Shown: piece after piece, positions 1 through 64,000 of the stretch | Layout: every line of letters begins with the position of its first letter | Numbering within the stretch: the first letter of the stretch is position 1 | From: Bacteroidales bacterium | GTDB taxonomy: Bacteria; Bacteroidota; Bacteroidia; Bacteroidales; UBA3663 | Reading direction: 5' to 3' | Assembly (NCBI GenBank): GCA_045627865.1 | Contig: JAZQOK010000028.1 | Location: 33,653-97,652, forward strand | DNA length: 64,000 bases | Position numbers and translations under genes: made by a program | Notes under the pieces: model-generated | Told to the model about the DNA's origin: nothing | Database searches by the model: none | Seen by the model: the letters and a program-made list of their open reading frames with translations, nothing else

Positions 1-661
1 ATTCGACATAGACATTCCTAGCATGGGCGAGCTTGATCTGCTCTTTCCAACCCGGTACGGTGACCATACCGAAATGACCGATGACGATCTTCAGATCGGG
101 ACACTCCTCGATGACCTCCTTCATCTGTCCGACGTGGTAATCACCATCGTACAAGCACATCGAAAGGAAGGCGCCACGCTCTTCAAGCAGGTGATAGATC
201 TCCATCATCTCGGGCGAGTTGATCTGCATGTCGGTGCCTGGGGCAAAGAGACGATGACCCGGGAAGGCCAGTCCCCTGAAGCCCAGATCGAGCAGCTGAC
301 GGGACTGTTCGAGGCCACTGCCCAGACCTAACTGTCGCTGCATGTCGAGACGCAACTCGGGCATGCCATAACAGAAGAAACGGTTGGGGTACTTCTGCTG
401 GACTTCGGCCAGATAGTTGTTCTGTAGACCGTCGATGATCTCCTGAACGATGACGGCTCCACCCACGCGGGCATAGTCCATATTGCTCAGGAAGACTTCG
501 GCGGTATTGTGTCCGTCGATCATGAAGGGGGGCAACATCTGTACCTCCTGTCCGAAGAACTCGGAACGGCTACCATTGGGCGATGAGGTACGAATGGCCT
601 GACCATCGACGGTTGTATTCTGTCGCATCCAGAGATGCGCATGTGCATCGATTATTGGCAT
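1..661 (-). CDS. Amidohydrolase-2 family sugar lactonase (L-galactono-/L-fucono-1,5-lactonase-like), runs off window edge
   Basis: Absent from the ORF track (no stop in window). Manual translation from ATG at 661: MPIIDAHAHLW...QMLPPFMIDGHNTAEVFLSNMDYARVGGAVIVQE...IGHFG. HxH metal motif; lies downstream of fucP. Confidence 0.8.
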   Translation of the reverse strand, partial: MPIIDAHAHLWMRQNTTVDGQAIRTSSPNGSRSEFFGQEVQMLPPFMIDGHNTAEVFLSNMDYARVGGAVIVQEIIDGLQNNYLAEVQQKYPNRFFCYGMPELRLDMQRQLGLGSGLEQSRQLLDLGFRGLAFPGHRLFAPGTDMQINSPEMMEIYHLLEERGAFLSMCLYDGDYHVGQMKEVIEECPDLKIVIGHFGMVTVPGWKEQIKLAHARNVYVE

Positions 662-699
662 ATTTGTGCGATGTGCGGTTAGGGATGAGCGGTTTGGGA

Positions 700-2031
700 T
701 TAGAGCTTCTTGTACGATCTCCAGCCATACCAGGCAATGAAGATGAAGCAGAGAAGCGGAAGGACGAAGCTGGCATTGACGCTTGGCAGGCCACACAGGA
801 TGTGGTCAGTTCCACCGGCATCGATGATCATGCCCTGCAAAGGTGGGAAGATACTGCCACCAACGATGGCCATGACGAGGAAGGCAGCACCGAGGGTGGA
901 GTCTTCGGCCGAGACATTCTCGAGCGCAATACCATAGATGGTCGGGAACATCAGACTCATGAAGAAACTGATGGCCATGAGGCAATAGAGACCAGCCATA
1001 CCATCGATCAGGATGGTGCCTGTGGTGGCGATGATCGCTCCGAGACCGAAGAGGGCCAGAAGGACACGGCCATTGAGGTATCGCATGAGGAAGGTGACGA
1101 TGAAGCGGGATGAGAGGAACATGACCATGGCTCCGATATTATACATCTGAGCGGTGGCCTTGTCGATGCCCAAACGGTCGGCATACTGGATGATGAAGGT
1201 CCAGGTCATAATCTGAGCAGCTACGTAGAAGACCTGTGCCAAAACACCCTCACGATAGATGTGATTGTGCCAGAGGTTCTTCAGGGTCTGCCTGTTCGAG
1301 ACTTTGGCTACGTCGCCCTTGGTGTCGGGTAATTTGGCCAGGGTGATGACGATCAGCATGACGACTACGACGCAACCGATGGCTACATACGGATTGCGGA
1401 TCACCGACAGGTCGTGCAGTCGGATGTCGGCCTTCTCGGCTTCGGACTTGGCATAATAGAGGATGTTACCGGCGGCATCGCGGGCATCGCTGATCAGATT
1501 CGGCAACACGATCATGCTGGCTACTGCCATGCCACACAACGAACCCATCGGATTGAAGGCCTGTGCCATGTTCAAACGACGGGTGGAGGTCTCTTTCGAG
1601 CCCAGACTCAGGATGTAGGGATTGGCGGTGGTTTCGAGGAAGGCGAGGCCGAAGGTCAGAATGTAGAGCGAGAAACAGAAGAAGGTGAAGCTCTGCAACT
1701 GGGCGGCTGGGATGAAGAGGAAGGCACCGATGGCATAGAGTAGCAATCCCAGCTGGATGCCTCCCTTGTAACTGTATTTACGGATGAACAGCGCAGCTGG
1801 CACGGCCATGGTGGCATATCCGCCATAGAAGGCGAACTGGACCATCGAGGCCTTGGCGGCACTGAGTTCCATCAGGGTCTGGAAGGCTGCTACCATCGGA
1901 TTGGTAATGTCGTTGGCAAAGCCCCAAAGTGCAAACAGAGTGGTAACAAGAATGAACGGAACCATGTAGCTCACTCCGTTGTGGTGGAGGATTGATTTCT
2001 GTTCCGGTTTAGCTTTAATGTTTGGATTCAT
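700..2031 (-). CDS. fucP: L-fucose:H+ symporter-family MFS permease
   Basis: LFALWGFANDITNPMV, LAFLETTANPY, RRLNMAQAFNPMG, FMSLMFPTIY motifs; ~12 TM segments. Confidence 0.88.
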   Translation of the reverse strand: MNPNIKAKPEQKSILHHNGVSYMVPFILVTTLFALWGFANDITNPMVAAFQTLMELSAAKASMVQFAFYGGYATMAVPAALFIRKYSYKGGIQLGLLLYAIGAFLFIPAAQLQSFTFFCFSLYILTFGLAFLETTANPYILSLGSKETSTRRLNMAQAFNPMGSLCGMAVASMIVLPNLISDARDAAGNILYYAKSEAEKADIRLHDLSVIRNPYVAIGCVVVVMLIVITLAKLPDTKGDVAKVSNRQTLKNLWHNHIYREGVLAQVFYVAAQIMTWTFIIQYADRLGIDKATAQMYNIGAMVMFLSSRFIVTFLMRYLNGRVLLALFGLGAIIATTGTILIDGMAGLYCLMAISFFMSLMFPTIYGIALENVSAEDSTLGAAFLVMAIVGGSIFPPLQGMIIDAGGTDHILCGLPSVNASFVLPLLCFIFIAWYGWRSYKKL

Positions 2032-2059
2032 GTTATAATGATTTAATGAAATATGCGGG

Positions 2060-2067
2060 CAAATTTA
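2060..2067 (-). promoter_or_regulatory. Bacteroidetes -7 promoter element (TAAATTTG) for fucP
   Basis: Matches TAnnTTTG about 30 bp upstream of the start codon. Confidence 0.6.
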
Positions 2068-2163
2068 CTCGTTTTTTTCGAAAAGTGCAAGGAAAAGTAC
2101 AAAAAAGGAAGAAAAATTGTACATTTTTGCCCGTATATGTTTGGATTATCGGTAAAAAAGCAC

Positions 2164-2171
2164 TACCTTTG
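2164..2171 (+). promoter_or_regulatory. Bacteroidetes -7 promoter element (TACCTTTG) for the aldolase-SSS-fucI operon
   Basis: TAnnTTTG with TTTG at 2140-2143 (20-bp spacer). Confidence 0.7.
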
Positions 2172-2244
2172 ACCCCGATTTCGGGCAGATTGCCTCTATT
2201 TCGCTCTTTGATCTTGAAACCAAATAAACACTTCTCTTATTAAC

Positions 2245-3177
2245 ATGAAACAACCTTTATGCGGAATTATACCGCCACTTGTTACACCTTTGAAAGACAA
2301 CGAAACTCTCGATGTCTATTCCCTTGAGCGCTTAATCAACCACCTCATAGATGGCGGTGTGCACGGATTGTTCATCCTGGGCACAACGGGCGAGGAACAG
2401 TCCCTCTCCTACAACGTCCGTCAGCAGATGATCCGCGAGACCTGCCGCATCAATGCAGGTCGCCTGCCTGTGCTGGTCTGCATCACCGACACCTCGCTGG
2501 TGGAATCGATCAAGCTGGCAAACATTGCCGCCGAATGTGGCGCCTCCGGACTGGTGAGCGCCCCACCTTATTACTTCGCCACCGGACAGCCAGAGCTGGC
2601 TCAGTTCTACGAGGAACTGGTACCACAGCTGCCTCTGCCTGTATTCCTATATAACATGCCTTCGCACGTGAAGGTAAACTTCGCACCTGCTACCGTGGCC
2701 CGTCTGTCGATGATGCCTCAGGTGGTCGGTCTGAAGGACTCGTCGGCCAATGCGGTCTACTTCCAGAGCGTGATGTATGCCGTGCAGAGCACCGGACGTC
2801 AGGATTTCGCCATGCTCTGCGGACCGGAGGAGATTACCGGCGAATGTGTGCTGATGGGTGGACACGGTGGCGTGAATGGCGGTGCCAACATGTTCCCGGA
2901 ACTCTATGTAGCCATGTACAACGCTGCGGTGAAGGGTGACATCCAGGAGATGCGCAGACTGCAGAAGTATATCATGCAGATCTCTTCGACCATCTATAGC
3001 ATCGGACAGCATGGTTCGAGCTACCTGAAGGGTCTGAAATGCGCCTGCAACCTGCTGGGCATCATCGAAAGCGACTTCGTGGCTTCGCCATTCTACAAGT
3101 TCAACCTGCCAGAGCGCATGAAGGTGCAAAAGGCACTCGAAGCTCTGCCTATCAAGGAGGGTAAGCTGATTATCTAA
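2245..3177 (+). CDS. DapA/NanA-family class I aldolase (probably a keto-deoxy sugar acid aldolase)
   Basis: GIIPPLVTP, GTTGE, LYNMP and Schiff-base GLKDSS motifs; sugar operon context. Confidence 0.85.
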   Translation: MKQPLCGIIPPLVTPLKDNETLDVYSLERLINHLIDGGVHGLFILGTTGEEQSLSYNVRQQMIRETCRINAGRLPVLVCITDTSLVESIKLANIAAECGASGLVSAPPYYFATGQPELAQFYEELVPQLPLPVFLYNMPSHVKVNFAPATVARLSMMPQVVGLKDSSANAVYFQSVMYAVQSTGRQDFAMLCGPEEITGECVLMGGHGGVNGGANMFPELYVAMYNAAVKGDIQEMRRLQKYIMQISSTIYSIGQHGSSYLKGLKCACNLLGIIESDFVASPFYKFNLPERMKVQKALEALPIKEGKLII

Positions 3178-4695
3178 ATGAATATTATTGACCTGATCGT
3201 CTTTCTTGTCTTTACTGGAGGCATCGTCCTGATGGGCAGCCTCTTCTACAAGAAAGGCACTTCTGCCAAGGAATTCACCAACGCGGGACGAAGTATCCCC
3301 GGATGGGTTGTCGGAATGAGCATCTTCTCGACCTACGTGTCGAGCATCAGCTATCTCGGCAATCCCGGTAAAGCCTATGCCTCGGACTGGAATCCGTTCG
3401 TGTTCGGTCTGAGCATACCGATCGCCTGCTGGATTGCTGCGCGATGGTTCGTCCCCTTCTACCGACGCCATTCGTCGGTCTCGGCCTATGCCTTCCTGGA
3501 GGAGAAATTCGGTCCGTGGGCTCGTATCTATGCCTCGGCCTGCTATCTGCTCACGCAGATTGCCCGCATGGGCTCGATCCTCTTCCTGCTGGCCATGCCA
3601 ATGAACATCCTGATGGGATGGGACCTGCGCACGGTGATCATCATTACGTCGGCCGCCATCATCTTCTATTCGATGCTGGGTGGCATGAAGGCGGTGATCT
3701 GGACCGAAGCGATCCAGGGATTCATCCTGATCGGTGGCGCACTGGTCTGTCTGGCGGTGCTGCTCTTCTCGATGCCTGAGGGTCCGCAGCAGGCGTTCCA
3801 GATTGCCTGGAACTCGCTCGACGCCACGGGTCACAACAAGTTCTCGCTGGGCTCGTTCGACTGTACGGATTTTGCTCACAGCACGTTCTGGGTCTGCCTG
3901 ATTTATGGCGTGTTCATCAACCTGCAGAACTATGGCATCGACCAGAACTATGTGCAGCGATACCACACAGCCAAAACCGAGAAGGAGGCAAAGCATGCGG
4001 CCCTATTCGGTGGCTGGCTCTATATTCCGGTCTCGGCACTGTTTTTCCTGATCGGAACTTGTCTGTATAGTTATTACCGCGTCTTTCCGGATGCCGAGGT
4101 GGCTGCTTTCGAGGCGGCTGGCAAGGCTGATTATGTTTTCCCTTACTTCATGGTACATTCGTTGCCACAAGGACTCACGGGCCTGCTGATTGCCTCGGTC
4201 TTCGCGGCTGGCATGAGCACGGTGGCCACTTCGGTCACTTCGTGTTCGACGATCATCCTGACCGACTACTGGATGCGTATGCGCCGTCATATACACCGTC
4301 CGGGCAAGGATCGCAATGCGGGCATCGGTGATAAGGAGCATCTGGCGGTACTGAAGCTATCGAGCGTCGGTATCGGTGTGCTGGGGATCATCGTGGCTCT
4401 GGCTCTGGTCAATGTGAACAGCATCCTGGATGCCTGGTGGAAACTCTCAAGTATCTTCTCGGGCGGTATGCTGGGACTCTTCCTGCTGGGTTACCTGTCG
4501 CAACATGTCAAGAACATCCACGCTCTGCTGGGTGTACTCTGCGGTTTTGCCGTGATTGCCTGGATCTCGGCCTGGGAATGGCTGGGTCTGCCGGACCCGG
4601 GACTCCACTCCTATCTGGCGATCGTGCTGGGCACCATGACGATCTTTTTCATCGGATTCTTTCTCTCAATATCAATAAAACCTAAAAACAAATAA
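3178..4695 (+). CDS. Sodium:solute symporter (SSS) family sugar transporter
   Basis: [48 protein letters not shown] motifs. Confidence 0.9.
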
Positions 4696-4711
4696 CCAAA
4701 TTTATAAGACT

Positions 4712-6529
4712 ATGAAATACCCAAAGATTGGCATCCGTCCGGTGATTGACGGACGTCAGGGAGGCGTGCGCGAAAGCCTCGAAGATAAGACCATGGCCCT
4801 CGCTAAGGCGGTGGCTGACCTGATCGGAACGAACCTCCGAAATGGTGACGGAAGTGCTGTGGAATGCGTCATTGCAGATACAACCATCGGCCGTGTGGGC
4901 GAGAGTGCTGCCTGTGCCGAGAAGTTCGAACGCGAAGGGGTAGGTTCGACCATTACTGTCACCTCATGCTGGTGCTACGGTTCGGAGACGATGGATATGG
5001 ATCCAACCCACCCGAAGGCTGTGTGGGGATTCAATGGCACGGAACGTCCGGGTGCCGTCTATCTGGCTGCCGTGCTGGCGGCACATGCCCAGAAGGGTTT
5101 GCCTGCCTATGGCATCTATGGCCACGACGTGCAGGATCTGCCGGATAATACCATCCCAGCTGATGCTGCCGAGAAGATCCTCCGTTTTGCCCGTGCTGCT
5201 CAGGCTGTGGCAACGATGCGTGGCAAGTCATACCTGAGCCTCGGAAATACCTGTATGGGTATTGCCGGATCGATCGTGAATGCTGACTTCCTGCAGCAGT
5301 ATCTGGGCATGCGAACCGAGTATGTCTCGCTGGTGGAAATTCTTCGTCGCGTGGATTTCGGCATCTACGACAAACAGGAGTTCGAGAAGGCCATGACCTG
5401 GGTCGAGAAATACTGCAAACCGAACGAGGGACACGACTACAACGAGGACCGTCAGGTACTGCCTGGTACTCCGATGACTACCTACAACGGTAAGGGCAAG
5501 GGTAAGACCCGCGCCGAGAAGGATGAGGACTGGGAGTTCACCGTGAAGTGCATGATGATCATCAACGACCTGATGCACGGCTCGAAGAAGCTGCTCGAAA
5601 TGGGTTACAAAGAGGAGGCCATCGGACATAACGCCATCGCTGCCGGTGTGCAGGGTCAGCGTCAGTGGACCGACTACAAGCCGAACTTCGACTTCCCGGA
5701 GTCGCTGATGTGCACCAGTTTTGACTGGAACGGCATTCGTGAGGCTAACATCCTGGCTACCGAGAACGACTTCCTGAACGGTATGTCAATGCTCTTCGGC
5801 CACCTGCTGACCAACAAGGGCGTGATGTTCTCGGATGTGCGCACCTACTGGAGCCCAGAGGCGGTTGAACGTGTGGCTGGCAAACGTCCGGAGGGAGCTG
5901 CTGCGGGTGGTTTCATCCATCTGATCAACTCTGGTGCGACTACCCTCGATGCGACAGGTGCCATGACCGATGCCCAGGGCAAGCCTACCATGAAGTCACA
6001 CTGGGAGATGACCGACCAGGATGTTGAGGCTTGTCTGAAGGCTACCCAGTGGATGCCTGCTGACCGCGATTACTTCCGTGGTGGTGGTTACTCTTCGCAC
6101 TTCGTGACCAAGGGCGGTATGCCTATGACCATGCTCCGCATCAACATCGTGCAGGGTCTTGGCCCAGTGCTGCAACTGGCCGAGGGCTGGAGCGTGGAAC
6201 TCGATCCGAAGACCCACGACATTCTCGACAAACGTACCGACCCAACCTGGCCTACCACCTGGTTCGCTCCTCGCCTCGATTCGTCGAAGGATGCCTTCAA
6301 GGACGTCTATAGCGTGATGAACAACTGGGGTGCTAACCACGGTGCCATCGCTTATGGTCACATTGGTTCGGATCTGATTACGCTCTGCTCGATGCTCCGT
6401 ATCCCTGTCTGCATGCACAATGTGGATGATAAAAACATCTTCCGTCCGGCCTGCTGGAATGCTTTCGGCATGGACAAGGAGGGTGCCGATTACCGTGCTT
6501 GCCAGACCTTCGGAGCCCTCTATAAGTAA
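4712..6529 (+). CDS. fucI: L-fucose (D-arabinose) isomerase
   Basis: [57 protein letters not shown]. Confidence 0.96.
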
Positions 6530-6620
6530 ACAACCCGAGCATTTCTGCACAACAAATGTAAAAAAAGTGCCAAAACGACAAATTTTGGCGCTTTTTTTTG
6601 GTTTTATACGCGGAATTCCG

Positions 6621-6628
6621 TAACTTTG
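6621..6628 (+). promoter_or_regulatory. -7 promoter element (TAACTTTG) for porX
   Basis: TAnnTTTG with TTTG at 6597-6600 (20-bp spacer). It places the real start at ATG 6650 rather than the track's 6626. Confidence 0.7.
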
Positions 6629-6649
6629 CACCATAGATTACATGTAATT

Positions 6650-8218
6650 ATGAGCAATCCGCAACTTCTCTGGGCCGACGATGAGATCGACCTGCTCAAG
6701 CCCCACGTGATGTTCCTTCAGCAGAAGGGATACGACGTTACAACCGTTACCAACGGTCAGGATGCCTTGGACCAGGTCCGACAGAAGAGCTTCGATCTCG
6801 TCTTCCTCGACGAAAACATGCCCGGTATCTCCGGATTGGAAACTCTGCAAGGTATCAAGGAATTACAGCCCTCCCTGCCGGTTATCATGGTAACCAAGAG
6901 CGAGGAGGAGAACATCATGGACCAGGCCATCGGCGGTAAGATTGCCGACTATCTGATCAAGCCGGTCCTCCCCTCACAGATGCTGCTAAGCATCAAGAAA
7001 AACCTTCATGCACGCGAAATCACCCAGCAACGACAGACCTCCGACTACCAGCAGGAGTTCGGTCGACTGAGCATGGCCATCAACGATGCCCGTTCGTTCG
7101 AGGACTGGGTGGATGTCTATAAGCGACTGGTCTTCTGGGAGACGGAACTGAGCCAGAGCGAGGATCCAGGTCTGGGTCAGATGCTCCTGATGCAGAAGGA
7201 TGAGGCTAATACGCAGTTCTCGAAGTTCGTGAAGCGTAACTACGAAAGCTGGATCAAGGAGAAAATCTCGCCGGTCAATGCTCAGGGTCAGGCTCCGATC
7301 ATGTCGACCGATATCTTCAAGACCAAGGTCTTCCCTGCCCTCGACAATGGCGAGAAGGTCTTCCTCGTGGTCATCGATAATTTCCGTCTGGACCAATGGC
7401 GTACCATCCAACCCCTGCTGGCTGAATACTTCAACTGCAGCGAGGAGGTCTACTGCTCGATCCTTCCGACGGCTACCCAATATGCCCGCAACGCCATCTT
7501 CTCGGGCCTGCTGCCTGACAAGATTGCCCAGATGTTCCCGGAACTCTGGGTGGATGAGGATAGCGAGGAGGGCAAGAACCTGAACGAGGCACCACTGATC
7601 CAAACCCAGCTGGACCGCTATCGCAAACCATACACCTTCTCGTACCACAAGGTCAATGAATCGCGATTCGGCGAACATCTGGTGGCTCAGTTGAAGAGCC
7701 TCAACCAGCATCCACTCAATGTGGTTGTGCTGAATTTCATCGACATGCTGAGCCATGCCCGTACGGACATCAAAGTGGTCAACGAACTGGCCAACAACGA
7801 GGCTGCCTATCGCGCTTTGACCAAGACCTGGATGGAACACAGTTCGACACTCGATCTGTTCCGCCGCATGGCAGAAATGGGATACAAGGTGATCCTCACT
7901 ACCGATCATGGCACCGTCCGCGTGGACAATGCCGTGAAGATCATAGGAGATAAAAACGTCAACACCAATCTTCGTTACAAGTTAGGCAAGAATCTGAACT
8001 TCCAGGACAAGAACCTCTACGAGATTACCCGTCCGAAGGATTTCGGTCTGCCAATCCTGAACCTCTCGACAAGTTATGTATTTGCTACGGGTCGCGACTT
8101 CCTCGCCTATCCGAACAATTACAATTACTACGTCCAGCACTTCAAGGATACTTTCCAGCATGGAGGTATCTCGATGGAAGAGATGCTGATTCCACTCATT
8201 ACCATGATTCCGAAATAA
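6650..8218 (+). CDS. porX: Response regulator with PglZ/alkaline-phosphatase domain (T9SS regulator PorX)
   Basis: Receiver domain (LLWADDEID, LDENMPG) plus PglZ domain (IDNFRLDQW, SILPTATQYARNAIF, TTDHG, FQHGGISMEEM). Confidence 0.92.
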   Translation: MSNPQLLWADDEIDLLKPHVMFLQQKGYDVTTVTNGQDALDQVRQKSFDLVFLDENMPGISGLETLQGIKELQPSLPVIMVTKSEEENIMDQAIGGKIADYLIKPVLPSQMLLSIKKNLHAREITQQRQTSDYQQEFGRLSMAINDARSFEDWVDVYKRLVFWETELSQSEDPGLGQMLLMQKDEANTQFSKFVKRNYESWIKEKISPVNAQGQAPIMSTDIFKTKVFPALDNGEKVFLVVIDNFRLDQWRTIQPLLAEYFNCSEEVYCSILPTATQYARNAIFSGLLPDKIAQMFPELWVDEDSEEGKNLNEAPLIQTQLDRYRKPYTFSYHKVNESRFGEHLVAQLKSLNQHPLNVVVLNFIDMLSHARTDIKVVNELANNEAAYRALTKTWMEHSSTLDLFRRMAEMGYKVILTTDHGTVRVDNAVKIIGDKNVNTNLRYKLGKNLNFQDKNLYEITRPKDFGLPILNLSTSYVFATGRDFLAYPNNYNYYVQHFKDTFQHGGISMEEMLIPLITMIPK

Positions 8219-8236
8219 CACAGCAAAGCCCAAATA

Positions 8237-9808
8237 ATGACAACGCAATTATTAGATATCAACAACTACTCTTTTGATATGAAATCAAGATTAAATGCAG
8301 TACTTGAGCAAAGCATCAAGGATCATTGGGATCTTCCCTGCTTCTCGAACTTCCAGGGTGAATCATTCACTTACCACGAGGTAGCTCAACAGATTGCTAA
8401 ATATCATCAGGACTGGCGTGAGGCCGGTCTTGAACCTGGCTTCCGTGTGGCCATCTGTGGACGTAACAGTGCTCAATGGAGCATCGCCCTGCTGGCTGCC
8501 TTCACCTATGGTGCGGTGGCCGTTCCTCTCCTCCACGAGTTTACTCCCGAGATGGTAGAACGCCTCGTGGCTCACTCGGAGAGCAAGATTCTGCTTACGA
8601 ACCAGAACCTGGTAACCCTGCAGGATTGCCCTGAGGTGAATCCAGAGAATCTGCACTACTACCGTCATCAGCCCGATGAACTGCTCATGATCAACTACAC
8701 CTCCGGAACCACTTCCGCTCCTAAGGGTGTCATGATTCCAGAGCGCGCCATGTGGAGCAATATGGCCTTTGCCGAGCAGGTTTTGCCAAACCTACATGCT
8801 GGACAGAAGGTTGTTTCACTTCTGCCTACGGCACACCTTTATGGCATGGCTTTCGAGTTGATGTATGAGTTCTGTATCGGTGTTCACATCACCTTCATCA
8901 CCTCGGCATTGGCAGCACCAACCATCCTCAAGGCATTCAAGGAGGTCAAGCCAATCATCGTCATTGTCGTTCCAATGTTGATCGAGAAAATTGTCCGTAA
9001 GGGTATTCTCCCTAAGTACAACGATCCAAAGATGCGCATGCTCCGCAAGGTGCCTATGGTACGTAATACCATCAACGCAAAGTTCCGTCAGGGCCTGATC
9101 GATGCTATGGGTGGAAACATCTATGAGGTAATCATCGGTGGTGCTGCTCTGAATTCGGAGGTTGAGGAGGTACTCAAGGAGATCAAATTCCCTTACACCG
9201 TGGGCTATGGCATGACGGAGTGTGCTCCAATCATCGGCTATGCTGACTGGAAGGATTTTGTCCGTTCGTCGTGCGGTAAGGCTGCGCCACGCATGGAGGT
9301 GAAGATCGATAGCGAGGATCCACAGAACGTGCCTGGCGAGATCCTGACCCGCGGTATGAATGTGATGCTCGGTTACTACAAGAACGAGGAGGCTACCAGC
9401 AAGACCATCGATGCCGAGGGTTGGCTGCATACAGGCGATATGGGTGTGATCGACTCGGTCGGTAACATCTTCATCCGCGGTCGTATCAAGAACATGCTGT
9501 TGAGCGGTTCTGGCCAGAATATCTATCCGGAGGAAATCGAGGCTGAGGTAAACAACCTGCCATATGTGGTGGAGAGCGTCGTAGTTCAGCGTGAGCATCG
9601 ACTCGTTGCCCTCACCTACCCGGATCGCGAAGCTGCCAAGGCTGCCGGTATGGCCGACGACAACGCTATCCTCGAACATCTGGAGGGTCTGCGCAAGAAC
9701 ATGAACAAGAAGTTCCCGGTTTATGCACAGGTCAATGCCTTCGAACTGGTTGACGTGGAGTTTGAAAAGACACCAAAGAAGTCTATCAAGCGCTTCATGT
9801 ATAAGTAA
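8237..9808 (+). CDS. Long-chain fatty acid-CoA ligase (AMP-binding)
   Basis: YTSGTTSAPKGV, GYGMTE, WLHTGD, GQNIYPEEIE; the start could be ATG 8279. Confidence 0.9.
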   Translation: MTTQLLDINNYSFDMKSRLNAVLEQSIKDHWDLPCFSNFQGESFTYHEVAQQIAKYHQDWREAGLEPGFRVAICGRNSAQWSIALLAAFTYGAVAVPLLHEFTPEMVERLVAHSESKILLTNQNLVTLQDCPEVNPENLHYYRHQPDELLMINYTSGTTSAPKGVMIPERAMWSNMAFAEQVLPNLHAGQKVVSLLPTAHLYGMAFELMYEFCIGVHITFITSALAAPTILKAFKEVKPIIVIVVPMLIEKIVRKGILPKYNDPKMRMLRKVPMVRNTINAKFRQGLIDAMGGNIYEVIIGGAALNSEVEEVLKEIKFPYTVGYGMTECAPIIGYADWKDFVRSSCGKAAPRMEVKIDSEDPQNVPGEILTRGMNVMLGYYKNEEATSKTIDAEGWLHTGDMGVIDSVGNIFIRGRIKNMLLSGSGQNIYPEEIEAEVNNLPYVVESVVVQREHRLVALTYPDREAAKAAGMADDNAILEHLEGLRKNMNKKFPVYAQVNAFELVDVEFEKTPKKSIKRFMYK

Positions 9809-9847
9809 GCCCCCCCCAGCCCCCTTTAGGGGGAGTATATAGAATAT

Positions 9848-10450
9848 ATGCAGAAGGAAATAGCAAAAAGATCGAACCTCCTGAAGATGGAGGCGACAAT
9901 ACTCTTTACACAAATCAGGAACCAGCAGGAATCGTCCCGCTGGTTCTTCTTCGATGAGGCCCGTCGTCAGGGTTTCCCGATCCAGCAGTCGCAGAGTATC
10001 TCGCCCTATCGCGCTTCGCTGCATTTCCGCTATGTGCATGCAGGAATACTGTATGATGCCTACCTGGAACGGGAGGCTCATGTCGGAGAGATCGGCGATG
10101 ATATGTGGACTCTCTCCTTCCCGGGCATCGAAGGCAAAACGCAGGCTCTGCTGCTGCGCGAACATCTGTCGTCGCTGCGGGAGGCAGGGTTCGACATCCC
10201 GAATGGCGAGGAGTATCTGGACCGACAGATGAATTTCTCGCTGGGACTGTATGCTTCATGCCTGATGCGCGTCGATGTCAAGTTCCCTCTGCACCAACCG
10301 CCCTTCCCCTGCTTCTGCCAGATTCTGGATCACCTCGAGCAATATGAGACCCGTTCAGCGTGCGATCTGCATGCACTGGAACGTTCGTTGCATACCGACG
10401 ACGATGAGACGCCAGACATCCTCTACGGAGATTGGCAGACCTGGAAATAA
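9848..10450 (+). CDS. Hypothetical protein
   Basis: 200-aa ORF fills the gap co-directionally with host-like codon usage; no motif recognised. Confidence 0.6.
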   Translation: MQKEIAKRSNLLKMEATILFTQIRNQQESSRWFFFDEARRQGFPIQQSQSISPYRASLHFRYVHAGILYDAYLEREAHVGEIGDDMWTLSFPGIEGKTQALLLREHLSSLREAGFDIPNGEEYLDRQMNFSLGLYASCLMRVDVKFPLHQPPFPCFCQILDHLEQYETRSACDLHALERSLHTDDDETPDILYGDWQTWK

Positions 10451-10480
10451 ACCGCTCATCGCTTAATCCCTCATCGCAAC

Positions 10481-11392
10481 ATGCCCATCCAATCCCGCCT
10501 CCTTGGTTATATGTATGCCATCCTTTCGGCTGCTGCCTATGGTACGAATCCGATCTTTGCCAAACCGCTCTATAACGATGGCATGAATCCGGATTCCGTG
10601 CTGTTGTTCCGCTATATCTTTGCCGTGGCTGTGATGGCTCTGATGATGCTGTACAACGGTTGGAAACGGGGTACGATGCTTGAGACTTTCCGTGTGAGCC
10701 GGCACAACATCCCACAGCTGATCCTGTTGGGTTTCCTGATGGCGCTGAGCTCGCTGACGCTCTTCTGCAGCTATAATTTCATCCCTGTAGGCATTGCTTC
10801 GACTCTGCTGTTCGTGTATCCGATCCTGACGGCATTGATCATGACACTGTGCTACCACGAACGACTCTCGTGGCTGGTGATTCTCTGTCTGGCCATTGCC
10901 TGCAGCGGTATCGTCATGCTCTGTCCGATGGAGGAGGGTCAGATTACCCTGAGCGGTGACTTCCTGATCGGATTCCTGGTGGTGATGCTCTCGGGTCTGG
11001 CCTATGCCATCTATCTGGTGGGACTGAACAAGACCCGTCTGCGCAATGTGGCTTCGATGTCAGTCACGCTCTATGTGCTCATCTTCGGTACGCTCCTGTT
11101 CGTGGGACGTCTGTTCTTCTCGCCTCTCACACTGCCGGAACATCCGATCATGTGGCTGAACCTGCTGGCTCTGGGAATCTTCCCAACAGTGGTTTCGCTG
11201 GTATGTACGGCCAAGGCCATCCAGAACATCGGCAGTACACAGACCGCCCTGTGTGGTGCCCTAGAACCGGTAACTGCCGTGGTGCTAGGTGTCATCATCC
11301 TGGGCGAGTCGGTTTCGATGCGCGATGTTATAGGCATGGTACTTATCTTCTTGGCGGTCACATTGGTTGTTATTCGTCGCAAAAAGTCATAA
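10481..11392 (+). CDS. DMT/EamA family transporter
   Basis: 10 TM segments, duplicated EamA pattern (GIASTLLFVYP; ALEPVTAVVLGVIILGE). Confidence 0.88.
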   Translation: MPIQSRLLGYMYAILSAAAYGTNPIFAKPLYNDGMNPDSVLLFRYIFAVAVMALMMLYNGWKRGTMLETFRVSRHNIPQLILLGFLMALSSLTLFCSYNFIPVGIASTLLFVYPILTALIMTLCYHERLSWLVILCLAIACSGIVMLCPMEEGQITLSGDFLIGFLVVMLSGLAYAIYLVGLNKTRLRNVASMSVTLYVLIFGTLLFVGRLFFSPLTLPEHPIMWLNLLALGIFPTVVSLVCTAKAIQNIGSTQTALCGALEPVTAVVLGVIILGESVSMRDVIGMVLIFLAVTLVVIRRKKS

Positions 11393-11495
11393 TCTGAACG
11401 AAAACATCCCCCGTTTCGACAAATTATTGAACAATTATTCTTTCATTTCAAAAAAAATACGTATTTTCGCCCACAAAACAAATAAAAAGTAAATA

Positions 11496-12752
11496 ATGGC
11501 AAGAGTTTTATTGATCGGTTGCGGCGGTGTAGGTACCGTCTGCGCCCACAAGTTGGCCCAAAATGCCGACATCTTCACCGACATCTGTATCGCCAGCCGT
11601 ACCAAGGCTAAGTGCGACGCTACTGCTGAGGCTATCCGCAAGCGTCTCTACACCAAGAATGGCAAGAGTGCAAACATCACCACTGCAGCCGTCGATGCAG
11701 ACGACGTTCCAGCATTGGTTAAGCTGATGAAGGAGTTCAAGCCTGAACTCTGTATCAACCTCGCTTTGCCATACCAGGACCTCACCATCATGGATGCTTG
11801 TCTGGAAGCTGGTGTCAACTACATGGATACCGCTAACTACGAGCCTAAGGATGAGGCTCACTTCGAGTACTCATGGCAGTGGGCTTACCGCGAGCGTTTC
11901 GAGAAGGCTGGTCTTTGCGCAATCCTCGGTTGCGGTTTCGACCCAGGTGTTACCAGCGTTTATACCGCCTATGCTGCTAAGCATCACTTCAAGGAGATCC
12001 AGTATCTGGATATCGTTGACTGCAATGCCGGCAATCACCACAAGGCATTCGCTACCAACTTCAACCCAGAAATCAACATCCGCGAGATTACCCAGAAGGG
12101 TCTCTACTATCAGGATGGCAAGTATATCGAGACTGAACCAATGGAGATCCACCAGCCGCTGACCTACCCAGGCATCGGTCCTAAGGAGTCTTATCTGCTC
12201 CACCACGAGGAGATCGAGTCGTTGGTAATCAACTATCCTACCATCAAGCGTGCCCGCTTCTGGATGACCTTCGGCCAGCAGTACCTCAACTATCTGGACG
12301 TTATCCAGAACATCGGTATGTCACGTATCGACGAGATTGAGTACACTGCACCTCTGGCTGACGGCAGCGGCAAGATGGCTACTGTCAAGATCGTGCCTCT
12401 GCAGTTCCTCAAGATGACTTTGCCTAATCCAAAGGATCTGGGCGAGAACTACGAGGGCCAGACCTCAATCGGTTGCCGTATCCGTGGTATTGGCAACGAT
12501 GGCAAGGAGCATACCTACTATGTCTATAACAACTGCTCGCACCGCGATGCTTACCTCGAGACCGGTATGCAGGGCGTAAGCTACACCACTGGCGTTCCTG
12601 CCATGATCGGTGCTATGATGTTCCTCACCGGCAAGTGGAGCAAGCCAGGCGTTCACAATGTAGAGGAGTTCGATCCAGATCCATTCATGGAACAGCTCAA
12701 CATCCAGGGTCTGCCTTGGCATGAGATTCATGACGGAGACCTGGAGCTCTGA
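11496..12752 (+). CDS. Saccharopine dehydrogenase family protein (carboxy(nor)spermidine dehydrogenase-like)
   Basis: GCGGVG Rossmann motif, NLALPYQDLTIMDAC, DTANYEP, GFDPG, FATNFNPEINIRE, VSYTTGVPA. Confidence 0.9.
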   Translation: MARVLLIGCGGVGTVCAHKLAQNADIFTDICIASRTKAKCDATAEAIRKRLYTKNGKSANITTAAVDADDVPALVKLMKEFKPELCINLALPYQDLTIMDACLEAGVNYMDTANYEPKDEAHFEYSWQWAYRERFEKAGLCAILGCGFDPGVTSVYTAYAAKHHFKEIQYLDIVDCNAGNHHKAFATNFNPEINIREITQKGLYYQDGKYIETEPMEIHQPLTYPGIGPKESYLLHHEEIESLVINYPTIKRARFWMTFGQQYLNYLDVIQNIGMSRIDEIEYTAPLADGSGKMATVKIVPLQFLKMTLPNPKDLGENYEGQTSIGCRIRGIGNDGKEHTYYVYNNCSHRDAYLETGMQGVSYTTGVPAMIGAMMFLTGKWSKPGVHNVEEFDPDPFMEQLNIQGLPWHEIHDGDLEL

Positions 12753-12774
12753 TAACTATCGCTTCGAAATAAAG

Positions 12775-12804
12775 AAAAAGGCCATCCTTCCGGGTGGCCT
12801 TTTT
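12775..12804. terminator. Bidirectional intrinsic terminator
   Basis: AAAAAGGCCATCC-ttcc-GGGTGGCCTTTTT between convergent genes. Confidence 0.85.
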
Positions 12805-12835
12805 CGTATCTATTGAAAAAAGAATCAACTCATTT

Positions 12836-13426
12836 TTACTGTCCGATCTGCGAACGGAACTCGGATACCGACATACCGGTTACACCGCGGAACTGACGGT
12901 TGAAGACGACAGGATTCAGGACTCCGACCTTGACGCAGAGATCACGGACAGGAATCTTGGGTGTCTGCTGCAGAATATTGATGGCCATCTTGACGCGATA
13001 TTCGGCCAACCAGGTGGTAAAACTCTTGCCATGGGCATTGATAGCACCCGACACATACGAGATATTGCTGAACATAGCCTTGGAGAGCATATTGCGATCG
13101 AAGTCAGGATCGGTAAATGGCTCTTTCTCTTTCATGTAGGCCTCCATGCGTTCCCACAACTTCTCGCGGGCCTCTTCGAGCACAATGCGTTTGTTGGATG
13201 GATCTTTTCCATCATCGGTACCATCGGCAGAATCATCCTGTGTTTCGTCTGATTCGGCAGGAATAGGCTCCTCTTTCGGACCTTCGAGTGCCGTCTTACC
13301 TACCGCCAGACGGTAAAGAATCCGGCGACGACGACGGCGATGCACACCATTGAGGTGCAGGAGAACGAGCACCAGCACAACAAGGACAATTAATACAGCA
13401 ATGTGAATCCAGTTAGAAATAGTCAT
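12836..13426 (-). CDS. Membrane-anchored AraC-family HTH regulator
   Basis: N-terminal TM plus poly-Arg; C-terminal SFTTWLAEYRV...VGVLNPVVFNRQFRGVTGMS. Confidence 0.8.
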   Translation of the reverse strand: MTISNWIHIAVLIVLVVLVLVLLHLNGVHRRRRRRILYRLAVGKTALEGPKEEPIPAESDETQDDSADGTDDGKDPSNKRIVLEEAREKLWERMEAYMKEKEPFTDPDFDRNMLSKAMFSNISYVSGAINAHGKSFTTWLAEYRVKMAINILQQTPKIPVRDLCVKVGVLNPVVFNRQFRGVTGMSVSEFRSQIGQ

Positions 13427-13456
13427 AATCTTTAGATATTAGGCAGTATAGTATTA

Positions 13457-14884
13457 TTAATAACGTTCTATTCGGGAGGCGTCCAGCTTCAACAGGATGA
13501 ACAGCAGAATGGTGAATGACCAAAGTCCGGAACCACCATAGCTGAAGAATGGAAGCGGGATACCAATGACTGGCATCAGTCCAATCACCATGCCGACATT
13601 GATGACGACGTGAAAGAAGAAGATGCAAGCCACACAATAGGCATAAACCTGCGCGAAGACAGTTCGTTGTCGCTCGGCAAGGTAGATGATACGCAGGATG
13701 AAGACCAGATAGAGCAACAGGATTCCGGAACTGCCCAGGAAGCCATACTCCTCGCCTATGGTACAGAAGATGAAGTCGGTCTCCTGCTCCGGTACGTAGG
13801 CAAGCTTGGTCTGCGTTCCCTGCAGATATCCTTTGCCGGTCAAGCCACCTGAACCGATGGCAATCTTGGCCTGATTGACGTTGTAGCCTGCACCCTTCAG
13901 ATCCTCCTTGAGGCCAAGCAGGACCTCAATACGGCCGCGCTGGTGATCCTGCAGGATATGATTGAAGGCATAATCGACAGAATAATGTCCGAGTACGAAC
14001 ATGGCACCAAAACCAGCAATAATCAGATACTTCTTGCTACGCTCGTATAGGGTCAGCCAAAGCAGATACAGCAAGGTTGCTCCAATATTTATGAATCCGA
14101 AGATGCGATAGGTTAGATGATTGAGGATGAAGTCTGGCAGAAAGGGCCATCGATGCAGAGCATAATAAATCAGATCCATAGCCAGCACAAAACCTAGCAT
14201 CCAGAGACCGTTCTGCTTGTCGTTGGAGAAGAAGAACACCATGGCAATCACCATGAACGGAATGAGCAGAAGGATCAGTTTTTCGCCATAAATCAGACCC
14301 AGCACGAAGATAGCGACGAAGCAGGTTCCTACCCAGAGTACGACGCCCGACATGCCCATGCGGTAGAAGAGCAGGATCATGGAGAAATAGACCAACGCAG
14401 AACCTGTCTCGTTCTGCAGGATGATCAGACCTACCGGGATCAGCAGGACCACACAAGCCTTGAGGAAGTCAGATGACTCGGTGAACTTGAATCCATACTG
14501 ACTGAATAACCATGCGAGCATCAGCGAGGTACTGAACTTACCGAACTCTGCCGGCTGGATGCTGAATGGACCGATCTTGATCCAAGAGTGCGAACCATTG
14601 ATGTTCGTACCTATAAATATAGTAATGAACAGCAACGCCATGATGCCCAGATAGAGCAAGGGCGCTATGCCGACATAGGTCTTGGAATCGATGCAGAGGA
14701 TGATGATAATCAAAAAGATAGCCAGACCGAACCAAACGCACTGTTTGCCGGATGGACGAGCAAAGTCAAAGATACTGGCACCATCGAAGTTATAGCTGGC
14801 AGCATTGATGGTGAACCATCCAATGACAACCAATGCTATATACATCAGCAAGGTAAACCAATCAAAAGACTTTATGAAGCTCAT
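13457..14884 (-). CDS. rodA: Rod shape-determining SEDS protein RodA
   Basis: IQPAEFGK, GYNVNQAKIAIGSGG, VPEQETDFIF, GIPLPFFSYGGS. Confidence 0.96.
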   Translation of the reverse strand: MSFIKSFDWFTLLMYIALVVIGWFTINAASYNFDGASIFDFARPSGKQCVWFGLAIFLIIIILCIDSKTYVGIAPLLYLGIMALLFITIFIGTNINGSHSWIKIGPFSIQPAEFGKFSTSLMLAWLFSQYGFKFTESSDFLKACVVLLIPVGLIILQNETGSALVYFSMILLFYRMGMSGVVLWVGTCFVAIFVLGLIYGEKLILLLIPFMVIAMVFFFSNDKQNGLWMLGFVLAMDLIYYALHRWPFLPDFILNHLTYRIFGFINIGATLLYLLWLTLYERSKKYLIIAGFGAMFVLGHYSVDYAFNHILQDHQRGRIEVLLGLKEDLKGAGYNVNQAKIAIGSGGLTGKGYLQGTQTKLAYVPEQETDFIFCTIGEEYGFLGSSGILLLYLVFILRIIYLAERQRTVFAQVYAYCVACIFFFHVVINVGMVIGLMPVIGIPLPFFSYGGSGLWSFTILLFILLKLDASRIERY

Positions 14885-14902
14885 TTCTTTTTAACTATCT
14901 AT

Positions 14903-16789
14903 TTATTTTGTTTCGTAACTATCCATATATTTCATCGTCGATGAGGTAAGCATCTTCTCTTCAAGATACTTGCGTCGGACGGAAATGGTGTCGTTGAGAT
15001 ATTTCTCGATGACCAAGGTGCCGATAGGAACGCCATAGGTGGCACCAAAACCGGCATTCTCGACGTAGCAGCAGACGGCAATCTTCGGATCATCCTTAGG
15101 TGCAAAGCCCATGAAGACGGAGTGGTCATGTCCATGAGGGTTCTGGGCGGTACCGGTCTTGCCACAGAGTTCGATGCCTTCGGGATCCATATTACCGGTA
15201 TGTCGGACAGTACCCATGACGGCTGCCTGTCGCATGCCTTCGACCACCAGATCATAATAGCGCTTCTCGACCAGAGTCTTGTGCGGATGGAGGAAGGTGT
15301 CTGGTATCTGCTCGATGTCGGAGATGGACTTGACTACGTGCGGAATATAGTAGAAGCCGCGGTTGGCGATCGTTGCAGCCAGATTGGCAATCTGCAACGG
15401 TGTGGCCAGAATCTCACCCTGTCCGATGGAGATGGAGATGATGTTGACGGCATTCCAGTTGTCGGTTCCGAAGTTGCGGGAGTAATAGTTTCGGTTCGGA
15501 ATGAAGCCTCGCACCTCGCCCGGCAAGTCGATGCCTAAACGATAACCGTAACCCATGCTGACCATATAATCCTTCCAGGTATCGAAGGCTTCCGGCACGG
15601 ACTTGAACTTCTTCTTGTTGTTCAGGATATTGTACAGACACCATCCGAAGTATCCGTTGCACGAAGTGGCGATGGCGGGAACGATGGTCCATGCGGTAGT
15701 TCCATCGTGACATCCCATCTTGAAGTTACCATAGCGGAAACCGCCGGCACAATGCAGATAGGTATGCTCGGTAATGACGCCTTCCTGCAGACCAATCAGT
15801 CCCTGTGTGGGCTTGAAGGTAGATCCAGGTGGCTGTGGCGAGGCAATGGCACGATTGAAGAGTGGCTTGTACAGATTGGCCATCAGATCGGCATAGTTGC
15901 GAGCACGGTCATGTCCGACGAGCAGACGAGGATCGAAACTCGGACTGGATACCATGGCCAGCACTTCGCCCGTCGAGGGTTCGATGGCTACCAGAGCTCC
16001 GACCTTGTCAACGAAGAGCGACTCGGCATACTGCTGCAACGCCATATCGATGGAGAGGGTCAGATCATGTCCTGCCTCTGGAGCAACGTCGAAACGACCA
16101 TCTTCGTATTTGCCCTGTATTCGTCCATGGGCATCGCGCAGGTTGATGGCTTTACCTTTTCGTCCTCGCAGATATTCCTCGTAACTCTTCTCGATACCGA
16201 AATCACCGACCAGGTCGCCGCGCTGATAGATCTCAGGATTCTTGTCGACCTCTCGCTTGTTGGCTTCGCGTACACTGCCTAACAACAGCGCAGCAGCCGA
16301 ATACTTGTACTGACGGATGGTTCGTGATCGGAGTTCGAACGCCGGGAAACGATACAACGCCTCCTGGATACGAGCATAGGTCTGTCCGGTCAACTGGGTC
16401 GAGAACACCTGCGGAGTGAAGGGACTGTAACCTGGGTTCTTTCCGTAGTTACGGATATCCTTCATTCGCTTGTCGAAAGCTTCGCGAGTAATGCCTAAGG
16501 TATTGCAGAAATCGAGGGTATCCATGCCAAGACGCTTCAACGTACGAGTGGTAACCAACAGGTCGTAAGCGGACTGGTTATATACAAGCTCGCGTCCCTT
16601 GCGATCATATATGATGCCTCGCGAGGGATATATAGTTTGTGTCTGGAAAGCGTTGTCATTCGCCATAATCTTATACTTGTCCTCGACCACCTGTAGGTTG
16701 AACAATCGGACAATATAAATAATTATAACGATGATGACCAATGCACCGATCACAAAGCGTCTGTTGTCGAGTTTGTAGTCGTGCTGCAT
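14903..16789 (-). CDS. mrdA: Penicillin-binding protein 2
   Basis: PGSTFK, SCN and GKTGTAQN motifs; position in the mre operon. Confidence 0.95.
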   Translation of the reverse strand: MQHDYKLDNRRFVIGALVIIVIIIYIVRLFNLQVVEDKYKIMANDNAFQTQTIYPSRGIIYDRKGRELVYNQSAYDLLVTTRTLKRLGMDTLDFCNTLGITREAFDKRMKDIRNYGKNPGYSPFTPQVFSTQLTGQTYARIQEALYRFPAFELRSRTIRQYKYSAAALLLGSVREANKREVDKNPEIYQRGDLVGDFGIEKSYEEYLRGRKGKAINLRDAHGRIQGKYEDGRFDVAPEAGHDLTLSIDMALQQYAESLFVDKVGALVAIEPSTGEVLAMVSSPSFDPRLLVGHDRARNYADLMANLYKPLFNRAIASPQPPGSTFKPTQGLIGLQEGVITEHTYLHCAGGFRYGNFKMGCHDGTTAWTIVPAIATSCNGYFGWCLYNILNNKKKFKSVPEAFDTWKDYMVSMGYGYRLGIDLPGEVRGFIPNRNYYSRNFGTDNWNAVNIISISIGQGEILATPLQIANLAATIANRGFYYIPHVVKSISDIEQIPDTFLHPHKTLVEKRYYDLVVEGMRQAAVMGTVRHTGNMDPEGIELCGKTGTAQNPHGHDHSVFMGFAPKDDPKIAVCCYVENAGFGATYGVPIGTLVIEKYLNDTISVRRKYLEEKMLTSSTMKYMDSYETK

Positions 16790-16812
16790 GGATTGTACCG
16801 GACTTGGAGTTA

Positions 16813-17307
16813 TTACTTGGTGTCGTTAGCTATCTCTGTCACTAACAGAACGCAGAAGGACAGAATGAAAGTAACGATGATCTTGAGTAGCAGATTGAAG
16901 AAGTTGAATACCGTGAAGGCCTCCAACGAATAGAGTAACACACTGTGAATGGCCAGCAATATAGCCATGAAACGTGTGAAGATCGAGAAGCCCAGACGAT
17001 GATAGGTAGGGCAACCGTTCTTGATATCGTCTGAGACGACGAACATGTGAAGCATCGGCAAACGAAGCCACATGGTGGTACAGCATACGAATGCATGCAG
17101 ACCTGGGGTGTTGCAGAAGATGTCGACAAGCAAACCCACCAGGAAGCCTGCCAATATCTGCACACTTCGATTCCACTCAACCGGCATACGGAAGATCATG
17201 TAAAGATACATCAATACAATACCTCCGCCCAATGACAAATGGTTGAAGAGCAGAACCTGAAGAGCCAGGCCCAAGATAATCCAGAACAAAGAAATCAGAA
17301 TTGGCAT
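16813..17307 (-). CDS. mreD: Rod shape-determining protein MreD
   Basis: Hydrophobic, GLLVDIFCNTPGLHA; lies between mreC and mrdA. Confidence 0.88.
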   Translation of the reverse strand: MPILISLFWIILGLALQVLLFNHLSLGGGIVLMYLYMIFRMPVEWNRSVQILAGFLVGLLVDIFCNTPGLHAFVCCTTMWLRLPMLHMFVVSDDIKNGCPTYHRLGFSIFTRFMAILLAIHSVLLYSLEAFTVFNFFNLLLKIIVTFILSFCVLLVTEIANDTK

Positions 17308-18095
17308 GGCTCGTTATTTTTGATTACAAAAACATCTTTGATGCGCTCAAAGTGAACTGAGAGCGAAATCTTGAAGGTCAGGAAGTTATTATCCTGTGCT
17401 GGCGATGACTCGATGATGGTACCAACGGGAATACCGCGTGGGAAGGATCCACCATAACCGGATGTGATGACGGTATCTCCAATCTGGAAGGGGACATTGC
17501 GAGGAACATCGTTCAGGACGGCAAACGCCGGACTATCACCTTCCCAAGTTACACTGCCGGCTGCCTCCGATGACTGGATGCATGACGACAGACTGAACTT
17601 TGGATTCAGAATACTGATGACCTGTGCAAAGTGACTACCAACCTTCGATACCTGTCCGATCGCACCATTCTGGTCGGCAACTGCCATACCTACGGCAATT
17701 CCATCTTCAGAACCCTTGTTGAGAATCAGATAATTCTCGGCCTGTGTAATGGTATTGTCTATGACATGGGCAACGACAAAGGTATATGGACGATTCGAAT
17801 GGAGCACAGAATCAACATCGGCTTTCGCCTGCAACTCCTGACGAAGACGAAAGTTCTCCTCCTCGATCTTGGCCATCTGCTCCAAAAGTTCACTATTTAC
17901 CTTACGCAGACCGAAATAGCCAGAAATACCATCGGAGAGAGTATGTACTCCGCCAGACACAATATTCGCGCCACCGAACCACACACTCCGATGATACGGA
18001 TTCGTGTGGCACAGCAGCAGAATACTGAGTATTACCAAAACGAGCCATGTGAAGAATGGCCCGTTCTTGGCAAAAAAGCGGAGTATCAGATCCAT
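17295..18095 (-). CDS. mreC: Rod shape-determining protein MreC
   Basis: TM, coiled coil, LNKGSEDGI, GDTVITSGYGGSFPRGIPVG. Confidence 0.93.
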   Translation of the reverse strand: MDLILRFFAKNGPFFTWLVLVILSILLLCHTNPYHRSVWFGGANIVSGGVHTLSDGISGYFGLRKVNSELLEQMAKIEEENFRLRQELQAKADVDSVLHSNRPYTFVVAHVIDNTITQAENYLILNKGSEDGIAVGMAVADQNGAIGQVSKVGSHFAQVISILNPKFSLSSCIQSSEAAGSVTWEGDSPAFAVLNDVPRNVPFQIGDTVITSGYGGSFPRGIPVGTIIESSPAQDNNFLTFKISLSVHFERIKDVFVIKNNEPCQF

Positions 18096-18098
18096 GGA

Positions 18099-19118
18099 TT
18101 ATCGCAACAAGAATGGATATTCAGTTACATGCTTAAGTGCGATACCTGTACCCTTTGCCACTGAAAGCAATGGATCATCTGCCACATGGAATTTGATGCC
18201 AATCTTATCCTGAAGACGCTTGTCAAGACCACGGAGCAATGCACCACCACCAGTCAACCAGATACCGTTACGTACGATATCGGCATACAACTCTGGTGGA
18301 GTCTCCTCGAGACCCTTGAGTACAGCAGCCTCAATTTTCGAGATTGATTTCTCAATACAGTGGGCAATTTCCTGATAGCTGACAGGTACCTCCATAGGGA
18401 GAGCGGTCATCTGGTTAGGACCACGTACAATGAAATCCTCTGGTGGATTATCCAAGACAGTCAATGCAGAACCTACATTGATCTTGATCTGCTCTGCAGT
18501 TGGCATACCAACACGGATGTTATGCTGACGACGCATATAGTCCATAATATCCTGTGTCAAGTCATTACCTGCCACACGGATAGAGTTGTTGGTGACAAGG
18601 CCACCCAAAGAGATGACTGCGATCTCGGAAGAACCACCACCGATATCTACAACCATGTTACCCTCTGGTGCGAGTACATCCATACCGATACCAATAGCAG
18701 CAGCCATTGGCTCGTACAGCATATAGACATCCTTGCCGCCAGCGTGCTCACTTGAGTCGCGGACAGCTCGGATCTCAACTTCGGTAGAGCCCGAAGGAAT
18801 ACCCACTACCATGCGAAGCTGTGGACTAAAGAAGTGATGACCACCAAAGGCCATCTTAATCATACCACGGATCATCTGCTCAGCAGCATAGAAGTCGGCG
18901 ATAACGCCATCTCGCAATGGTCGAACAGTCTTGATTCCGTCTGGGGTTCTACCCTCCATCATCTGAGCCTTGTGTCCGACAGCAATCAACTTGCCATCAC
19001 GTGACTCCAAAGCTACAATCGAGGGAGCATTGACAACGATTTTGCCATTATGGATGATGACTGTATTGGCCGTTCCAAGGTCAATAGCCACATCCTGGGT
19101 GAGCTTAAAGAATGCCAT
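18099..19118 (-). CDS. mreB: Rod shape-determining actin MreB
   Basis: IDLGTANT, RPLRDGVIADF, EPMAAAIG, VDIGGG, LTGGGALL. Confidence 0.97.
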   Translation of the reverse strand: MAFFKLTQDVAIDLGTANTVIIHNGKIVVNAPSIVALESRDGKLIAVGHKAQMMEGRTPDGIKTVRPLRDGVIADFYAAEQMIRGMIKMAFGGHHFFSPQLRMVVGIPSGSTEVEIRAVRDSSEHAGGKDVYMLYEPMAAAIGIGMDVLAPEGNMVVDIGGGSSEIAVISLGGLVTNNSIRVAGNDLTQDIMDYMRRQHNIRVGMPTAEQIKINVGSALTVLDNPPEDFIVRGPNQMTALPMEVPVSYQEIAHCIEKSISKIEAAVLKGLEETPPELYADIVRNGIWLTGGGALLRGLDKRLQDKIGIKFHVADDPLLSVAKGTGIALKHVTEYPFLLR

Positions 19119-19164
19119 TCTAAAAAAGGTTAAGGGTTAACGGTTAAGGGTTAACGGGAATGGC

Positions 19165-19764
19165 TTACTTCTGAGACTCAAACCAAGCATGAATGGCGGT
19201 ATCGTAATGAGAAGAAACACCGAAAGCCTGCTCTGCAAATGAGATACGATCCTCGTAGTCACTTACAGCGCCCTTCTTGTTTAACATCTCAGACAACTGC
19301 TGATACTGAGCCTTGCTGGCAACAATAATAACATCCTTGAAGTTCTTGGCAGCAGCACGAATCAAAGAGATGCCACCGATATCAATCTTCTCAATGATGC
19401 TCTGGAAATCAGCTCCGCTGGCTACAGTCTGCTCAAATGGATAAAGGTCGACGATCACGAGGTCGATCTCTGGAATCTCGTACTTAGCCATCTGCTCGCG
19501 GTCACCCTCATTCTCACGACGACCAAGAATACCACCGAATACCTTTGGGTGCAAAGTCTTAACGCGACCACCCAAAATGCTTGGATAGCTGGTCAAATCC
19601 TCAACAGCGTTACAAGGAACGCCAAGGCTCTCGATGAAGTTCTGTGTACCACCGGTGGAGAGAAGGGTTACTCCCTCGGCATGAAGTTTCTTGATAATCT
19701 CGTCCAAGCCATCCTTGTGGAAGACGGAAACCAGTGCGGTTTTGATTTTTTTCTGATCGCTCAT
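19165..19764 (-). CDS. purH: IMP cyclohydrolase (stand-alone N-terminal/MGS half of PurH)
   Basis: ALVSVFHKDG, STGGT, GGRVKTLHP, IDIGGISLIRAAAKN; ends at 199 aa with no AICAR transformylase domain. Confidence 0.88.
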   Translation of the reverse strand: MSDQKKIKTALVSVFHKDGLDEIIKKLHAEGVTLLSTGGTQNFIESLGVPCNAVEDLTSYPSILGGRVKTLHPKVFGGILGRRENEGDREQMAKYEIPEIDLVIVDLYPFEQTVASGADFQSIIEKIDIGGISLIRAAAKNFKDVIIVASKAQYQQLSEMLNKKGAVSDYEDRISFAEQAFGVSSHYDTAIHAWFESQK

Positions 19765-19821
19765 TGGAGTCTATTTTTTGTATTATTATTTGAAACGATT
19801 TATTGATCTCTCGTTAATAGT

Positions 19822-21741
19822 TTATTTTTCGTGTGCAAATGTACGAAAAATTTCTGAAACGCACAAATTTTTACACCCAAATTTTAAAATAAATTTTTCG
19901 TTTCCTACTTTTAATATCAAAGGCTCCTGTAAAGAAAGTGTTGATAACTCCGTTATCTCCCCCTTATTTATTGGGTGTTTAGGGCACTTTCCGAGAGCCA
20001 TTTTCAGGCAATGCTTCGTCTGCATAATAACACCCTCTGCTTTTGTTTGATTTTCAAAGGCTTGTGCAACATCTGATATACCCAAAAGACGGAAAATTTC
20101 ACGGGCATTTTTATTCAAAACATTGGCCTTAAAATCATGAGGCAAAATGGATGCCGCTTCAGCCTGTTCTACCAAAGCCTGATAATTTGGACGAACGAAC
20201 TGATTTTTGTAATCTTTGTAAGATTCTTCCCATTTTTCATCCAACAATTGCACAGCTTCTCTGCGTAATTGCGATAACATTGAACTTGGGACAAAAAACT
20301 CCTCTCCCTCCACTTTTATCGATTCAGCATAATAAAGACTATCACCTAACTTTGAGAGCTGCTTTCGGATATTCTCCCCTTGCGGTTTCTGAGCTTTTTC
20401 AAAATTTCCCGACATAGTGGCAACAACAGAACAAATCGGATCAACGCCAAATGTTGTTCGACGCTTCAACTGCAATATTATTTCCTTTTCGTTGGCTACA
20501 AAATGTAAATATAGCGGAACACGACGCTCTGCAGATGGCTTATCAAGCAATTGCTCAAAGGCAACATCGAAATTTCGGCGTACCTCCATTCCTTGTCGTA
20601 ATTGACGACAAACCTCAGGTCCACCCAATGGAAAGATACGACCATTCTCATCAATCTTATTAGCACGGAAGCCCAAGGTTCGATCACAAACCAATCCATC
20701 TCCGTTATTCAAAACGACTCTTGATCCAGCGCTTTTCAGGCGGAACCAATTATTCCCCACCTCATTCACGCACCCAATACGTTCGCCCATTGATTTTGGA
20801 GAATCAAAGTTCCACATCACCTCTCTTTCTCCATTGGCAAAATAAGAGGTAAATCCTCGATTGAACGACTTCTCAGGGTTAGGTTCAAATGTATAGATTA
20901 TTCTGTCTGGAATGTTCGCAATCCCTTCGCAATCCCTTCGTATGCCTGCAATAGCGGCATCCAACTTCTTTCGATAATAAGCCACAACATTCTTGACATA
21001 CGACTTATCCTTCAGACGACCTTCTATCTTGAAGCTCGTCACACCTGCATCGATCAAATCTGCAAGATAGTCGCTACGATTCATATCTCGCAACGACAAG
21101 AGATGCTTTTTGCTCAAAATAGTACGTCCATTCGCATCACACAAATCCATCGGCAAACGACAAGGCTGAGCACATTCTCCTCGATTGGCACTACGTCCAG
21201 TCAAAGCTGCGCTCATATAACATTGTCCGCTAATGCACACACAGAGTGCTCCATGCACAAAACACTCCAATTCCACCTCCGGAACAGCCTCATGGATGGC
21301 TCGAATCTCCTCGACCGACAATTCTCGAGCCACTACCACACGGGTAAAACCCAATTGATGCATCAGTCGGACCTTCTCGATAGTTCTATTATCGGTTTGT
21401 GTTGAGGCATGCAAAGGAATAGGTGGCATATCCAATTTCAACACACCTAAATCTTGGACAATCAAGGCATCCACCCCAGCTTCATACAATTGCCATGCCA
21501 GACGCTCCGCATCTGCCAATTCCGAATCCTTCAGTATCGTATTGAAAGCCACGATAGTACGTGATCCATATTGATGCCCAAAATGGGCCAATCTCTCAAT
21601 ATCCTCCAAGCTATTTCCAGCAGCCGCACGTGCGCCGAATCGAGGAGCTCCTATATAGACAGCATCTGCTCCGTGACGGAAAGCTTCGATACCTATCTCA
21701 GCATCTCGAGCAGGCGCCAATAATTCTAAATTTTGCATCAA
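19822..21741 (-). CDS. Peptidase U32 family protein, long form (RlhA-like rRNA hydroxylase)
   Basis: LELLAPA, GADAVYIG, HASTQ, FVHGALC..SGQC..S, NRGECAQPCR, KIEGRLK, FNRGFT. Confidence 0.88.
   Translation of the reverse strand: MMQNLELLAPARDAEIGIEAFRHGADAVYIGAPRFGARAAAGNSLEDIERLAHFGHQYGSRTIVAFNTILKDSELADAERLAWQLYEAGVDALIVQDLGVLKLDMPPIPLHASTQTDNRTIEKVRLMHQLGFTRVVVARELSVEEIRAIHEAVPEVELECFVHGALCVCISGQCYMSAALTGRSANRGECAQPCRLPMDLCDANGRTILSKKHLLSLRDMNRSDYLADLIDAGVTSFKIEGRLKDKSYVKNVVAYYRKKLDAAIAGIRRDCEGIANIPDRIIYTFEPNPEKSFNRGFTSYFANGEREVMWNFDSPKSMGERIGCVNEVGNNWFRLKSAGSRVVLNNGDGLVCDRTLGFRANKIDENGRIFPLGGPEVCRQLRQGMEVRRNFDVAFEQLLDKPSAERRVPLYLHFVANEKEIILQLKRRTTFGVDPICSVVATMSGNFEKAQKPQGENIRKQLSKLGDSLYYAESIKVEGEEFFVPSSMLSQLRREAVQLLDEKWEESYKDYKNQFVRPNYQALVEQAEAASILPHDFKANVLNKNAREIFRLLGISDVAQAFENQTKAEGVIMQTKHCLKMALGKCPKHPINKGEITELSTLSLQEPLILKVGNEKFILKFGCKNLCVSEIFRTFAHEK
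19836..19843 (-). promoter_or_regulatory. -7 promoter element (TACATTTG) for the purH-mre operon, inside the U32 3' end
   Basis: TAnnTTTG with TTTG 20 bp upstream (CAAA at 19864-19867). Confidence 0.7.
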
Positions 21742-21885
21742 AATAAAACCATTTTGTATTTATGTTATCGATTTTTCGCTTAAAAATCATTGCAAAGATA
21801 CACATTATATATAATATACGCGTAAATAACTACCAAAAACATCAATTTTTTCATTGTTTTTGCTTACCGAATAAAAAAAATTACC

Positions 21886-21893
21886 TATCTTTG
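21886..21893 (+). promoter_or_regulatory. -7 promoter element (TATCTTTG) for the pectinesterase gene; a divergent element at 21793-21800 serves U32
   Basis: TAnnTTTG consensus on both strands of an AT-rich divergent intergenic region. Confidence 0.65.
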
Positions 21894-21981
21894 CAATCGA
21901 AAATAAAACACAAACAACTCTATCTTACACCAAGGGAATACTCAACACCTACCTTTATTAATAACAAAATCTTAAAAAACT

Positions 21982-24900
21982 ATGAAGAAATTACTATCTT
22001 CTTTAGCTTTGCTGTTTGCTTCAGCGACAATGTTTGCTGGAGTAACAGCGACTTGGAGTTTCCGAAACCCCATTCCAGAAGCCTTGTCCAACCTCAATCT
22101 GCAAGGCAGCGGTGCTACCGCTACATTACCATCCGACGTAGAAGGTATCACATGCAATGTTGATGCCACCAATGGCAAACTTTACTCTGTCGGGCGAAGC
22201 GATTGGGCACAAATGAACGCCGGCACCAAAATCCAAGTTCCTGTCATTTCCAACAAGGATGTAGTTGAAGTACTGACCTATAGTGCAGGCAAAGCCTCTA
22301 TCGGCGGAGTTGCCATGACAGAAGCCACAGGCTCCTACAAAGCAACCAAAAGTGATGTCACCAATGGCTATGTAGTAATCGAAAGTACTGGCAATGACTA
22401 CATTGGCTACATCAAAGTAACCCAGAACGAGCCAGACAATGATATTGTCAAAACTCCTTTCTCTATCGATCTCACTCAGTCTACCTTTACCCTTCCTGAA
22501 GGAGTAACCCAAGGTTCTTACCCTCAGAATGGAGCAGCCTACAAGGATAGCCAGCATGGCTGGCAGTGGTTTGTAGCAGTATTCAAGGTCGATGGTCCTG
22601 TTGCTATCAGCGTAGGCGGATGCAATTGGGGCGGCAACGCATATCTCGAAGCCGATGGTGTCAAGATTGCTGACATCGACACAAAATCAGCTGGATGCGG
22701 CAAGGAAGCCGTTTGCTACTATTCTGGCGAGGGAGCCACTCTCTCTGTCTATTGTGGAGCATATTGTCCAACTCTCAAAGTTGAAGATTACGAGCCAGTT
22801 TCCGAAGTAGTCATCACCTATTACGATGCCGACAAGACAACCGTTCTGAAGAAAGACACCGTCAATGGTGGTTCTGAACTCAAATATGCAGTTACCGCTG
22901 ATCAGGTAACCGTCGGCGAAGGCCAGAAATTCCGCCGTTGGACCGATGCAAAAGGCCTCAACGTTGCTGAAAAGATCATCGTTAACGACAATCTTGATAT
23001 CTTCGCACTCGTTACCGACATCGAGAAGAACGAGGACAACACCACCTACGATTACGATCTGACCTCTACATCATGGTATCAGGAGGATCATGAAATGATC
23101 GAAATCGACGGCAAATACCACAATGACCATGGTTGGATTCTTTCTGGTACCAAGACCATCAAGGTTCAGGTAGCTGGAAATACCAAGGTGACTATCAAGA
23201 ACTGTTATTATTCAGGAGATGCCACGGCAACCGTAGTAACTGCCACCGGCAAGGAGATCACCACCTTTGCTACCAAAGCAGAAAGCGACGGTTTACCTAC
23301 TGTCATCGACTACAATGGCGAACCTACCACCTTAACCATCACTTATCCAGCTGGTGGCTACATCCATGGTGTAAATATCGCCAATGCCGAAAGAATCGCC
23401 AGCGACAATCCGGATATGGTTATTAAAGAGAAACGCCTCTATAAGACAAATTTCCAGGATTGGGACGCTTTATCAGCCAGCGCCAAAGAGACCGTTATCA
23501 AACAGACTACTACCGATGGTCAGGAATTGAATTTCACGCTCTATAATACGGCTTGCGATCCTAAGGGCACCAATACCAAGTTTACGGCAGAAGTCTGCAC
23601 CGATGGTTATCTTCAGACCAACAAGAGCACAGATAATGTTGCATACATTACCACCTCTCCGCTGAAGAATATCTCCAAGTTCGAAGTTGTTCAGGCTGCC
23701 ACAGGTGGCACTCGCGGATTGACCGTCTATGTCAAGGGTGAGGGCGATGCCGATTGGGTTGAACTTCACAACAAGTCGATTGTAAATGCGGCTGGCGAAA
23801 CCTTGAGTTTCACCGTCGATCGCAAGAACTGCCAGATCAAGTTCGGCACCTTCGCACCTGCACAGAATGCCTATATCCTTTCGCTCAACATCTATGGCAA
23901 TGTCGAGGTTCCTGCACGCAAATTCGTTCCTTTCAAGATCGACTTCCGTACTCAGCCTTACACCGTTGTTACTCCTGAAGATGGCAAATTGCCTGCAGGC
24001 ATCGTCGTTGATACCGTCAAATACAAGGATACTCAGCATGGCTACATGAACACCAAGATTGTTGTGCCTGTCGATGGAGCCGTTAAGTTCACTATTGGCG
24101 GCTGCGGCTACACAAATCATAACGCAAAGGTTACCACCAAGGCTGGCGTTGTAACTGAAATTGATACCAAGAGCCCTGGTTGCGACAATGGTTTTGGCAC
24201 CTACGAACATCCTGCAACTTATATTTATAATAGCGAAGAGGCAGATACCCTGACCTTCGAATTAGGCGACTACTGTCCTTGGTTCTCTGCTGTAGATTGC
24301 GAATTTATTCCAGAGGCAACCGTCTCTTACTTCAACACCGACGGAAAGCTTATCGGTGAGGAGGTAGTTCCAGGTAACAGCAAGTTGGCATTCAAATACA
24401 ATGCCAGCAATGTTACCGTAGCTAATGGCAAGGCATTCCGTGGTTGGTTTGACGGCAAGACCAGCAAGGCCAAGAAGGTAAACGAAGGCATGGCTGTCGT
24501 CGAAGACATCAAGCTCTATGCCGTAGCTACCGACATCGAAGTTGCCACCCTTGGCTCTATCTTCAAATACGAGCTCAACAAGGTGAACTTCTACCCTGAG
24601 GATCACGAGATCTTCACCACAACTGGTGCTTTCCATGATACTCAGCATGGTTTTGAATTCGGAGCTAACGGCATCGTCACAATCCAGACAGCTGGCAATG
24701 CCCTGATCAATCTTGGCCTCTGCCAGTATGGAAACGAAAGTTCGGTAGTTGTAACTGATGCTGCTGGCAACACAGTTGATGAAACCATTGCATTGCCTTT
24801 GAGTCAATGTGGTCAACGCAGCATCTCTTACACTGGTGAGCCTACCACTTTGACCATCACCTTCACCAATGGTGGTTATCTGAGCAACCTGACCATCTAC

Positions 24901-26088
24901 AACGTCAAGGAGGTTCCTACCAAGAGCGATAATGGCTACTACGAACTTGCAGCTGGCGATGGTGCAAGCCTCTTGCTTGTACTCGCTACCATCAAAGAGG
25001 GTGACCGCATCTATCTTCCTAACGGAACCTACGACTTAGGCGATGCTGTTCTGACAACCATCTCTGTCAACAACGTCTCAATTATTGGTGAGAGCATGAT
25101 GGGTACTATCATCAAGAACGCACCTTTGGCAGAGAACGAGGGCATCGGAACCACAGCAACCCTCCTCAACACCTCAACCAATCTCTACATGCAGGATCTC
25201 ACCCTCCAGAATGCGATGGTATTCAACGGTGGCACCGGTCGTGCTGTATGTCTGCAGGACAAGGGCAAGAACACAATCTGCAAGAATGTCCGACTCCTCT
25301 CCTTCCAGGATACCTACTACAGCAATGCTGCAAGCAACTTCTACTGGGAAGATTGTGAGATTCACGGTGTAGTCGACTACGTCTGCGGCGACGGTGACGT
25401 TGTATATAATCGTACCAAGTTCGTCAACGAGCAGATCAAGAACACCACAATCGCAGCTCCTTACACTTCCGAAAGTTGTAAGTGGGGTTACGTTATGCTC
25501 GACTGCGAGATCGAGACCCTTTGTAATGAATTCAACTTCGGCCGTTCATGGGGTGGTGTATCAAAACTCCAGTACATCCGTTGCAAAGACCTCAGCAACA
25601 AGCTTGTTGCGTCACGTTGGACAATTGATGGCATGAATGTTGCTGCAGGCAAGTTCATGGAATACGGCAATATGGACAAGGACGGTAAGATTACTACACC
25701 TACCAGCAACATCGTGAACTTCACCCACTCAAGTGGCAACAAGAAGTACGAAACCGTTCTTACTGCCGAGGAGGCTGCTCAGTACACCGTTGCTAACATC
25801 TATGGTGCATGGGGTCCAGATGCAATCTGCGCACAGGAAACCGATGTAACCAAGGGCACCCTCTTCCTCGTTGAGGGCAAGATTACTACCACTCTTCCTT
25901 CTGAGGGTACCGTACGTATTGCCAATGGTCGTGGTGGCTTCGGTCCTGCTGTCAATGCAAATAGCAGCAACATCAAAAGCATCGAGACCAAGGCTGTCAA
26001 CAATGCTCGTGCCTACGACCTCTCTGGTCGTCAGACCTCTCCCAAGGGTCTCTTCATCCAGAATGGTAAGGTAATCATGATGAAGTAA
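21982..26088 (+). CDS. Large secreted multidomain pectin methylesterase (CE8) with duplicated N-terminal modules and a T9SS-type C-terminus
   Basis: Signal peptide; CE8 motifs RAVCL, QDTYY, GVVDYVCG, FGRSW; tail AYDLSGRQ...GLFIQNGKVIMMK. Confidence 0.85.
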   Translation: MKKLLSSLALLFASATMFAGVTATWSFRNPIPEALSNLNLQGSGATATLPSDVEGITCNVDATNGKLYSVGRSDWAQMNAGTKIQVPVISNKDVVEVLTYSAGKASIGGVAMTEATGSYKATKSDVTNGYVVIESTGNDYIGYIKVTQNEPDNDIVKTPFSIDLTQSTFTLPEGVTQGSYPQNGAAYKDSQHGWQWFVAVFKVDGPVAISVGGCNWGGNAYLEADGVKIADIDTKSAGCGKEAVCYYSGEGATLSVYCGAYCPTLKVEDYEPVSEVVITYYDADKTTVLKKDTVNGGSELKYAVTADQVTVGEGQKFRRWTDAKGLNVAEKIIVNDNLDIFALVTDIEKNEDNTTYDYDLTSTSWYQEDHEMIEIDGKYHNDHGWILSGTKTIKVQVAGNTKVTIKNCYYSGDATATVVTATGKEITTFATKAESDGLPTVIDYNGEPTTLTITYPAGGYIHGVNIANAERIASDNPDMVIKEKRLYKTNFQDWDALSASAKETVIKQTTTDGQELNFTLYNTACDPKGTNTKFTAEVCTDGYLQTNKSTDNVAYITTSPLKNISKFEVVQAATGGTRGLTVYVKGEGDADWVELHNKSIVNAAGETLSFTVDRKNCQIKFGTFAPAQNAYILSLNIYGNVEVPARKFVPFKIDFRTQPYTVVTPEDGKLPAGIVVDTVKYKDTQHGYMNTKIVVPVDGAVKFTIGGCGYTNHNAKVTTKAGVVTEIDTKSPGCDNGFGTYEHPATYIYNSEEADTLTFELGDYCPWFSAVDCEFIPEATVSYFNTDGKLIGEEVVPGNSKLAFKYNASNVTVANGKAFRGWFDGKTSKAKKVNEGMAVVEDIKLYAVATDIEVATLGSIFKYELNKVNFYPEDHEIFTTTGAFHDTQHGFEFGANGIVTIQTAGNALINLGLCQYGNESSVVVTDAAGNTVDETIALPLSQCGQRSISYTGEPTTLTITFTNGGYLSNLTIYNVKEVPTKSDNGYYELAAGDGASLLLVLATIKEGDRIYLPNGTYDLGDAVLTTISVNNVSIIGESMMGTIIKNAPLAENEGIGTTATLLNTSTNLYMQDLTLQNAMVFNGGTGRAVCLQDKGKNTICKNVRLLSFQDTYYSNAASNFYWEDCEIHGVVDYVCGDGDVVYNRTKFVNEQIKNTTIAAPYTSESCKWGYVMLDCEIETLCNEFNFGRSWGGVSKLQYIRCKDLSNKLVASRWTIDGMNVAAGKFMEYGNMDKDGKITTPTSNIVNFTHSSGNKKYETVLTAEEAAQYTVANIYGAWGPDAICAQETDVTKGTLFLVEGKITTTLPSEGTVRIANGRGGFGPAVNANSSNIKSIETKAVNNARAYDLSGRQTSPKGLFIQNGKVIMMK

Positions 26089-26114
26089 TCATCTACTACC
26101 CTACACACAATATT

Positions 26115-26149
26115 TCCCGAACAGTTCATTGAGCTGTTCGGGATTTTTT
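26115..26149 (+). terminator. Intrinsic terminator
   Basis: TCCCGAACAG-ttcattgag-CTGTTCGGGA followed by TTTTTT. Confidence 0.85.
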
Positions 26150-26271
26150 ATGACTTTATCGTAGAGAACTCGGCCAAACAACGTATAGATACGTACGCAA
26201 TACGTAGTCTGTACGTATTGCGTACGTGTAACTGAATCACGGTGCAAAGATAGGGACTTTTTCGCACTTGA

Positions 26272-26607
26272 TCAATAGAAGTCACACGGTTCGTAAGGAA
26301 ATGTCCCACGGCTTGTGAACTTGAGGATAATCAGTTTTCGACCATCTGGGGCATAGACATATTCGATGGTACAAGCACCTATGGAAACTGACTTTAAATG
26401 ACCAAATAGGTCGCATGTGTAGTACTGTTGCTTGCCTGCATCAAAAAGAAACAGATTCTGTTCGAATCCACCAGCAGACTTGATCTTCGTAGTCCACCCA
26501 TGTAGATTGTCGTAGGCATACGACATATCTGCCGCAGTACCGCTGCGGTTATTGCCAATGATGTGGCCAAAATCATCGTATGTCAGGCATTGTATGGTAT
26601 CGGTCAT
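26272..26607 (-). pseudogene. Rhs core remnant
   Basis: MTDTIQCLTYDDFGHIIGNNRSGTAADMSYAYDNLHGW...FEQNL is nearly identical to 33268-33423; it is fused to IEYVYAPDGRKL from a later part of the core. Confidence 0.85.
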
Positions 26608-26620
26608 ATATAAGTTGCTA

Positions 26621-27193
26621 TTACCAGTGCCCCTTCCGGAGAAGGGTACAATTACCAAGAGTGTCAATCATGTATTCGAATATGTAAGGATCCTGTGTCA
26701 AGTCAATCATACAGTCGGGAATGAATTTTGGATTTTCTGGATGATTTTTCAGTGCCCAGTCTCTTATTAACACATTTGTTATTGGAGATTTTTTCATTTT
26801 ACCTTGAAATTGTGAGGCAAACGTAGATTCATAGATATAACAATAGACGTTATTTCGTTTGAAATATCCAATATAATGGTTAACATTAAAGCCTTTTTTA
26901 TCATGAAAAATAAAAGGTTCTTCGTATTTCCCCATTACCCAAACCTTATCAGTATCATTCATGGAGAAAAAATCGAATGTTACATAATAGGCCGTTGTGT
27001 CAAATTCTGGATTTCTATTTAAGTCGCTTCTGTGTTTGCAGTCAGATATCATAACCTCCAAGATGCAATCCAAATAAGGATGTTTACATATTCGATCATC
27101 GGAATATGTAGTCTCTCTATTTATGCAACTTCCATTGAAAACAATACTAATGAGTGCTGCTACAAAATATAATAGATTTAAAAATGTTTTCAT
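26621..27193 (-). CDS. Putative lipoprotein immunity protein for the JAB-like orphan toxin
   Basis: Lipobox-like NGSC at residue 23; immediately downstream of the toxin tip; AT-rich. Confidence 0.65.
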   Translation of the reverse strand: MKTFLNLLYFVAALISIVFNGSCINRETTYSDDRICKHPYLDCILEVMISDCKHRSDLNRNPEFDTTAYYVTFDFFSMNDTDKVWVMGKYEEPFIFHDKKGFNVNHYIGYFKRNNVYCYIYESTFASQFQGKMKKSPITNVLIRDWALKNHPENPKFIPDCMIDLTQDPYIFEYMIDTLGNCTLLRKGHW

Positions 27194-27203
27194 AAAGAGT
27201 TAT

Positions 27204-27779
27204 TTATCTACCAACAACTTCTTTCCTCCACTCATCAAAACTGTTCCATTCACGAATACTCTCGTTATTTTCGTCATATTCATAGACGTGATCAGTTCCT
27301 TGATGGCTAACAAAGAATCGAGTTTGGCCGTTTGTATTTTTTGCACTATTTTTATCACCAGGACTACCACCACGTGTTCCTTCGCTAGTAGATCCATCTT
27401 TAGCATTCTTTCCAGGATGGTTGTGAATACGAATGGTAACATCATTCTCATTAATTCCAGAATTAGATCTTGCTTCCTTGGTATTCACATTCCCGTCTTT
27501 CCCATTTGTCACAAGTAGTGCTTGTCCGTCATTTGTTATGACTGTTGACCACTCTTGACTTGCATTTTCAGTCATAACTTTTTGAAAATCTAGGGCTTGT
27601 TCTACTGATGTAAGTGCATAACCATTGTCGATAATGCTATTAAGAATGGCATCATGACTGTTTTCTGACGCAGATATTTCTACAAACTTATTTGCAAAGC
27701 CGATATAGGTTCCGAGACTTGATGCTGACTTCGTAATCTTACCCCATTTTGCCAACCTTAATCCTTGAATCAAAAGCAA
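27204..27779 (-). pseudogene. Orphan toxin C-terminus, JAB/MPN-like metalloenzyme
   Basis: E(W)...IHNHP...SPGD pattern of JAB domains; no convincing start; located in the Rhs orphan trail. Confidence 0.65.
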
Positions 27780-27789
27780 GATGGAATTT

Positions 27790-27882
27790 CAAAATCTTAC
27801 TGTTCAGGAAGGCTATGATGGCTTCTGGTACCGTTCCCTGACAGCTGGAATCCCAGTCATAGATTTCCTTTGTCCACGCCAT
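27790..27882 (-). pseudogene. ADP-ribosylglycohydrolase fragment
   Basis: YDWDSSCQGTVPEAIIAFLNS, then a frameshifted (K)DFE; resembles the CQxTVPEAIxAFLxSxDFE stretch of this family. Confidence 0.6.
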
Positions 27883-28065
27883 ATTGATAAGATTTTGACA
27901 CGGCAAAGATAACGCGCATTTGTATATCAATCAATACGGGGTTTACCGAATGCTTACATAACAATGATACAGAACTTATTTGTGTTCGGTAAGAACACGG
28001 TATGACTTTGGTAAAAACAGGGTGCGACTTTGGCAAAAAGACTACTCCTGTTTGGCAAAAACTCA

Positions 28066-28110
28066 AATCAACAAAAGGGGTCGGCAATTTGTAGACCCCT
28101 TTTGTTGATT
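28066..28110. terminator. Strong hairpin, probable terminator within the orphan trail
   Basis: AATCAACAAAAGGGGTC-N11-GACCCCTTTTGTTGATT. Confidence 0.7.
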
Positions 28111-28167
28111 GTTTTGTATTTTTGTTTTGTAGCCTCAGTTTCTAGGCGACTTCAGTCTCTGCTTGGC

Positions 28168-28281
28168 CCACCCATGCAGGTTGTCGTAGGCATACGACAT
28201 ATCTGCCGCAGTACCGCTGCGGTTATTGCCAATGATGTGGCCAAAGTCATCGTAGGTCAAGTTCTGTATGGTGTTGGTCAT
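28168..28281 (-). pseudogene. Rhs core remnant (second copy)
   Basis: MTNTIQNLTYDDFGHIIGNNRSGTAADMSYAYDNLHGW, nearly identical to the main Rhs segment. Confidence 0.85.
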
Positions 28282-28285
28282 AGAA

Positions 28286-28972
28286 TTAGAATGATTTTCT
28301 AAGGATTACAGAATCTGGCATATTCTTATAGCTTCTATCTTTGAGAATGTCTATTTGGAAATAGTACAATGAATCGGAATACTTCTGAAACAATGGAGAT
28401 TCTTCGAAAAACAAGGAATCATCAACATTATAACCCACATATCCATATTTTTCCCATGAAGCGATAAGCCATTCTTTTTTGTAGTGTTTCAAATGATAAT
28501 TTTCAACAGCATTCATAGCACTTCTATAGTTATCACTATTAACTGTTAATCTATTTCCAAAAAAAGTTATACTGTGACTGTTTTGGATGGTATCTCTGTA
28601 TCCAATGGCAGATTCACATGAATAATGTAATAATCGGTATATTTCGGGTGTTCTATCAATAATAGATCCTTTATCGCCCACTCCGTAAAAAACAATCATG
28701 AATGTTCGATCTTTGCTGTATAGAATTGTATCCACTAATACAAAAAAACGGTCTGATAGCGAAACATTCGGATACTCTTCTATTAACCATTTTTTCGATT
28801 GAATCATTTCTAAATATTGCTTAACAAATCTAGCCTTATCTGCATTATATAGAACACTATCGATAGGTCCACAACCATTATCTTTCCAAATTGGATCATG
28901 TTCATCGCCTTCAGACGAGCATGATGTAACAAGGAGCATGGTAATCAATAAAAACAAGATACTTTTCTTCAT
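28286..28972 (-). CDS. Putative lipoprotein immunity protein for the orphan lipase toxin
   Basis: MKKSILFLLITMLLVTSC lipobox; ATGA overlap with the toxin stop. Confidence 0.75.
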   Translation of the reverse strand: MKKSILFLLITMLLVTSCSSEGDEHDPIWKDNGCGPIDSVLYNADKARFVKQYLEMIQSKKWLIEEYPNVSLSDRFFVLVDTILYSKDRTFMIVFYGVGDKGSIIDRTPEIYRLLHYSCESAIGYRDTIQNSHSITFFGNRLTVNSDNYRSAMNAVENYHLKHYKKEWLIASWEKYGYVGYNVDDSLFFEESPLFQKYSDSLYYFQIDILKDRSYKNMPDSVILRKSF

Positions 28973-30079
28973 TTTCTTAACAATTTATTAATTTCTGGAC
29001 CAAATGTACTAACTGAATGTGGTTTGATCGGACATGTGGTGGTATTCCAATACTTATTAATTTCTGGTTTTAGTATACCAGGAATCATTTCTCCAGTTGC
29101 AATTGGATCATTGGTATGCGATGCTTGGAATGTCGGAACACCTTCTACTGCCTTTTGTTCTGTAGGCTGAAATGGAGCCAGATCTAATTCAAATTCTATC
29201 TTATGCTCAATTCCATTTTCTTTAGCATAATCAACAAGACTTTGAACAAATCCTTTTCCATAGGCTCCTCCCATACTATGTGTAGTAACTTTAATGGTTT
29301 CATCTTCACCTAACGCACCATAGATGGATTCAGCCATTTGTTCACCAACAGAATAGCCATTCGATTGTCTTACTTCTGCCCAATAATTATTGTGATCTTT
29401 ACCTTGGTCATCTAATCCAACCAATAATGTATTTAGCCATCCTCCAGATGCTCCATCCAAATAGATGGCTTTGTTATCATTGGTAAGTTGCATTACTTGT
29501 TTGTCTATTCCGTCCCAATAAGAAGACGAACCACCACTAAACAAGTGTTGACCATTAATGAAGATATTAAGTCTTCCATCTGGATCAATCTTGTTCACCG
29601 GATCGCCAGTACAATAGTTGTATGGTGTGAGCCATGTGAAATCCTCCGCCAATGGGTCTGGTCTATCGAACACAGGCAGAGCAGGATTGAACAGACGGGC
29701 TTGGAAATCATAGAGGTCGAGACCGTAGGTTCTATCAAGCTCTTTATTACTATACTTATACTTCTGTGCTTCTTGATTTGAAGACAAATTACCGATGATG
29801 CCGCCGTATGGATAGTAGTGGGTAATTTGTTCGATACTATCTTTGTCGGCATTCACCACCATTCTATTATTCCCCTGATAATCCTGCACGTAGTAATGGC
29901 ATATTGGTTTCTTGTCACCATCGAAAGAATAATAGCCACCTGAGAAGAGATACATTTGAGGCTTGCCATTCTTGAGGATAAGGTTTCCTGCATAGTCTGT
30001 GGAGTTAGAAATGTTATAGACTTGCTTTTTCTCCCGATGAATAGTCCGCAGTCTTCGACCATCGGCAGAATAGATGTGT
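28969..30079 (-). pseudogene. Orphan Rhs core end plus alpha/beta-hydrolase (lipase-like) toxin tip
   Basis: Frame is open from HIYSADGRRL; Rhs end PDPLAE...NPVNKIDPDG; tip carries THSMGG, then Asp and His candidates (NDP, PHS). Confidence 0.85.
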
Positions 30080-30081
30080 CA

Positions 30082-30432
30082 TTATTTTCCAAGGATAGAG
30101 GCTATCATTTCATCTGAAAGTCCTTGCGCTTTCATTTTATCAGATAGTTCTCGTATTGTTTCTGCACGTCCCTCTGCACGCTCGTTGAGCATGACGGCAC
30201 GATTGGTACGGTAAGTATCAAGACTGATGTTGTAGCGTTCCAGTTCCTCTGGTGTCATATTGATCAGATCGAGAATGTTTCCGACCTTATTGAAGACCGG
30301 TTGCTGTGTCTGGAATGGGATAGATGTATTCATTGCGTCGATATTTACTAAGTTGTACAACCAGTAGTCAATCTTTGCCTTACACTCCGACTGAGGCTTG
30401 TTCTTATAGCTTGGAAGCTCCAGAGTATATGC
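30082..30432 (-). pseudogene. C-terminal fragment of an Rpn/PD-(D/E)XK nuclease-family putative transposase
   Basis: LELPSY..K..SEC...IDYWLYNL...MTPEELERYNISL...ERAEGRAE...MKAQGLSDEMIASI; N-terminus missing. Confidence 0.7.
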
Positions 30433-30436
30433 TTAC

Positions 30437-30797
30437 CTATTTTCTTCGTATAAACGAATTTGTAATAATGACAATAATCGATAATATCTCTGGAGCAAAA
30501 AATGATGTACAAAATAATAATCGAATATTACAACTCATATCTACAAAAAAATCAATTGAGTATAGACCTATTAAGAATAATAAATCATATACAAAAATAA
30601 AACAAATGTATTTTATAGAAGACACTTTGAGTCGCTATAATTAGCTTGAATGGAGTTTCAAGAATCGCGTTTATTCCTAAAATATACAATGTAACTATAT
30701 ACCAAGTCCAATCTCCATGATAAGGATAAAAATATGCTATTATGAAGAATAGCATAAAACTTAATATAGGGGAAGCAATGGAAAGTATCTTAGACAT
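30437..30797 (-). pseudogene. Frameshifted paralog of the membrane immunity gene
   Basis: Two overlapping hydrophobic ORFs (30585-30797, 30437-30625) that together match the size and SP(I/L)xS...LE..(F/A)K(L/I)I pattern of 30959-31339. Confidence 0.65.
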
Positions 30798-30805
30798 TCT
30801 TAATA

Positions 30806-30952
30806 TTAAAATTTAGAAACACGATGATTAAATGCAGAAAAAAATATTCCCAATAGATTGGGCATAGTAAAACAACTATTAGCTGGTCTATAATTGGTAT
30901 TCCCATACGTATTCACGTTGGGATTAGCCATTGTAGATGCACTTACAATCTC
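30806..30952 (-). pseudogene. Orphan 48-codon variant of the lipase toxin's extreme C-terminus
   Basis: EIVSASTMANPNVNTYGNTNYRP-ANSCFTMPNLLGIFFSAF-NHRVSKF* versus main EIVSTSTMANPNVNTYGNTSYRP-YVYSHNSWKALRQSSN-NHSISNF*. Confidence 0.8.
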
Positions 30953-30958
30953 ATATTT

Positions 30959-31339
30959 TTATAATTTATGTTTCTGAAAGCTTAACGCTATAGTCAGCAA
31001 ATCTACCAATAACGATGGCATTGCGCTTATGCACATAACTTTACCTTCTGTATTATCCAATGGAATTGGCTTAAAGTCAGTGACCAGCCAAATATAATAT
31101 ATCCATGAAATAACAATTATAGCTACTATAATTATATTCTTATTAGTCAACTTTGAAGCTATTATTTTCGCTATTGATTCTAAAACAATAAACGGAATAT
31201 TAGTAATCAACGCTGTCACAAATGGAGTTATCTCATGATGAACAAATGGCTCCATACGACAAAATACAAAGAAAAATATCAAAGCGAGCAAAATCAATGA
31301 TATCAATGGAGATACGAGATAAAATACTGTTTTGTTCAT
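30959..31339 (-). CDS. Putative membrane immunity protein for the Rhs lipase toxin
   Basis: 126 aa, ~4 TM segments, TAATG overlap with the toxin stop. Confidence 0.7.
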   Translation of the reverse strand: MNKTVFYLVSPLISLILLALIFFFVFCRMEPFVHHEITPFVTALITNIPFIVLESIAKIIASKLTNKNIIIVAIIVISWIYYIWLVTDFKPIPLDNTEGKVMCISAMPSLLVDLLTIALSFQKHKL

Positions 31340-34300
31340 TAGAAGTTGCTTATGGAATGATTATTTGATGATTGACGTAGTGCTTTCCAAGAATTATGGC
31401 TATAAACATATGGCCTATAACTGGTATTCCCATACGTATTCACGTTGGGGTTAGCCATAGTAGAAGTACTTACAATTTCGCCAGATATGACATAATTTTG
31501 AATCTGCGAAGTATTAGAACCTACCAATCCCATCTCTGTCATAGTGTTATTATGAATACCAGCTGGATTAAATGTAATTGCGGCTGCGTCTGTCATCATA
31601 GAGGCGACTTGAGCCAAAGCACCGCCTAAAGAATGTCCAGCAAAGGACAATTCCTCTCCTGGGGCTAACGATGCCATTTGGGACAATGCGAGTAATGCTG
31701 CCTGTCCATATTGCGTATCCCATATTTCATTCCCCATTCCTTTATATTGGGCAAGATCTAATTGTGCGTCGGTGCCATCATTAGTTCCTGCAAATACAAT
31801 GCAAGTTTCAATGTTTTCTCCACCATTGCTTCTTTGATAAACACCATATTGAAGGCCTGTTTTATCATCAGATGCCAATCGAGTACAATTCCAACCTCCA
31901 GATAGTTCGCCCTCACCATCATACACATGTTTTGCCATTTGTGCTGCTTCAACAGAATCAGGTAACAAGCCAGTTGGATCAATCCACATGATAGGATTAC
32001 CTAAACAATATGCGTATGGACTTACTTCTGGATGTTCCTCTGCCAAAGGGTCTGGTCTATCGAACACAGGCAGAGCAGGAATGAACTGACGGGCTTGGAA
32101 ATCATAAAGGTCGAGACCGTATGTTCTATCTAGCTCTTTTCCGCTATACTTATACTTCTGTGCTTCTTGATTTGAAGACAAATTACCGATGATGCCGCCG
32201 TATGGATAGTAGTGGGTAATTTGTTCGACACTATCTTTGTCGGCATTCACCACCATACGGTTATTGCCCTGATAGTCGGCAATATAGTAATGACACTCGG
32301 GCTTCTTGTCTCCATCGAAAGAGTAGTATCCTCCAGCAAACTGATACATACTTGGCTTGCCATTCTTGAGGATAAGGTTACCGACATAGTCGGTGGAGTC
32401 ACCAATTTGACGGTACGGATTACCACGTTGAAGGAGACTGCTATAAGATGAATTAGGCAAAAGACGATAGTGTTTGGTTCTCAGTCTTCGGCCATCGGCA
32501 GCATAGACATATTCGATAAAATAGTTGTTTGCCAAAGTGATCTTCTTCGGGTTACCCAGCAGGTCGTACTCAATGTTCTGGATTCCTTTGTTTAGATCCA
32601 TGGTCAACGCTCCATTACCATTGTAGGCGTACTCTTGGTCCTTATCGTCGCCATCGACAAAATCGAAGGCACCTTCGTAATCCAAAGACTCATCTACTGC
32701 ATCAGAAACAGAAGAGATCTGGTTGCCGTTATGCTCGATGCTGAGGTCATCGATTAAGCCGAACTTCTTGTCGTTCTTCATACCATAGCGCTGCAGGGAT
32801 GTGATATTGGTGTTGGCATCGTAAGCGATGGCTTCGGTGTAGTTGCCATTTATCTTGCTGAATTTAAAGATACCTGTAGCCGTTCCCGGTTTGGATTGTC
32901 CGATGATTCCGCTTGTTGATACAGAAGAGCGGCTGCTTGAAGACATGGCAGGTTCCTCTTCCTGTGCAGTCATGAGGGTAGCATCCGAAAGACTTTCTTC
33001 CGATTCTGGAATGAGTGCCTGCAGTTTTGCAGAAGTAACAATACTGGTTCTTTCATATTGCTGATTTGCAATCAAGTCTATAGGAGTTTCCTTAAAGTCA
33101 ACAATCTGCTTAACAGGAATAAGCTTTGACGTGTAATCTGCTAAAGTCAAGCGGTTCAGGTCATCATACTCGTAGTCATAGCGATTAATACTTCTTTCAT
33201 CTGTTTGCCAAGTCATAGCAGAAATACTACCATCCCAACGTGGATGCTTGCCTTTTGTTTCTCGGTACAGATTCTGTTCGAATCCTCCCTTTGACTTGAT
33301 CTGCGTAGTCCATCCATGCAGATTATCGTAGGCATACGACATATCTGCCGCAGTACCGCTGCGGTTATTGCCAATGATGTGGCCGAAGTCATCGTATGTC
33401 AGGCATTGGAGGGTATCGGTCATGGTGTAGCCAGAATAGTCATCCCATACAGTTATTAACGAAGAAGTCAATAGTTTAGTATGCGGAGCATCGTAATTAT
33501 TTGTTAATGTTGCTTCGAAGATATTGTTGTATGTTCCATATTCTTCTTCATACTCGAAAATTTCGGAAGTTTCCAACGTCACATCTCCGATAAAATTATA
33601 GGAGTAATCGGTTATGGTAAGCTGCTTATTGAGTCCGATTTCACCCTTACGGCATACTCTGCCATAATCATCATAGGCAAAGGTCGTAAGGAGTTCTTCC
33701 CCATTGCTTGCTCGTTGTTTCGTGCCAAGCAGATAACTGTGCTTGTATTTACTGCGTAGCAAATAATAGACAGGGCCTCTATATGTCATTGCATCATAGG
33801 CATCAAGGAATGAATCCTCATCGTAGTAATTGACTATTTCGTCGTATTCTACCTTGTCACCATTGGAGATACATTGTTTCGTCAACCTCCCAAGTCCATC
33901 ATATTCATAGGTGCGGAATTTTCCAGCATCACGCAATATGCCATCCTGCATCTTGATTATGCGATCTGCTCTGTCATACCAATATTCAATAGGCTCACAG
34001 CCTGGCAGCTTCTTGGTTTTGACTCTGCCTCGATTGTCGTAGGTGTATTGGAAGGCATACTTCGCAAGGTTTGGATCTTCCTGATACTTTGGCTGAAGTA
34101 CATAGACCAGTTGACTCAGTTCATTATAAACATAGTAGGTATCATTCTTCTTTCTTTCAGATAGTCTGCGTTCAAGAATGATCCGTCCCATAAAGTCTTT
34201 GAAGATTTGTATAGTGACTCCATCTTCGTCCGATGTTTGAATGTTATATAGAGTACAATACTTGTAATACTCTTTTCCCGTCATATTGGACAGAGTGTAC

Positions 34301-34767
34301 TTCTTTACCTCATTAGGTTGGTTGCTTAAATAGTTGAATCTTTTCCCCTTTGTATTCCAAGCTTCGCCTGGAGTTGAGACAAGAATCTGTCGGTCCAACC
34401 CATCATAAGTAATTTGAGAGAATCCTTGATTATCTCCGTAGATACTTTGACTGGCACTTGCGATTGTAGACGGCATGATATAATCAGGAGTCGCACCGCC
34501 AGTTATTGGTGCCCAGATTTTGGACTCTCTCCCAGCACCATCATAATGGGTGTATGAGAGTAGATATTTACCTGAGGTGTTGACGCCACCAACGACCGAC
34601 TCATTTGGTCGGCCTAATCCATCATAATATTGCACAGAAACAATAGAATCTGTCTGGGTTCCGTTCAAATAGGAGATTGTTTTGACATAGTTATAATCGT
34701 TGTTTTGTGCTATGATAGATGTACTTGTTGTGGCGACCAACAATATTATTGAAAGATATCTTTTCAT
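31339..34767 (-). CDS. Rhs/YD-repeat polymorphic toxin (DUF6443-type N-terminus) with lipase C-terminal tip
   Basis: Signal peptide; QYYDGLGRP; YD repeats; YKYSGKELD...PDPLAE...NPIMWIDPTG; tip FAGTN...GHSLGG...TFNPAG. Confidence 0.92.
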   Translation of the reverse strand: MKRYLSIILLVATTSTSIIAQNNDYNYVKTISYLNGTQTDSIVSVQYYDGLGRPNESVVGGVNTSGKYLLSYTHYDGAGRESKIWAPITGGATPDYIMPSTIASASQSIYGDNQGFSQITYDGLDRQILVSTPGEAWNTKGKRFNYLSNQPNEVKKYTLSNMTGKEYYKYCTLYNIQTSDEDGVTIQIFKDFMGRIILERRLSERKKNDTYYVYNELSQLVYVLQPKYQEDPNLAKYAFQYTYDNRGRVKTKKLPGCEPIEYWYDRADRIIKMQDGILRDAGKFRTYEYDGLGRLTKQCISNGDKVEYDEIVNYYDEDSFLDAYDAMTYRGPVYYLLRSKYKHSYLLGTKQRASNGEELLTTFAYDDYGRVCRKGEIGLNKQLTITDYSYNFIGDVTLETSEIFEYEEEYGTYNNIFEATLTNNYDAPHTKLLTSSLITVWDDYSGYTMTDTLQCLTYDDFGHIIGNNRSGTAADMSYAYDNLHGWTTQIKSKGGFEQNLYRETKGKHPRWDGSISAMTWQTDERSINRYDYEYDDLNRLTLADYTSKLIPVKQIVDFKETPIDLIANQQYERTSIVTSAKLQALIPESEESLSDATLMTAQEEEPAMSSSSRSSVSTSGIIGQSKPGTATGIFKFSKINGNYTEAIAYDANTNITSLQRYGMKNDKKFGLIDDLSIEHNGNQISSVSDAVDESLDYEGAFDFVDGDDKDQEYAYNGNGALTMDLNKGIQNIEYDLLGNPKKITLANNYFIEYVYAADGRRLRTKHYRLLPNSSYSSLLQRGNPYRQIGDSTDYVGNLILKNGKPSMYQFAGGYYSFDGDKKPECHYYIADYQGNNRMVVNADKDSVEQITHYYPYGGIIGNLSSNQEAQKYKYSGKELDRTYGLDLYDFQARQFIPALPVFDRPDPLAEEHPEVSPYAYCLGNPIMWIDPTGLLPDSVEAAQMAKHVYDGEGELSGGWNCTRLASDDKTGLQYGVYQRSNGGENIETCIVFAGTNDGTDAQLDLAQYKGMGNEIWDTQYGQAALLALSQMASLAPGEELSFAGHSLGGALAQVASMMTDAAAITFNPAGIHNNTMTEMGLVGSNTSQIQNYVISGEIVSTSTMANPNVNTYGNTSYRPYVYSHNSWKALRQSSNNHSISNF

Positions 34768-34787
34768 TTCTTTTATTGTTGTTTACG

Positions 34788-37700
34788 TTACTTATTATTG
34801 TGATATTGGTATGAGGATATGACTTTACCTTTTGTATCCCAGACCGACATTAATCGACCGAATCCGTCATAGTCAAATTTCGTTGTCGTACCATTAGGCA
34901 TTGTTTGCGAAGTCATTCCCACTAATGGTTTGTAGGTGTAGGTCGTTACTAATCCACCAGCATCAGAAAGACTGCTTCTAATAGTATTGTAGTTTTCTAC
35001 TGACGGTTCTGATTTCGATTGCAATACAGAAATAAAAGAAGATGTAAGAATGCCTTCTACTATTGAGTAAGTTAAACCCTCAATCTTGGCAATAGGATAA
35101 TTCCCTTGATAAGACCAAAGATATACTATATTGTTTGTACTGTCTTTGACGATAGACTTTACATTTCCGTTGTCAAAGTATCCATATCGTACTCGTTCTC
35201 GCATGTTATAAGATCCAACGGACTCAGATGTAGACGACAGCCTATAGTTTCCATAATTCAGTTGATATTGATTCCTTGTGGTTATTATCTTTGTTTTTAC
35301 CCCATTGAAGATTGCAGACTCTGTTTTTTGAACAACGGCATTTGCTATATGATGTTTGTTCATCATATCTTGGCTTGTGCTGCTGCTATCGGTTGAAGTG
35401 TATATATAATCTGTATTATGGAAGGTGTTAGTCCCAAGTACAGTGTTTTCGATGGTCTTGAGTTGATGATTGATTGCGTCGTAAGAGTAAGATGTAGAGT
35501 CTCGTGATGACAAATACATTTTGCCATCATCATCATTGACGTATTCATTTACAACACGCGTTTTGAGTCGATTTTGAAACCTATGGAATGAATAGACAGA
35601 AATGCGATTGCGGCCATAATCATAATTCAAGTTATTAGGAAAAATCGGCTCTATTATATAATTCATCTTGTATGACTCGTAATTTGGAACATTATACTCA
35701 TAATTTTCTTCACGTATAATATTGTTATAGTCATCAATGTATTCCTTTTTTATAAGATTACCATTATCTTTCCTTATAATGCTAGATTTATAGCCATCAT
35801 CTATGTTACATCCAATAGTGTCGTTTTGAAAATATGATATCTCTTTTTTTCTTTGCCCATCGATTGTTGTGATGAATTTTTCAACACGCGAATAGCCGAC
35901 ATCGTTTGGAGACACAATTGAGGCAAAAGATGTCAGTCTTTGTGCACTGCTGCCTAGTCGCAAAATTCCATATATTGATGCCCAATTAGGGTCTTCTACT
36001 ACAAAGTAGGTATATGAATCAAAACCTAAAGGATTTATGAGCTTTCCGCTAGAAGTGCCATCAGAATTTGTATATTTATACTCTGTGCTCTCCAGTTTAG
36101 TCCCATTTTTGTCATAACTATTAATCGCTTTGATACGTAAACCTGCACCTTTGGCAGTCTCATAGCCCGACTTAATTGTTACAGGATTGGAATTTTCTAG
36201 TTTGCCAGAGACATAGCCATTTTCTTTTCCTTTAGAAGATATTGAAGTTACAAGCATATACGTACCTTTGGGTAAATCTACATCGATTGACTTAGTATAG
36301 TTATTAGTGGTATATACATTCACATTATCATTTCCACTGAGCCCAATTTTATATTGTTTAGGATTTTTGTAGGATTCCTGACCTATCCGGTATAGCTCAA
36401 CATACAAAGAAGTGCCAGGTTCTAACGATGCAAGGTTACCAGAATTTGCCTGAAAAACTGCGGTCAATTTGCCCGTAAAATCTTTCTGAAAAGTGATTTC
36501 TTGATGATTGGCATCAATTGACACAGATGAAACAAACCAGGCAAATGATTCAACATTGTTACTTCCTGCAGTTCCTGCAGCAAGGTTATTCAAAAAATAT
36601 TTCCTATAAGAGTTCGGTTCGTATTGGAAGATAGTATATCCTTTTGTTGGGTATGTTATTTGCGTAAGAATAAATGCATCCATCGTTTTTTCATTAGGCA
36701 AGCGATTTCCTCCATCATTCGAATATCTTTTTACGATAACAGGATTGATGTCGCAATATTGAAGAGAGGGAATCATCGTGTTTTTATAAACGGTCGTGTT
36801 TCGATTTTTGTTTTCTTGACCATTATAATATCCCCACATATCTATTGCGCAAGAAGTTTTAAGCGGAAAGTCTTTACTCTCATTGTATCCAAACGAATAG
36901 ACTTGATCTTCTTCTCCTTTGGCAGCAAAAGAAACTGATTTCAACTTAAGACGTTTCGAAAGGACTGACTTTAACGTCTTATCATCAAGATATCTGAATC
37001 TTCCTTCAAGATAATCACCACCAGTATTCGTATTTGAAACAAAATAGCCATAATCAAATTTTATGAATTTGATTATGTCATTTGTCAATTTTGATTTAGC
37101 TATAATCGAATTTAGCTTTCTACCCTTATGAAGGTCCTCTCTTTCACTCGTTATGAATGATACAGTCTGTTCTTTTGTTTCTATTGAAGACAAATATGGC
37201 TTCTCCGTATAATGATTATCATGTGAAAAATATTCATTTTTATGGTCATAGAATTGTGCGGCAATATCTGTTGAGGCTATCATCTCCAACTCAATTTCTT
37301 CCTTTTCTGATCTCCTTGGTCCCAACCACATACGCGAAGGGGATTCGTATTTGAATTCCATTAAATTTCCCTGAGGACTGATAATTTTGCTTATGTACCA
37401 GACTGAATTATACATTTCACTATTTCGAAAACTGGATTTTTCAACAACATCAAAGTAATAGATATATCCGTTTCCGTCTGCAACTGTCCATGCGCTAATT
37501 TTATTAGTTACTGGAAATCCAGAGTTGTTTATTTCACTTTCAATCGTAAAATATCCGTTTTCAGGACCGATAATTATTGCTTTTTTAGTTTCAGGATCTA
37601 GGAAGAAAAGAAGACTCGCGTTGGGAAGAGCAACAGAATAAAAGTCTAATTCTGTTAATCCGTTATTTCTGTCACTGACAACTCCTCTCAGATATCGGTT

Positions 37701-38123
37701 AGTTGTATAAAAATAGTCACTTTGGCTCTTTATTGAGTCAAGTATTTCGCTATAATTACTTCTGCTATTGACCTCTGTCCAATCAAACCCACCATTAGGA
37801 ATCAAAGATACACAGCCGCCAACATTAAAATCCCAATTAAGACCTACCCATGAAGCCTCACTGTTGACCTTAACACCTCGTGAATCATAATTGATAACCA
37901 ATGGTAGCTCTATATCTTTATACTGGAGTTTATACAATGGAACATTGATGTTTGCTGTGCCTGTGTATTCTCCAACATTGAAACGACCCTGTCGTTCGAA
38001 ACTAGTTGCTTCTGGGGACTTTTGTATTAAATAATCGTATTTTATATTATTTTCTGCAATCAGTTCGTCATTGTAGGAACTCAATGATAAAACAATAACT
38101 ACCAGTATAATACTTTTTTTCAT
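34788..38123 (-). CDS. Large secreted YD-repeat partner of the Rhs toxin (shell-forming, TcB-analogous)
   Basis: Signal peptide; SPEATSF...YTGTANINVPLY...ASWVGLNW, DMWGYYNG, GAGLRIK, TTYTYKPLVG...YDGFGRL; no toxin tip. Confidence 0.8.
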   Translation of the reverse strand: MKKSIILVVIVLSLSSYNDELIAENNIKYDYLIQKSPEATSFERQGRFNVGEYTGTANINVPLYKLQYKDIELPLVINYDSRGVKVNSEASWVGLNWDFNVGGCVSLIPNGGFDWTEVNSRSNYSEILDSIKSQSDYFYTTNRYLRGVVSDRNNGLTELDFYSVALPNASLLFFLDPETKKAIIIGPENGYFTIESEINNSGFPVTNKISAWTVADGNGYIYYFDVVEKSSFRNSEMYNSVWYISKIISPQGNLMEFKYESPSRMWLGPRRSEKEEIELEMIASTDIAAQFYDHKNEYFSHDNHYTEKPYLSSIETKEQTVSFITSEREDLHKGRKLNSIIAKSKLTNDIIKFIKFDYGYFVSNTNTGGDYLEGRFRYLDDKTLKSVLSKRLKLKSVSFAAKGEEDQVYSFGYNESKDFPLKTSCAIDMWGYYNGQENKNRNTTVYKNTMIPSLQYCDINPVIVKRYSNDGGNRLPNEKTMDAFILTQITYPTKGYTIFQYEPNSYRKYFLNNLAAGTAGSNNVESFAWFVSSVSIDANHQEITFQKDFTGKLTAVFQANSGNLASLEPGTSLYVELYRIGQESYKNPKQYKIGLSGNDNVNVYTTNNYTKSIDVDLPKGTYMLVTSISSKGKENGYVSGKLENSNPVTIKSGYETAKGAGLRIKAINSYDKNGTKLESTEYKYTNSDGTSSGKLINPLGFDSYTYFVVEDPNWASIYGILRLGSSAQRLTSFASIVSPNDVGYSRVEKFITTIDGQRKKEISYFQNDTIGCNIDDGYKSSIIRKDNGNLIKKEYIDDYNNIIREENYEYNVPNYESYKMNYIIEPIFPNNLNYDYGRNRISVYSFHRFQNRLKTRVVNEYVNDDDGKMYLSSRDSTSYSYDAINHQLKTIENTVLGTNTFHNTDYIYTSTDSSSTSQDMMNKHHIANAVVQKTESAIFNGVKTKIITTRNQYQLNYGNYRLSSTSESVGSYNMRERVRYGYFDNGNVKSIVKDSTNNIVYLWSYQGNYPIAKIEGLTYSIVEGILTSSFISVLQSKSEPSVENYNTIRSSLSDAGGLVTTYTYKPLVGMTSQTMPNGTTTKFDYDGFGRLMSVWDTKGKVISSYQYHNNK

Positions 38124-38144
38124 ACCTGAATATTCATGTGGGGG

Positions 38145-39209
38145 TTACTCATATACTTTTATTGTTATCTCTTGCTCTCTACACTTGATGTTCAACATAA
38201 GTGTGTTTCCGATAGGACGGCGTGACAAAGTTAGGCTTTCTTGCCATTCTCCTGCCTCTTGATTGTTATGGTGGGCGTGACCGAGAATGTTACCGAGTAT
38301 GTCGCAGGCACAGAAGTCGATGCTGCCTTCTCCATCGAGAGTATAGCAGATGTCCAGTCGTGTTCCGTCGGCAGAAAGACCTGCATTGATTGAAGCCAAA
38401 GCAGATTTTGTGGATGCTTGAGCTGCAGCATTAGCAGCATCGGCAATCGTTACTTGATTCAAGATGGAGTCATTGACTGCATCTTCGGCCAATTCCATCT
38501 GCATGACTGGCAGGAAGAGATAGGTCACGCTGTCAAAGGGCATAGTGGCTGAGTCTTCGGCCACGGTTGCCCATCTTATTGATTCCATGATGGGATAGCG
38601 ATAGCCGGCACAATACCAGCTGTAACGGTCGCATTGGATCTGGAATTCAATGGTGTCGCCAGCAAAATAAGTGTCAGTATAGTCGTCAAAGAAATGAATC
38701 CTCGTGATGTGTGGAATAGTGTCTTCTCCATCAGTCAGCATACCCATGCCATCGGCCACAGAATATCCCCAACCAGAACGTGAGGTTTTGATGTTCTCCT
38801 CTCTGCCTTGCCCCAAGAAAGAACCGGAGAGGCTGTCCCCGTACTGAAAAGGGTAACGGAGCATGGGCCTTTCCTGACTGTAGAGACAAAAGGCACGACG
38901 GCTCTGCTCTCCTTTGTCAACGAGCGTGTCGCCATGCACCAAATAATGTTGGATCCGTCCTCGTTCAAAGATGGCAATGGTGTCTCTGGCCGACGCAATG
39001 GTCTGCAGGAAATCCTGACTCTCTTTTGTCATCCGACCTAAAGGCCAGACTTCATTCGGTCCACCATCACCAGGAGCAACGTAATCCACTTGTACTTTAC
39101 ACAGTTTATCACCAGTTCTAAAGCTGTTTGCCTCGGAACTGATCGGTATCTGTGCAGTCATAGTATGCCAACAGCAAACCATGACAACAGTTGATAAAAA
39201 CAATTTCAT
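38145..39209 (-). CDS. Secreted protein with a T9SS CTD-like C-terminus, first gene of the Rhs module
   Basis: Signal peptide; YPFQYGD, WYCAGYRYP; tail CDILGN...TLMLNIKC...TIKV resembles a degenerate type A sorting domain. Confidence 0.65.
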   Translation of the reverse strand: MKLFLSTVVMVCCWHTMTAQIPISSEANSFRTGDKLCKVQVDYVAPGDGGPNEVWPLGRMTKESQDFLQTIASARDTIAIFERGRIQHYLVHGDTLVDKGEQSRRAFCLYSQERPMLRYPFQYGDSLSGSFLGQGREENIKTSRSGWGYSVADGMGMLTDGEDTIPHITRIHFFDDYTDTYFAGDTIEFQIQCDRYSWYCAGYRYPIMESIRWATVAEDSATMPFDSVTYLFLPVMQMELAEDAVNDSILNQVTIADAANAAAQASTKSALASINAGLSADGTRLDICYTLDGEGSIDFCACDILGNILGHAHHNNQEAGEWQESLTLSRRPIGNTLMLNIKCREQEITIKVYE

Positions 39210-39535
39210 TAGTAATATCCCAAAATAATGTTTATTTATATATATTTGTTTTTAGTTATAAGTTGCTATTGCGATCAAAAAGATACAGAATCTTTATCGA
39301 GTCTCAACAACAAGTAGCAAGTATGAATGGCTATCTTTCTGGCATATAGACAGATTTTCTTAACCATAATCAATTGCAAATGTATTTCTTCGTTTGGAAA
39401 GTATAACGGAACTCATAAAAAAATAAAATAAAAAGATATAAATTAGCAAAAATAATACACAAAAACGCACTTCCGCTTTGCAAAAATAAATCGAATAATG
39501 GTAACTGCATCAATAAACAAAGCAATTATTTAAAA

Positions 39536-39758
39536 AGGAAAAGAGAGGTTCTCACGAATCCCTCTTTTCCTTGAAAAAACATTTACTAAACATTCTTGAT
39601 TCATAATCCGAAGATTATTGAACTCTATTACCTAAAATCACATTTATAAAATAAACACTCTTACATTACATTTGGGTTCTAAAACACATTTGGGCATATA
39701 AAACTTAATACACACTTGATATATAATTGCGGACTATATATTGTCTTTTTTGTTTTGC
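39536..39758 (-). ncRNA. Candidate small RNA 1 (~220 nt)
   Basis: Promoter TTTG(39794-39791)-N20-TATCTTTG(39770-39763), no substantial ORF, terminator 39536-39572; 3' part paralogous to candidate 2. Confidence 0.6.
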
Positions 39759-40062
39759 ACTGCAAAGATAGGGCGAATTACTGAGCCCTCCAAATATTTT
39801 CACAAAAAAATGCAATTTTGTGTGCAATTTTATATAATTTGTTGCATTTTTATGTTGCGCAACATATTTTTTGGTAGTTAAAGGACAAAAATTCTCAAAA
39901 AAAGTAACGAATCAAGTCCAAAACAAGAAATTTGGTGCTTTCCGAAAGTCGGTCAGCAACAAATTGCAAGTTTAAATCAGATCTGTTGGATCAGCTTCTT
40001 CAATCTCAAGAAGAGTTCTCTAACTCTATTGAAAATGGAAATCAAAGATAACAAATAGAGGG

Positions 40063-40208
40063 GGAAAACGAGAAAGAGGGGTTCTCACGAATCCCTCTTT
40101 CTTAATGAAAAAACATTACTAACAAAAACATTCGGTTTTAACCTAATCTTATTCGATTATTTCTACCTTTATTCATCGCTACTTTCGCGATGATATTTCA
40201 CATTTTCC
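40063..40208 (-). ncRNA. Candidate small RNA 2 (~140 nt)
   Basis: Promoter TTTG(40244-40241)-N20-TATCTTTG(40220-40213), 5' hairpin ATCGC..GCGAT, terminator 40070-40102 with the same TTCGTGAGAA core as candidate 1. Confidence 0.6.
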
Positions 40209-40346
40209 GCGGCAAAGATAATGCACAAATTTCACATAAACAAATTTTCGGGCAAAATATTACACTAATTGTATTATTTTGCCCGAATTATTCTTAAAAA
40301 TATGCTGCAGAGCATCAATTTTCTCTGTTAAGAAATCGATTTCGAC

Positions 40347-41141
40347 TCAGAAACAAATCGAAACGCCGTCACGCTGTTCTTCGTCGTACTGAGACTCGTC
40401 AAACTCAAATTGTTCCAACGAAAGCCTGCCATCCTGCATCACAGCATAACTGAAATGCTGTATCCAATCACCGATAATCATCAGGCGGGTTTGGCGCGAC
40501 ATCATCAGATCTAACATAATGTGACGATGACCGAAAATAAAATAATCAGGTGCAGGATTCTGCTTTATGTAGTTTTTGGCGAAAATAACTTGATATTCCT
40601 TATCTTCGCCAAGGAAATCTGGGAACTTGCCTCCTGTCACGCGGCTATGGGTACTCCATTTATGCGCAAGAGCAGTTGCCCAATCCGGATAAATCCAGCT
40701 GAACATCCGCTGACAGATGCGACTATGGAAGAATCCATTCATGAATTTGAACGCAGCCGTATCATGTCCCAGTCCATCGCCATGAGCCAGATAACAGGAC
40801 TTGCCCTGAATCTCAAACAAACCTCCCTGTCGATGCACCTTGACGCCTGTCTCCTCTTCGATGTAACCAAAGGTCCAGATATCATGATTTCCCGTAAACC
40901 AATGCACCTCAATACCGGCATCGGTGAATTCGCCCAGTTTACCAAGGAAACGGGTGAATCCCTTTGGGACAACATATTTATATTCGAACCAATAATCGAT
41001 CACATCACCCAGCAGGTAGAGGGTCTGACAGTCCTCTTTGATGCTATCCAGAAAGCGTACCACCCTGCGTTCGTAATCCAGAGGATTCTCGAACGTCTGG
41101 GCGCCAAGATGCATATCCGATATGAAATAAACTTTCTTCAT
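40347..41141 (-). CDS. lpxH: UDP-2,3-diacylglucosamine diphosphatase
   Basis: ISDMHLG, LLGDVIDYWFEY, FTGNHD, AHGDGLG, FGHRH, IGDW. Confidence 0.88.
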   Translation of the reverse strand: MKKVYFISDMHLGAQTFENPLDYERRVVRFLDSIKEDCQTLYLLGDVIDYWFEYKYVVPKGFTRFLGKLGEFTDAGIEVHWFTGNHDIWTFGYIEEETGVKVHRQGGLFEIQGKSCYLAHGDGLGHDTAAFKFMNGFFHSRICQRMFSWIYPDWATALAHKWSTHSRVTGGKFPDFLGEDKEYQVIFAKNYIKQNPAPDYFIFGHRHIMLDLMMSRQTRLMIIGDWIQHFSYAVMQDGRLSLEQFEFDESQYDEEQRDGVSICF

Positions 41142-41242
41142 TGCTTATAAAAAGCCTAATCTTATATTTTTTAAGGGGCACATCCCCTACACCCTGCTAA
41201 AGCCCAACTGGCGTTGGGTCCCGAGGAGGCAAAATTAGAGGC

Positions 41243-41563
41243 TTATAAAAAGCCTAATTCTAATTTTGCCTCCTCTGTCATCATATCCTGGTTCCATTCT
41301 GGCTCGAACACAAGTTCAACTTCGCAGGAAGAGACTTCGCGAAGGCCCTCGACCTTCATACGAAGATCCTCCATCAGGAAGTCTCCTTCTGGGCATGATG
41401 GAGCGGTCAAAGTCATCTTAATGTGGACATGTCCGCCCTCCTGTACATCGATATCGTAAATGAGTCCCAAATCATAAATATTGACCGGAATTTCTGGGTC
41501 GTAAACCAGCTTACAAACATCCACGACTTGATTTTGTATCTCTAAAACCTCGTTTTCTGTCAT
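41243..41563 (-). CDS. sufT: DUF59/SufT-like Fe-S assembly protein
   Basis: YDPEIPVNIYDLGLIY, MTLTAPSCP, LVFEPEW, EEAKLELG; start set to ATG 41563, downstream of the -7 element at 41584-41591. Confidence 0.85.
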   Translation of the reverse strand: MTENEVLEIQNQVVDVCKLVYDPEIPVNIYDLGLIYDIDVQEGGHVHIKMTLTAPSCPEGDFLMEDLRMKVEGLREVSSCEVELVFEPEWNQDMMTEEAKLELGFL

Positions 41564-41684
41564 TTTATCTTTGATTTTTGGCGCAAAGATACACTTTTTT
41601 TCGAGAAAAAGTACAACATAATCCATTTTTTATTATCTTTGCACCGTATTTTTATATTATGTATATAATCTTTTTATTAAAATA

Positions 41685-43517
41685 ATGGAAATTGAACAGC
41701 AATTAGCAACCGGTGTAGTTGCAGCCGTAAAGGCCTTGTACGATGTCGAGATCGCAGACAAGCAGGTACAGGTTTCTCCTACCCGTAAAGAGTTTGAGGG
41801 ACACTTGACCGTCATGGTCTTCCCTTTCATGAAGCAGACAGGCAAAAAGAACCCAGAGGAGTTGGGCAAAGAGATTGGCGAATGGTTAGTTGCCAACGAG
41901 CCAGTTGTAGGCAAATTCAATGTTGTCAAAGGTTTCTTGAACCTCACCATCAATGCTTCCTCTTGGTTGGACAAACTTCAGGCCATCTACAGCAACACCA
42001 ACTATGGTTTGCAGCCAGTCACCGAGCAGTCTCCTCTGGTGATGATCGAATATTCTTCACCAAACACCAATAAGCCACTTCACCTTGGTCACCTGCGCAA
42101 CATCCTGCTGGGTTGGTCTCTGAGCCAGATCATGGAGGCTTGTGGCAATAAGGTTGTCAAGACCAATATCGTCAATGACCGTGGTATCCACATCTGCAAG
42201 TCTATGCTGGCTTGGCAAAAGTGGTTTGATGGTGCTACCCCAGAATCTGCAGGCAAGAAGGGCGACCACCTGATTGGCGACTGCTACGTTGCATTTGACA
42301 AACATTTCAAGGAGGAGGTAAAGAACATCCTCGCAACCGATGCTGAGGTATTGGCTATCACCGATGCCGATCCTGAGAAGCAGGCAGAACTCCGCAAGGC
42401 TGCTGCCGAGGCCAAGTCACCACTCATGCTCGAAGCTCGCGAGATGCTCCGCAAGTGGGAGGCTGCTGATCCTGAAGTTCGCAGCTTGTGGGCCAAGATG
42501 AACGAATGGGTTTATGCCGGCTTCGACGAGACCTACAAGCAGATGGGTGTCGGTTTCGACAAGATCTATTACGAATCAAACACCTATCTTGAGGGCAAGG
42601 ACCTTGTGCTCGACGGCTTGAAGGATGGTAAGTTCTTCCGCAAGGAGGATGGTTCGGTTTGGGCAGACTTCACCAACGAAGGCCTCGACCAGAAGCTCCT
42701 GCTCCGCAAGGATGGCACCTCGGTTTACATGACTCAGGACATCGGTACCGCCAAGCTCCGTTACCAGGACTTCCCTATAGACAAGATGATCTATGTCGTA
42801 GGCAACGAGCAGAACTATCACTTCCAGGTATTGTCACTCCTCCTCGACCGTATCGGTTTCAAGTGGGGTAAGGACCTTGTACACTTCAGCTATGGTATGG
42901 TTGAGTTGCCTAATGGCCGTATGAAGAGCCGTGAGGGTACTGTCGTTGATGCTGACGACCTGATGGCATCCATGATCAACGACGCCAAAGAGGTCAGCTC
43001 AGAGCGTCTGGCAGATATGACCGATGACGAAAAGAACAACGTCTATCGCATCATTGGTCTCGGTGCCTTGAAGTATTTCCTTCTGAAGGTCAACCCAATC
43101 AACAACATGGTCTTCAATCCAGCCGAATCCATCGACTTCAATGGCAATACCGGTCCATTCATCCAGTACACCCATGCTCGTATCAAGAGTGTGCTTCGCA
43201 AGGCTGGCGTGAACGATACCCTGAACGCAAATCTGGAGGGTGTTGAGATCAGCGAGAAGGAGCAGACTTTGATCCAGAAGTTGGTAGACTTCGAAGGCGT
43301 GGTACTTCGTGCTGGTCGTGAATACAGTCCTGCACAGATTGCCAATTATGCCTACGAGCTCGCCAAGGAATACAATCAGTTCTATCACGACACTCCAATC
43401 ATGAAGGAGGAGGACGAGCAGAAACGACAGCTTCGTCTCGTGCTCTCTGCTTGTGTAGCTCGCGTCATCAAGACTGCGATGAAGCTGTTGGGCATCGAAG
43501 TTCCAGAGCGCATGTAA
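41685..43517 (+). CDS. argS: Arginine--tRNA ligase
   Basis: EYSSPNTNKPLHLGH, MKSREGTVV, GNTGPFIQYTHAR, LGIEVPERM; promoter TATCTTTG at 41634-41641. Confidence 0.97.
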   Translation: MEIEQQLATGVVAAVKALYDVEIADKQVQVSPTRKEFEGHLTVMVFPFMKQTGKKNPEELGKEIGEWLVANEPVVGKFNVVKGFLNLTINASSWLDKLQAIYSNTNYGLQPVTEQSPLVMIEYSSPNTNKPLHLGHLRNILLGWSLSQIMEACGNKVVKTNIVNDRGIHICKSMLAWQKWFDGATPESAGKKGDHLIGDCYVAFDKHFKEEVKNILATDAEVLAITDADPEKQAELRKAAAEAKSPLMLEAREMLRKWEAADPEVRSLWAKMNEWVYAGFDETYKQMGVGFDKIYYESNTYLEGKDLVLDGLKDGKFFRKEDGSVWADFTNEGLDQKLLLRKDGTSVYMTQDIGTAKLRYQDFPIDKMIYVVGNEQNYHFQVLSLLLDRIGFKWGKDLVHFSYGMVELPNGRMKSREGTVVDADDLMASMINDAKEVSSERLADMTDDEKNNVYRIIGLGALKYFLLKVNPINNMVFNPAESIDFNGNTGPFIQYTHARIKSVLRKAGVNDTLNANLEGVEISEKEQTLIQKLVDFEGVVLRAGREYSPAQIANYAYELAKEYNQFYHDTPIMKEEDEQKRQLRLVLSACVARVIKTAMKLLGIEVPERM

Positions 43518-43576
43518 TCTGCGCTCTGAGACTGAACTGATAATTGAAAAATGACTATTGATAACTGAAAATTGAA

Positions 43577-45478
43577 ATGCCTAACGAAGAACAGACATTA
43601 GACGAACAGTTGGCAAATGCCGAAGCCATCGCACAATATGGCGAAGACCAGATTCAGCACTTGGAGTGGACGGAACACATCCGCCGACGTCCAGGTATGT
43701 ATATTGGTAAACAGGGCGACGGTAGCCATGCCGACGATGGTATTTATATCTTGCTGAAGGAGGTCATCGACAACTCTATCGACGAGTATGCGATGGGCTT
43801 CGGTAAGCGTATTGAGGTTAAGATCAACGAAGAGGGTCGAGTTTGCGTACGCGACTTCGGCCGTGGTATTCCATTGGGCAAACTCAATGCTTGCGTTTCG
43901 GAGATCAACACCGGTGGTAAATACGATTCAAAGGCGTTTAAGAAGTCTGTTGGTCTGAATGGTGTAGGTTTGAAGGCTGTCAATGCCCTCTCCTCTTATT
44001 TCTTTGCCCGTGCCATTCGTGATGGTCAGAAAAAAGAGATTACCTACAAGGCAGCAAAAATCATCGAAGAACGAGAGATTGAATCAACCGATGAGCCTAA
44101 CGGCACCTATATCGAGTTCATCCCAGACAACACCATCTTCGAGAACTACAAGTACCGTCTGGAATTTGTAGAGACACTTCTCAGCAACTACAGTTATCTG
44201 AATACGGGTCTCACGCTCACCCTGAACAGCAAACGATTCATCAGTAAGAATGGTTTGGCCGACTTGCTGAATGCCCGCATGGACTCTACCCCACTCTACA
44301 CACCCATCCATCTAATTGGCGAGGACATCGAGGTAGTTATCACCCACGGCAACAGCTATGGCGAAGAGTATTACAGCTTCGTCAATGGTCAGTACACCTC
44401 ATTAGGTGGTACCCATCTGGCAGCCTTCAAGGAGAGTGCAGCCCGCACCATCAAGGAGTTCTACGTTGCCAAGAACTTTGAGTTCAGCGACATCCGAAAC
44501 GGAATGGTTGCAGCCATCGCCGTCAAGGTTCAGGAACCAGTGTTCGAGGCACAGACCAAGACCAAGTTAGGTTCTACCCGTGTCGATTCGAATGATCCGG
44601 ATTCTCTCTCTATCCAGAAGTTCGTGGGCGACTTCCTCAAACGAGAACTCGACAATTATCTGCACCGTGATAGCGAGACTGCCGAAATCATGTTAGGCAA
44701 GATCTCGAGCAACGAGAAGGAGCGCAAAGAGCTGGCCGGCCTGTCCAAGATGGTTAAGGAGCGTGCCAAGAAGGTCAACCTGCACAACCGCAAACTCCGC
44801 GATTGTCACGTTCACTACAACGACGTCAAGGGCGACAAACAGGAGGAGTCCTGCATCTTCATCACTGAGGGTGATTCAGCATCAGGTTCCATTACCAAGA
44901 GCCGAAATGTCGAAACACAGGCTGTATTCTCGCTTCGAGGCAAACCGCTTAACTGCTTTGGCATGACCAAGAAGGTCTGTTACGAGAACGAAGAGTTCAA
45001 CCTGCTCCAGGCTGCACTCAACATCGAAGACGGACTGGACGGATTGCGTTACAACAAGGTAATTATCGCAACCGATGCCGATGTCGATGGTATGCACATC
45101 CGTCTTTTGCTGATGACATACTTCCTGCAGTTCTTCCCCGAGTTGGTCCGCACGGGTCACGTGTATATTCTTCAGACGCCATTGTTCCGCGTCCGCAACA
45201 AGAAGCTCACCCGCTACTGTTATACCGAAGAGGAGCGTTTGGCTGCTATCGCAGAATGTGGCAGTACGGCCGAAATTACCCGATTCAAAGGTCTTGGTGA
45301 AATCTCGCCCGACGAGTTCAAGCACTTCATCGGCGCTGAAATGCGACTCGATACCGTCATGCTCCGCAAGGAGGATGCCGTACATGAGATGCTTGAATAC
45401 TACATGGGCAAGAACACCATGGAACGACAGGAATTCATCATCAACAACCTCGTCATCGAAGAGGATGCCGTCAATTGA
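43577..45478 (+). CDS. parE: Type IIA topoisomerase subunit B (topoisomerase IV ParE type)
   Basis: [57 protein letters not shown]. Confidence 0.9.
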
Positions 45479-45576
45479 TGCGTGCGCACATAAATTGAAA
45501 GGAAAAAGGATAAAGGAAAAGTGAAAAATAGAAGTAACTATTTTAACTTCAAACTTTATATTTAACAATATTAGAA

Positions 45577-46044
45577 TTGAAACTTATATTTCCTGGATCA
45601 TTTGATCCATTCACCAAAGGGCACGAAAGTGTCGTACGCCGTGCATTGGAGTTCTCTGATGAGATCGTCATTGCCATCGGCCATAATGGACAGAAACGGA
45701 CCGGCATGTTCACCGTAGATGATCGTGTCCGTATGATCTCCCAATTCTATCAGTTCGAACCGCGCATCAAAGTGGTTTCCTATACCAACTTGACAACCGA
45801 CATCGCACGGGAATTGCATTGCACACATATTTTAAGAGGTGTACGTACGGTAATCGACTTTGAGTACGAACGTGCTTTGGCCGACGTAAACCGACACCTG
45901 ACTGGTATCGAAACCATACTGCTCTTCAACGAGCCTGCTATGGCACACATTACTTCAACAACAGTTCGCGAGCTCCTCAGCTACGGCAAGGATGTCAGCG
46001 ATTTTATTCCGGAGGGATTCCCTTTGGTTGTTCATAACCTGTAA
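45577..46044 (+). CDS. coaD: Phosphopantetheine adenylyltransferase
   Basis: FPGSFDPFTKGH, RGVR...DFEYE, ITSTTVREL; TTG start. Confidence 0.93.
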   Translation: MKLIFPGSFDPFTKGHESVVRRALEFSDEIVIAIGHNGQKRTGMFTVDDRVRMISQFYQFEPRIKVVSYTNLTTDIARELHCTHILRGVRTVIDFEYERALADVNRHLTGIETILLFNEPAMAHITSTTVRELLSYGKDVSDFIPEGFPLVVHNL

Positions 46045-46047
46045 TAA

Positions 46048-47625
46048 ATGAAAAGATCTTTTATATTCTCATTATTTATATTATGCGCATGCGCGTACGT
46101 ACGAGCTGATGTCCGTACCGCAATCTCTGACGTACAGAACGCGCTTCTTTATACCGATTACTTCTACGTTGACTCAGTCAATACCGACAAGTTGGCAGAG
46201 GATGCGATTCGAGGTATGCTCAAAGAGCTGGATCCTCACTCAACCTATCTGACCTCCGACGAAGTAAAAAGTATGAACGAAGGCCTCGGAGGAAACTTCG
46301 AGGGCATTGGTGTGCGTTATCAGATGGAGCACGATACGCTGTTAATCATCAACACCGTCGTGGGTGGACCATCCGAAAAGGTGGGAGTTATGGCAGGTGA
46401 CCGTATCGTGGCTGTCAACGATTCTGCCATAGCCGGTGTCGGAATGTCGAACAAAGAGATTCAGCGTCGTCTGCGTGGAGACAAAGGCACCATGGTCAAG
46501 ATCTCCATCCTGCGCGAAGGTGAGCTGATTGATTTCAATATCATCCGCGATAAGATTCCTGTCTACAGCGTCGACGGATATTATATGGCAACTCCAACCA
46601 TCGGTTACATCAAAGTTGCCCGTTTTGCCATAACCACCCCTAACGAGGTCGAAGAGGCCATCAAGAGTCTGGAGAAGAAGGGCATGAAGAGTGTCATCAT
46701 CGACCTTCAGGGCAATGGCGGCGGCTACTTGGAGAGTGCCGTTCAGTTAGCCAGTCTCTTCATGAACAAAGGTGAGATGGTAGTCTATACCGAGGGTCGT
46801 CGTGAACCTCGCAAGAATCATTATGCCAACCGCGAAAATCCGTTCAAAGGCAATATGGTAGTTATCATCGACGAAGAGAGTGCCTCTTCGAGCGAAATCT
46901 TTACCGGTGCCATTCAGGATTGGGACCGCGGTGTAGTCATTGGTCGTCGTTCGTTCGGCAAGGGTCTCGTTCAGCGTCCGATTGAACTTCCAAGCGGAGC
47001 TATGATCCGACTTACCATTGCACATTATTATACTCCTTCCGGACGCTGCATCCAGAAGCCATTCAAGAAAGGCGATCATGAAGGTTATCGCAAAGATCTT
47101 TTGACACGTTACAAGAATGGAGAATTTACATCTGTCGATTCCATCCACCTTTCAGATTCGCTGAAATATGTCACTCATGGCAATAGAACCGTCTATGGCG
47201 GTGGTGCGATCATGCCAGACGTCTTTGTTCCACTCGACACAACCAAACTTTCAAAGGCCCATCGAACATTGATAGCCAAGGGCTATACGAACCGATGGAT
47301 CTTGAATTATTTCAAAGAGAACCAGAAGCATCTCCACGATATCTATGCAGATTTCGAGTCCTTCGACAAAGGGTTTGAAGTGACCGACGAGATGATTGCA
47401 GATTTGTGCAATAAAGCCCGCGTTGACAGTGTCGAAATCATCGATTCTGAAATCGAGAGCTCCAAGGAGCTCCTGAAGATGCAGATCAAAGCGAATATCG
47501 CTACCGATCTTTTTGAACAGGGATCTTTCAGCCGCATCATGAATCGTCGTTCTAATGTCTTCCAGGAGGCTATCGACATTCTTTCGAACAAAAAACGTTA
47601 TCAGGAACTTCTGACAGCAAAATAA
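46048..47625 (+). CDS. S41 family C-terminal processing peptidase with PDZ domain
   Basis: LDPHSTY, FEGIGV, DLQGNGGG, SASSSEI, SFGKGLVQ, YYTPSGR. Confidence 0.93.
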   Translation: MKRSFIFSLFILCACAYVRADVRTAISDVQNALLYTDYFYVDSVNTDKLAEDAIRGMLKELDPHSTYLTSDEVKSMNEGLGGNFEGIGVRYQMEHDTLLIINTVVGGPSEKVGVMAGDRIVAVNDSAIAGVGMSNKEIQRRLRGDKGTMVKISILREGELIDFNIIRDKIPVYSVDGYYMATPTIGYIKVARFAITTPNEVEEAIKSLEKKGMKSVIIDLQGNGGGYLESAVQLASLFMNKGEMVVYTEGRREPRKNHYANRENPFKGNMVVIIDEESASSSEIFTGAIQDWDRGVVIGRRSFGKGLVQRPIELPSGAMIRLTIAHYYTPSGRCIQKPFKKGDHEGYRKDLLTRYKNGEFTSVDSIHLSDSLKYVTHGNRTVYGGGAIMPDVFVPLDTTKLSKAHRTLIAKGYTNRWILNYFKENQKHLHDIYADFESFDKGFEVTDEMIADLCNKARVDSVEIIDSEIESSKELLKMQIKANIATDLFEQGSFSRIMNRRSNVFQEAIDILSNKKRYQELLTAK

Positions 47626-47644
47626 CATCGAAAATCAGTAATAT

Positions 47645-48226
47645 ATGTCTTTCGATTTCCAGGAATTTCTTTCAGCATTTATTGTCATCTTCGCTATGAT
47701 TGACGTGACAGGACTTACGCCAGTGGTCATTGACCTCCAGCAGAAGTCCGGTCCGGTCAATGCGGTTAAAGCTGCGCTCTATTCTCTGATCGTCTTAGTT
47801 GCATTTCTCTTTGCCGGAAGTACGATTCTTGATCTTTTCAACGTAGATATTCATTCGTTTGCAGCTGCCGGTGGTGTCGTCATCTTCCTGATGGGACTTG
47901 AGATGACACTCGGTCGTGAGATATTCCGTTATAGCGATGGACCCCAAGGCTCAACGACCATCGTGCCGGTTGTCTTTCCGCTCATTGCAGGTGCCGGTAC
48001 CTTTACCGCACTCCTCTCCCTTCGTGCTGAATATAGCATTATGAATATTCTTTTGGCTCTGGCCTTGAATATCCTCATTGTTTATATAGTATTACGCAAC
48101 GTCCGCGCTCTTGAACGAGTGCTCGGGCAGGGCGGCATCTATGTCCTTCGCAAGTTCTTCGGTATCATTCTTCTCGCCATTGCCGTGAAGTTGTTTACCA
48201 GCAACATTGCCTATTTACTCTCATAA
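47645..48226 (+). CDS. MarC family membrane protein
   Basis: 6 TM segments; VPVVFPLIAGAG; RKFFGIILLAIAV. Confidence 0.88.
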   Translation: MSFDFQEFLSAFIVIFAMIDVTGLTPVVIDLQQKSGPVNAVKAALYSLIVLVAFLFAGSTILDLFNVDIHSFAAAGGVVIFLMGLEMTLGREIFRYSDGPQGSTTIVPVVFPLIAGAGTFTALLSLRAEYSIMNILLALALNILIVYIVLRNVRALERVLGQGGIYVLRKFFGIILLAIAVKLFTSNIAYLLS

Positions 48227-48227
48227 T

Positions 48228-50105
48228 ATGAAAAAGTTTTTCTCACTCATCAGCACATTGATCATCGCCTGCAGCGCTCACGCTGTCACGGTCTACACTA
48301 TCGGTGATAGTACCATGGCCAACAAACCGACCGACAAGGACAATCAGGAACGAGGTTGGGGACAGATGCTCAGCGGATTCTTCAGCGACGATGTCGTTGT
48401 CGAAAACCATGCACTCAATGGACGTTCTTCCCTGAGTTTCTATCTCGAGGGTGAATGGCAGAAAGTATATGATAAACTCCAGCCGGGAGATTATGTGTTC
48501 ATCCAATTCGGACACAACGACGAGAAGATCAAATCAGCCCGTCGAGGCACTCGTCCAGGTTGGCCGGAACCAGCACCATGTCCAGATCAGTGGGGAGTTA
48601 CAAACGACAGCATTACCACCTCTTTCGATGGTATGCTCCGTCTCTTTGTCGAACAGACCCGTCAGAAGGGTGGCATCCCGGTTCTTTTCAATGCCATCGC
48701 ACGACGCAACTTCTTCGAAAATAAGAATGCCGCCGAAGAGGATGACCTCTTTGGTAAGGGAACAACCCAGAAGCAGGAGGGTGACACCCTGATCGAAACA
48801 CACATCATCACCCGTGCTGATGGCACTGTCGATGATTATCTCGAAGCGCCACGTCGTGTAGCCCGTGACCTCAAGGTTCCGTTTGTTGAGATGAACAAGA
48901 TCAGCAAGGAGCTCGTTCAAGGCCTGGGTATCAAGGAGAGCAAGAAACTCTTCTGTTGGATTCCTAAAGACACCAACCTGGCCGCCCCTAAAGGACGTGA
49001 AGACAATACTCACCTCCGCATTTGGGGTGCCCGTCAGATGTGCCGTGCCACCATCGACGCCATCGGAGAGGCTGTTCCTGCCCTCAAACCCTATATCCGC
49101 AAATATGATCTGGTTGTAGCCAAAGATGGTTCTGGTGATTTCTTTACGGTCCAGGAGGCAATCAATGCGGTACCTGACTATAACAGCCAGGAGCTCACTA
49201 TCCTGCTCCAGCCTGGCGTCTACAAGGAGAAGCTGGTTATCCCGGCAAGCAAGACGCATGTCACACTGATTGCCAAGACCGAAGGTCAGAGCATCATATC
49301 TTACGATGATTACGCTAACCGCATCTCCGACATTACCGGTCGCAAATTAGGGACATCAGGCAGTGCAACAGTATATATCTATGCCACCGATTTTGAGGCA
49401 CGCGGCATTGTGTTCGAAAACACCGCATCAAATGTATCCTGGGAGGCTAAAAAGAGCGGAGTCGGACAGGCTGTAGCTGCGTTGGTTTCGGGCGATAAGA
49501 TCATCTTCCGTCGCTGCAAGTTCCTCGGACATCAGGATACACTCTATGCCTACGGACGCAAATCTGATCCAAAGAGCGATGAGGCGAAGGCTGAAGCCTT
49601 GGTTAGCCAGATGCCCAAGGACCAGATGAGCCGACAGTATTACGAAGATTGTTACATCAGCGGTACGGTCGATTACATCTTTGGATGGGCAACCGCCTAT
49701 TTCAACCGATGCGAGATGCACTGCATCGGCGATGGATATGTAACCGCCTCTGCCACACCCAAGGGTCTCAACTATGGTTACATCTTCAACGAATGCCGCA
49801 TTACCACCGAACCAGGCGTCAAAGCCTATCTGGGTCGTCCTTGGCGTCATTGGGCACAAACCATCTTCCTGAATTGCCAGATGGAAAACATCCAGCCACA
49901 AGGATGGAAATCTTGGGGCAATCCTGAGACCAAAAAGACTACCGTCCGTTATGCTGAATACAACAGCAAGGATCTGCTGGGTAATCCGGTTGATACATCA
50001 CATCGTGTTGTCTGGAGCCGTCAGCTCACATCGAAGGAGGCCAGTACATTCTCTGCCCTCAATGTACTGAAAGGTGTCGATAACTGGAACCCTCAAATGC
50101 AATAA
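48228..50105 (+). CDS. Bifunctional pectin esterase: SGNH acetylesterase (CE12) fused to pectin methylesterase (CE8)
   Basis: Signal peptide from ATG 48228; GDSTMA, GWGQ, GRSS, QFGHND, DNTH; then VAKDGSGDF, QAVA, QDTLY, GTVDYIFG, YLGRPW. Confidence 0.9.
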   Translation: MKKFFSLISTLIIACSAHAVTVYTIGDSTMANKPTDKDNQERGWGQMLSGFFSDDVVVENHALNGRSSLSFYLEGEWQKVYDKLQPGDYVFIQFGHNDEKIKSARRGTRPGWPEPAPCPDQWGVTNDSITTSFDGMLRLFVEQTRQKGGIPVLFNAIARRNFFENKNAAEEDDLFGKGTTQKQEGDTLIETHIITRADGTVDDYLEAPRRVARDLKVPFVEMNKISKELVQGLGIKESKKLFCWIPKDTNLAAPKGREDNTHLRIWGARQMCRATIDAIGEAVPALKPYIRKYDLVVAKDGSGDFFTVQEAINAVPDYNSQELTILLQPGVYKEKLVIPASKTHVTLIAKTEGQSIISYDDYANRISDITGRKLGTSGSATVYIYATDFEARGIVFENTASNVSWEAKKSGVGQAVAALVSGDKIIFRRCKFLGHQDTLYAYGRKSDPKSDEAKAEALVSQMPKDQMSRQYYEDCYISGTVDYIFGWATAYFNRCEMHCIGDGYVTASATPKGLNYGYIFNECRITTEPGVKAYLGRPWRHWAQTIFLNCQMENIQPQGWKSWGNPETKKTTVRYAEYNSKDLLGNPVDTSHRVVWSRQLTSKEASTFSALNVLKGVDNWNPQMQ

Positions 50106-51289
50106 TGACTATGAAAAGAAATATTATCACCATACTCGCTGTTTTGCTTGCGACATCTGTATTTGCTGCTGAGACCAACTCTCTCCGCATGGTCAAATCC
50201 GAGATAGTGCGCAATCCCGAGGCAAAGAACATAGACTTCAACACCGTTTGGAAATGGAATTACACCCATGGTCTCCTTCTGCAGTCAATGATGATGGCCG
50301 CCGAGAAGCATCCAACCATCGAAGCAACCGTCGACCAGTATGTCAAGCAGTATCTTGATAGCATGATCATGGCCGATGGCACCATCCGAACCTACAAGAA
50401 GAGCAATTATACCCTCGATCACATCAACCCGGGCAAGATGCTCATCATGGCCTACGAGAAATATCAGGAGCCACGATTCAAAGTTGCACTTGATACCCTC
50501 TACAGCCAATTGTTGAGTCAGCCTCGTGTATCCGAAGGTGGATTCTGGCACAAGAAAGTATATCCGAACCAGATGTGGCTCGATGGCATCTATATGGAGG
50601 CACCATTCTATTGTGAGTATGCCAAACGATATCTCGATGGCGAGGCCCAGCAGAATGCCTACAACGATGTCGTCAACCAGATCATGGTCGTTGCACGTCA
50701 TACCTACGATCCCGAGTATGGACTTTATCGTCACGCTTGGAATGAAACCAAAGAGGAGGCCTGGTGCAATCCGGAGAACGGACAGTCCATGCATGTCTGG
50801 GGACGTGCCTTAGGCTGGTATTGCATGGCAATGGTCGATGTTCTGGGATACCTTCCAGAGGAGCATCCTGGCAGAGACTCCATCATCTCTATTCTGAGCC
50901 CTCTCTGCGAGAAGATCCGCAGCATGCGCGACAAAGATTATGGCATCTGGTATCAGGTTATGGATCAGGGCCAACGGAATGGAAACTACCTCGAGACCTC
51001 ATGCTCGGTAATGTTTGCCTACACTTTCGTCAAAGGTGCACAGAACGGTTGGTTGTCTGAGGACTTCCTCGAAACCGGCAAACTGGTTTATGATGATTTG
51101 AACAACTACTTCATTCGCGAAGATGGTGACGATGTCATATCCATCACTCGCGTTTGCGCAGTTGCTGGCCTTGGAGGCAAGAACTATCGTACAGGCAACT
51201 ATGAATACTATATTCATGAGCCTGTCCGCGACAATGATCCCAAGGCTGTAGGTCCATACATCATGACCTCACTCCTACTGGGAGAATGA
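50105..51289 (+). CDS. Unsaturated rhamnogalacturonyl/glucuronyl hydrolase (GH105)
   Basis: WNYTHG, LDHINPG, GGFWHK..YPNQMWLDGIYM, WGRALGW, YLETS, NDPKAVG. Confidence 0.92.
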   Translation: MTMKRNIITILAVLLATSVFAAETNSLRMVKSEIVRNPEAKNIDFNTVWKWNYTHGLLLQSMMMAAEKHPTIEATVDQYVKQYLDSMIMADGTIRTYKKSNYTLDHINPGKMLIMAYEKYQEPRFKVALDTLYSQLLSQPRVSEGGFWHKKVYPNQMWLDGIYMEAPFYCEYAKRYLDGEAQQNAYNDVVNQIMVVARHTYDPEYGLYRHAWNETKEEAWCNPENGQSMHVWGRALGWYCMAMVDVLGYLPEEHPGRDSIISILSPLCEKIRSMRDKDYGIWYQVMDQGQRNGNYLETSCSVMFAYTFVKGAQNGWLSEDFLETGKLVYDDLNNYFIREDGDDVISITRVCAVAGLGGKNYRTGNYEYYIHEPVRDNDPKAVGPYIMTSLLLGE

Positions 51290-51366
51290 TACAATATTTA
51301 AACCTCCCAGTTCTAATTCTGTCAAATAAACAAAAAGCCCAAATAAACAAAATCACTTAATCTAAT

Positions 51367-51573
51367 ATGCTTAAAGTTCTATTTGCACGTCATCGTGCCG
51401 CCTATTTCAAATTGGCTCTTAAATACTGGGTCATGCCTGGTCATGTGTACAAGCTTGCACATGGTGGTCGAGCACATGGTGGAAAAGATTCCAAGATCTG
51501 CCACGAGTTGCTTGAGATGAGAATTGTACACCGTCACCATTATTCCCAGGATCCGAACCATTATGAGATGTAA
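51367..51573 (+). CDS. Small basic, His-rich hypothetical protein (68 aa)
   Basis: ATG after an A-rich leader (CTTAATCTAAT); fills the gap and overlaps the GH97 start by 11 nt. Confidence 0.55.
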   Translation: MLKVLFARHRAAYFKLALKYWVMPGHVYKLAHGGRAHGGKDSKICHELLEMRIVHRHHYSQDPNHYEM

Positions 51574-53524
51574 GCTCCTCCTCTTCTCTGTCATTGCAGG
51601 AACTGCAACAGCACAAACCGTCAGCAGCCCTGATGGTAAGTTGTCTCTCTCGGTTCAGACCGGCGCAGAGATGACCTACTCTGTCTCGTACAACGGCCAA
51701 ACAGTTCTTAACCCTTCGTCGGTCGGACTTATTGCCAACTATGCTGATCTGGCCAAAGATCTTCGTCTAATCAAAGCAGAGATCGATACCGTGCGTAACA
51801 GCTACGACATGACACGTACCAAGTCGGCTCACAGCGACTATGTTGCGACTCGTCTGCGATGCCAGATGCAGAACCCTGAAGGATGGCCTATCGATGTAGT
51901 ATTCCAACTCTCGAACAATAATATTGCTCTCCGTTACGAAGTCAACAAACGCGAGGGCAAGGAGACCGGCAGCATCCGCGTAATGGAGGAGAAAACCGGT
52001 TTCGCCTTCACTGATGGAACAACTGCATTTGTCTGTCCTCAGAGCGATGCAATGATTGGCTGGAAACGAACCAAGCCAAGCTATGAAGAGGATTACATCT
52101 ACGATGCCCCGCTCACGACACGCAGTCAGTTCGGCCACGGCTGGACCTTCCCTTGCTTGTTCAACGTGCACGACAACCAGAACGCAAACCTCTGGTTGCT
52201 TATCAGCGAAACGGGTGTGGATAGCCGCTATTGCGCTTCCCACCTCTCAGACTTCAGTCAGAACCGCGCTACAATCGCTTTTCCAATGCCAGAAGAGAAC
52301 AACGGCAATGGAACCATCGAGCCCGCCTTCTCTTTGCCAGGTGCCACACCGTGGCGCACATTGACCATTGCCGACAACCTCGCTCCGATTGTTGAGACCA
52401 CCGTTATGTACGATGTTGTCGAGCCTCGTTATGAAACTCGGAATGAATACAAGTTCGGACGTGGTACCTGGAGTTGGATTCTCTGGCAGGACGGCTCTAT
52501 CAACTACGAAGATCAATGCAAATACATCGACCTCGCTTCGGCTATGGGCTATGAATATGTATTGGTTGACAACTGGTGGGATCTGCAGATTGGACGCAAA
52601 GAGAATCCCGTCAATGGGCACAGCATCGAGGATGTCATTCAGTACGCCCATTCCAAAAATGTGGATGTCTTCCTCTGGTATAGCTCAAGCGGCTACTGGA
52701 ACGACATTGTTCAGGGTCCAATCCATCACATGGATAACAGTATCATCCGAAAGCGCGAGATGCGCTGGATGAAAGAGATGGGTGTGAAAGGCATCAAAGT
52801 GGACTTCTTTGGCGGAGACAAACAAGAGACCATGCGTCTGTACGAAGAGATTCTTTCCGATGCCGACGATCATGGCTTGATGGTTATCTTCCATGGCTGC
52901 ACACTGCCACGCGGTTGGGAACGCATGTATCCTAATTATGTCGGCAGCGAAGCTGTGTTAGCCAGCGAAAATATCTATTTCGATCAGCGATTCTGCACCA
53001 ACGAGGCACAGAACACCTGTACACATCCATTCATCCGCAATGCCGTCGGAGCCATGGAATTCGGTGGATGCTTCATGAACCGGTATATGGATCGCTCGAA
53101 CAGCCGTCGTCATCAGCGAATCACAACCAATCTCTTTGAGCTCTGTACTACGGTCCTCTTCCAGAACCCGATCCAGAACTTTGCTCTTGCACCCAACAAT
53201 CTGACCGATGCACCAGCTATCTGTATGGATTACCTACGCGAAGTTCCAACAACCTGGGACGAAACACATCTGTTGGGCGGATATCCTGGCAAATCGGTAG
53301 CAATGGCCCGTCGTCATGGCAACAAGTGGTATATTGCAGCCATCAATGCCGACGAGACTCCTTTTGAGCTTACCATCGAACCTGCACAACTGGGAATTGA
53401 TCCTGCCACTCTCCTGCTCTATTCTGGCGGTGATAACCCGATAATTTCTGCTCCAAAAGTTAAAAAAGGCAAAATTCGACTATCTATTGCTAAACAAGAT
53501 GGCATCCTTCTTGTCACAAAATAA
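51563..53524 (+). CDS. Glycoside hydrolase family 97
   Basis: SPDGKL, SYEE, TPWR, YIDLA, GIKVDFF, FHGCTLPRGWERMYPN..EAV, PTTWDET; start set to ATG 51563. Confidence 0.92.
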   Translation: MRCKLLLFSVIAGTATAQTVSSPDGKLSLSVQTGAEMTYSVSYNGQTVLNPSSVGLIANYADLAKDLRLIKAEIDTVRNSYDMTRTKSAHSDYVATRLRCQMQNPEGWPIDVVFQLSNNNIALRYEVNKREGKETGSIRVMEEKTGFAFTDGTTAFVCPQSDAMIGWKRTKPSYEEDYIYDAPLTTRSQFGHGWTFPCLFNVHDNQNANLWLLISETGVDSRYCASHLSDFSQNRATIAFPMPEENNGNGTIEPAFSLPGATPWRTLTIADNLAPIVETTVMYDVVEPRYETRNEYKFGRGTWSWILWQDGSINYEDQCKYIDLASAMGYEYVLVDNWWDLQIGRKENPVNGHSIEDVIQYAHSKNVDVFLWYSSSGYWNDIVQGPIHHMDNSIIRKREMRWMKEMGVKGIKVDFFGGDKQETMRLYEEILSDADDHGLMVIFHGCTLPRGWERMYPNYVGSEAVLASENIYFDQRFCTNEAQNTCTHPFIRNAVGAMEFGGCFMNRYMDRSNSRRHQRITTNLFELCTTVLFQNPIQNFALAPNNLTDAPAICMDYLREVPTTWDETHLLGGYPGKSVAMARRHGNKWYIAAINADETPFELTIEPAQLGIDPATLLLYSGGDNPIISAPKVKKGKIRLSIAKQDGILLVTK

Positions 53525-53595
53525 AGAACGATACGTTATAGGATTGTTCTTGGAACAAATTTTATAATTGAAAATCGCTATAAAATAAACAAAGT

Positions 53596-54432
53596 ATGAA
53601 GAAAACATTATTCATGATGGCTGCACTCCTGATGAGTGCCATCACATTCGAGGCAAAAGCCGACCTCTTGAATATCGGTGGTGTTAGAACCAAAATTTAC
53701 TCTTTCTCGAACAAGAGTTTCGATGGTGCAGAGCAGGAGCAACGTGCCATGCAGGAGATCAGCGAGATTGTCAACAACGGTCCGCTCAACATTGTATATG
53801 TAGAGAGTTCTGAAAGCAAAGTGATCATTCAGGGCGACAAAGATCTCTTCTGCCGTGTTCAGACCCAGTACAAGAATGGTGCGGTCAACGTATCTCTCGA
53901 AGCTGGCACCTATCGCAATCTTTGGCTGCAGGTAGTCGTTTATGCCCCAAAACTGAAAGGAATCAAGTGTACCGGCTCTGGTGATGTAATTGCCGCAAAG
54001 GTAAATTGTACCAACGACGAAATGAATGTCAAGGTGACCGGAAGTGCAAGTGTCAAGATCGAGGAACTGATCTGCGAAGACGATCTGGACCTCCACATTA
54101 CCGGTTCGGGTGATATCCGCGCAAACAAGATCTCTTGCAAACGTCTCGATGGCAACGTCACAGGTTCGGGTGATATCATGGCCAAGAATACAGTATGCAA
54201 CAAGCTCGAAGCAACCGTAAGCGGTTCTGGTGGTGCTAAGTTCGATTATATCAGCAGCAAGGAGGCATCATTGAGCGTCACCGGTTCTGGAGACATTCGT
54301 CTCATCGATGGCGAGCTTCAGGACATCAAGGCACGCGTTACCGGATCGGGTCAGATTATGGGCACTGTCAAGTACCATTCTATCGATCAACGAGTAACCG
54401 GTTCCGGTTCCATCCGCATCAATCAGAAATAA
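53596..54432 (+). CDS. DUF2807/GIN-domain beta-helical repeat protein
   Basis: Signal peptide; many (V/I)TGSG(D/S)I repeats. Confidence 0.85.
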   Translation: MKKTLFMMAALLMSAITFEAKADLLNIGGVRTKIYSFSNKSFDGAEQEQRAMQEISEIVNNGPLNIVYVESSESKVIIQGDKDLFCRVQTQYKNGAVNVSLEAGTYRNLWLQVVVYAPKLKGIKCTGSGDVIAAKVNCTNDEMNVKVTGSASVKIEELICEDDLDLHITGSGDIRANKISCKRLDGNVTGSGDIMAKNTVCNKLEATVSGSGGAKFDYISSKEASLSVTGSGDIRLIDGELQDIKARVTGSGQIMGTVKYHSIDQRVTGSGSIRINQK

Positions 54433-54640
54433 AATTCGTTTAGTATAGAAATCAAACACTATGCAATCTGGCTATTTTGTTGACTATTATTAAAAAAAAT
54501 ATCAACAAATGGGTCAGATTGTTATTTTTTTTTGTATCTTTGCTTCCGATTTGGATTGGGATGTAAGTTGAAAAGACTACACGTTTAAATCATTTGAAAG
54601 AAATTTCACTCAACAACTAATTAATCAAACAACAAACAAC

Positions 54641-56356
54641 ATGAAGAAATTTTTACTTCTTGTGTCTGTCGCAATGACAGCATTCTGCTCTATGTCAGCA
54701 CAAGACATTAGTCTTGTTAATGGAGGAAGCGTCGAAAAAGTTTCTGAAGATGGCCGTTATGCCGTTTTCACCAACGAAGGTACCCTCTATCTTCTCGACC
54801 TGAAGGCTACCGATGAGGACAAAAAGATTACCATCTTCGAAGCAAACGATGAGACCGGCATCCATTACAACATTGGTTTCGGACACATCTTTTCGGACGA
54901 CAACACCATGGTTGGTCAGACTACCGACAATACTCCAGCCATCCTTAAGAATGGCGAGTGGACTCTCCTTCCTGTAAAGGAGTCTGATTTGGAACCTGGC
55001 AAAATCAACAGTGCAGATGCTATCACTCCTGATGGAAGCCGTATTTGTGGTGGCATTGCTATGGATGCATTCTCAATGGATGCCAAAGAGCCAATGCTCG
55101 TTCCTGTAGTTTGGGACAAACAGGCTGATGGCACCTATGGCCAGTACACTGTTCTGCCTTATCCAAAGGCAGACTTCACCGGCGCAGTTCCTCAGTATGT
55201 TACCGCTCGTGATATGAGTGCCGATGGCAAGACCATCATCGGTCAGATTACCGACAACTCTGGTTTCTGCGTTTATCCAATCGTCTATCATCAGGATGCC
55301 GAAGGCAAATGGAGCTATGAGCTGATCCTTGCGGATAAGGTCTATGATCCAAATGGAGTGTTCGCACCATATCCTACCTATGAGCCTCAGATGCCTAATG
55401 CAGAGGATTATATGGACGAAGCAGGCATGACTGCATACGAGACAGCATCTCAGGCTTATATGGATTCTTTGATGGCTGCATATGAAACCGGAGAATGGCC
55501 ATCATACTATCCTAACCCTTCAGACTTCTTGAGTGGCGAGAACATGACTATCTACGATTCTCTCTTTAACAAATATCAGGTCGAGGACCAGGCTTATCAG
55601 GATTCTCTTAATGCCTATTTTGACAGTTATCAAGCCAATACCACCGGAGCCTCTTTCGAGTTTAACATCGCTTACCTCTCGGCCGATGGCAAATATGCTG
55701 CAATGACCTATGTTCAGCCAGGCGAATCTTTCTGGGATCCTGACCAGAATTTTGTATACCGTTACAATATTGAGACCGACGCTCTCGAGATGTGTGAGCA
55801 GGAGGGCTCTGCATCTGGCATCATGTCCGATGGCACTGTATTGTTTCATTCTTCATACAATGGAAGCATGTGGCAGCGTACCGCTCACGTAATGAACATC
55901 GGAAGTACAGAGGCGGCTCCATTAGAGGACTACATCGCAACCAAGAGCGCTAAGGCAGCTGATTTGTACAAAAAGAGTCTGACTGTCGAGATTATCGCGT
56001 TTGACCAGGAGACCTGGGAGCCACTTGAGGAGCCAGCAGACAAACTGGTACTGGGTGGTACTACCTCATGCAACCGTGATGGTTCTATCATCTGCGGCTG
56101 GACTTACAACGAAGGCAATGTAAATGCTGATTGGTATATTCTTGGTTATATCATCGACCTCACTTCGTTCGATGATTACACAAGCATCAAGACTCTTGCA
56201 GCCAACAACAAGATTACCTCAATGGTTGTTACAGACCTCAACGGTGCGGTTGTAAACACCACTGGCAGCATCAAGGACTTGAACAAGGGTACTTATCTCG
56301 TTACTACCAAGACCGCTGACGGCCAGACCAAGACCATCAAGGTTTGCAAGAAGTAA
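54641..56356 (+). CDS. Secreted beta-propeller-like protein with T9SS-type C-terminus
   Basis: Signal peptide; repeated S.DG blades (VSEDGRY, ITPDGS, MSADGK, LSADGKY, NRDGS); tail TDLNG...KGTYLV...TIKVCKK; promoter at 54535-54542. Confidence 0.75.
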   Translation: MKKFLLLVSVAMTAFCSMSAQDISLVNGGSVEKVSEDGRYAVFTNEGTLYLLDLKATDEDKKITIFEANDETGIHYNIGFGHIFSDDNTMVGQTTDNTPAILKNGEWTLLPVKESDLEPGKINSADAITPDGSRICGGIAMDAFSMDAKEPMLVPVVWDKQADGTYGQYTVLPYPKADFTGAVPQYVTARDMSADGKTIIGQITDNSGFCVYPIVYHQDAEGKWSYELILADKVYDPNGVFAPYPTYEPQMPNAEDYMDEAGMTAYETASQAYMDSLMAAYETGEWPSYYPNPSDFLSGENMTIYDSLFNKYQVEDQAYQDSLNAYFDSYQANTTGASFEFNIAYLSADGKYAAMTYVQPGESFWDPDQNFVYRYNIETDALEMCEQEGSASGIMSDGTVLFHSSYNGSMWQRTAHVMNIGSTEAAPLEDYIATKSAKAADLYKKSLTVEIIAFDQETWEPLEEPADKLVLGGTTSCNRDGSIICGWTYNEGNVNADWYILGYIIDLTSFDDYTSIKTLAANNKITSMVVTDLNGAVVNTTGSIKDLNKGTYLVTTKTADGQTKTIKVCKK

Positions 56357-56390
56357 TCGTTGCTCTGCGACGTTAACCATACAAAAAAAT

Positions 56391-56421
56391 GACCGGCTCT
56401 CTTTCCAGAGGGTCGGTTTTT
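56391..56421 (+). terminator. Intrinsic terminator
   Basis: ACCGGCTCT...AGGGTCGGT-TTTT downstream of the 54641-56356 gene. Confidence 0.7.
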
Positions 56422-56442
56422 CATTATCTGCATAGAGGGTGT

Positions 56443-56729
56443 TCGAATCTAAAACTTCGGAAGCAGCGCAACACGAGTTTTGCTCGAATCTAAAACTTCG
56501 GAAGCAACGAAACAAGAGTTTTGCTCGAATCCAAAACTTCGGAAGCAACGCAACAAGAGTTTTGCTCGAATCTAAAACTTCGGAAGCAACGCAACAAGAG
56601 TTTTGCTCGAATCCAAAACTTCGGAAGCAACGAAACAAGAGTTTTGCTCGAATCCAAAACTTCGGAAGCAACGAAACGCGAGTTTTGCTCGTTCCGAAAT
56701 TTTCGGAGGCAGCAAAACTCGCGTTTTTT
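56443..56729. repeat. 41-bp tandem repeat array (6 copies plus 1 degenerate)
   Basis: Unit TCGAATC(T/C)AAAACTTCGGAAGCAACG(C/A)AACAAGAGTTTTGC starts at 56443, 56484, 56525, 56566, 56607, 56648 and (degenerate) 56689; no spacers. Confidence 0.95.
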
Positions 56730-56748
56730 ATGAGATTAAAGGAAGTGA

Positions 56749-59064
56749 TTACTTAATAATCATCTTGCGGCCCTTGCGGATGTAAAGACTACCCTTGACA
56801 GGAGTCAGAACCTGATGGCCGAACAGATCATACGAAGCACGATCGACAGTATCAGAAGCAATTTGTTCAATACCAGATTCCACAGCAGAGAAGGTTACAG
56901 CAATCTTCACATTAGCCTTAATCAAATCGATAGTATAAGTGTTATCAACGACATCCGCTGTTACATCTTTACTATTTACCGTTACCTTCGCTAATTTATA
57001 GCCTTCATTTGGAGTGACAGTCAAGACAACCGAACTGCCATACTGAGGTTTGGTATTACTTACATTAGCTGTACCACCGTTACCTGTAGATAAGGTAACA
57101 GAGTAGGTATTGATCGTAAAGCTACCATTAACCTCCAAATCATGAGCAGGCATTACGCTTGCGCTCCAACCGGAGAAGGTATAACCCTCCTTGGTAGGAT
57201 TAGCAATTGATAGGGCTGTTCCAGACAAGACACTATCTGTAGCATAGACTTCGCCATCCACCTTGTATGTTACTTTGTAATACTGCTGGCGGAATTCTGT
57301 ACCATCAGCAGTCAAGACCGGTACACGCTTAGCGTTGGCAATGTAGCCATTATTGTCAATAACAAGCACATTGGCGAAAATCTTGTTATACTGGAGAGCA
57401 TTTACCAAAGTGGCTTTAGTTGGCATTGTAAGGGTATATTCCGAAGCTGCTGTATTGCCTGCCACCTGCTGATCGGCAGTAAAGGCTGGCACCGTGCTCT
57501 TTCCACTCACATAACTGCTTGCAATCATTACATCGTTAAATGTCAGTAAGACTGATGACTGGCCATACTTGCCACCCTTGCAGAAATAAGAGAGTTCAGG
57601 CATGTCGTCCAAGACACCGGCAGAAGCAGTTGTTGCAGAATAAAAATAATTAGACTGCTTCCATGCAGTTGTGGTACCACGCAGACTATCAGCAGTAAGA
57701 ACGAATGCTATAGTATAGCCATTTACATTGGTGAGGAACTCCGTGTTCGACTTAACCGTCACATTCAGGTCATTATCGATAATAGCCTCAGCTGCTGTAA
57801 TGTCAACCAAAGGGGTTGAAGTATTATAAGCATCAAGGCAGTTTAGAATACCCTCCTGGCCCTCACCGAAATATGGATCTGGGAAAGTCTTACGATCAAC
57901 GCAGCACTGTGGAGCGCCATCAAACGGAAGGGATGCGTATGCAGACGCATACATTGGGTCACTGGAATTATATTTGTGCCATGCAATGACCAAAGCATTA
58001 TCAGCACGTTTCTCCTTCACGGCCTCCATGCCGACCCAACCACGTGGACAGTAACCACATCCAGTACCCGTATATTCCTCGATAACACTAACGCGTGGTA
58101 CAATGTGAGTTAAAGTTATGAAAGCAAACTCCGAAGCAGCATTGCCGGCTTCATTCTCAACACCATTAACGGTATTGATGGCAATCGTGGCAGAGAAAGA
58201 ACCAATGGTATTAGGTGCATCAAACTCAATCGAAGCATAGCCAGACTTCAACAGACCTGCAGGAATAGGAGTCTCCATCGTACATGTGCCTGTGGTCTCT
58301 ACTCCATTTACATTCATAGTATAGCCGAAGTTCTTAATCTCATTCTTGCTATCAGAACCGAGCGAAACCAAAACGGTTGCCTTACCGCCCATAGCACAAG
58401 CGTCGGCATACAGGCCATTAATCACAAGAGAGTTCTCAGGCAAAACCATACCATCCACAAATATCTGGAGAGCAGAAACACCAAACTGAGAAGAATAATC
58501 GTCGAAAGCAGCAGTTGCCGAAGTAGCCAGATAAAGGCCTCCAGTGCTCATATTCGTTTGGGTAGTAGCAATAGGATATTGGTCATCCTGTGTAGTTGCA
58601 GTACTAACAGTAAAGGTATAGCCGACATAAAGGCCCTGAGCTGGAATAGTAACAGGAGTATCAAGTTCCACCTTGTTGTAGCCTACAGCAACACTGGCAA
58701 CACTCTTTGAGAATGCTTCTGAAGAACCCAAAGAAGAACCACCCCAAACAGATACTGCAGAAGACTTAGCAGAAATGATTGGCAAATTCACGGCAGTGAT
58801 CTTGGCTCCTTGCAAAACGCCATTACCTGGAACAAAGATTGCAACACGGAAAGTTCCTTTTGATCCAGTACCCAAACCATAGATATCGTTACCGAAATCA
58901 CCTAAATAATACCCCCAAAGGTCTTCAGTTTCGGCAACAGCAGCAGGTGCCTTTGCTACATTGTCCTTGAGCATCAGATTGCGGTTCATTTTGAACTCGC
59001 TCTGAGCCATAGCTGCCAATGACATCATTGCAGTCACGGCAAGAATAAAAAATCTCTTCATCAA
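56749..59064 (-). CDS. Omp28-related thioredoxin-fold secreted protein with InlB-B/Ig-like repeats and T9SS-type C-terminus
   Basis: Signal peptide; IEEYTGTGCGYCPRG; PTKEGYTFSGW; tail SYDLFGH...LYIRKGRKMIIK. Confidence 0.85.
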   Translation of the reverse strand: MMKRFFILAVTAMMSLAAMAQSEFKMNRNLMLKDNVAKAPAAVAETEDLWGYYLGDFGNDIYGLGTGSKGTFRVAIFVPGNGVLQGAKITAVNLPIISAKSSAVSVWGGSSLGSSEAFSKSVASVAVGYNKVELDTPVTIPAQGLYVGYTFTVSTATTQDDQYPIATTQTNMSTGGLYLATSATAAFDDYSSQFGVSALQIFVDGMVLPENSLVINGLYADACAMGGKATVLVSLGSDSKNEIKNFGYTMNVNGVETTGTCTMETPIPAGLLKSGYASIEFDAPNTIGSFSATIAINTVNGVENEAGNAASEFAFITLTHIVPRVSVIEEYTGTGCGYCPRGWVGMEAVKEKRADNALVIAWHKYNSSDPMYASAYASLPFDGAPQCCVDRKTFPDPYFGEGQEGILNCLDAYNTSTPLVDITAAEAIIDNDLNVTVKSNTEFLTNVNGYTIAFVLTADSLRGTTTAWKQSNYFYSATTASAGVLDDMPELSYFCKGGKYGQSSVLLTFNDVMIASSYVSGKSTVPAFTADQQVAGNTAASEYTLTMPTKATLVNALQYNKIFANVLVIDNNGYIANAKRVPVLTADGTEFRQQYYKVTYKVDGEVYATDSVLSGTALSIANPTKEGYTFSGWSASVMPAHDLEVNGSFTINTYSVTLSTGNGGTANVSNTKPQYGSSVVLTVTPNEGYKLAKVTVNSKDVTADVVDNTYTIDLIKANVKIAVTFSAVESGIEQIASDTVDRASYDLFGHQVLTPVKGSLYIRKGRKMIIK

Positions 59065-59093
59065 ATAGAATATTAATTAATAAACAGAATGAT

Positions 59094-59699
59094 TTACTTT
59101 ACAACAACCTTGCGAACAGAGCCATCACTCATCATCTGAAGAAGAATACCCTTCTGACCAGCAACAGCCTTCTGACCGAGCATTGTATAGGCTGATTCCA
59201 CCTTAACAGCATTGAGTACAGACTTCAGTTTAGTCGGATTGTTTGAATAAATGACTGTTACCTTGTCTCCTGCCACACCATTGGCATAGATGGTAAATTC
59301 AATAACGCACTCGGCCTGTGAAGGAGCGTCCTTCTCAAAATCATAGCAAGACCATTCGGTAGCAGCAGACTTGGTCTCACCTGCAGCAACACTAACAGTT
59401 CCTGTTTCGTTGATGCCAGTTTGCTCATACATGAAACAATTGCCAGCAAAGCACTGCTGAACCTGAGTATTGGCTGGCAAAGTCATGACATTGACTCCCA
59501 ACTTGACCGATACAGCCTCTGCGCCCTTATTCTTAACCGAAGGAGATGGGAAAACAACCTCACCATCCTCTGGTATACCTACAATAGTCATGGTCTCGCC
59601 ATTGGCATATTCCTTACCAGCAGGATCAACCATTACCACTTGGGCAAAAGTACTTGCAGCCATCAAAGCTGCTACAAAAAGTGTAAAAGTTTTCTTCAT
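59094..59699 (-). CDS. Small secreted beta-rich (Ig-like) protein with CxxGxC motif and T9SS-type C-terminus
   Basis: Signal peptide; QQCFAGNCF; tail AYTMLGQK...GSVRKVVVK. Confidence 0.75.
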   Translation of the reverse strand: MKKTFTLFVAALMAASTFAQVVMVDPAGKEYANGETMTIVGIPEDGEVVFPSPSVKNKGAEAVSVKLGVNVMTLPANTQVQQCFAGNCFMYEQTGINETGTVSVAAGETKSAATEWSCYDFEKDAPSQAECVIEFTIYANGVAGDKVTVIYSNNPTKLKSVLNAVKVESAYTMLGQKAVAGQKGILLQMMSDGSVRKVVVK

Positions 59700-59723
59700 A
59701 TAATATTATTAAGTTGTTTTCGC

Positions 59724-60527
59724 TTAGTTGTTGATTACCACATTCGTCTGCTCAGCCTGTAAAACGCCACTCTCATCATAGACGAATACAATGGCATGCA
59801 TATCGGCAGGTTTCCAGTAATCCTGGGCATCGATGCTCCAAGTGAGAAGACTCTCTGTTTTGCCAAAATTGATATCCTCACCCCACAGACCATTCATGGT
59901 AGAACGGAACACATGATTGTGAACATATTCCCTATTTGTCTTGTTGTCTGGCATCTGCTGTCTGGCAACAATATTATCCTCAGTCAACCATACCTGCACC
60001 TTGGCACTCTTTCCATCGGTAGCAGAAAGAGTGGCTGCTACAGTAATCTTGCACGAGACACTATCGTATTTGGCGTCCAACGCGATATTCACATCGGTTG
60101 TCAGCTGTATAGCCGAAGCGACAACCATTGGCCAATTGGTATAATCGTTGGTAGCCTCACCTCGATTGATCATTGCGACCGGCTGACCCTGGCTGTTTGA
60201 GAACCAATGATTCCAGTATTCTTTTCCATCGTCGGTCATCAAACCAGTCGCCGGATTGGTATTGGCAATGCCAAATGGACCACAATGGATGGCGACCGGG
60301 ATAACATTATCGCCATAAGCCTCTGGTTCCTGCATTTTGTGGATGACCTCAGTTGCCAATGGACAGTTAATACATTTCTGTCCGGTAAAATCCTCGATCA
60401 GAACCTTACGACTTGCCTCTACGGGTGCCACATAAACCAAACGTTCCTCCTCCGATATTTCAGAGCAGGCGACTGCAGCAAGTAACAATGGGACAAACCA
60501 GAAATTAAAAAATCTATTCTTCATCAT
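59724..60527 (-). CDS. Omp28 family outer-membrane lipoprotein (thioredoxin fold)
   Basis: Lipobox AVAC followed by acidic SEISEEE; LIEDFTGQKCINCP; YVHNHVFR. Confidence 0.88.
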   Translation of the reverse strand: MMKNRFFNFWFVPLLLAAVACSEISEEERLVYVAPVEASRKVLIEDFTGQKCINCPLATEVIHKMQEPEAYGDNVIPVAIHCGPFGIANTNPATGLMTDDGKEYWNHWFSNSQGQPVAMINRGEATNDYTNWPMVVASAIQLTTDVNIALDAKYDSVSCKITVAATLSATDGKSAKVQVWLTEDNIVARQQMPDNKTNREYVHNHVFRSTMNGLWGEDINFGKTESLLTWSIDAQDYWKPADMHAIVFVYDESGVLQAEQTNVVINN

Positions 60528-62174
60528 TTAGAAACTGTAGTTATAGTTGATGGTCAATCCCTTCGAAGCAGGTACATAACGGCAAACGCCACCCGTACAG
60601 TTGTATCCGGCACGTGTACGTCCGAAACTCAACATGACACGATGGGCATCGTAGTTATAGGTAGCTGCAACGTTATAGTAATGGGTCAAATCTCCATACT
60701 CACCTGGTGTGGGTTCTGTATGACCAATCTGATCGCTTACCGACACCATAAAATGTGGAGCCATCGAAAGTTCCAACAATCCGAAATACCAGTCACCGCT
60801 CTCATGCTCGGTGGTCAGATACTGCAACTCTCCACGCAATGAATACTTACGGTTGAATTTGTATTTACCCTCAGTAATAAAGATATTGCTATAGATGTTG
60901 CCGCCCTCGTTCTGAATGACACCCTTGTTATACTGCTGGTACATGTAGAGGAAATGCATCTCGTAGCTCTTGCTGAAACGGGCATCATATTGCAGGTTGA
61001 AATCCTGGTAGAAGATGTCGCCCGTCTTGAAGAAGTCATTTTCGACACCATCACTACCACGCTCGCCCTTGCTGAGATTGTTCTCTAGCCCCTTCACCAA
61101 CGAGTAGTTGAGTTTCAACTTATGCTTGCGGTTGAAGGTGTAACCCACCTGACCCTGATAGGCCCACTCGCCCTCCATCTGGGTTGCGTATGGGTAAAGA
61201 GCAGCCAAGGCATAGGTATGGTCAAGCGTGAAGGCTGGCAAATGGTTGATATAACCTGCCGAACACAATGGACTTGAAGTACGAACCGAACGGAACGACA
61301 TATTCTCCGAACGCTTGGCCTGCGCCAGCAACGAAAGACCACCCTGTGTATAGGTCATCGAAAGCATCGAGACTGTTCCCTTACCGTAGTTGTAGTTGTT
61401 GAGCGAGTTCGGATCCTGACTCTTCTGTGCATATTCGGCCAAAAGCGAGAGCCCCTCGAACTGATATTGCAGACGCATATCGAAAGCATTCACGAACTCC
61501 GGTACCTTCAGGCGGTAGTTGATCATATCGGCTGCGATGTCGGTGTCTGCCTTTTCGTACTTGTTTACCCACGAAGCACCAAGACTCAGGTAATGGCCCT
61601 TCTCAGACATGGCATCGCACCAGTCATTGATCGAGAGATCCAGATCAGCACCCGAAACGACAGACTCCTTGTCCCACGACCAATAGCGACGCTGCAGACC
61701 ACTCAAGGCCTTGATCGAGACACCCTTCAGCGGCTGAATAGCCAGACGGGCACCCAACAGGGAATTGTCGACGCCCAATGAACGCTGTTCGTAGGTACGG
61801 AGAATGAAACCCGAACCGAACTGCTCATAGAAAGTGCCGAGAGTCAGGTTGACCTTACCCAAACGACCCTTGACCCAGAAGTTTGGCAGGCCCCAGCCCT
61901 TGAACTTGTTGTAAGGATCGTTGAAGCCAGGCATTGGCCATTGGGTCAATTCAAAGCGGGCTCCGAAATCAAGGTGCTCGCTCTGTCCGAGGAACTCTGC
62001 ATAAGTGTTGGTGAGGAACGACTTGTTGTCGTATGAGTCGGCATAAGCGCCGATGGCCTCATCCACCTGCGGAGCAACCATCATATCGCTCTGCACAGAG
62101 CCTGAGATGTTGATCTCAGCCAAGGCTGTGGCAGCAAAGGCCGACAAAGCAGCCAGTGTAATGCTCTTCCTCAT
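60528..62174 (-). CDS. DUF6029-type outer-membrane beta-barrel with C-terminal CxxGxC
   Basis: Signal peptide from ATG 62174; YEQFGSG..LR.YE.R.LG.DN; amphipathic strands; GYNCTGGVCRYVP; terminal YNYSF. Confidence 0.8.
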   Translation of the reverse strand: MRKSITLAALSAFAATALAEINISGSVQSDMMVAPQVDEAIGAYADSYDNKSFLTNTYAEFLGQSEHLDFGARFELTQWPMPGFNDPYNKFKGWGLPNFWVKGRLGKVNLTLGTFYEQFGSGFILRTYEQRSLGVDNSLLGARLAIQPLKGVSIKALSGLQRRYWSWDKESVVSGADLDLSINDWCDAMSEKGHYLSLGASWVNKYEKADTDIAADMINYRLKVPEFVNAFDMRLQYQFEGLSLLAEYAQKSQDPNSLNNYNYGKGTVSMLSMTYTQGGLSLLAQAKRSENMSFRSVRTSSPLCSAGYINHLPAFTLDHTYALAALYPYATQMEGEWAYQGQVGYTFNRKHKLKLNYSLVKGLENNLSKGERGSDGVENDFFKTGDIFYQDFNLQYDARFSKSYEMHFLYMYQQYNKGVIQNEGGNIYSNIFITEGKYKFNRKYSLRGELQYLTTEHESGDWYFGLLELSMAPHFMVSVSDQIGHTEPTPGEYGDLTHYYNVAATYNYDAHRVMLSFGRTRAGYNCTGGVCRYVPASKGLTINYNYSF

Positions 62175-62662
62175 TATTTCTTGCCCTTCTTGCACTTACG
62201 AACTGCTTCGATGATCTCCTCCTCACCGCCATCGGTGTAACCGGTGTGGCGATAAACGATATTACCATTACCATCGATGACAGCAACGAATGGGATGCTC
62301 TGAATACCAAAGGCACGCTTAACGTCGCCCTGTGCATCGAGCAGAACTTCATATTCCCAACCTTCCTGAGCTACAAGAGGCTTAACCTTCTGTACATTCT
62401 GAGCTTCGTCGCAGCTGATAGCTACAAGACGTACACCCTCCTTTTTCCAATCATCATAAACCTCTGCGATGGCGTTAAGCTCGCGACGGCAAGGCTTGCA
62501 CCAGGTAGCAAAGAAATCGACGATGACAGGCTGACCATGAGTACCGATGGTATCAACGGCAACACTTTTACCATTGATATCCTTCAGAACAGTCTTAGGC
62601 ATCTGGGCAAAAGAAGTAGAACACACAATAACCAAAAACAATGTAAAAATCAGTTTCTTCAT
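62174..62662 (-). CDS. TlpA-family thiol:disulfide oxidoreductase
   Basis: Signal peptide; DFFATWCKPCRREL; SIP cis-Pro loop; promoter TATTTTTG at 62712-62719. Confidence 0.92.
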   Translation of the reverse strand: MKKLIFTLFLVIVCSTSFAQMPKTVLKDINGKSVAVDTIGTHGQPVIVDFFATWCKPCRRELNAIAEVYDDWKKEGVRLVAISCDEAQNVQKVKPLVAQEGWEYEVLLDAQGDVKRAFGIQSIPFVAVIDGNGNIVYRHTGYTDGGEEEIIEAVRKCKKGKK

Positions 62663-62959
62663 AATAATGAAACAATCAGTTATTTATTATTTAGCAATTT
62701 ATTTTAACGCGCAAAAATAGTTATAAATTCTCTTTTATTTACGTAATGATGCAAAATTCTATCATAATTAGTCCTAAAAAGAGGCACAATCGCCGAAGTT
62801 GCGAACTTTGTATTACATCTATTTTTTTGCTATAGTGAGATAACAATTGGTTATATTGTTATGCAATGGATACTATTTATAGATGAAGAAATTTGGAAAT
62901 AATGCGTAATTCCTGTAATTTTGCATCTGTTAAATCTATAACCGAAACAACAAACCTAT

Positions 62960-64000
62960 ATGAAGAAAACATTCCTTGCACTTGCTTTTGGGACACTACT
63001 CCTAACAAGTTGTCAGAGCGGAAAAACGCCTAATGTTGCTCCCGCCATACCGCAGGATCCCTCTATCGAAAAGAATGTCGAAATGTGGATCAACAAGCTA
63101 TCCCTCGACGAGAAAATCGGACAGATGCTCCAACTCAACATCGATCTTATCGGCTCGAACCGAATCAAAGGAGACTTTAAGATTGACAGAAATAAGCTCA
63201 AAGCAGTATTGCAACAATATGGTAGCACCCAACAGCAGTTGGACGAGATGCTGGCCGCTACCGACGAAGAAATCAATGCTCGCCTGGGAAACTATGGTCT
63301 CGACATCTACGAAGGAACCATCGAACGAAGATGGGGAATCGATGCCGAAGCACTCGACTCCATCATCTCCAAGTGGAAAGTCGGTTCCATCCTGAATGCT
63401 CCGGGCAAAGCTCTTTCGCCTGAACATTGGCAGGAAATCGTCCCCAAGATTCAGGAACTCTCAATGAAACAAATCGGTATTCCTTGCATCTTCGGCCTCG
63501 ACAATAACCATGGCGTTACCTACATCAAGGGAGGAACAATCTTCCCTCAAAGCATCAACGTGGCAGCTTCGTTCAATACCGACCTCGCCTACCAAGCATC
63601 GGAAATCTGTGCCTACGAGAGCCGAACAGCCGATTGTCCCTGGGTATTTAATCCAACCATCGACCTCGGCCGTGATCCTCGTTGGTCGCGTATCTGGGAG
63701 AGCTATGGCGAAGATCCTATTGTCACCTCTCGCATGGTCGAAGCTGCCGTGCGTGGTTATCAGGGTGGCGACAATAACCATATCGATGGCAATCACGTAG
63801 CTACTTCGGTCAAGCACTATTTTGCCTATGGTGCTCCGTGGTCGGGCAAAGATCGTACGCCTGCATACGTATCGCCTCAGATGCTGCGTGAGAAGTATTT
63901 TGAGCCATTCAAAGCTGCCATCCAAGCAGGAGCCATGACGATCATGGTCAACTCTGCGTCCATCAATGGTGTACCTGTACATGCCAGCTACGAATACCTC
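62960..64000 (+). CDS. GH3 beta-glucosidase lipoprotein, runs off window edge
   Basis: Absent from the ORF track. MKKTFLALAFGTLLLTSC...LSLDEKIGQM...GIPCIFGLD..HG...RDPRWSR..ESYGED...KHY; promoter TTTG(62892)-N20-TAATTTTG(62916). Confidence 0.92.
   Translation, partial: MKKTFLALAFGTLLLTSCQSGKTPNVAPAIPQDPSIEKNVEMWINKLSLDEKIGQMLQLNIDLIGSNRIKGDFKIDRNKLKAVLQQYGSTQQQLDEMLAATDEEINARLGNYGLDIYEGTIERRWGIDAEALDSIISKWKVGSILNAPGKALSPEHWQEIVPKIQELSMKQIGIPCIFGLDNNHGVTYIKGGTIFPQSINVAASFNTDLAYQASEICAYESRTADCPWVFNPTIDLGRDPRWSRIWESYGEDPIVTSRMVEAAVRGYQGGDNNHIDGNHVATSVKHYFAYGAPWSGKDRTPAYVSPQMLREKYFEPFKAAIQAGAMTIMVNSASINGVPVHASYEYL

Follow-up and report, generated by a model that had tools for sequence, protein, structure and literature searches.

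Work on the Rhs toxins of Gram-negative bacteria has centred mostly on those delivered by the T6SS, and work on Tc shells on those carried by TcA. The locus described here, found in a 64,000-nucleotide stretch of a Bacteroidales genome (the window), encodes a widespread form of Rhs polymorphic toxin whose two shell proteins, B and C, belong to a family that appears to use neither the T6SS nor TcA. The BC component of Tc toxins (TcdB2-TccC3 and YenB-YenC2; PDB 6h6e, 4igl, 5kis) is likewise a shell of two proteins, with an SpvB-like start of the front half, here recognised at the level of fold, and a back half in which an Rhs core is followed by a variable tip that is cleaved off, the cleavage being predicted in our case. 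In contrast to Tc BC, both halves in the window have signal-peptide-like starts, the split likely falls some 200 residues nearer the start (the end of B corresponds to YenB position 1267 of 1487), DUF6443 opens the second half, B carries a jelly-roll insert and appears to have no beta-propeller, and predicted immunity genes follow the tip. The TcA family PF18276 matched none of five genomes, in a search run without a positive control. The Rhs proteins of the T6SS (RhsA, Tse5, RhsP, Tse15; PDB 7q97, 8cp6, 8qjb) share with the locus the YD shell, Rhs core, DPxG motif, variable tips (7ubz resembles that of the window), immunity gene and orphan array. However, the window system has no PAAR or VgrG, its shell is larger and split over two Sec-type proteins, and its own genome, like 34/39 of the carriers sampled, lacks T6SS markers (TssD occurs in 5/39).

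Three further classes share features with the locus. The TcdB/TcaC class, listed for Bacteroidetes in the available passages of Zhang et al. (2012; PMC3482391), has a signal peptide, an SpvB-like start, RHS repeats and variable tips. In contrast, the same passages define the class by a toxin that bears Pfam SpvB and an integrin-like beta-propeller; sequence comparison detects neither in B, and those passages describe neither the two-gene split nor the partner genes. The TANFOR toxins (Jana et al. 2020; PMC7073777) are also from Bacteroidota and have Sec signals; they bear no sorting domain themselves, T9SS sorting domains being found instead on the products of neighbouring genes, and their export by the T9SS was hypothesised. 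Yet they are not described there as Rhs cocoons, and the window's core also thrives without a T9SS; the TANFOR domain gave no NCBIfam match in A, B or C. Finally, the teneurin-like proteins (available part of PMC13018210) are Sec-signalled YD shells in which a variable toxin is enclosed and which come with immunity genes and modules for surface display, but each is a single chain with an FN-plug and an NHL propeller, and the six phyla listed there do not include Bacteroidota. By profile, C matches them only over the shell end, with no NHL match. A literature search of titles and opening abstracts returned no paper describing the module and none on DUF6443; such architectures may be listed in supplements (for instance Additional File 1 of Zhang 2012 or the TANFOR neighbour tables).

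The reading frames of A, B and C (354, 1111 and 1142 aa) are confirmed, all on the minus strand and with intergenic gaps of 21 and 20 bases, in the three-gene layout given by an earlier note on this DNA. That note had also assigned a signal peptide to each protein, and all three do combine a basic start with a hydrophobic core; the call was made by an in-house charge/hydrophobicity rule, not SignalP, which passes 82/117 A, 85/114 B and 91/112 C homologues against 1/240 internal-Met controls. PAAR, VgrG and Hcp, reported there as missing, indeed have no match among the 47 window proteins scanned. Across the genome (87% complete), Phage_base_V, TssD, TssC and DUF4280 gave no match; the TssD, TssC and DUF4280 models do match other Bacteroidota genomes. 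A profile search found SprA and GldN, and hence a T9SS, in the same genome. A second full A-B-C copy lies on its contig C31; this copy, the immunity gene and the orphan array described below are features beyond those of the earlier note.

Gene B (34788..38123, minus strand) encodes a TcB-like protein with an SpvB-like N-terminal fold and no toxin tip. Its single RHS/YD repeat match lies at its end, and by family scan and sequence both the Rhs core and DPxG are absent. The model of B (pLDDT 85.8, pTM 0.83) reaches a TM(query) of 0.37-0.41 against TcdB2/YenB versus 0.11-0.15 against T6SS Rhs proteins (Foldseek). VIA superposes 617 residues on YenB at 3.8 A, with B 48-1111 lying on YenB 28-1267, and B 56-403 aligns to the N-terminal domain of SpvB (6p0x) with Z 12.2. 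As the VIA Z is higher for T6SS Rhs proteins (16.2) but over fewer residues (382, versus 12-13 over 617 for TcB), the label TcB-like is a matter of extent. The likeness to SpvB is at fold level only, with no Pfam SpvB match in B, and by profile B matches YenB and SpvB weakly, with E 0.02 and 0.65, respectively. A beta-propeller is likely absent: no such family was found in B, none is listed for 120 homologues and none is among the fold matches, and the YenB span that B matches exceeds B, its insert left aside, by about 300 residues. The insert, a hypervariable jelly-roll at residues 522-648 (36180..36560, minus strand), is 18% identical to its paralogue, versus 25-67% for the other parts of B, and is missing or doubled in relatives. 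In the model its fold matches binding modules of several secreted proteins (Z 6-7.4), though the fold is a common one that indicates no function; the insert is likely the receptor-binding part, and as such would recognise the target.

The back half, C (31339..34767, minus strand), comprises DUF6443 (residues 29-143; 34339..34683, minus strand; family scan), which comes after the end of B in fused relatives, followed by YD repeats, an Rhs-associated core (residues 853-934; 31966..32211, minus strand; TIGR03696, E 7e-17) with DPTG at 930-933, and a toxin tip. In an alignment of 40 sequences R893, D906, D930 and G933 of the core are invariant, and the core is predicted to be an aspartyl autoprotease that cleaves at DPTG; we take these residues to be catalytic, as in Tc/Rhs work. 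The 209-aa tip (31339..31968, minus strand) is class 3 lipase-like (Lipase_3, E 2.5e-4), and matches the T6SS lipase effector 7ubz (E 3e-7). It has a GHSLG motif at 1044 and a triad predicted at S1046, E1097 and H1137 from an alignment with four related tips. These domains confirm the earlier view of C as an Rhs toxin with a DPTG motif and a lipase tip, and of B as tipless. Tips are variable throughout, 62 of them falling into 41 clusters.

That B and C are two halves of a single Rhs/YD cocoon, as the earlier note proposed, is strongly supported by the modelled TcB-like fold of B, by seamless natural fusions and by gene order. B and C form a single ORF in 4 of 80 loci; in two loci, L024 and L077, the last strand of B leads through about five residues into the mature start of C, at the same seam. 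Two loci of the window's own genus (L120 and L125) are also fused, and the 12 fused among 97 B sequences correspond to 7 state changes on a tree (FastTree) whose midpoint rooting does not permit fusion to be told from fission. The 63 informative loci (17 of the 80 were too short) include 4 fused, 50 with C downstream, 5 with C upstream and 4 without C, so that the two genes are adjacent in 55/63 in addition to the fusions. DUF6443 thereby gains a likely role, as the seam of the split shell. An alternative in which the two act separately, C as an Rhs toxin complete in itself and B as an adhesin or decoy shell, would fit the own signal peptide of each and the 4/63 loci without a nearby C, but it sits poorly with seamless fusions in several lineages, with the covariation of B with the first 300 residues of C, and with the fact that B spans only the front part of TcB; we consider it very improbable. 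Relative to the window, the C31 paralogue is 84% identical in A, 50, 26 and 42% in B, 43-55% in the start of C and 80-93% in the remainder of C; for a locus of the same genus the values are 86%, 19-31%, 53-63% and 77-82%, respectively. B and the start of C thus form a fast-changing, exchanged cassette. The family is spread across Bacteroidota, with at least 499 matching stretches.

Downstream of C, position and repeats suggest an immunity gene and an array of orphan tip/immunity pairs, all on the minus strand. A 126-aa membrane protein that overlaps the stop of C (30959..31339; position and hydrophobicity) has no family match and is predicted to be the immunity protein that would neutralise the tip. 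Next to it lie a duplicated lipase-tip end and a 70-aa hydrophobic ORF (30585..30952; repeat D4, ORF list), probably the remnant of an alternative tip/immunity pair, the segment 30884-30952 being 90% identical to the tip of C. An orphan Rhs core follows with a hydrolase-like tip and a THSMGG motif (28969..29955; TIGR03696, E 7e-15; repeat D1, 88% over 300 nt), 51% identical to the end of the C31 paralogue, together with a lipoprotein-like predicted immunity protein (28286..28972; sequence start and position). The array continues with an orphan Tox-JAB1 tip (27204..27779; PF15659, E 9e-5) and its predicted immunity protein with a signal-peptide-like start (26621..27193; ORF list and sequence start), and ends in a YD-repeat remnant (26272..26667; repeat D2). 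In the available passages of Zhang et al. (2012; PMC3482391), Tox-JAB-1 is paired with the lipoprotein Imm65. A predicted immunity gene after each tip and an orphan array are the pattern of conflict between bacteria, and the lipase tip would attack the membrane lipids of a neighbouring bacterium. A eukaryotic target (protozoa, fungi or host cells), as with Tc toxins, could be argued from the Tc-like shell, the low-Z resemblance of the insert to binding modules of secreted proteins and a lipase able to act on any membrane; yet that pattern and the failure of the TcA family to match in the five genomes (no positive control) make such a target highly unlikely.

Gene A (38145..39209, minus strand) encodes a protein with a signal-peptide-like start and an AlphaFold model (pLDDT 92.6) of a curved beta-sheet domain (about 28-240), a helix and a C-terminal Ig-like T9SS type A sorting domain. 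That this last part (residues 276-354; 38145..38384, minus strand) is a divergent sorting domain is supported through the family: profile-profile comparison gives 97.6% against the sorting-domain profile with the wide family, TIGR04183 matches 39/124 family members, and 20-22% of the Atlas clusters of A carry PF18962. The earlier description of A as CTD-like therefore stands at family level (97.6%, 39/124) but not for this copy, which matches no Pfam or NCBIfam model and falls under every sorting-domain threshold. Together with the weak alignment of the close family alone (1.1%), this suggests that the sorting domain of this A may be degenerate; D303, G306 and K351 are invariant in the close family, and the YPNP motif is absent. 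Within the whole-A model, the N-terminal domain gave only partial beta-barrel matches (Z up to 10.6, rmsd 3.6) and no clear family. DUF6850 was considered for A and dismissed (weak matches in 24/101 family members, best E 0.003).

A is tied to the T9SS by its family's sorting domain and by its distribution: in a sample of 101 Bacteroides genomes (all genome counts here include related, non-independent genomes), SprA occurs in 25/101 and A in 10/101, and all 10 of the latter have SprA. The A-B-C set also occurs in a cultured commensal, Segatella copri (locus L048). The reading that we favour, if only by a little, is that B and C are exported by Sec and then assemble into a cocoon in which the tip would be cut off at DPTG by the core of C and stay enclosed, while A, as likely T9SS cargo, would escort the cocoon to the cell surface or hold it there. 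The binding of A to the shell is the least certain step, and modelling residues 21-250 of A together with residues 170-933 of C was uninformative, with scores of 0.00, 0.40 and 0.01 and controls that did not fold. The full cocoon may be too wide to pass SprA, on sizes of both that we assume here.

T9SS carriage could instead be the route of the whole family, with copies in T9SS-less genomes as relics. SprA is present in all 39 B-positive genomes of a phylum sample, the one family without SprA (0/63) likewise has no B, and B occurs in 20/25 SprA-positive versus 42/76 SprA-negative Bacteroides genomes (Fisher p 0.03, uncorrected for kinship). However, with SprA in 236/300 background genomes the 39/39 says little, and this phylum-level co-occurrence was discarded as evidence for the T9SS (79% background). 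Furthermore, five single-contig SprA-negative Bacteroides genomes, four of them also GldN-negative, carry open B and C genes, with as many as about eight B loci in one genome, tips that vary and arrays downstream. Such a family-wide route is quite improbable, and for the B-C core largely refuted already. The earlier note, which proposed T9SS delivery, had named a module common in genomes lacking a T9SS as the finding that would tell against it: the B-C core is common there, 42 of the 62 B-positive genomes among the 101 having no SprA. Thus, the T9SS is not the general exit of B-C toxins, carriage by it is possible only for the version containing A, and of that proposal the tie between A and the T9SS is retained. 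A itself is dispensable, as it is missing from 10/20 SprA-positive, B-positive Bacteroides genomes (19 candidates scored per genome) and from locus L135, whereas L136, its counterpart in a different genome, has it.

A search for SprA and GspF found neither in 38/62 B-positive Bacteroides genomes; some exit must therefore work without both machines, and it might be open to the window locus too. B-C could then leave all carriers by one common route, such as outer-membrane vesicles or the lysis of some of the cells, with A neither exporting nor tethering it but being co-inherited T9SS cargo in a side role. Release of Tc toxin by lysis is reported (PMC10847048), and in 10/19 loci of SprA-negative genomes an Amidase_2 gene (intact in 8) is found no more than 1 kb upstream of B, with a 33-aa smalltalk peptide between the two in the one locus inspected. 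Against this, A and B are no more than about 5 kb apart in each of the 10 A-carrying Bacteroides genomes, and within the window's family A adjoins B in 9/16 matches, the others being fragments or at contig ends. The amidase cassette, moreover, is a general one: only 8/45 copies precede a B gene, and the genome of the window gave no match to any gene of the cassette. A common exit is therefore less probable than not by a good way, and the idea that the cassette is a module dedicated to lysis was discarded on present evidence (8/45 copies beside B).

Escort or tethering by A, the reading that we favour, concerns one occupant of a slot beside B that is elsewhere filled by a T2SS-like cluster (GspF within 25 kb of B in 12/19 genomes having both), a barrel-and-stalk protein or the amidase cassette, and in Chryseobacterium by a different sorting-domain protein. 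As A is one of several lineage-specific partners in this slot, the outer-membrane step can be read as a swappable module and not a fixed T9SS route. A broader proposal, tentative and rather doubtful, is that pairs of B and DUF6443 proteins are phylum-wide two-part cocoons, TcA-free and T6SS-free, in which tip, targeting cassette (B with the start of C) and exit or tether are swapped independently, the plug-in exits being a T9SS adaptor, a T4P-derived 'T2SS', a barrel-and-stalk anchor and a lysis cassette. If so, gut Bacteroides would possess in them a major weapon that has been overlooked, carried by about six in ten of the genomes sampled, and they would be the first antibacterial cargo linked to the T9SS as well as to the T2SS-like machine of Bacteroidota. 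The locus offers a direct test of the T9SS in bacterial competition, a role hypothesised in PMC7073777, and the family is a candidate for the cargo of the Bacteroidota T2SS-like system, itself poorly understood (PMC6668835). It also raises the question of how a large periplasmic cocoon crosses the outer membrane in strains without either machine.

The whole locus lies in a low-GC island of about 26-40 kb (mostly 0.32-0.42, versus about 0.48-0.55 across most of the flanks). A scan of the sequence for sigma-70 promoters and terminators gave results at chance level. Upstream of A, a promoter-like 25-mer (39753..39777, minus strand; repeat family D5) contains TAnnTTTG, which we take to be the Bacteroidota -7 consensus with a putative promoter function, and is one of three similar copies in the island.

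The earlier note's three neighbouring ORFs on the minus strand, A (354 aa), B (1111 aa) and the Rhs toxin C (1142 aa), were recovered as claimed, with gaps of 21 and 20 bases, within a low-GC stretch spanning about 26 to 40 kb of the window. C contains DUF6443 (residues 29-143), YD repeats, an Rhs core (residues 853-934), the DPTG motif and a 209-aa variable C-terminal toxin domain (the tip); B has neither Rhs core nor tip. The tip is lipase-like, as proposed: it carries GHSLG and matches Lipase_3 (E 2.5e-4) as well as a T6SS lipase effector of known structure (7ubz, E 3e-7); Ser, acid and His are retained at aligned positions across four related tips. Across 40 C sequences R893, D906 and D930 do not vary; their spacing is the one known from the Tc/Rhs aspartyl autoprotease. 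All three proteins have signal-peptide-like starts, in agreement with the note: each begins with a basic and hydrophobic stretch, and our own rule for such starts, used rather than SignalP, passes 82/117 A, 85/114 B and 91/112 C homologues (excluding those below the length cut-off or lacking a Met start) and 1/240 controls. C also holds a Ser-rich low-complexity insert (residues ~550-640; window 32850-33120), found in the second copy in this genome and missing from most homologues, while the 1.1-kb gap upstream of A has two copies of a 36-nt GC-stem, terminator-like inverted repeat (window 39524-39583 and 40065-40100).

The proposal that B and C form a split shell is well supported by a TcB-like B model, natural B-C fusions and B-C adjacency. 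In Foldseek, the B model (pLDDT 85.8) retrieved TcdB2 and YenB on top (TM(query) 0.37-0.41; T6SS Rhs reached 0.11-0.15). By VIA, B 48-1111 superposes on YenB 28-1267 (617 aligned residues, 3.8 A), and B 56-403 on the SpvB N-terminal domain with Z 12.2; the VIA Z is higher for T6SS Rhs proteins (16.2, over 382 residues) than for TcB. Of at least 499 loci with B relatives, the best 80, which come almost entirely from Bacteroidota, were compared: B and C are a single ORF in 4, C lies just downstream in 50 and upstream in 5, and is missing in 4, 17 being too short for placing C. Fused forms occur at two loci within the window's own genus, and in two fusions about five residues replace the signal peptide, linking B's last strand to C's mature start. 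When 97 N-terminal regions of B are placed on a tree, the 12 fused forms among them require 7 changes, compared with a mean of 11.5 and a minimum of 9 in shuffles, and thus several fusion or fission events. YenB extends 220 residues beyond the end of B, and the part of C up to its cut exceeds YenC2 by 160-220 residues, from which we infer the same shell as YenB/YenC2, divided earlier along the chain, DUF6443 marking the seam. A, B and C would all be exported by Sec; B and C would then assemble the shell, C cleaving itself and the lipase being enclosed.

One relative is cut at another point (L127:2179-12232): its 1731-aa B takes in DUF6443, and a protein of 1600 aa that has fn3 domains and resembles Rhs comes next. 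At the B-C seam, added Ig-like, PKD or BACON segments can reach ~2,000 residues and are possibly adhesive stalks; they lie at the start of C (L010, L020, L033, L060, L066, L076) or the end of B (L008, L028, L051, L054, L081). Flavobacteriaceae and Marinoscillum have small related proteins with weak lipocalin-like matches between the two genes (L011:11431-11865, L033:11144-11623, L039:11476-11943, L068:11488-11949); in Chitinophagales this position is taken by other small families.

The same genome has a second complete A-B-C copy on another contig (L001:3403-11296), whose B differs, whose tip is hydrolase-like and which has an orphan array of its own; remnants lie on three more contigs. Identity between the two copies is 84% for A, 50/26/42% for B front/insert/back, 43-55% for C 22-312 and 80-93% for the remaining C shell. 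For a same-genus locus compared with the window, the corresponding values are 86%, 31/19/26%, 53-63% (C start) and 77-82%. Judged by these identities, B and the start of C are an exchanged cassette. The insert (B 522-648), modelled as a jelly-roll with matches of Z up to 7.4, a common fold, is B's least conserved part; L017 and L051 lack it and L049 has two. Tips vary independently (41 clusters among 62) and include JAB, REase-7 and peptidase families. B would thus determine the target, presumably bound by its insert, and C the payload. The identity of A follows the back half of C, not B, which points to this half as a candidate contact of A.

In the A model (pLDDT 92.6), a curved beta-sheet domain is followed by a helix and then by an Ig-like end. 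A's own sequence has no family match, and its close relatives align weakly with sorting domains (1.1%). In the wider A family, 39/124 members match TIGR04183, and the family profile matches 12 sorting domains of unrelated carriers over A 276-354 (97.6%). The window's own genome, 87% complete, has the T9SS markers SprA and GldN; at that completeness GspF was not found, nor any tested T6SS marker, in line with the lack of T6SS genes that the earlier note claimed for the window. A occurs in 12/38 other genomes of the window's family, where B adjoins 9/16 A matches, the rest being fragments or at contig ends.

In a phylum sample, B is present in at least 39/300 genomes, a lower bound given that two candidates were scored per genome. 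All 39 have SprA (background 236/300, with 63/64 SprA-negative genomes from one family) and 5 have TssD. The informative set is 101 genomes of one genus (record title Bacteroides sp.; completeness figures not given), with B in 62, SprA in 25, GspF in 4 and A in 10. All ten A-positive genomes have SprA, with A at most ~5 kb from B (hypergeometric 1.7e-7, assuming independence, which kin do not meet). The 62 B-positive genomes comprise 20 with SprA, 4 with GspF without SprA and 38 with neither. Five single-contig genomes without SprA, in four of which GldN was not found, have open B genes, with full-length C next to B in the loci fetched from them. Since A occurs only with SprA while B-C is open in SprA-negative genomes, A depends on T9SS by co-occurrence and B-C does not. 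The earlier note had A carrying the shell out through the T9SS; the tie of A to this system is supported, by SprA and by its sorting-domain family, whereas a T9SS requirement of the B-C core is not, SprA being missing from 42/62 carriers. We lean slightly towards A as a T9SS-exported partner holding or escorting the shell to the surface in the window's genome. Release by vesicles or lysis irrespective of A, the main rival, appears rather unlikely there. The T9SS is likely one of several exits for the B-C shell. Matching fused B-C loci of two Bacteroides genomes differ in A, present in one (L135 versus L136).

Elsewhere, other genes take the slot of A. Chryseobacterium has another sorting-domain protein. 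A GspE/GspF/pilin cluster, plus a secretin where the stretch extends far enough, fills it in Flavobacterium, Flagellimonas, Pedobacter, Mucilaginibacter, Labilibaculum, one Bacteroides and non-Bacteroidia genomes. Such T2SS-like or type IV pilus clusters flank B-C in several separate lineages (L031, L035, L061, L065, L068, L083, L028, L051, L119, L127-L130). Of 19 sampled genomes with both GspF and B, 12 have the two no more than 25 kb apart (~1 expected, estimated by hand), 8 of the 12 being from one family. Denise et al. (PMC6668835) group this T2SS-like system with type IVa pili as a possible new secretion system. Six Chitinophagales loci (L018:6557-7984, L046:6557-7990, L054:6479-7984, L058:3015-4511, L063:6389-7894, L012:1692-3212), plus one distant and one partial, encode directly upstream of B a protein without family match whose sequence shows a signal peptide, then a long stretch of helix (~300 residues) and a beta-barrel-like C-terminal end, a possible stalked outer-membrane anchor. 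In SprA-negative Bacteroides an HU/amidase cassette occupies the slot at 10/19 loci; it is a general cassette, 8/45 copies preceding B. In one Bacteroides without T9SS (L107:11909-13124), HU-family, Amidase_2 and smalltalk genes lie directly upstream of B, the smalltalk peptide having a faint SPP1 holin match (E 0.07).

The A-B-C module falls within the Rhs/YD polymorphic toxins. It would work like the Tc BC cocoon, but on present tests it classes neither as a Tc toxin nor within Zhang's TcdB/TcaC class (PMC3482391); it belongs to neither T6SS Rhs nor TANFOR toxins (PMC7073777). PMC13018210 and 10.1101/2021.10.19.465003 were also among the literature consulted. In the literature searched, DUF6443 turned up in no paper, and none of those listed describes the module. 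It is a real, widespread and apparently undescribed Rhs-toxin variant.

Downstream of C lie a 126-aa membrane protein, which would give immunity, and a duplicated tip end, followed by an orphan core whose tip is hydrolase-like, together with a lipoprotein, a JAB tip with its partner, and a YD remnant. A 92-aa fragment inside this array (window 30082-30360) weakly matches an Rpn-family transposase. Unrelated to the toxin locus, the window also has one run of thioredoxin-like, DUF6029, Omp28 and InlB-repeat genes (56749-62662), and pectin-degrading genes at 21982-26088 and 48207-53524.

What the first reader, a model, noticed from the sequence alone, without database searches (positions are those of the whole stretch)
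39536..40244. Tandem paralogous sRNA candidates carrying a sequence antisense to ATG-AAA-AAA starts
Seen: two ORF-less minus-strand units, each with a canonical TTTG-N20-TATCTTTG promoter and near-identical terminators (AAGAGGGATTCGTGAGAACC(C/T)CTCTTT). Each terminator is preceded by a shared U-rich block, UUAGUA(A)AUGUUUUUUCA. Its complement (ATGAAAAAACATTACTAA in copy 2) resembles MKK starts of secreted-protein genes, e.g. ATGAAGAAAACATT at 53596 and 62960 and ATGAAGAAATTACTA at 21982. Established: B. thetaiotaomicron has paralogous sRNAs (FopS) that regulate polysaccharide-utilisation mRNAs. Inference: sibling sRNAs that repress translation of exported or glycan-utilisation proteins; homology to FopS is not shown.
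Basis: partly seen in the sequence, partly recalled or inferred. Interest (0 to 1): 0.72.

Follow-up and report, generated by a model that had tools for sequence, protein, structure and literature searches.

The report
Starvation-box small RNAs masking start codons
Two neighbouring promoter-to-terminator units belong to an uncatalogued, narrowly distributed family of likely small regulatory RNAs in uncultured gut Bacteroidales; they are not FopS, but they carry a similar short stretch predicted to cover the start of secreted-protein messages, and one sits behind a DNA box that likely switches it on when carbon runs out.

Summary
In detail: two minus-strand units (about 138 and 221 nt), each with a Bacteroidota promoter, a U-rich core and a shared terminator. 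They are paralogues in a multicopy family found in 6 of 39 genomes of one genus, with variable 5' halves, a near-invariant core and a covarying terminator. They are not FopS: Rfam FopS does not hit them, while three true FopS genes lie elsewhere in the genome. Only the terminal UUUUUUCA(U) carries the anti-start signal (AUG-Lys-Lys starts, 213 of 245 signal-peptide-like); the longer resemblance does no better than shuffles, the U opposite the A of AUG is not conserved, and SusC genes are not favoured. New: a Cur/BT4338-like palindrome lies exactly 96 nt upstream of the -7 box in 7 of 7 long copies of the second type; a similar box precedes EF-G2. No RbpB-type protein was found in 39 genomes. 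Expression evidence is one weak metatranscriptome hint. Best reading: likely carbon-starvation-induced sRNAs that dampen translation of exported proteins. The scan noted other FopS-like families in other genomes, not this one.

The parts
40301..40316 (.). Degenerate copy of the palindromic box, 96 nt upstream of the -7 box of unit A (3 of 12 specified bases off); not found in the G003 orthologue
40213..40244 (-). Promoter A: -33 TTTG, 20-nt spacer, -7 TATCTTTG
   Evidence: consensus TAnnTTTG/TTTG from PMC7366714
40070..40207 (-). Unit A, predicted sRNA of about 138 nt (start inferred)
   Evidence: (z -4.28, 0 of 200 shuffles); orthologue in G003
40174..40192 (-). 5' hairpin of unit A; a hairpin of other sequence is predicted at the same place in G003
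40105..40136 (-). Conserved U-rich core of unit A, ending in the predicted anti-start seed UUUUUUCAU
40071..40102 (-). Terminator hairpin A (GUGA loop), covarying across the family
39851..39866 (.). Palindrome resembling the Cur/BT4338 site, exactly 96 nt upstream of the -7 box of unit B
39763..39794 (-). Promoter B: -33 TTTG, 20-nt spacer, -7 TATCTTTG
39536..39757 (-). Unit B, predicted sRNA of about 221 nt (start inferred)
   Evidence: (z -2.40, 4 of 200 shuffles); weak RNA-contig cover in run X1
39668..39694 (-). Two CCCAAAUGU repeats in the variable 5' half of unit B, shared with other ORF-less units of the genome
39603..39618 (-). Small hairpin (AUAAUC-UUCG-GAUUAU); a similar short stem is kept in the long copies of relatives
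39572..39589 (-). Shortened core of unit B ending in UUUUUUCA (followed by A, not U)
39536..39567 (-). Terminator hairpin B
40347..41141 (-). Upstream neighbour: calcineurin-like metallophosphoesterase gene (LpxH-like by recall); marks the syntenic site of the family in 4 genomes

Best explanation
The two units are paralogous members of a genus-restricted multicopy family of likely trans-acting small RNAs, distinct from FopS, whose terminator-proximal UUUUUUCA seed is predicted to pair over the AUG-Lys-Lys start of mRNAs for exported proteins and would block their translation, with unit B likely switched on by the carbohydrate master regulator Cur. Shown: promoter and terminator motifs, paralogy, conservation, covariation, the fixed-distance box, the complementarity statistics. 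Inferred: transcription, pairing in the cell, repression, the identity of the regulator and activation by carbon limitation. The rest of the U-rich core likely extends pairing on individual targets or on A-rich leaders.
For: Family in 6 of 39 genus genomes with 1-4 copies, reversed-pattern control 0. Terminator: 11 of 11 pairs kept in 9 sequences, 3 pairs with changes on both sides, 0 of 500 shuffles reach the covariation score. Downstream context varies (second unit, convergent gene, triple tandem), which argues against a leader. Seed A gives 47 of 2178 genes below -12 kcal/mol in the AUG-spanning window versus 7-20 at ten other offsets; 31 of the top 50 are signal-peptide-like against 35% background; 1 of 40 and 0 of 40 full shuffles reach these values. 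AUG-Lys-Lys starts: 213 of 245 have a hydrophobic stretch versus 547 of 1365 other genes with early K/R. The same U-run+CA motif is the R1 seed of FopS/GibS, shown to pair around start codons (PMC11697453). Box at exactly 96 nt in 7 of 7 long B-type genome copies and 7 of 8 long metagenome copies, the eighth at 94 (several nearly identical to the genome copies); it resembles the published BT4338 consensus (PMC6989115); a similar box precedes this genome's EF-G2 gene, the hallmark Cur target; one Crp-family regulator passes the Pfam cut-off.
Against: No raw-read evidence; in RNA run X1 two contigs touch unit B only (88 nt identical, depth 3.2; 47 nt with gaps, depth 13), none touches unit A, and one runs past the terminator into unrelated sequence. 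With the last 9 (A) or 8 (B) bases fixed, shuffles of the rest do as well (22 of 30 and 26 of 30 reach the observed count), so the strict conservation of the remaining core is unexplained by start-codon pairing. The base opposite the A of AUG is U only in the two A copies, A or G in seven others, and the three short copies end UUUUUGAAG with no anti-AUG. The seed is only about 35% unpaired in the folding ensemble of both units. The box centre differs from the published nTAn and the Crp protein was not shown to be a Cur orthologue. Gene starts and signal peptides come from my own simple caller.
Confidence: 0.58

Rival explanations
1. Real sRNAs, but the whole U-rich core pairs with A-rich 5' leaders (the Bacteroidota translation-enhancer region) of a few specific mRNAs, and the anti-start look is secondary.
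For: The 70-nt short paralogue (G000:C34) has a 27-of-28 complement at -34 to -7 of an outer-membrane beta-barrel gene (G000:C11, PF14905): score 26.5 against a best of 23 in 25 shuffles. A second site lies just before an AUG on C37. The core, not the CAU, is what all copies share.
Against: The site is degraded in the G003 orthologue (-18.8 versus -30.3 kcal/mol) although that genome's short sRNA core is identical. No excess of strong duplexes at upstream offsets for seed A, no class bias in leader windows. Shuffles destroy the A5C periodicity common in leaders, so the control is lenient.
Confidence: 0.2
2. The RNAs act as protein decoys: repeated single-stranded AAUGUUU / CCCAAAUGU motifs titrate an RNA-binding protein.
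For: The core is a tandem AAUGUUUUU repeat; unit B has two CCCAAAUGU copies, and other ORF-less units carry 3-4.
Against: The motifs are not shown in conserved hairpin loops; the number of repeats varies and unit A has no CCCAAAUGU; no RRM-1 (RbpB-type) protein was found in 0 of 39 genus genomes searched.
Confidence: 0.12
3. The units encode a short Phe-rich peptide (MFLLVMFF...) or work as attenuating leaders of downstream genes.
For: An AUG-started frame MFLLVMF(F/L) runs through the core in 10 of 12 copies, just before a terminator.
Against: Length and stop vary (9 to over 20 codons), unit B lacks the frame, the -3 base is C or T rather than the favoured A, the core shows no synonymous change, and many copies have no co-oriented gene behind them.
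Confidence: 0.05
4. Decayed, untranscribed duplications of a promoter-terminator cassette with no function.
For: Narrow range (6 of 39 genomes); no firm expression data.
Against: Invariant core and fixed box spacing amid diverged flanks and 5' halves; compensatory stem changes.
Confidence: 0.05

Closest known systems
FopS sRNA family (Rfam RF04319; PMC11697453)
   Same: Multicopy, canonical sigma-ABfr promoter, single-stranded U-rich seed plus intrinsic terminator; seed shares UGUUUUU(U)CA with R1; the family's short members are about 70 nt like FopS; predicted pairing over start codons of exported proteins.
   Different: No RF04319 hit on either unit at E up to 10, while three other loci of the same genome pass the cut-off; seed lies at the 3' end, not the 5' end; the R1' extension after CAU is missing, so pairing would run into the coding region rather than the leader; 138-221 nt with variable 5' halves; 6 of 39 versus 39 of 39 genus genomes; Cur-like box; no SusC preference.
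GibS (RF04182; PMC7366714) and BTnc231 (RF04180)
   Same: Both models begin with GU-U-run-CAU; BTnc231 has a similar CGUGAG-loop hairpin and gives weak hits on both units.
   Different: BTnc231 scores are 16 bits against a cut-off of 80.4; no GibS hit; GibS uses a different promoter motif (PM2) and a 5' seed.
MasB (BTnc201; PMC10994844)
   Same: Narrowly conserved intergenic sRNA activated by Cur on carbon deprivation, repressing an mRNA by pairing near its 5' end.
   Different: Single gene of about 100 nt with a predicted site about 40 nt downstream of the start codon; no sequence comparison could be made (MasB sequence not in the passages or supplements I could search).
SrcF of Segatella copri (10.1101/2024.04.05.588293)
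   Same: Lineage-restricted, carbohydrate-responsive intergenic sRNA of gut Bacteroidales.
   Different: 272 nt, regulated through an HTCS, direct targets undefined (PMC13750123); sequence not compared.

Membership tests
FopS (RF04319) | Score at or above the Rfam gathering threshold (56 bits) | tested here: not met
   No FopS hit on 38800-41000 or 39500-40250 at E up to 10; none on the short paralogue at E up to 1; positive controls in the same genome 70.6, 57.9, 57.6 bits
FopS (RF04319) | R1 seed at the very 5' end of the RNA | tested here: not met
   The R1-like motif lies about 95-100 nt (A) and 180 nt (B) from the inferred start, next to the terminator
FopS (RF04319) | R1' extension (the ~17 nt after CAU in the consensus of PMC11697453 supplement 3) | tested here: not met
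   CA(U) is followed directly by the terminator; a 12-nt look-alike of the extension's far end lies upstream of the core instead (40149-40138), significance untested
FopS (RF04319) | Canonical sigma-ABfr promoter and intrinsic terminator | tested here: met
   (motifs only; activity not tested)
FopS (RF04319) | Multicopy in one genome | tested here: met
   3 copies at E below 2e-7 in G000, 1-4 in five relatives
FopS (RF04319) | Targets enriched for SusC transporters | tested here: not met
   25 SusC genes versus other signal-like genes p=0.72 (A), 0.49 (B); the FopS control itself reached only p=0.06, so the test is weak
FopS (RF04319) | Bound by the RRM-1 protein RbpB | not testable with these tools
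   Binding untestable; PF00076 not found in 39 of 39 genus genomes searched, most under 90% complete; control B. thetaiotaomicron positive
BTnc231 (RF04180) / GibS (RF04182) | Rfam score above cut-off | tested here: not met
   16.0-16.3 bits versus 80.4; no GibS hit
Cur (BT4338) regulon | Palindromic site resembling wwwTATGTTnTAnAACATAwww upstream of the promoter | tested here: met
   Unit B: both 6-bp arms match, centre GCGC differs; fixed at 96 nt in 7 of 7 long B-type copies. Unit A: degenerate only
Cur (BT4338) regulon | A Cur orthologue in the genome | tested here: inconclusive
   One Crp/Fnr protein above cut-off, no Cur-specific model hit; EF-G2 gene with the box is present
Cur (BT4338) regulon | Cur binding and induction on carbon limitation | not testable with these tools
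   needs ChIP/EMSA and expression data

The most novel reading that the evidence does not exclude
A young, expanding sRNA family reads a generic export code (AUG-Lys-Lys, about 11% of genes, 87% of them with signal-like peptides) and is wired to the Cur starvation switch, alongside a Cur-box RNA complementary to FopS, in a lineage where no RbpB was found: on carbon limitation the cell would silence FopS by a sponge and swap in a different anti-start sRNA set, an all-RNA circuit that rebalances the secreted proteome without the known chaperone.
Probability: 0.2. Interest if true: 0.75.

Novelty: new variant of a known kind. Interest (0 to 1): 0.46.

Why it matters
Bacteroidota lack Shine-Dalgarno sequences, and few of their sRNAs have known mechanisms. 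This family suggests that the anti-start-codon seed of FopS/GibS has been reused in a different layout (3' seed, exchangeable 5' halves) and placed under the carbohydrate master regulator, in a lineage that keeps FopS but where no RbpB-type protein was found. It gives short, testable hypotheses on how uncultured gut fibre degraders cut secretion when starved. The principle is known, the family is narrow and uncultured, so the gain is moderate.

Tried and rejected
Rfam at gathering threshold on the whole window: 0 hits. Viral scan: 2 hits, the same stretch of an AT-rich coding region with no promoter or terminator, rejected as chance. Model search of 150 other genomes of the order: 2 weak hits (41 and 37 bits), terminator-like only; two weak genus hits (G022, G009) dropped for the same reason, leaving 6 of 39. 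The 'family' search returned only genomes of the same genus. Generic sigma-70 promoter scan uninformative. Extended CDS complement rejected. SusC bias rejected. Pairing of units A and B with FopS is weak (-8.5, -10.4 kcal/mol), so they are not FopS sponges. RF04178 proved to be BTnc005, no relevant hit. Lack of RNA cover on unit A is no finding (contigs only). The extent of the 240-nt RNA contig on a relative's copy stays open. Paper searches for a prior description found none of this family; closed or unread supplements (bioRxiv SrcF preprint; main supplementary PDF of PMC11697453, too large; 9 of 20 files of PMC10994844) could hold related sequences.

Full report
Observation. The minus strand between a metallophosphoesterase gene (41141-40347, PF00149) and a 354-aa ORF starting at 39209 holds no ORF of 80 aa or more. 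It carries two TTTG-N20-TATCTTTG promoters, two near-identical GUGA-loop hairpins and the shared U-rich block at the stated places. Two promoter patterns arose in 0 of 5000 shuffles of the region. Inferred RNAs are about 138 nt (A, upstream) and 221 nt (B); they fold better than shuffles, largely through the terminator (z -4.28 and -2.40). A generic scan did not score the terminators; their U-tails are interrupted.

Family. A 27-nt core pattern with up to 3 mismatches is found in 6 of 39 genomes of the genus, reversed control 0. A covariance model built from 9 copies hit 8 of 39 at E up to 0.01; I dropped the two weakest after inspection, leaving the same six. An exact 24-nt scan of 185,579 species genomes gave 8 stretches in 5 assemblies, all titled uncultured Bacteroidales MAGs; 150 other genomes of the order gave 2 terminator-only hits; a metagenome scan gave 10 matches in 8 stretches, all with promoter and core. 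Members are long (138-221 nt, divergent 5' halves) or short (about 70-74 nt, promoter-core-terminator). G042 has three in tandem; in G003 A and B face each other across an inserted gene. Of 22 genomes whose phosphoesterase gene I followed downstream (of 38 with the gene; two regions truncated), the four with the closest protein carry a unit there, so the family looks young and clade-limited. One DNA contig from run X2 joins an A-type core to a B-type 5' part, in line with exchange among copies. The terminator keeps 11 of 11 pairs in 9 sequences with 3 doubly changed pairs; 0 of 500 shuffles reach the covariation score, though relatedness inflates this.

Not FopS. Rfam RF04319 does not hit either unit at E up to 10, while three other loci of this genome pass the cut-off and 39 of 39 genus genomes hold FopS. 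The FopS consensus (PMC11697453; I read Results parts 2-3, one Methods section, passages and parts of supplements 3 and 4) starts with R1 and continues into a segment that pairs with the leader before AUG. Here the R1-like motif sits at the 3' end and pairing would run into the coding region. BTnc231 hits are 16 bits against 80.4.

Targets. With my own gene calls (2210 ORFs, 2178 used), the 22-nt seed of A gives 47 duplexes below -12 kcal/mol in the AUG-spanning window against 7-20 at ten other offsets, and 31 of the top 50 are signal-peptide-like against 35% background; full shuffles reach these in 1 and 0 of 40. Holding CAU fixed, 9 of 30 shuffles reach the count and 1 of 30 the signal bias; holding the last 9 bases fixed, 22 and 5 of 30 do; for B 26 and 7 of 30. 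So only UUUUUUCA(U) carries the signal. It marks AUG-Lys-Lys starts, 213 of 245 of which have a hydrophobic stretch versus 547 of 1365 other genes with early K/R. SusC genes are not favoured. The anti-A of AUG is not conserved and short copies lack the anti-AUG. The short paralogue instead has a 27-of-28 complement in the leader of an outer-membrane beta-barrel gene, above all 25 shuffles, but the site is degraded in the one orthologue found. Opening the 8-nt seed costs 1.5-3.6 kcal/mol and no sequestering stem is shared.

Regulation. A palindrome lies exactly 96 nt upstream of the -7 box in 7 of 7 long B-type genome copies, degenerate in G000 A, not found in G003 A or the three short copies; 7 of 8 long metagenome copies have it at 96 and one at 94 (not independent). 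It matches both arms of the BT4338/Cur consensus (PMC6989115, passages). Of 386 canonical promoters in the genome only 3 have a box at this distance, two being A and B; a box also precedes the EF-G2 gene (NF058620 above cut-off), the best-documented Cur target. One Crp-family protein is present but not shown to be Cur. MasB is a precedent for a Cur-activated sRNA (PMC10994844, passages). No RRM-1 protein was found in the 39 genomes.

Expression. Of 24 runs listed, one RNA run held a small share. On laying 4 runs, that gut metatranscriptome gave two contigs on unit B (88 nt identical; a 240-nt contig of a relative ending at the terminator's first arm) and only short 85-92% pieces on neighbouring genes; one contig passes the terminator and no silent-stretch control was laid, so this is a weak hint.

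Verdict. A real, uncatalogued sRNA family (about 0.85 that these are functional RNA genes) that likely works like FopS/GibS but is not a member. Start-codon repression of exported proteins is the best mechanism (0.58); most of the conserved core remains unexplained. Searches found no description (listings; passages of PMC7366714, PMC13750123, PMC10294740 and the SrcF preprint were read). Earlier scan notes describe other FopS-like families in other genomes and no look-alike of this stretch.

Noticed in passing
G000:C38:47962 minus strand (site 47870-47893): ORF-less promoter-terminator unit with a perfect Cur-like box whose RNA would pair 26 nt with the FopS seed (-30.4 kcal/mol) but lacks the AUG: candidate FopS sponge. 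Similar start-codon-less sites recur in many genus genomes; the pattern also hits FopS genes themselves, and I did not check that each site lies in a sRNA.
   Followed up: partly
G000:C12:237657+, C18:7474-, C33:21734+: Three true FopS genes; FopS passes the cut-off in 39 of 39 genus genomes while no RRM-1 (RbpB-type) protein was found in any.
   Followed up: yes
G000:C39:85847-, C39:11898-, C37:85320-, C12:36279-: Further ORF-less promoter-terminator units (about 125-165 nt) behind Cur-like boxes: a bank of candidate Cur-controlled sRNAs.
   Followed up: partly
G000:C26:24173+, C38:37675+, C7:50500-: ORF-less units with 3-4 (C7: one) CCCAA(A)UGU repeats before a terminator; C26 and C38 have two box-like sites upstream; C7 joins an A-rich FopS-complement-like start to an AAUGUUUUUUCAU motif.
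   Followed up: partly
G000:C34:39358-39427+ and C5:225216+: Short 70-nt paralogue of the family, and a diverged core upstream of a different hairpin, both conserved in G003.
   Followed up: yes
L065 (G003:C87:40535-40605): A fourth, diverged family member right behind the EF-G2-like gene in G003, absent at that place in G000.
   Followed up: partly
window 40247-40287: 18-bp inverted repeat (94% complementary) just upstream of promoter A: terminator of the upstream operon or an operator; not kept in G003.
   Followed up: no
window 40043-40050, minus strand: A third TATCTTTG just after terminator A with no -33 element; in G003 a promoter here precedes an inserted gene, so it may be a remnant.
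   Followed up: no
window 31339-38123, minus strand: Two large RHS-repeat ORFs (1142 aa with DUF6443, 1111 aa) followed by a small membrane-type ORF: polymorphic-toxin-like arrangement by general knowledge.
   Followed up: no
G000 C11_43416, C16_19849, C19_116708: Three exported-protein genes share an upstream CCGTCTAACTTGCAAA motif (ECF-sigma-like by recall) and UUCAAAAACA leaders complementary to the short paralogue.
   Followed up: no

What the first reader, a model, noticed from the sequence alone, without database searches (positions are those of the whole stretch)
56749..62662. Five-gene operon that looks like a thiol-disulfide relay across the outer membrane
Seen: five co-directional, tightly coupled genes (TAATG overlap, abutting TAA-ATG) behind one promoter. 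Every product is exported and carries a Cys pair, and the motif types strictly alternate: TlpA WCKPC (thioredoxin fold), barrel CTGGVC, lipoprotein CINC (thioredoxin fold), small beta-rich protein CFAGNC, large secreted CGYC (thioredoxin fold). Predicted locations also step outward in gene order: periplasm, outer membrane, surface lipoprotein (acidic residues after the lipid Cys), then T9SS cargo. Established: DsbD alternates thioredoxin-fold and non-thioredoxin Cys pairs to move electrons across the inner membrane; P. gingivalis HBP35 is a T9SS-secreted thioredoxin-motif protein. Inference: this is an outer-membrane counterpart delivering reducing (or oxidising) power to the cell surface. I know of no description of such a pathway, but I cannot search.
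Basis: partly seen in the sequence, partly recalled or inferred. Interest (0 to 1): 0.88.

Follow-up and report, generated by a model that had tools for sequence, protein, structure and literature searches.

The report
Outer-membrane thiol relay gene module
Five tightly packed genes encode a disulfide reductase predicted to sit in the periplasm, a predicted 24-stranded outer-membrane barrel with one invariant cysteine pair and three likely surface proteins that also carry cysteine pairs; reductase and barrel occur in exactly the same genomes, which likely marks an undescribed route for passing reducing power across the outer membrane.

Summary
Observation confirmed. The minus strand carries TlpA-type reductase (WCKPC), DUF6029 barrel (CTGGVC), Omp28 lipoprotein (CINC), a PorA homologue (CFAGNC) and a secreted Omp28/HBP35-like protein (CGYC). 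The core is strongly conserved. The barrel Cys pair is invariant (77/77 aligned, 150/150 further representatives) and lies on a hairpin in the last outward loop of a predicted 24-strand barrel. The operon's TlpA subfamily occurs in exactly the 104 of 401 sampled genomes that have the barrel. A surface-directed thioredoxin-fold gene follows the barrel in 58 of 80 loci; in 13 it is a different thioredoxin family. Best reading (0.55): DsbD reduces TlpA, TlpA the barrel hairpin, the hairpin surface thioredoxins. No step of transfer is shown, and the complex predictor was unavailable. The strict five-step alternation is weaker: the PorA-like gene is found in 47 of 104 barrel genomes, occurs without the barrel, and moves around. 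Rivals: local thiol or metal chemistry at the barrel, or an usher-sized export pore. Ten paper searches found no description. The scan noted this module before on other DNA (8 notes).

The parts
62712..62719 (-). Possible Bacteroidetes-type -7 promoter element TATTTTTG, about 50 nt upstream of tlpA
   Evidence: pattern match only; consensus recalled; no matching -33 element at the usual spacing by eye
62174..62662 (-). Gene 1: TlpA/ResA-type thiol-disulfide reductase, 162 aa, WCKPC, likely periplasmic; member of a subfamily confined to barrel-bearing genomes
   Evidence: (PDB 2m72, E 3e-51)
60528..62174 (-). Gene 2: DUF6029 outer-membrane barrel, 548 aa, 24 predicted strands, no plug domain seen in the model's secondary structure
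   Evidence: (pLDDT 90, pTM 0.89)
60582..60599 (-). Codons of the invariant CxxGxC hairpin (C526, C531) in the last outward loop of the barrel
59724..60527 (-). Gene 3: Omp28-family lipoprotein, 267 aa, thioredoxin-type CINC, acidic residues after the lipid Cys; likely surface exposed
   Evidence: (PDB 2r2c)
59094..59699 (-). Gene 4: PorA homologue, 201 aa, beta-sandwich with a hairpin Cys pair (C83, C88) and a short T9SS-type tail
   Evidence: (6kjk Z 14.6, rmsd 2.4, 127 aligned)
56749..59061 (-). Gene 5: secreted Omp28/HBP35-like thioredoxin-fold protein, 770 aa, CGYC, InlB-type repeats, short T9SS-type tail

Best explanation
The module likely carries reducing power across the outer membrane by thiol-disulfide exchange: DsbD would reduce the dedicated TlpA, TlpA would reach into the wide barrel from the periplasm and reduce the barrel's invariant cysteine hairpin, and the hairpin would pass the electrons to thioredoxin-fold proteins on the cell surface. 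Shown here: the genes, the invariant Cys pairs, the one-to-one occurrence of this TlpA with the barrel, and the barrel's link to surface-sorted thioredoxins. Predicted: a 24-strand barrel with the Cys hairpin in its last outward loop. Inferred: every physical contact, the hairpin folding into the lumen, the direction of flow, and the purpose (keeping surface thioredoxins such as Omp28 and HBP35-like proteins active against oxidation or on outside substrates). The PorA-like protein is likely an optional client or hub of the system, not an obligatory link.
For: (1) Barrel Cys pair: C and C invariant in 77 of 77 aligned barrels at 14-37% identity to the window's, in 150 of 150 best representatives and 78 of 80 loci, the two misses being broken frames; the window barrel's other two Cys are in 2 and 1 of 77. 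(2) Dedicated reductase: a profile of the syntenic TlpAs scores 153 bits or more in exactly the 104 of 401 genomes with DUF6029, 36 of them not in the training set, and at most 130 bits in the other 297; it lies within 1.5 kb upstream in 72 of 80 loci; all 72 syntenic copies counted, the window's included, have WCxPC. (3) Outer client: an Omp28-like gene is next downstream in 45 of 80 loci and a different, AhpC/TSA-type CxxC thioredoxin in 13 more; 69 of 78 genomes with an Omp28 match have the barrel and the 9 others are weak matches. Of 42 non-lipoprotein thioredoxin-fold neighbours 41 match the T9SS sorting domain and all 42 align on CxxC. So the family of the client changes but 'surface-sorted thioredoxin behind the barrel' stays. 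(4) Topology: hairpin strands 504-508 and 511-515 with the two Cys facing across a two-residue turn, between strands 23 and 24. (5) Source of electrons: DsbD in this genome and 55 of 55 barrel genomes tested, directly behind the barrel gene in one (L032); DsbB and VKOR not found in this 87%-complete genome. (6) HBP35, which the profile of gene-5-like proteins matches at E 1e-8, is a surface protein with Cys-dependent thioredoxin activity and no stated electron donor (PMC2907840, passages).
Against: No contact or transfer is shown. By topology the hairpin is outside; I had no coordinates to tell whether it dips into the lumen. Hairpin disulfides in outer loops of barrels are often structural (own knowledge). 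In 10 of 80 loci no Omp28-like or downstream thioredoxin gene lies in the fetched stretch (one is cut by a contig end). DsbD is common in bacteria at large (9 to 10 of 14 controls), so its presence is permissive only. HBP35 also complemented an E. coli dsbA mutant (cited in PMC2907840), so oxidising chemistry is possible. The PorA-like gene is found in only 47 of 104 barrel genomes and in 7 without the barrel, with Cys spacing from 2 to 10 residues. Kin are not independent, so the co-occurrence counts overstate significance. The nearest folds of barrel and gene 4 are pilus usher and pilus adhesin, which fits a rival.
Confidence: 0.55

Rival explanations
1. Local thiol chemistry, no crossing. 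TlpA is a dedicated maturation or maintenance reductase that keeps the barrel's Cys pair correct or reduced (structural disulfide isomerisation, a redox gate, or a metal site such as Cu(I)), and the surface thioredoxins are co-regulated partners that get their redox state elsewhere, for example before export.
For: One-to-one TlpA-barrel occurrence fits a dedicated maturation factor equally well; TlpA/ResA proteins are known to reduce Cys sites of cofactor-binding clients (own knowledge). In five genomes of one family the PorA-like gene stays beside tlpA after both have left the barrel, which hints at TlpA acting on cargo directly.
Against: It does not explain why a surface-sorted thioredoxin-fold gene sits directly behind the barrel in 58 of 80 loci, with replacement by another thioredoxin family in 13, nor why strong Omp28 matches are nearly confined to barrel genomes. 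No His or Met column reaches 75% conservation in the barrel alignment.
Confidence: 0.22
2. The barrel is an usher-sized export pore for the operon's own products (PorA-like protein, Omp28 lipoprotein), with TlpA as periplasmic chaperone or gate and the Cys pairs structural.
For: [quoted passage not shown]
Against: Identity to ushers is about 10% and the match may reflect strand number only; no plug or usher periplasmic domains in the model. 57 of 104 barrel genomes have no PorA-like match. Secreted partners carry the T9SS signal (41 of 42), barrel genomes have SprA (68 of 80 at E 1e-30, and 5 of 5 of the misses re-tested have a diverged full-length copy), and HBP35 does not surface without T9SS (PMC7712824). 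The invariant Cys pair and catalytic CxxC motifs are left unexplained.
Confidence: 0.12
3. Same relay, opposite direction: the module takes electrons from surface proteins (oxidative folding or disulfide repair outside) or imports electrons from outside thiols.
For: The architecture is symmetric in principle; HBP35 complemented E. coli dsbA (cited in PMC2907840); one clade's outer partners carry CPHC, the DsbA-type motif (motif label recalled).
Against: The inner partner has the ResA/TlpA reductase signature WCxPC; DsbD is present and DsbB/VKOR were not found in this genome (87% complete).
Confidence: 0.08
4. DUF6029 is a polysaccharide export porin, as suggested from similarity of Wzi-barrel homologues to DUF6029.
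For: [quoted passage not shown]
Against: The conserved neighbours are thiol proteins; Wzi ranks 29th among folds (Z 12.3, rmsd 6.4, 290 aligned) below ushers and generic porins. I did not annotate the unlabelled neighbours for OPX genes.
Confidence: 0.03

Closest known systems
Porphyromonas gingivalis PG2175 (thioredoxin-domain protein) - PG2174 - PG2173 (Omp28) - PG2172 (PorA)
   Same: Same order of tags and same kinds of product: PG2175 thioredoxin-domain protein, Omp28 = PG2173, PorA = PG2172 (PMC13744359, passages); gene 3 matches Omp28 structure 2r2c, gene 4 matches PorA 6kjk.
   Different: The genes have been studied singly, not as a module. PG2174 was not available to me as sequence: it is 'uncharacterized' in PMC4335976, and the accession that follows PG2175's is labelled DUF5723 in PMC12937337, a family that 0 of 77 barrels matched; its identity with DUF6029 is inferred. 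PorA was reported as restricted to Porphyromonas (PMC7712824); here PorA-like domains occur in 54 of 401 genomes.
DsbD / CcdA / ScsB thiol-disulfide relay across the inner membrane
   Same: Proposed logic: thioredoxin-fold CxxC, then a membrane-held Cys pair, then a thioredoxin fold on the far side (own knowledge of DsbD).
   Different: Outer-membrane beta-barrel instead of a helical inner-membrane domain; separate proteins; the membrane Cys pair is a short hairpin; no sequence or fold link found.
MtrABC porin-cytochrome conduit (Shewanella)
   Same: Proposed architecture: a very large plug-less barrel between a periplasmic carrier and a surface partner, moving electrons across the outer membrane; MtrB is among the fold matches (6r2q_B, Z 14.0, rmsd 5.3, 399 aligned).
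   Different: No heme-binding CxxCH motifs in the five proteins; the chemistry would be dithiol exchange; about 9% identity.
Pneumococcal CcdA-Etrx-MsrAB2 surface thioredoxin pathway
   Same: Surface thioredoxin lipoproteins fed from inside the cell to counter outside oxidation (PMC3914529, abstract and outline).
   Different: A one-membrane organism: no outer membrane to cross, no barrel; no Msr partner seen here.
HBP35 (PG0616) of P. gingivalis
   Same: T9SS-sorted thioredoxin-motif surface protein; matched by the profile of gene-5-like proteins over 1-289.
   Different: A candidate client, not the pathway; its electron donor is not given in the passages read.
Chaperone-usher pores FimD / PapC
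   Same: 24-strand barrel size; nearest solved folds.
   Different: No plug or periplasmic usher domains, no chaperone gene, about 10% identity.

Membership tests
DUF6029 (PF19494) | Match over the curated cut-off along the whole model | tested here: met
   E 5.9e-157, 524 bits, residues 9-548
Omp28 family lipoprotein (NF033782 / PF11551) | Match over cut-off, lipobox Cys, CxxC | tested here: met
   265.7 bits against 150; lipid Cys and CxxC invariant in 30 of 30
PorA (P. gingivalis PGN_0123) family | N-domain fold of 6kjk | tested here: met
   Top hit in three searches: profile E 3.8e-5, Foldseek E 1.4e-8, Z 14.6, rmsd 2.4, 127 aligned
PorA (P. gingivalis PGN_0123) family | C-terminal domain that activates PorXY signalling | not testable with these tools
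   Function reported in PMC12152298; the window protein has a short divergent tail
T9SS type A cargo (genes 4 and 5) | TIGR04183 / PF18962 sorting domain | tested here: inconclusive
   Window proteins miss the model but share the genome's short C-terminal tail; homologues match: 41 of 42, 27 of 38
DsbD/CcdA/ScsB transmembrane electron transporters | Helical DsbD_TM domain with two membrane Cys | tested here: not met
   No DsbD_TM match in the five proteins; the genome's only match is on another contig
DsbD/CcdA/ScsB transmembrane electron transporters | nDsbD-like Ig domain as electron hub (gene 4) | tested here: inconclusive
   Not among the listed rows; an unlisted family is not excluded
DsbD/CcdA/ScsB transmembrane electron transporters | Demonstrated mixed-disulfide cascade across a membrane | not testable with these tools
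   Needs trapping and redox-state experiments
Porin-cytochrome (MtrAB-type) conduit | Multiheme c-type cytochromes (CxxCH) on both sides | tested here: not met
   The translations have CxxC motifs not followed by His; no cytochrome family
Chaperone-usher outer-membrane usher | 24-strand translocation barrel | tested here: met
   24 strands counted on the model; FimD/PapC nearest folds
Chaperone-usher outer-membrane usher | Plug, N- and C-terminal periplasmic domains, usher Pfam match | tested here: not met
   Model is barrel from residue 3 to 528; no usher family among the Pfam matches of 77 members
TlpA/ResA reductases | Redoxin fold with WCxxC; fed by DsbD/CcdA | tested here: inconclusive
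   Fold and motif met, below the named models' cut-offs; feeding by DsbD not testable

The most novel reading that the evidence does not exclude
Many Bacteroidota run a thiol-based electron wire from cytoplasm to cell surface: DsbD, a dedicated TlpA docked in a 24-strand barrel, a swinging Cys hairpin, then surface lipoprotein and T9SS-sorted thioredoxins. It would be the first dithiol conduit through an outer membrane, the missing electron source for HBP35-type surface thioredoxins, and would give PorA's N-terminal domain a redox role (that last step about 0.2).
Probability: 0.5. Interest if true: 0.9.

Novelty: categorically new. Interest (0 to 1): 0.76.

Why it matters
Known thiol relays stop in the periplasm, and known electron paths through the outer membrane use hemes (own knowledge). 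Yet Bacteroidota display active thioredoxins outside, and how these are recycled is open. This module names a concrete candidate, gives DUF6029 (970 clusters at E 1e-30) a testable function, and points to single Cys mutants in genetically tractable species. It also offers a candidate for the unexplained T9SS-independent surface route of PorA, so either of the two readings would be new biology.

Tried and rejected
Complex prediction (barrel + TlpA + Omp28) was not available: queue full, nothing folded, so no binding evidence either way. nDsbD was not among the listed fold matches of gene 4; absence from a list excludes nothing. The RecA matches to the barrel loop are repeats of one 32-residue chance hit. 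Antibody matches to gene 3 are chance. Atlas: only DUF6029 clusters for the barrel, nothing informative for gene 4. Selenocysteine: gene 3 weakly matches an Omp28-related selenoprotein model (22 of 42 neighbours) but I saw no Sec-for-Cys change in the barrel (150 of 150 Cys) and no paper. Paraprevotella clara 00502, named 'Omp28-related' in PMC9477747, is described as WD40 plus Ig domains; I found no annotation linking 00503-00508 to this module (8 of the supplementary files were not searched), so it was dropped. The H2O2-only OMV list in PMC12937337 holds Omp28, Q7MT24 and Q7MT25, but another paper has Omp28 in the core OMV proteome (PMC13744359) and the accession mapping is inferred, so it is not counted. 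Sigma-70 scan showed nothing above chance. The search for related loci with the alignment found no usable pattern. Inter-protein covariation was not attempted: about 70 pairs are too few. Strict alternation by gene order as a general rule: rejected.


Full report
What is there. Junctions are -1, 0, 24 and 32 nt. In this genome (87% complete) the DUF6029, both Omp28-like and the one PorA-like gene all lie here; six other thioredoxin-fold hits lie elsewhere. The genome has DsbD and SprA; DsbB and VKOR were not found. The closest relatives are titled Prevotella or Bacteroidaceae.

Gene 4 is a PorA homologue. A profile built from neighbours of other barrels, without the window protein, finds it at E 2e-7. 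The family profile hits the PorA N-domain 6kjk (E 3.8e-5), and the model (pLDDT 92.5) has 6kjk as top hit by Foldseek and VIA-align (Z 14.6, rmsd 2.4, 127 aligned; next Z 10.4). With gene 3 matching P. gingivalis Omp28 and the tags PG2175 thioredoxin-domain protein, PG2173 Omp28, PG2172 PorA (PMC13744359, passages), the operon is likely the counterpart of PG2175-PG2172. PG2174 itself I could not test, and one table label (DUF5723, PMC12937337) does not fit.

The barrel. AlphaFold2 on a 77-row alignment gives pLDDT 90 and pTM 0.89. I count 24 membrane strands from residue 3 to 528 of the mature chain, with no separate plug domain. The two Cys lie on a small hairpin (504-508, 511-515) between strands 23 and 24, which by alternation is the last outward loop. 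Conserved residues cluster in outward loops 3 and 12 (7 and 5 of the 32 columns at 75% or more). Both Cys are invariant in 77 of 77 rows (left out: one near-duplicate, two broken frames, one short call) and in 150 of 150 best representatives. Nearest solved folds are the FimD and PapC pores at about 10% identity, followed closely by generic porins and MtrB. I had no coordinates, so whether the hairpin folds into the lumen is unknown.

Distribution. DUF6029 was found in 104 of 401 genomes of the phylum sample and in none of 14 named controls. I fetched about 14 kb around the barrel in 80 of the 103 other genomes (the 23 not fetched are weak-scoring members of one family of which 10 were fetched). 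TlpA lies within 1.5 kb upstream in 72 of 80; an Omp28-like gene is next downstream in 45 and anywhere in the stretch in 57; in 13 loci of a distant clade the next gene is instead an AhpC/TSA-type thioredoxin (CPHC-type), as lipoprotein, as T9SS cargo or both; a PorA-like gene is present in 31; TlpA, Omp28-like and PorA-like together in 26 (the 14th 'thioredoxin' row, L032, is DsbD). Among 14 close relatives all five components are present in 8 (exact order in 3, one with an inserted gene, one swapped, one with genes 4 and 5 fused, two with the large gene upstream), 4 are cut by contig ends, and 2 show four of five.

The strongest result. A profile of the syntenic TlpAs, run over the same 401 genomes, splits in two: 153 bits or more in 104 genomes, 130 or less in the rest. 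The 104 are exactly the DUF6029 genomes, 36 of which were not in the training set, and they include genomes where tlpA has moved away from the barrel. This TlpA and this barrel are therefore gained and lost together. Omp28 follows closely: 69 of 78 Omp28-positive genomes have the barrel and the 9 others are weak, more distant matches; the 35 barrel genomes without Omp28 are mostly the clade with the substitute thioredoxin. Kin are not independent, so these are descriptions, not significance tests.

The outer partners face out, by signal. 41 of 42 non-lipoprotein thioredoxin-fold neighbours match the T9SS sorting domain (I picked these 42 as likely CTD carriers, so the share is not an unbiased rate); the miss is the window's gene 5, which has this genome's short tail. 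All 30 aligned lipoproteins have one to three acidic residues at +2 to +7, 22 have two or more, which resembles the Bacteroidota surface export signal (recalled); no control set was scored. SprA was found in 68 of 80 barrel genomes at a strict threshold and in 5 of 5 re-tested misses (7 misses not re-tested).

What weakens the five-step chain. PorA-like domains were found in 54 of 401 genomes, 47 with the barrel and 7 without; those 7 keep the Cys pair. Cys spacing runs from 2 to 10 residues, and the invariance in my alignments is partly built in, because seeds were chosen by a Cys motif. The gene often lies upstream on the opposite strand. PMC12152298 (passages) reports that PorA's four Cys are not involved in PorXY activation. 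In five genomes of one family the PorA-like gene stays beside tlpA away from the barrel, twice as a lipoprotein, so it is tied to the system but not required by it.

Mechanism. The simplest reading that accounts for an invariant membrane Cys pair, a dedicated inner reductase and an interchangeable outer thioredoxin is a relay: DsbD to TlpA to hairpin to surface thioredoxin (0.55). All transfer steps are inferred. Rivals: local maturation, gating or metal chemistry at the barrel (0.22); an usher-sized export pore, attractive because PorA reaches the surface without T9SS (PMC7712824, passages and section 11) (0.12); reverse direction (0.08); polysaccharide porin (PMC9603273, three passages) (0.03).

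Print. Ten searches of the open library found no paper describing this module or a thiol relay through an outer membrane; DUF6029 appears in one work. Subscription journals are mostly missing from that library, including the original Omp28 paper and the HBP35 structure paper, which I did not see. Seen: passages of PMC9603273, PMC7712824 (plus section 11), PMC12152298, PMC2907840, PMC8564354, PMC13744359, PMC4335976, PMC12773672, PMC12937337, PMC9477747 (plus part of its supplements); abstract and outline of PMC3914529; all others as search listings only. Supplements of the PorA and OMV papers were not read and may hold data on PG2174.

Verdict. A real, widely conserved and undescribed module. 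Its core is a functional unit on strong comparative evidence; the trans-membrane relay is the best but unproven mechanism; the fifth and especially the fourth gene are accessory. The scan has noted the same module in other genomes (8 notes); new here are the exact TlpA-barrel co-occurrence, the replacement of the outer thioredoxin, the structural identification of gene 4 as PorA with its looser link, and the export-pore rival.

Noticed in passing
window 56443-56727: About 7 tandem copies of a 41-bp unit between the convergent ends of gene 5 and its neighbour; related stretches at 28 places in the genome, like an intergenic REP-type repeat.
   Followed up: partly
window 54641-56356 (+): 571-aa secreted protein with propeller-like repeats and a weak T9SS domain match, convergent on the operon; proteins of similar look follow the operon in L112. 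Not compared with P. clara 00502.
   Followed up: no
window 56391-56418 (+): Strong terminator-like hairpin behind the 571-aa gene; it may also end the operon's transcript from the other side.
   Followed up: no
window 48207-53524 (+): Genes that look like a pectin esterase fusion, an unsaturated rhamnogalacturonyl hydrolase and a GH97-type glycosidase (by eye; labels recalled).
   Followed up: no
L032:5908-7968 (-): A DsbD gene 29 nt behind the DUF6029 gene.
   Followed up: partly
L098-L110: In this clade the barrel motif is CTSGIC and the outer partners are CPHC-type AhpC/TSA thioredoxins, one lipoprotein and one T9SS cargo.
   Followed up: partly
L072:6866-9836 (-), L116:8452-10761 (+), L124:2476-3603, L125:8570-9703: PorA-like domains occur as tandem repeats in one protein or fused to an Omp28 thioredoxin domain, a further link between genes 4 and 5.
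   Followed up: partly
L139:2651-3175, L142:3069-3593: PorA-like domains as lipoproteins without a T9SS tail, beside tlpA.
   Followed up: partly
L060, L094: DUF6029 frames broken shortly before the Cys hairpin; L060 has N bases there, so assembly error is possible.
   Followed up: no
G000 whole genome: 35 ORFs end in a short T9SS-type tail; the two in the operon are missed by TIGR04183.
   Followed up: partly

Follow-up and report, generated by a model that had tools for sequence, protein, structure and literature searches.

Results

Gene order and distribution

The window analysed here, a stretch of 64,000 nucleotides from a Bacteroidales contig, contains a run of genes that all lie on the minus strand. 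The run opens with a gene for a TlpA-type thiol-disulfide oxidoreductase (62174..62662, minus strand), identified by a domain scan, which has a signal peptide and a WCKPC motif (CKPC at 62489-62500) and is the predicted periplasmic donor in the pathway discussed below. The gene under study follows (60528..62174, minus strand); it encodes a DUF6029 outer-membrane beta-barrel of 548 aa, predicted from an HMM match and a 24-stranded model, with a C-terminal Phe and, as judged by eye, a signal peptide of 19 aa. Next come an Omp28-family outer-membrane lipoprotein with a CINC motif at 60363-60374 (59724..60527, minus strand; NF033782 match of 265.7 bits against a cut-off of 150), the predicted surface acceptor, and a 201-aa protein (59094..59699, minus strand). 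The last gene encodes a 771-aa Omp28-related protein (56749..59064, minus strand) with a TGCGYCPRG motif (CGYC at 58048-58059) and a T9SS-like C-terminus (by eye). This protein matches NF033782 weakly (E 1.9e-4) and an Omp28 profile at E 8e-8, and is predicted to be an HBP35-type surface thioredoxin; HBP35 itself was not matched in a PDB search with the single sequence. A promoter and terminator scan gave a result at chance level. In the available parts of two reports, Porphyromonas gingivalis has the run PG2175 (thioredoxin), PG2174 (uncharacterised), PG2173 (Omp28) and PG2172 (PorA) (PMC13744359, PMC4335976). PG2174 is probably the barrel orthologue, judging from its position; the gene order by locus-tag annotation is the same, and the function of this DUF6029 (PF19494) protein is undescribed.

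DUF6029 was found in 79 of 301 genomes across the phylum, in 113 of 201 genomes of this order, and in 78 of 121 genomes of a distant class. The Omp28 domain exceeded its cut-off in 49 of the same 301 genomes, and all 49 carry the DUF6029 barrel, as judged from a comparison of lists in which related genomes are not independent; eight of the 301 have Omp28 matches below the cut-off and no barrel. Around the barrel, 225 distinct loci were picked by HMM match and length, with the cysteine motif described below not used as a criterion. A TlpA-like gene lies within 1.6 kb of the barrel in 205 of these loci (202 of the 219 whose upstream DNA is long enough), and 176 loci have an Omp28-like gene; this genome holds only two small ORFs with WCxPC. 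Acidic residues directly after the lipobox Cys act as a surface-export signal in Bacteroidota, and 68 of 95 lipobox-bearing Omp28-like proteins have at least two acidic residues at this place. In one family (f29), where Omp28 is mostly absent, the barrel is followed by a redoxin lipoprotein (~175 aa, CPHC) and a T9SS-tailed redoxin (~270 aa); the barrel motif there is CTSGICYE (loci L053-L061). This replacement of Omp28 by redoxins suggests that what is conserved in the downstream slot is a thiol enzyme and not a particular fold. At one locus (L063), the barrel is followed on its own strand, after 30 bases, by dsbD (3757-5820), and DsbD-like matches near the barrel also occur at loci L184 and L190. 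Within this taxonomic order, distant barrel homologues of ~490-510 aa were noticed at loci L219 (G325:C4) and L218 (G352:C541); genome G325 has one close and one distant copy.

Family and fold of the barrel

The barrel protein gave a full-length HMM match to PF19494 (DUF6029) over residues 9-548, with 524 bits against a gathering score of 27. No other family was detected in the Pfam scan, and its Atlas matches were DUF6029 throughout. By sequence, the barrel is an ordinary member of a family without a described function. An AlphaFold2 model from a 150-row alignment, whose rows were drawn from motif-bearing sequences, reached pLDDT 96.5 and pTM 0.92. The model is all-beta, with 24 strands counted from its DSSP list; the strands run from residue 3 (start of strand 1) to residue 528 of 529 (end of strand 24), with no separate domain. 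The protein has the features expected of an outer-membrane barrel: a signal peptide, an even number of strands, alternating strand faces, short periplasmic turns and a C-terminal aromatic residue, which is F in 528 of 698 homologues. Sequence searches of the PDB returned no solved relative, just a short spurious RecA stretch, and Foldseek returned generic barrels with TM values of at most 0.52. In the structural comparison by VIA, the barrel came closest to two 24-stranded ushers, FimD (Z 17.9) and PapC (Z 17.1), with rmsd 4.5-4.8 over ~368 residues and 12% identity. All structure-search matches cover only the barrel shell.

The CTGGVC hairpin and its conservation

The C-terminal end of the 548-aa protein, translated from the minus strand at 60528-60623, reads GRTRAGYNCTGGVCRYVPASKGLTINYNYSF*. 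An earlier note on this DNA, made from the letters alone, had pointed to a CTGGVC loop just before the last strand, in a span (60528-60610) that corresponds to the loop from about AGYN to the stop. The motif is indeed there, at 60582..60599 on the minus strand, as a Cys pair across a two-residue Gly-Gly turn (C526/C531 of the 548-aa protein, C507/C512 of the mature form). The note had also proposed structure prediction to place the loop. In the AlphaFold2 model the pair sits on a small beta-hairpin with strands 504-508 and 511-515, between barrel strands 23 and 24. Since the last strand of a barrel ends in the periplasm, this hairpin belongs to the last extracellular loop, L12 (60567..60614, minus strand), a 16-aa segment (RAGYNCTGGVCRYVPA) that is predicted from the model, covariation and loop length to fold into the lumen.

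Among the 1496 ORFs of at least 300 aa in this genome, the barrel ORF alone has CxxGxC in its last 45 residues, which argues that the motif is more than chance. It occurs in all 121 close homologues, in 122 of 124 full-length representatives (50% clustering; 149 fetched), the exceptions being one SxxGxC and one unrelated C-terminus, and in 223 of the 225 loci, with both exceptions holding the motif in a neighbouring reading frame. In an alignment of 698 homologues of at least 440 aa (near-duplicates included, effective number 416), both Cys are present in 694; three sequences have a gap there and one has Ser-Cys. Apart from C507 and C512, no column of the barrel has a conserved Cys; the mature region of 415 of the 698 homologues has no other Cys, and the pair is near-invariant down to ~15% identity. 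The weighted frequencies are 0.99 for both Cys, 0.94 for G499, 0.99 for G504, 0.99 for G510, 0.95 for R513, 0.87 for P516 and 0.98 for G520. The length of the loop is also fixed: L12 has 16 residues in 695 of 698 homologues and L3 has 23 in 696, whereas the modal length of each of the other ten extracellular loops occurs in at most 499. L12 and L3 are the most conserved extracellular loops too (0.70 and 0.69). No selenocysteine form was seen in the 698 aligned sequences, though a TGA-truncated form could escape detection.

Two side observations concern the homologues. One of them (P0139) has SAGGIC, in which the first Cys is replaced by Ser and the second is kept, and may mark which Cys is attacked. 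Separately, the barrel gene is broken by an in-frame TGA at locus L059 (6001-7521) and by a change of frame at loci L050 (5665-7242) and L025; these may be assembly errors or pseudogenes.

Covariation and the position of the hairpin

Strand faces were assigned by hydrophobicity parity, with strand 18 set by hand. As a check of the method, of 116 strand-strand pairs among the 200 strongest couplings, 86 lie within one strand or between neighbouring strands; closure pairs between strands 1 and 24 were absent from the top 500. Loop L7 (61173..61304, minus strand; ~44 aa) shows the strongest bias, with 61 of 5742 lumen-facing pairs above z 3 against 17 of 5946 lipid-facing pairs (p 1e-7). For L3 (61761..61829, minus strand; 23 aa) the corresponding counts are 43/3133 and 26/3254 (p 0.018). 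Such strong couplings to residues that face the lumen round the barrel make it likely that L3 and L7 plug it, as far as covariation and, for L3, the fixed length can indicate. For L12 the counts are 17/2174 against 7/2260, with an uncorrected p of 0.025 that fails correction for 12 loops and comes from mutually dependent pairs; in a smaller alignment they are 25/2174 and 8/2260. The other nine extracellular loops showed no lumen bias in their couplings (p 0.15 or more).

The individual couplings of L12 follow a pattern along the loop. Its base couples to L7 (T508/Y505-A306 and R502-L307, within the stretch 502-508 that covaries with L7) and to I408/S410, while its tip couples through G509-E449 and V511-D160, both partners lying 2-3 residues from periplasmic strand ends. 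E449 (mature numbering; 60771..60773, minus strand) is a conserved, lumen-facing residue of strand 20 near its periplasmic end. The L12 pairs at z 4-6 also include the lipid-facing partners Y487 and L477, which are probably noise. Many conserved charged residues line the barrel lumen in the alignment. The covariation therefore weakly suggests that the L12 hairpin folds into the lumen with L3 and L7 and reaches the periplasmic half. The suggestion in the earlier note that the hairpin folds into the lumen gains from this pattern and from the fixed loop length; what did not hold is the statistical signal for L12 once corrected.

Between proteins, the top covariation z was 7.2 for 205 barrel-TlpA pairs, against 8.5-10.2 in shuffled sets, and 7.8 for 176 barrel-Omp28 pairs, against 9.1; both alignments are too shallow to weigh against binding.

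Comparison with nDsbD

TlpA-type proteins take electrons from DsbD's N-terminal domain (nDsbD), so the TlpA encoded next to the barrel is the kind of enzyme that reacts with hairpins of this type. The single DsbD of this genome (L085, G000:C33, ~67,600-69,600) has a DsbD_N Pfam match over the cut-off, and its N-domain contains CNDGMCTPP, with the same Cx4C spacing as the barrel hairpin. In 31 Bacteroidales rows the nDsbD Cys pair is invariant, with four residues between in the alignment; counted from the first Cys, the spacing is 4 in 14 of 30 sequences and 5 in 16 of 30, many of the latter with CC. Against solved nDsbD, the Bacteroidales Cys align with the catalytic site GCx5CYPP across a one-residue deletion (a weak match, E 0.026), and a PDB search with the single nDsbD sequence gave no match. 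The barrel shows the nDsbD-type pattern, namely Cx4-5C across a beta-hairpin followed by Pro (P516). In the accessible part of a study of nDsbD, C103-C109 is described as a redox-active cross-strand disulfide that a Trx fold attacks, docking to it as an extra strand (PMC4354306). For the earlier suggestion of a redox-active hairpin, it is the geometry and the gene context that find support: a beta-hairpin with a cross-strand Cys pair is predicted, spaced as in the Bacteroidales nDsbD active site, and its gene stands between those for a TlpA reductase and CxxC proteins of surface type.

The 201-aa PorA-like protein

The 201-aa protein is assigned to the PorA family from profile, fold and hairpin matches. 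It matches 6KJK in a profile search (E 4.2e-6), with T9SS CTD matches as well; 6KJK is also the top Foldseek match, and the comparison with the PorA structure (VIA) gave Z 13.8 and rmsd 2.6 over 128 residues. Its architecture is that of the family, a FimH-like Ig N-domain with a short T9SS-like tail. The earlier note had placed a CFAGNC with the same spacing as CTGGVC in this protein, and it lies exactly at 59436-59453; its C64 and C69 also flank a two-residue hairpin turn. The further suggestion of a CxxGxC shared by both proteins needs rewording: the two hairpins are alike, but of 54 domains of the PorA-like family 26 have Cx4C, 21 have Cx3C and 7 have neither, and the Gly is often missing. 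What is common, at the level of sequence, is a hairpin tied by Cys, not a strict CxxGxC. nDsbD is absent from the listed fold matches of this protein, and the likeness of its hairpin to nDsbD is at motif level only. PorA-like domains were found in 48 of the 225 barrel loci, most of which have short flanks. Some secreted proteins are built of 2-3 PorA-like domains in tandem, and each of these domains has a Cys hairpin (L034:6863-8350, L084:10570-11703 and L083:2476-3603).

Discussion

The near-invariant Cys hairpin, its neighbours and its likeness to nDsbD can be read together as parts of an outer-membrane thiol-disulfide relay, in which electrons would pass from DsbD through TlpA, the barrel hairpin and Omp28 to surface CxxC proteins, with CTGGVC as the redox-active, membrane-crossing element. 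We give this reading a probability of about 50%. The wider proposal is slightly more tentative: DUF6029 would be the outer-membrane counterpart of DsbD, its nDsbD-mimicking Cx4C hairpin swinging through the lumen from TlpA to surface thioredoxins, and many Bacteroidota would possess a thiol wire from the cytoplasm to the surface (thioredoxin, DsbD, TlpA, barrel, Omp28, T9SS cargo). In such a relay, periplasmic TlpA would be reduced by DsbD. The predicted structure is a 24-stranded barrel plugged by L3 and L7, with L12 hanging into the lumen and its tip close to where strands 8 and 20 end on the periplasmic side. TlpA, which is built for nDsbD-type Cx4C hairpins, could then reduce the barrel hairpin from the periplasmic side. 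A loop hinged at Gly residues (G499/G504 and G520) would present the dithiol to the Omp28 lipoprotein at the outer mouth, and Omp28 in turn would keep T9SS-secreted CxxC proteins (HBP35-like and PorA-like) reduced. Alternating access of the hairpin is assumed here, as one model gives one conformation. The outward direction of electron flow is proposed because the WCxPC motif is of the reductase type. In the available text of PMC2907840, HBP35 is a surface T9SS protein with Cys-dependent thioredoxin activity, which indicates that surface thioredoxins exist and need an electron source.

Some observations count against the relay. The lumen signal of L12 is lost on correction, and the covariation of the barrel with TlpA or Omp28 did not exceed that of shuffled pairings. 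Loops L3 and L7 may block access to the hairpin from one face. In the accessible part of a study of Paraprevotella clara, the bead-bound Omp28-related protein 00502 degraded trypsin without cells and the genes 00503-00508 were dispensable for this degradation, the presence of the barrel among these genes being only possible (PMC9477747); we count this independence of 00502 against the relay. As far as the available portion of PMC12152298 goes, PorXY activation in P. gingivalis requires none of the four PorA Cys, which speaks against a redox role in that known function.

The same data were weighed under other explanations. The barrel may be a channel whose solutes are thiols, metal ions, heme or peptides. 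Its luminal Cys pair, kept reduced by TlpA, would then act as a redox gate or bind a metal or substrate, and no electrons would pass across the membrane. The loop-plugged lumen with its many conserved charged residues would suit such a channel, as would the homologue that has the second Cys only (SxxGxC) and the hemin binding of HBP35-type partners described in part of PMC2907840. Yet a channel leaves unexplained why CxxC proteins of two unrelated types occupy the outer operon slot and why the barrel occurs in all 49 clear Omp28 genomes, and we consider it unlikely, though a serious candidate. Short disulfide-tied loops occur in outer-membrane proteins, so the pair could instead form a permanent disulfide of structural purpose, holding an inward loop rigid, with the barrel a mere scaffold for Omp28; the dispensable PorA Cys, in the portion of PMC12152298 noted above, would agree with this. 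Near-total invariance down to ~15% identity in proteins that mostly have no other Cys argues against it, as do the reductase gene adjoining the barrel in 205 of 225 loci and the modelled hairpin geometry, which would be of the strained cross-strand type. We regard a permanent disulfide as improbable.

A shade less probable still is a pore of the usher kind that exports or assembles Ig-domain proteins of the PorA/Omp28 type, in which the Cys pair would hold cargo by a transient disulfide. FimD and PapC are the best structural matches, the Ig-fold neighbour of the barrel resembles FimH, and in the accessible parts of PMC7712824 and PMC12152298 PorA resembles FimH and is reported at the surface without T9SS. 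The usher match, on the other hand, is of the shell only at 12% identity, and the model contains neither a plug nor the NTD and CTD periplasmic domains of ushers; the lumen is apparently filled by loops of fixed length, the cargo carries T9SS tails, and a PorA-like domain occurs in only 48 of 225 loci, though flanks are mostly short. Very little weight is given to a polysaccharide export porin, a role proposed for DUF6029 in the available part of PMC9603273 on the ground that HHpred finds it similar to Wzi-like barrels close to OPX genes. Porins of the Wzi/Wzp type have 16-18 strands (18 in those for which the proposal was made) against 24 in the barrel model, the Wzi match (Z 12.2) is among the generic barrels, the listed neighbours are thiol proteins, and the Cys pair would go unexplained.

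The relay across the outer membrane may be compared with known electron-transfer systems. By analogy, the barrel may work like the DsbD/CcdA relays, as a membrane protein that has a single Cys pair, set between partners of the Trx fold, and a Cx4C..P hairpin spaced as in Bacteroidales nDsbD. It differs from them in being an outer-membrane beta-barrel with a loop-borne Cys pair and no homology to DsbD, and it is not a member of that group, as the Pfam scan and the all-beta model show no PF02683 alpha-helical inner-membrane domain. MtrAB-type conduits (PDB 6R2Q; a generic match at Z 12.0) likewise include a large barrel proposed for electron transfer across the outer membrane. In contrast to them, the four operon neighbours of the barrel are TlpA, Omp28, PorA-like and Omp28-like proteins, with no multiheme cytochrome, and the carrier would be the barrel's own dithiol. 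P. gingivalis HBP35 and PorA and P. clara 00502 are counterparts of the downstream secreted proteins, from the PorA profile and fold, the HBP35-like CGYCP and the Omp28-related annotation. Each was studied alone, and the available parts of those studies draw no link to the barrel or to an electron source.

The known thiol relays (DsbD, CcdA) reach no further than the periplasm, and the electron conduits known from the outer membrane rely on hemes. In a literature search, DUF6029 appeared only in the polysaccharide-porin paper (PMC9603273) and a thiol relay across the outer membrane was not found; subscription papers and supplements, for example P. gingivalis membrane-complex proteomics and Tn-seq tables, lie outside that search. 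The accessible text of PMC2907840 describes HBP35-type surface thioredoxins as active in vitro and names no electron source beyond the outer membrane. If the relay reading is right, and only then, the system would be new in kind: electrons would have a new route across the outer membrane, a dithiol shuttle built into a barrel. Bacteroidota of the gut, the rumen and the mouth could then reduce extracellular disulfides, and Omp28, PorA and HBP35-like proteins, so far studied separately, would be tied together. The idea comes down to two residues that are open to mutation and trapping.

Other features of the window lie outside this operon. Downstream of the 771-aa gene, the region 56400-56750 is intergenic, and its spurious ORFs repeat a unit of ~40 codons, suggesting a tandem repeat of ~120 bases. 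The gene at 54641-56356 (plus strand) encodes a secreted protein of 571 aa that has no Pfam family and whose weak T9SS tail scores just below the TIGR04183 cut-off. The region 26000-40000 has a GC content of 0.35-0.43 against ~0.50 elsewhere and was possibly acquired. Three ORFs at 48207-53524 (plus strand) resemble, by eye, what we take to be pectin esterase and glycoside hydrolase genes.
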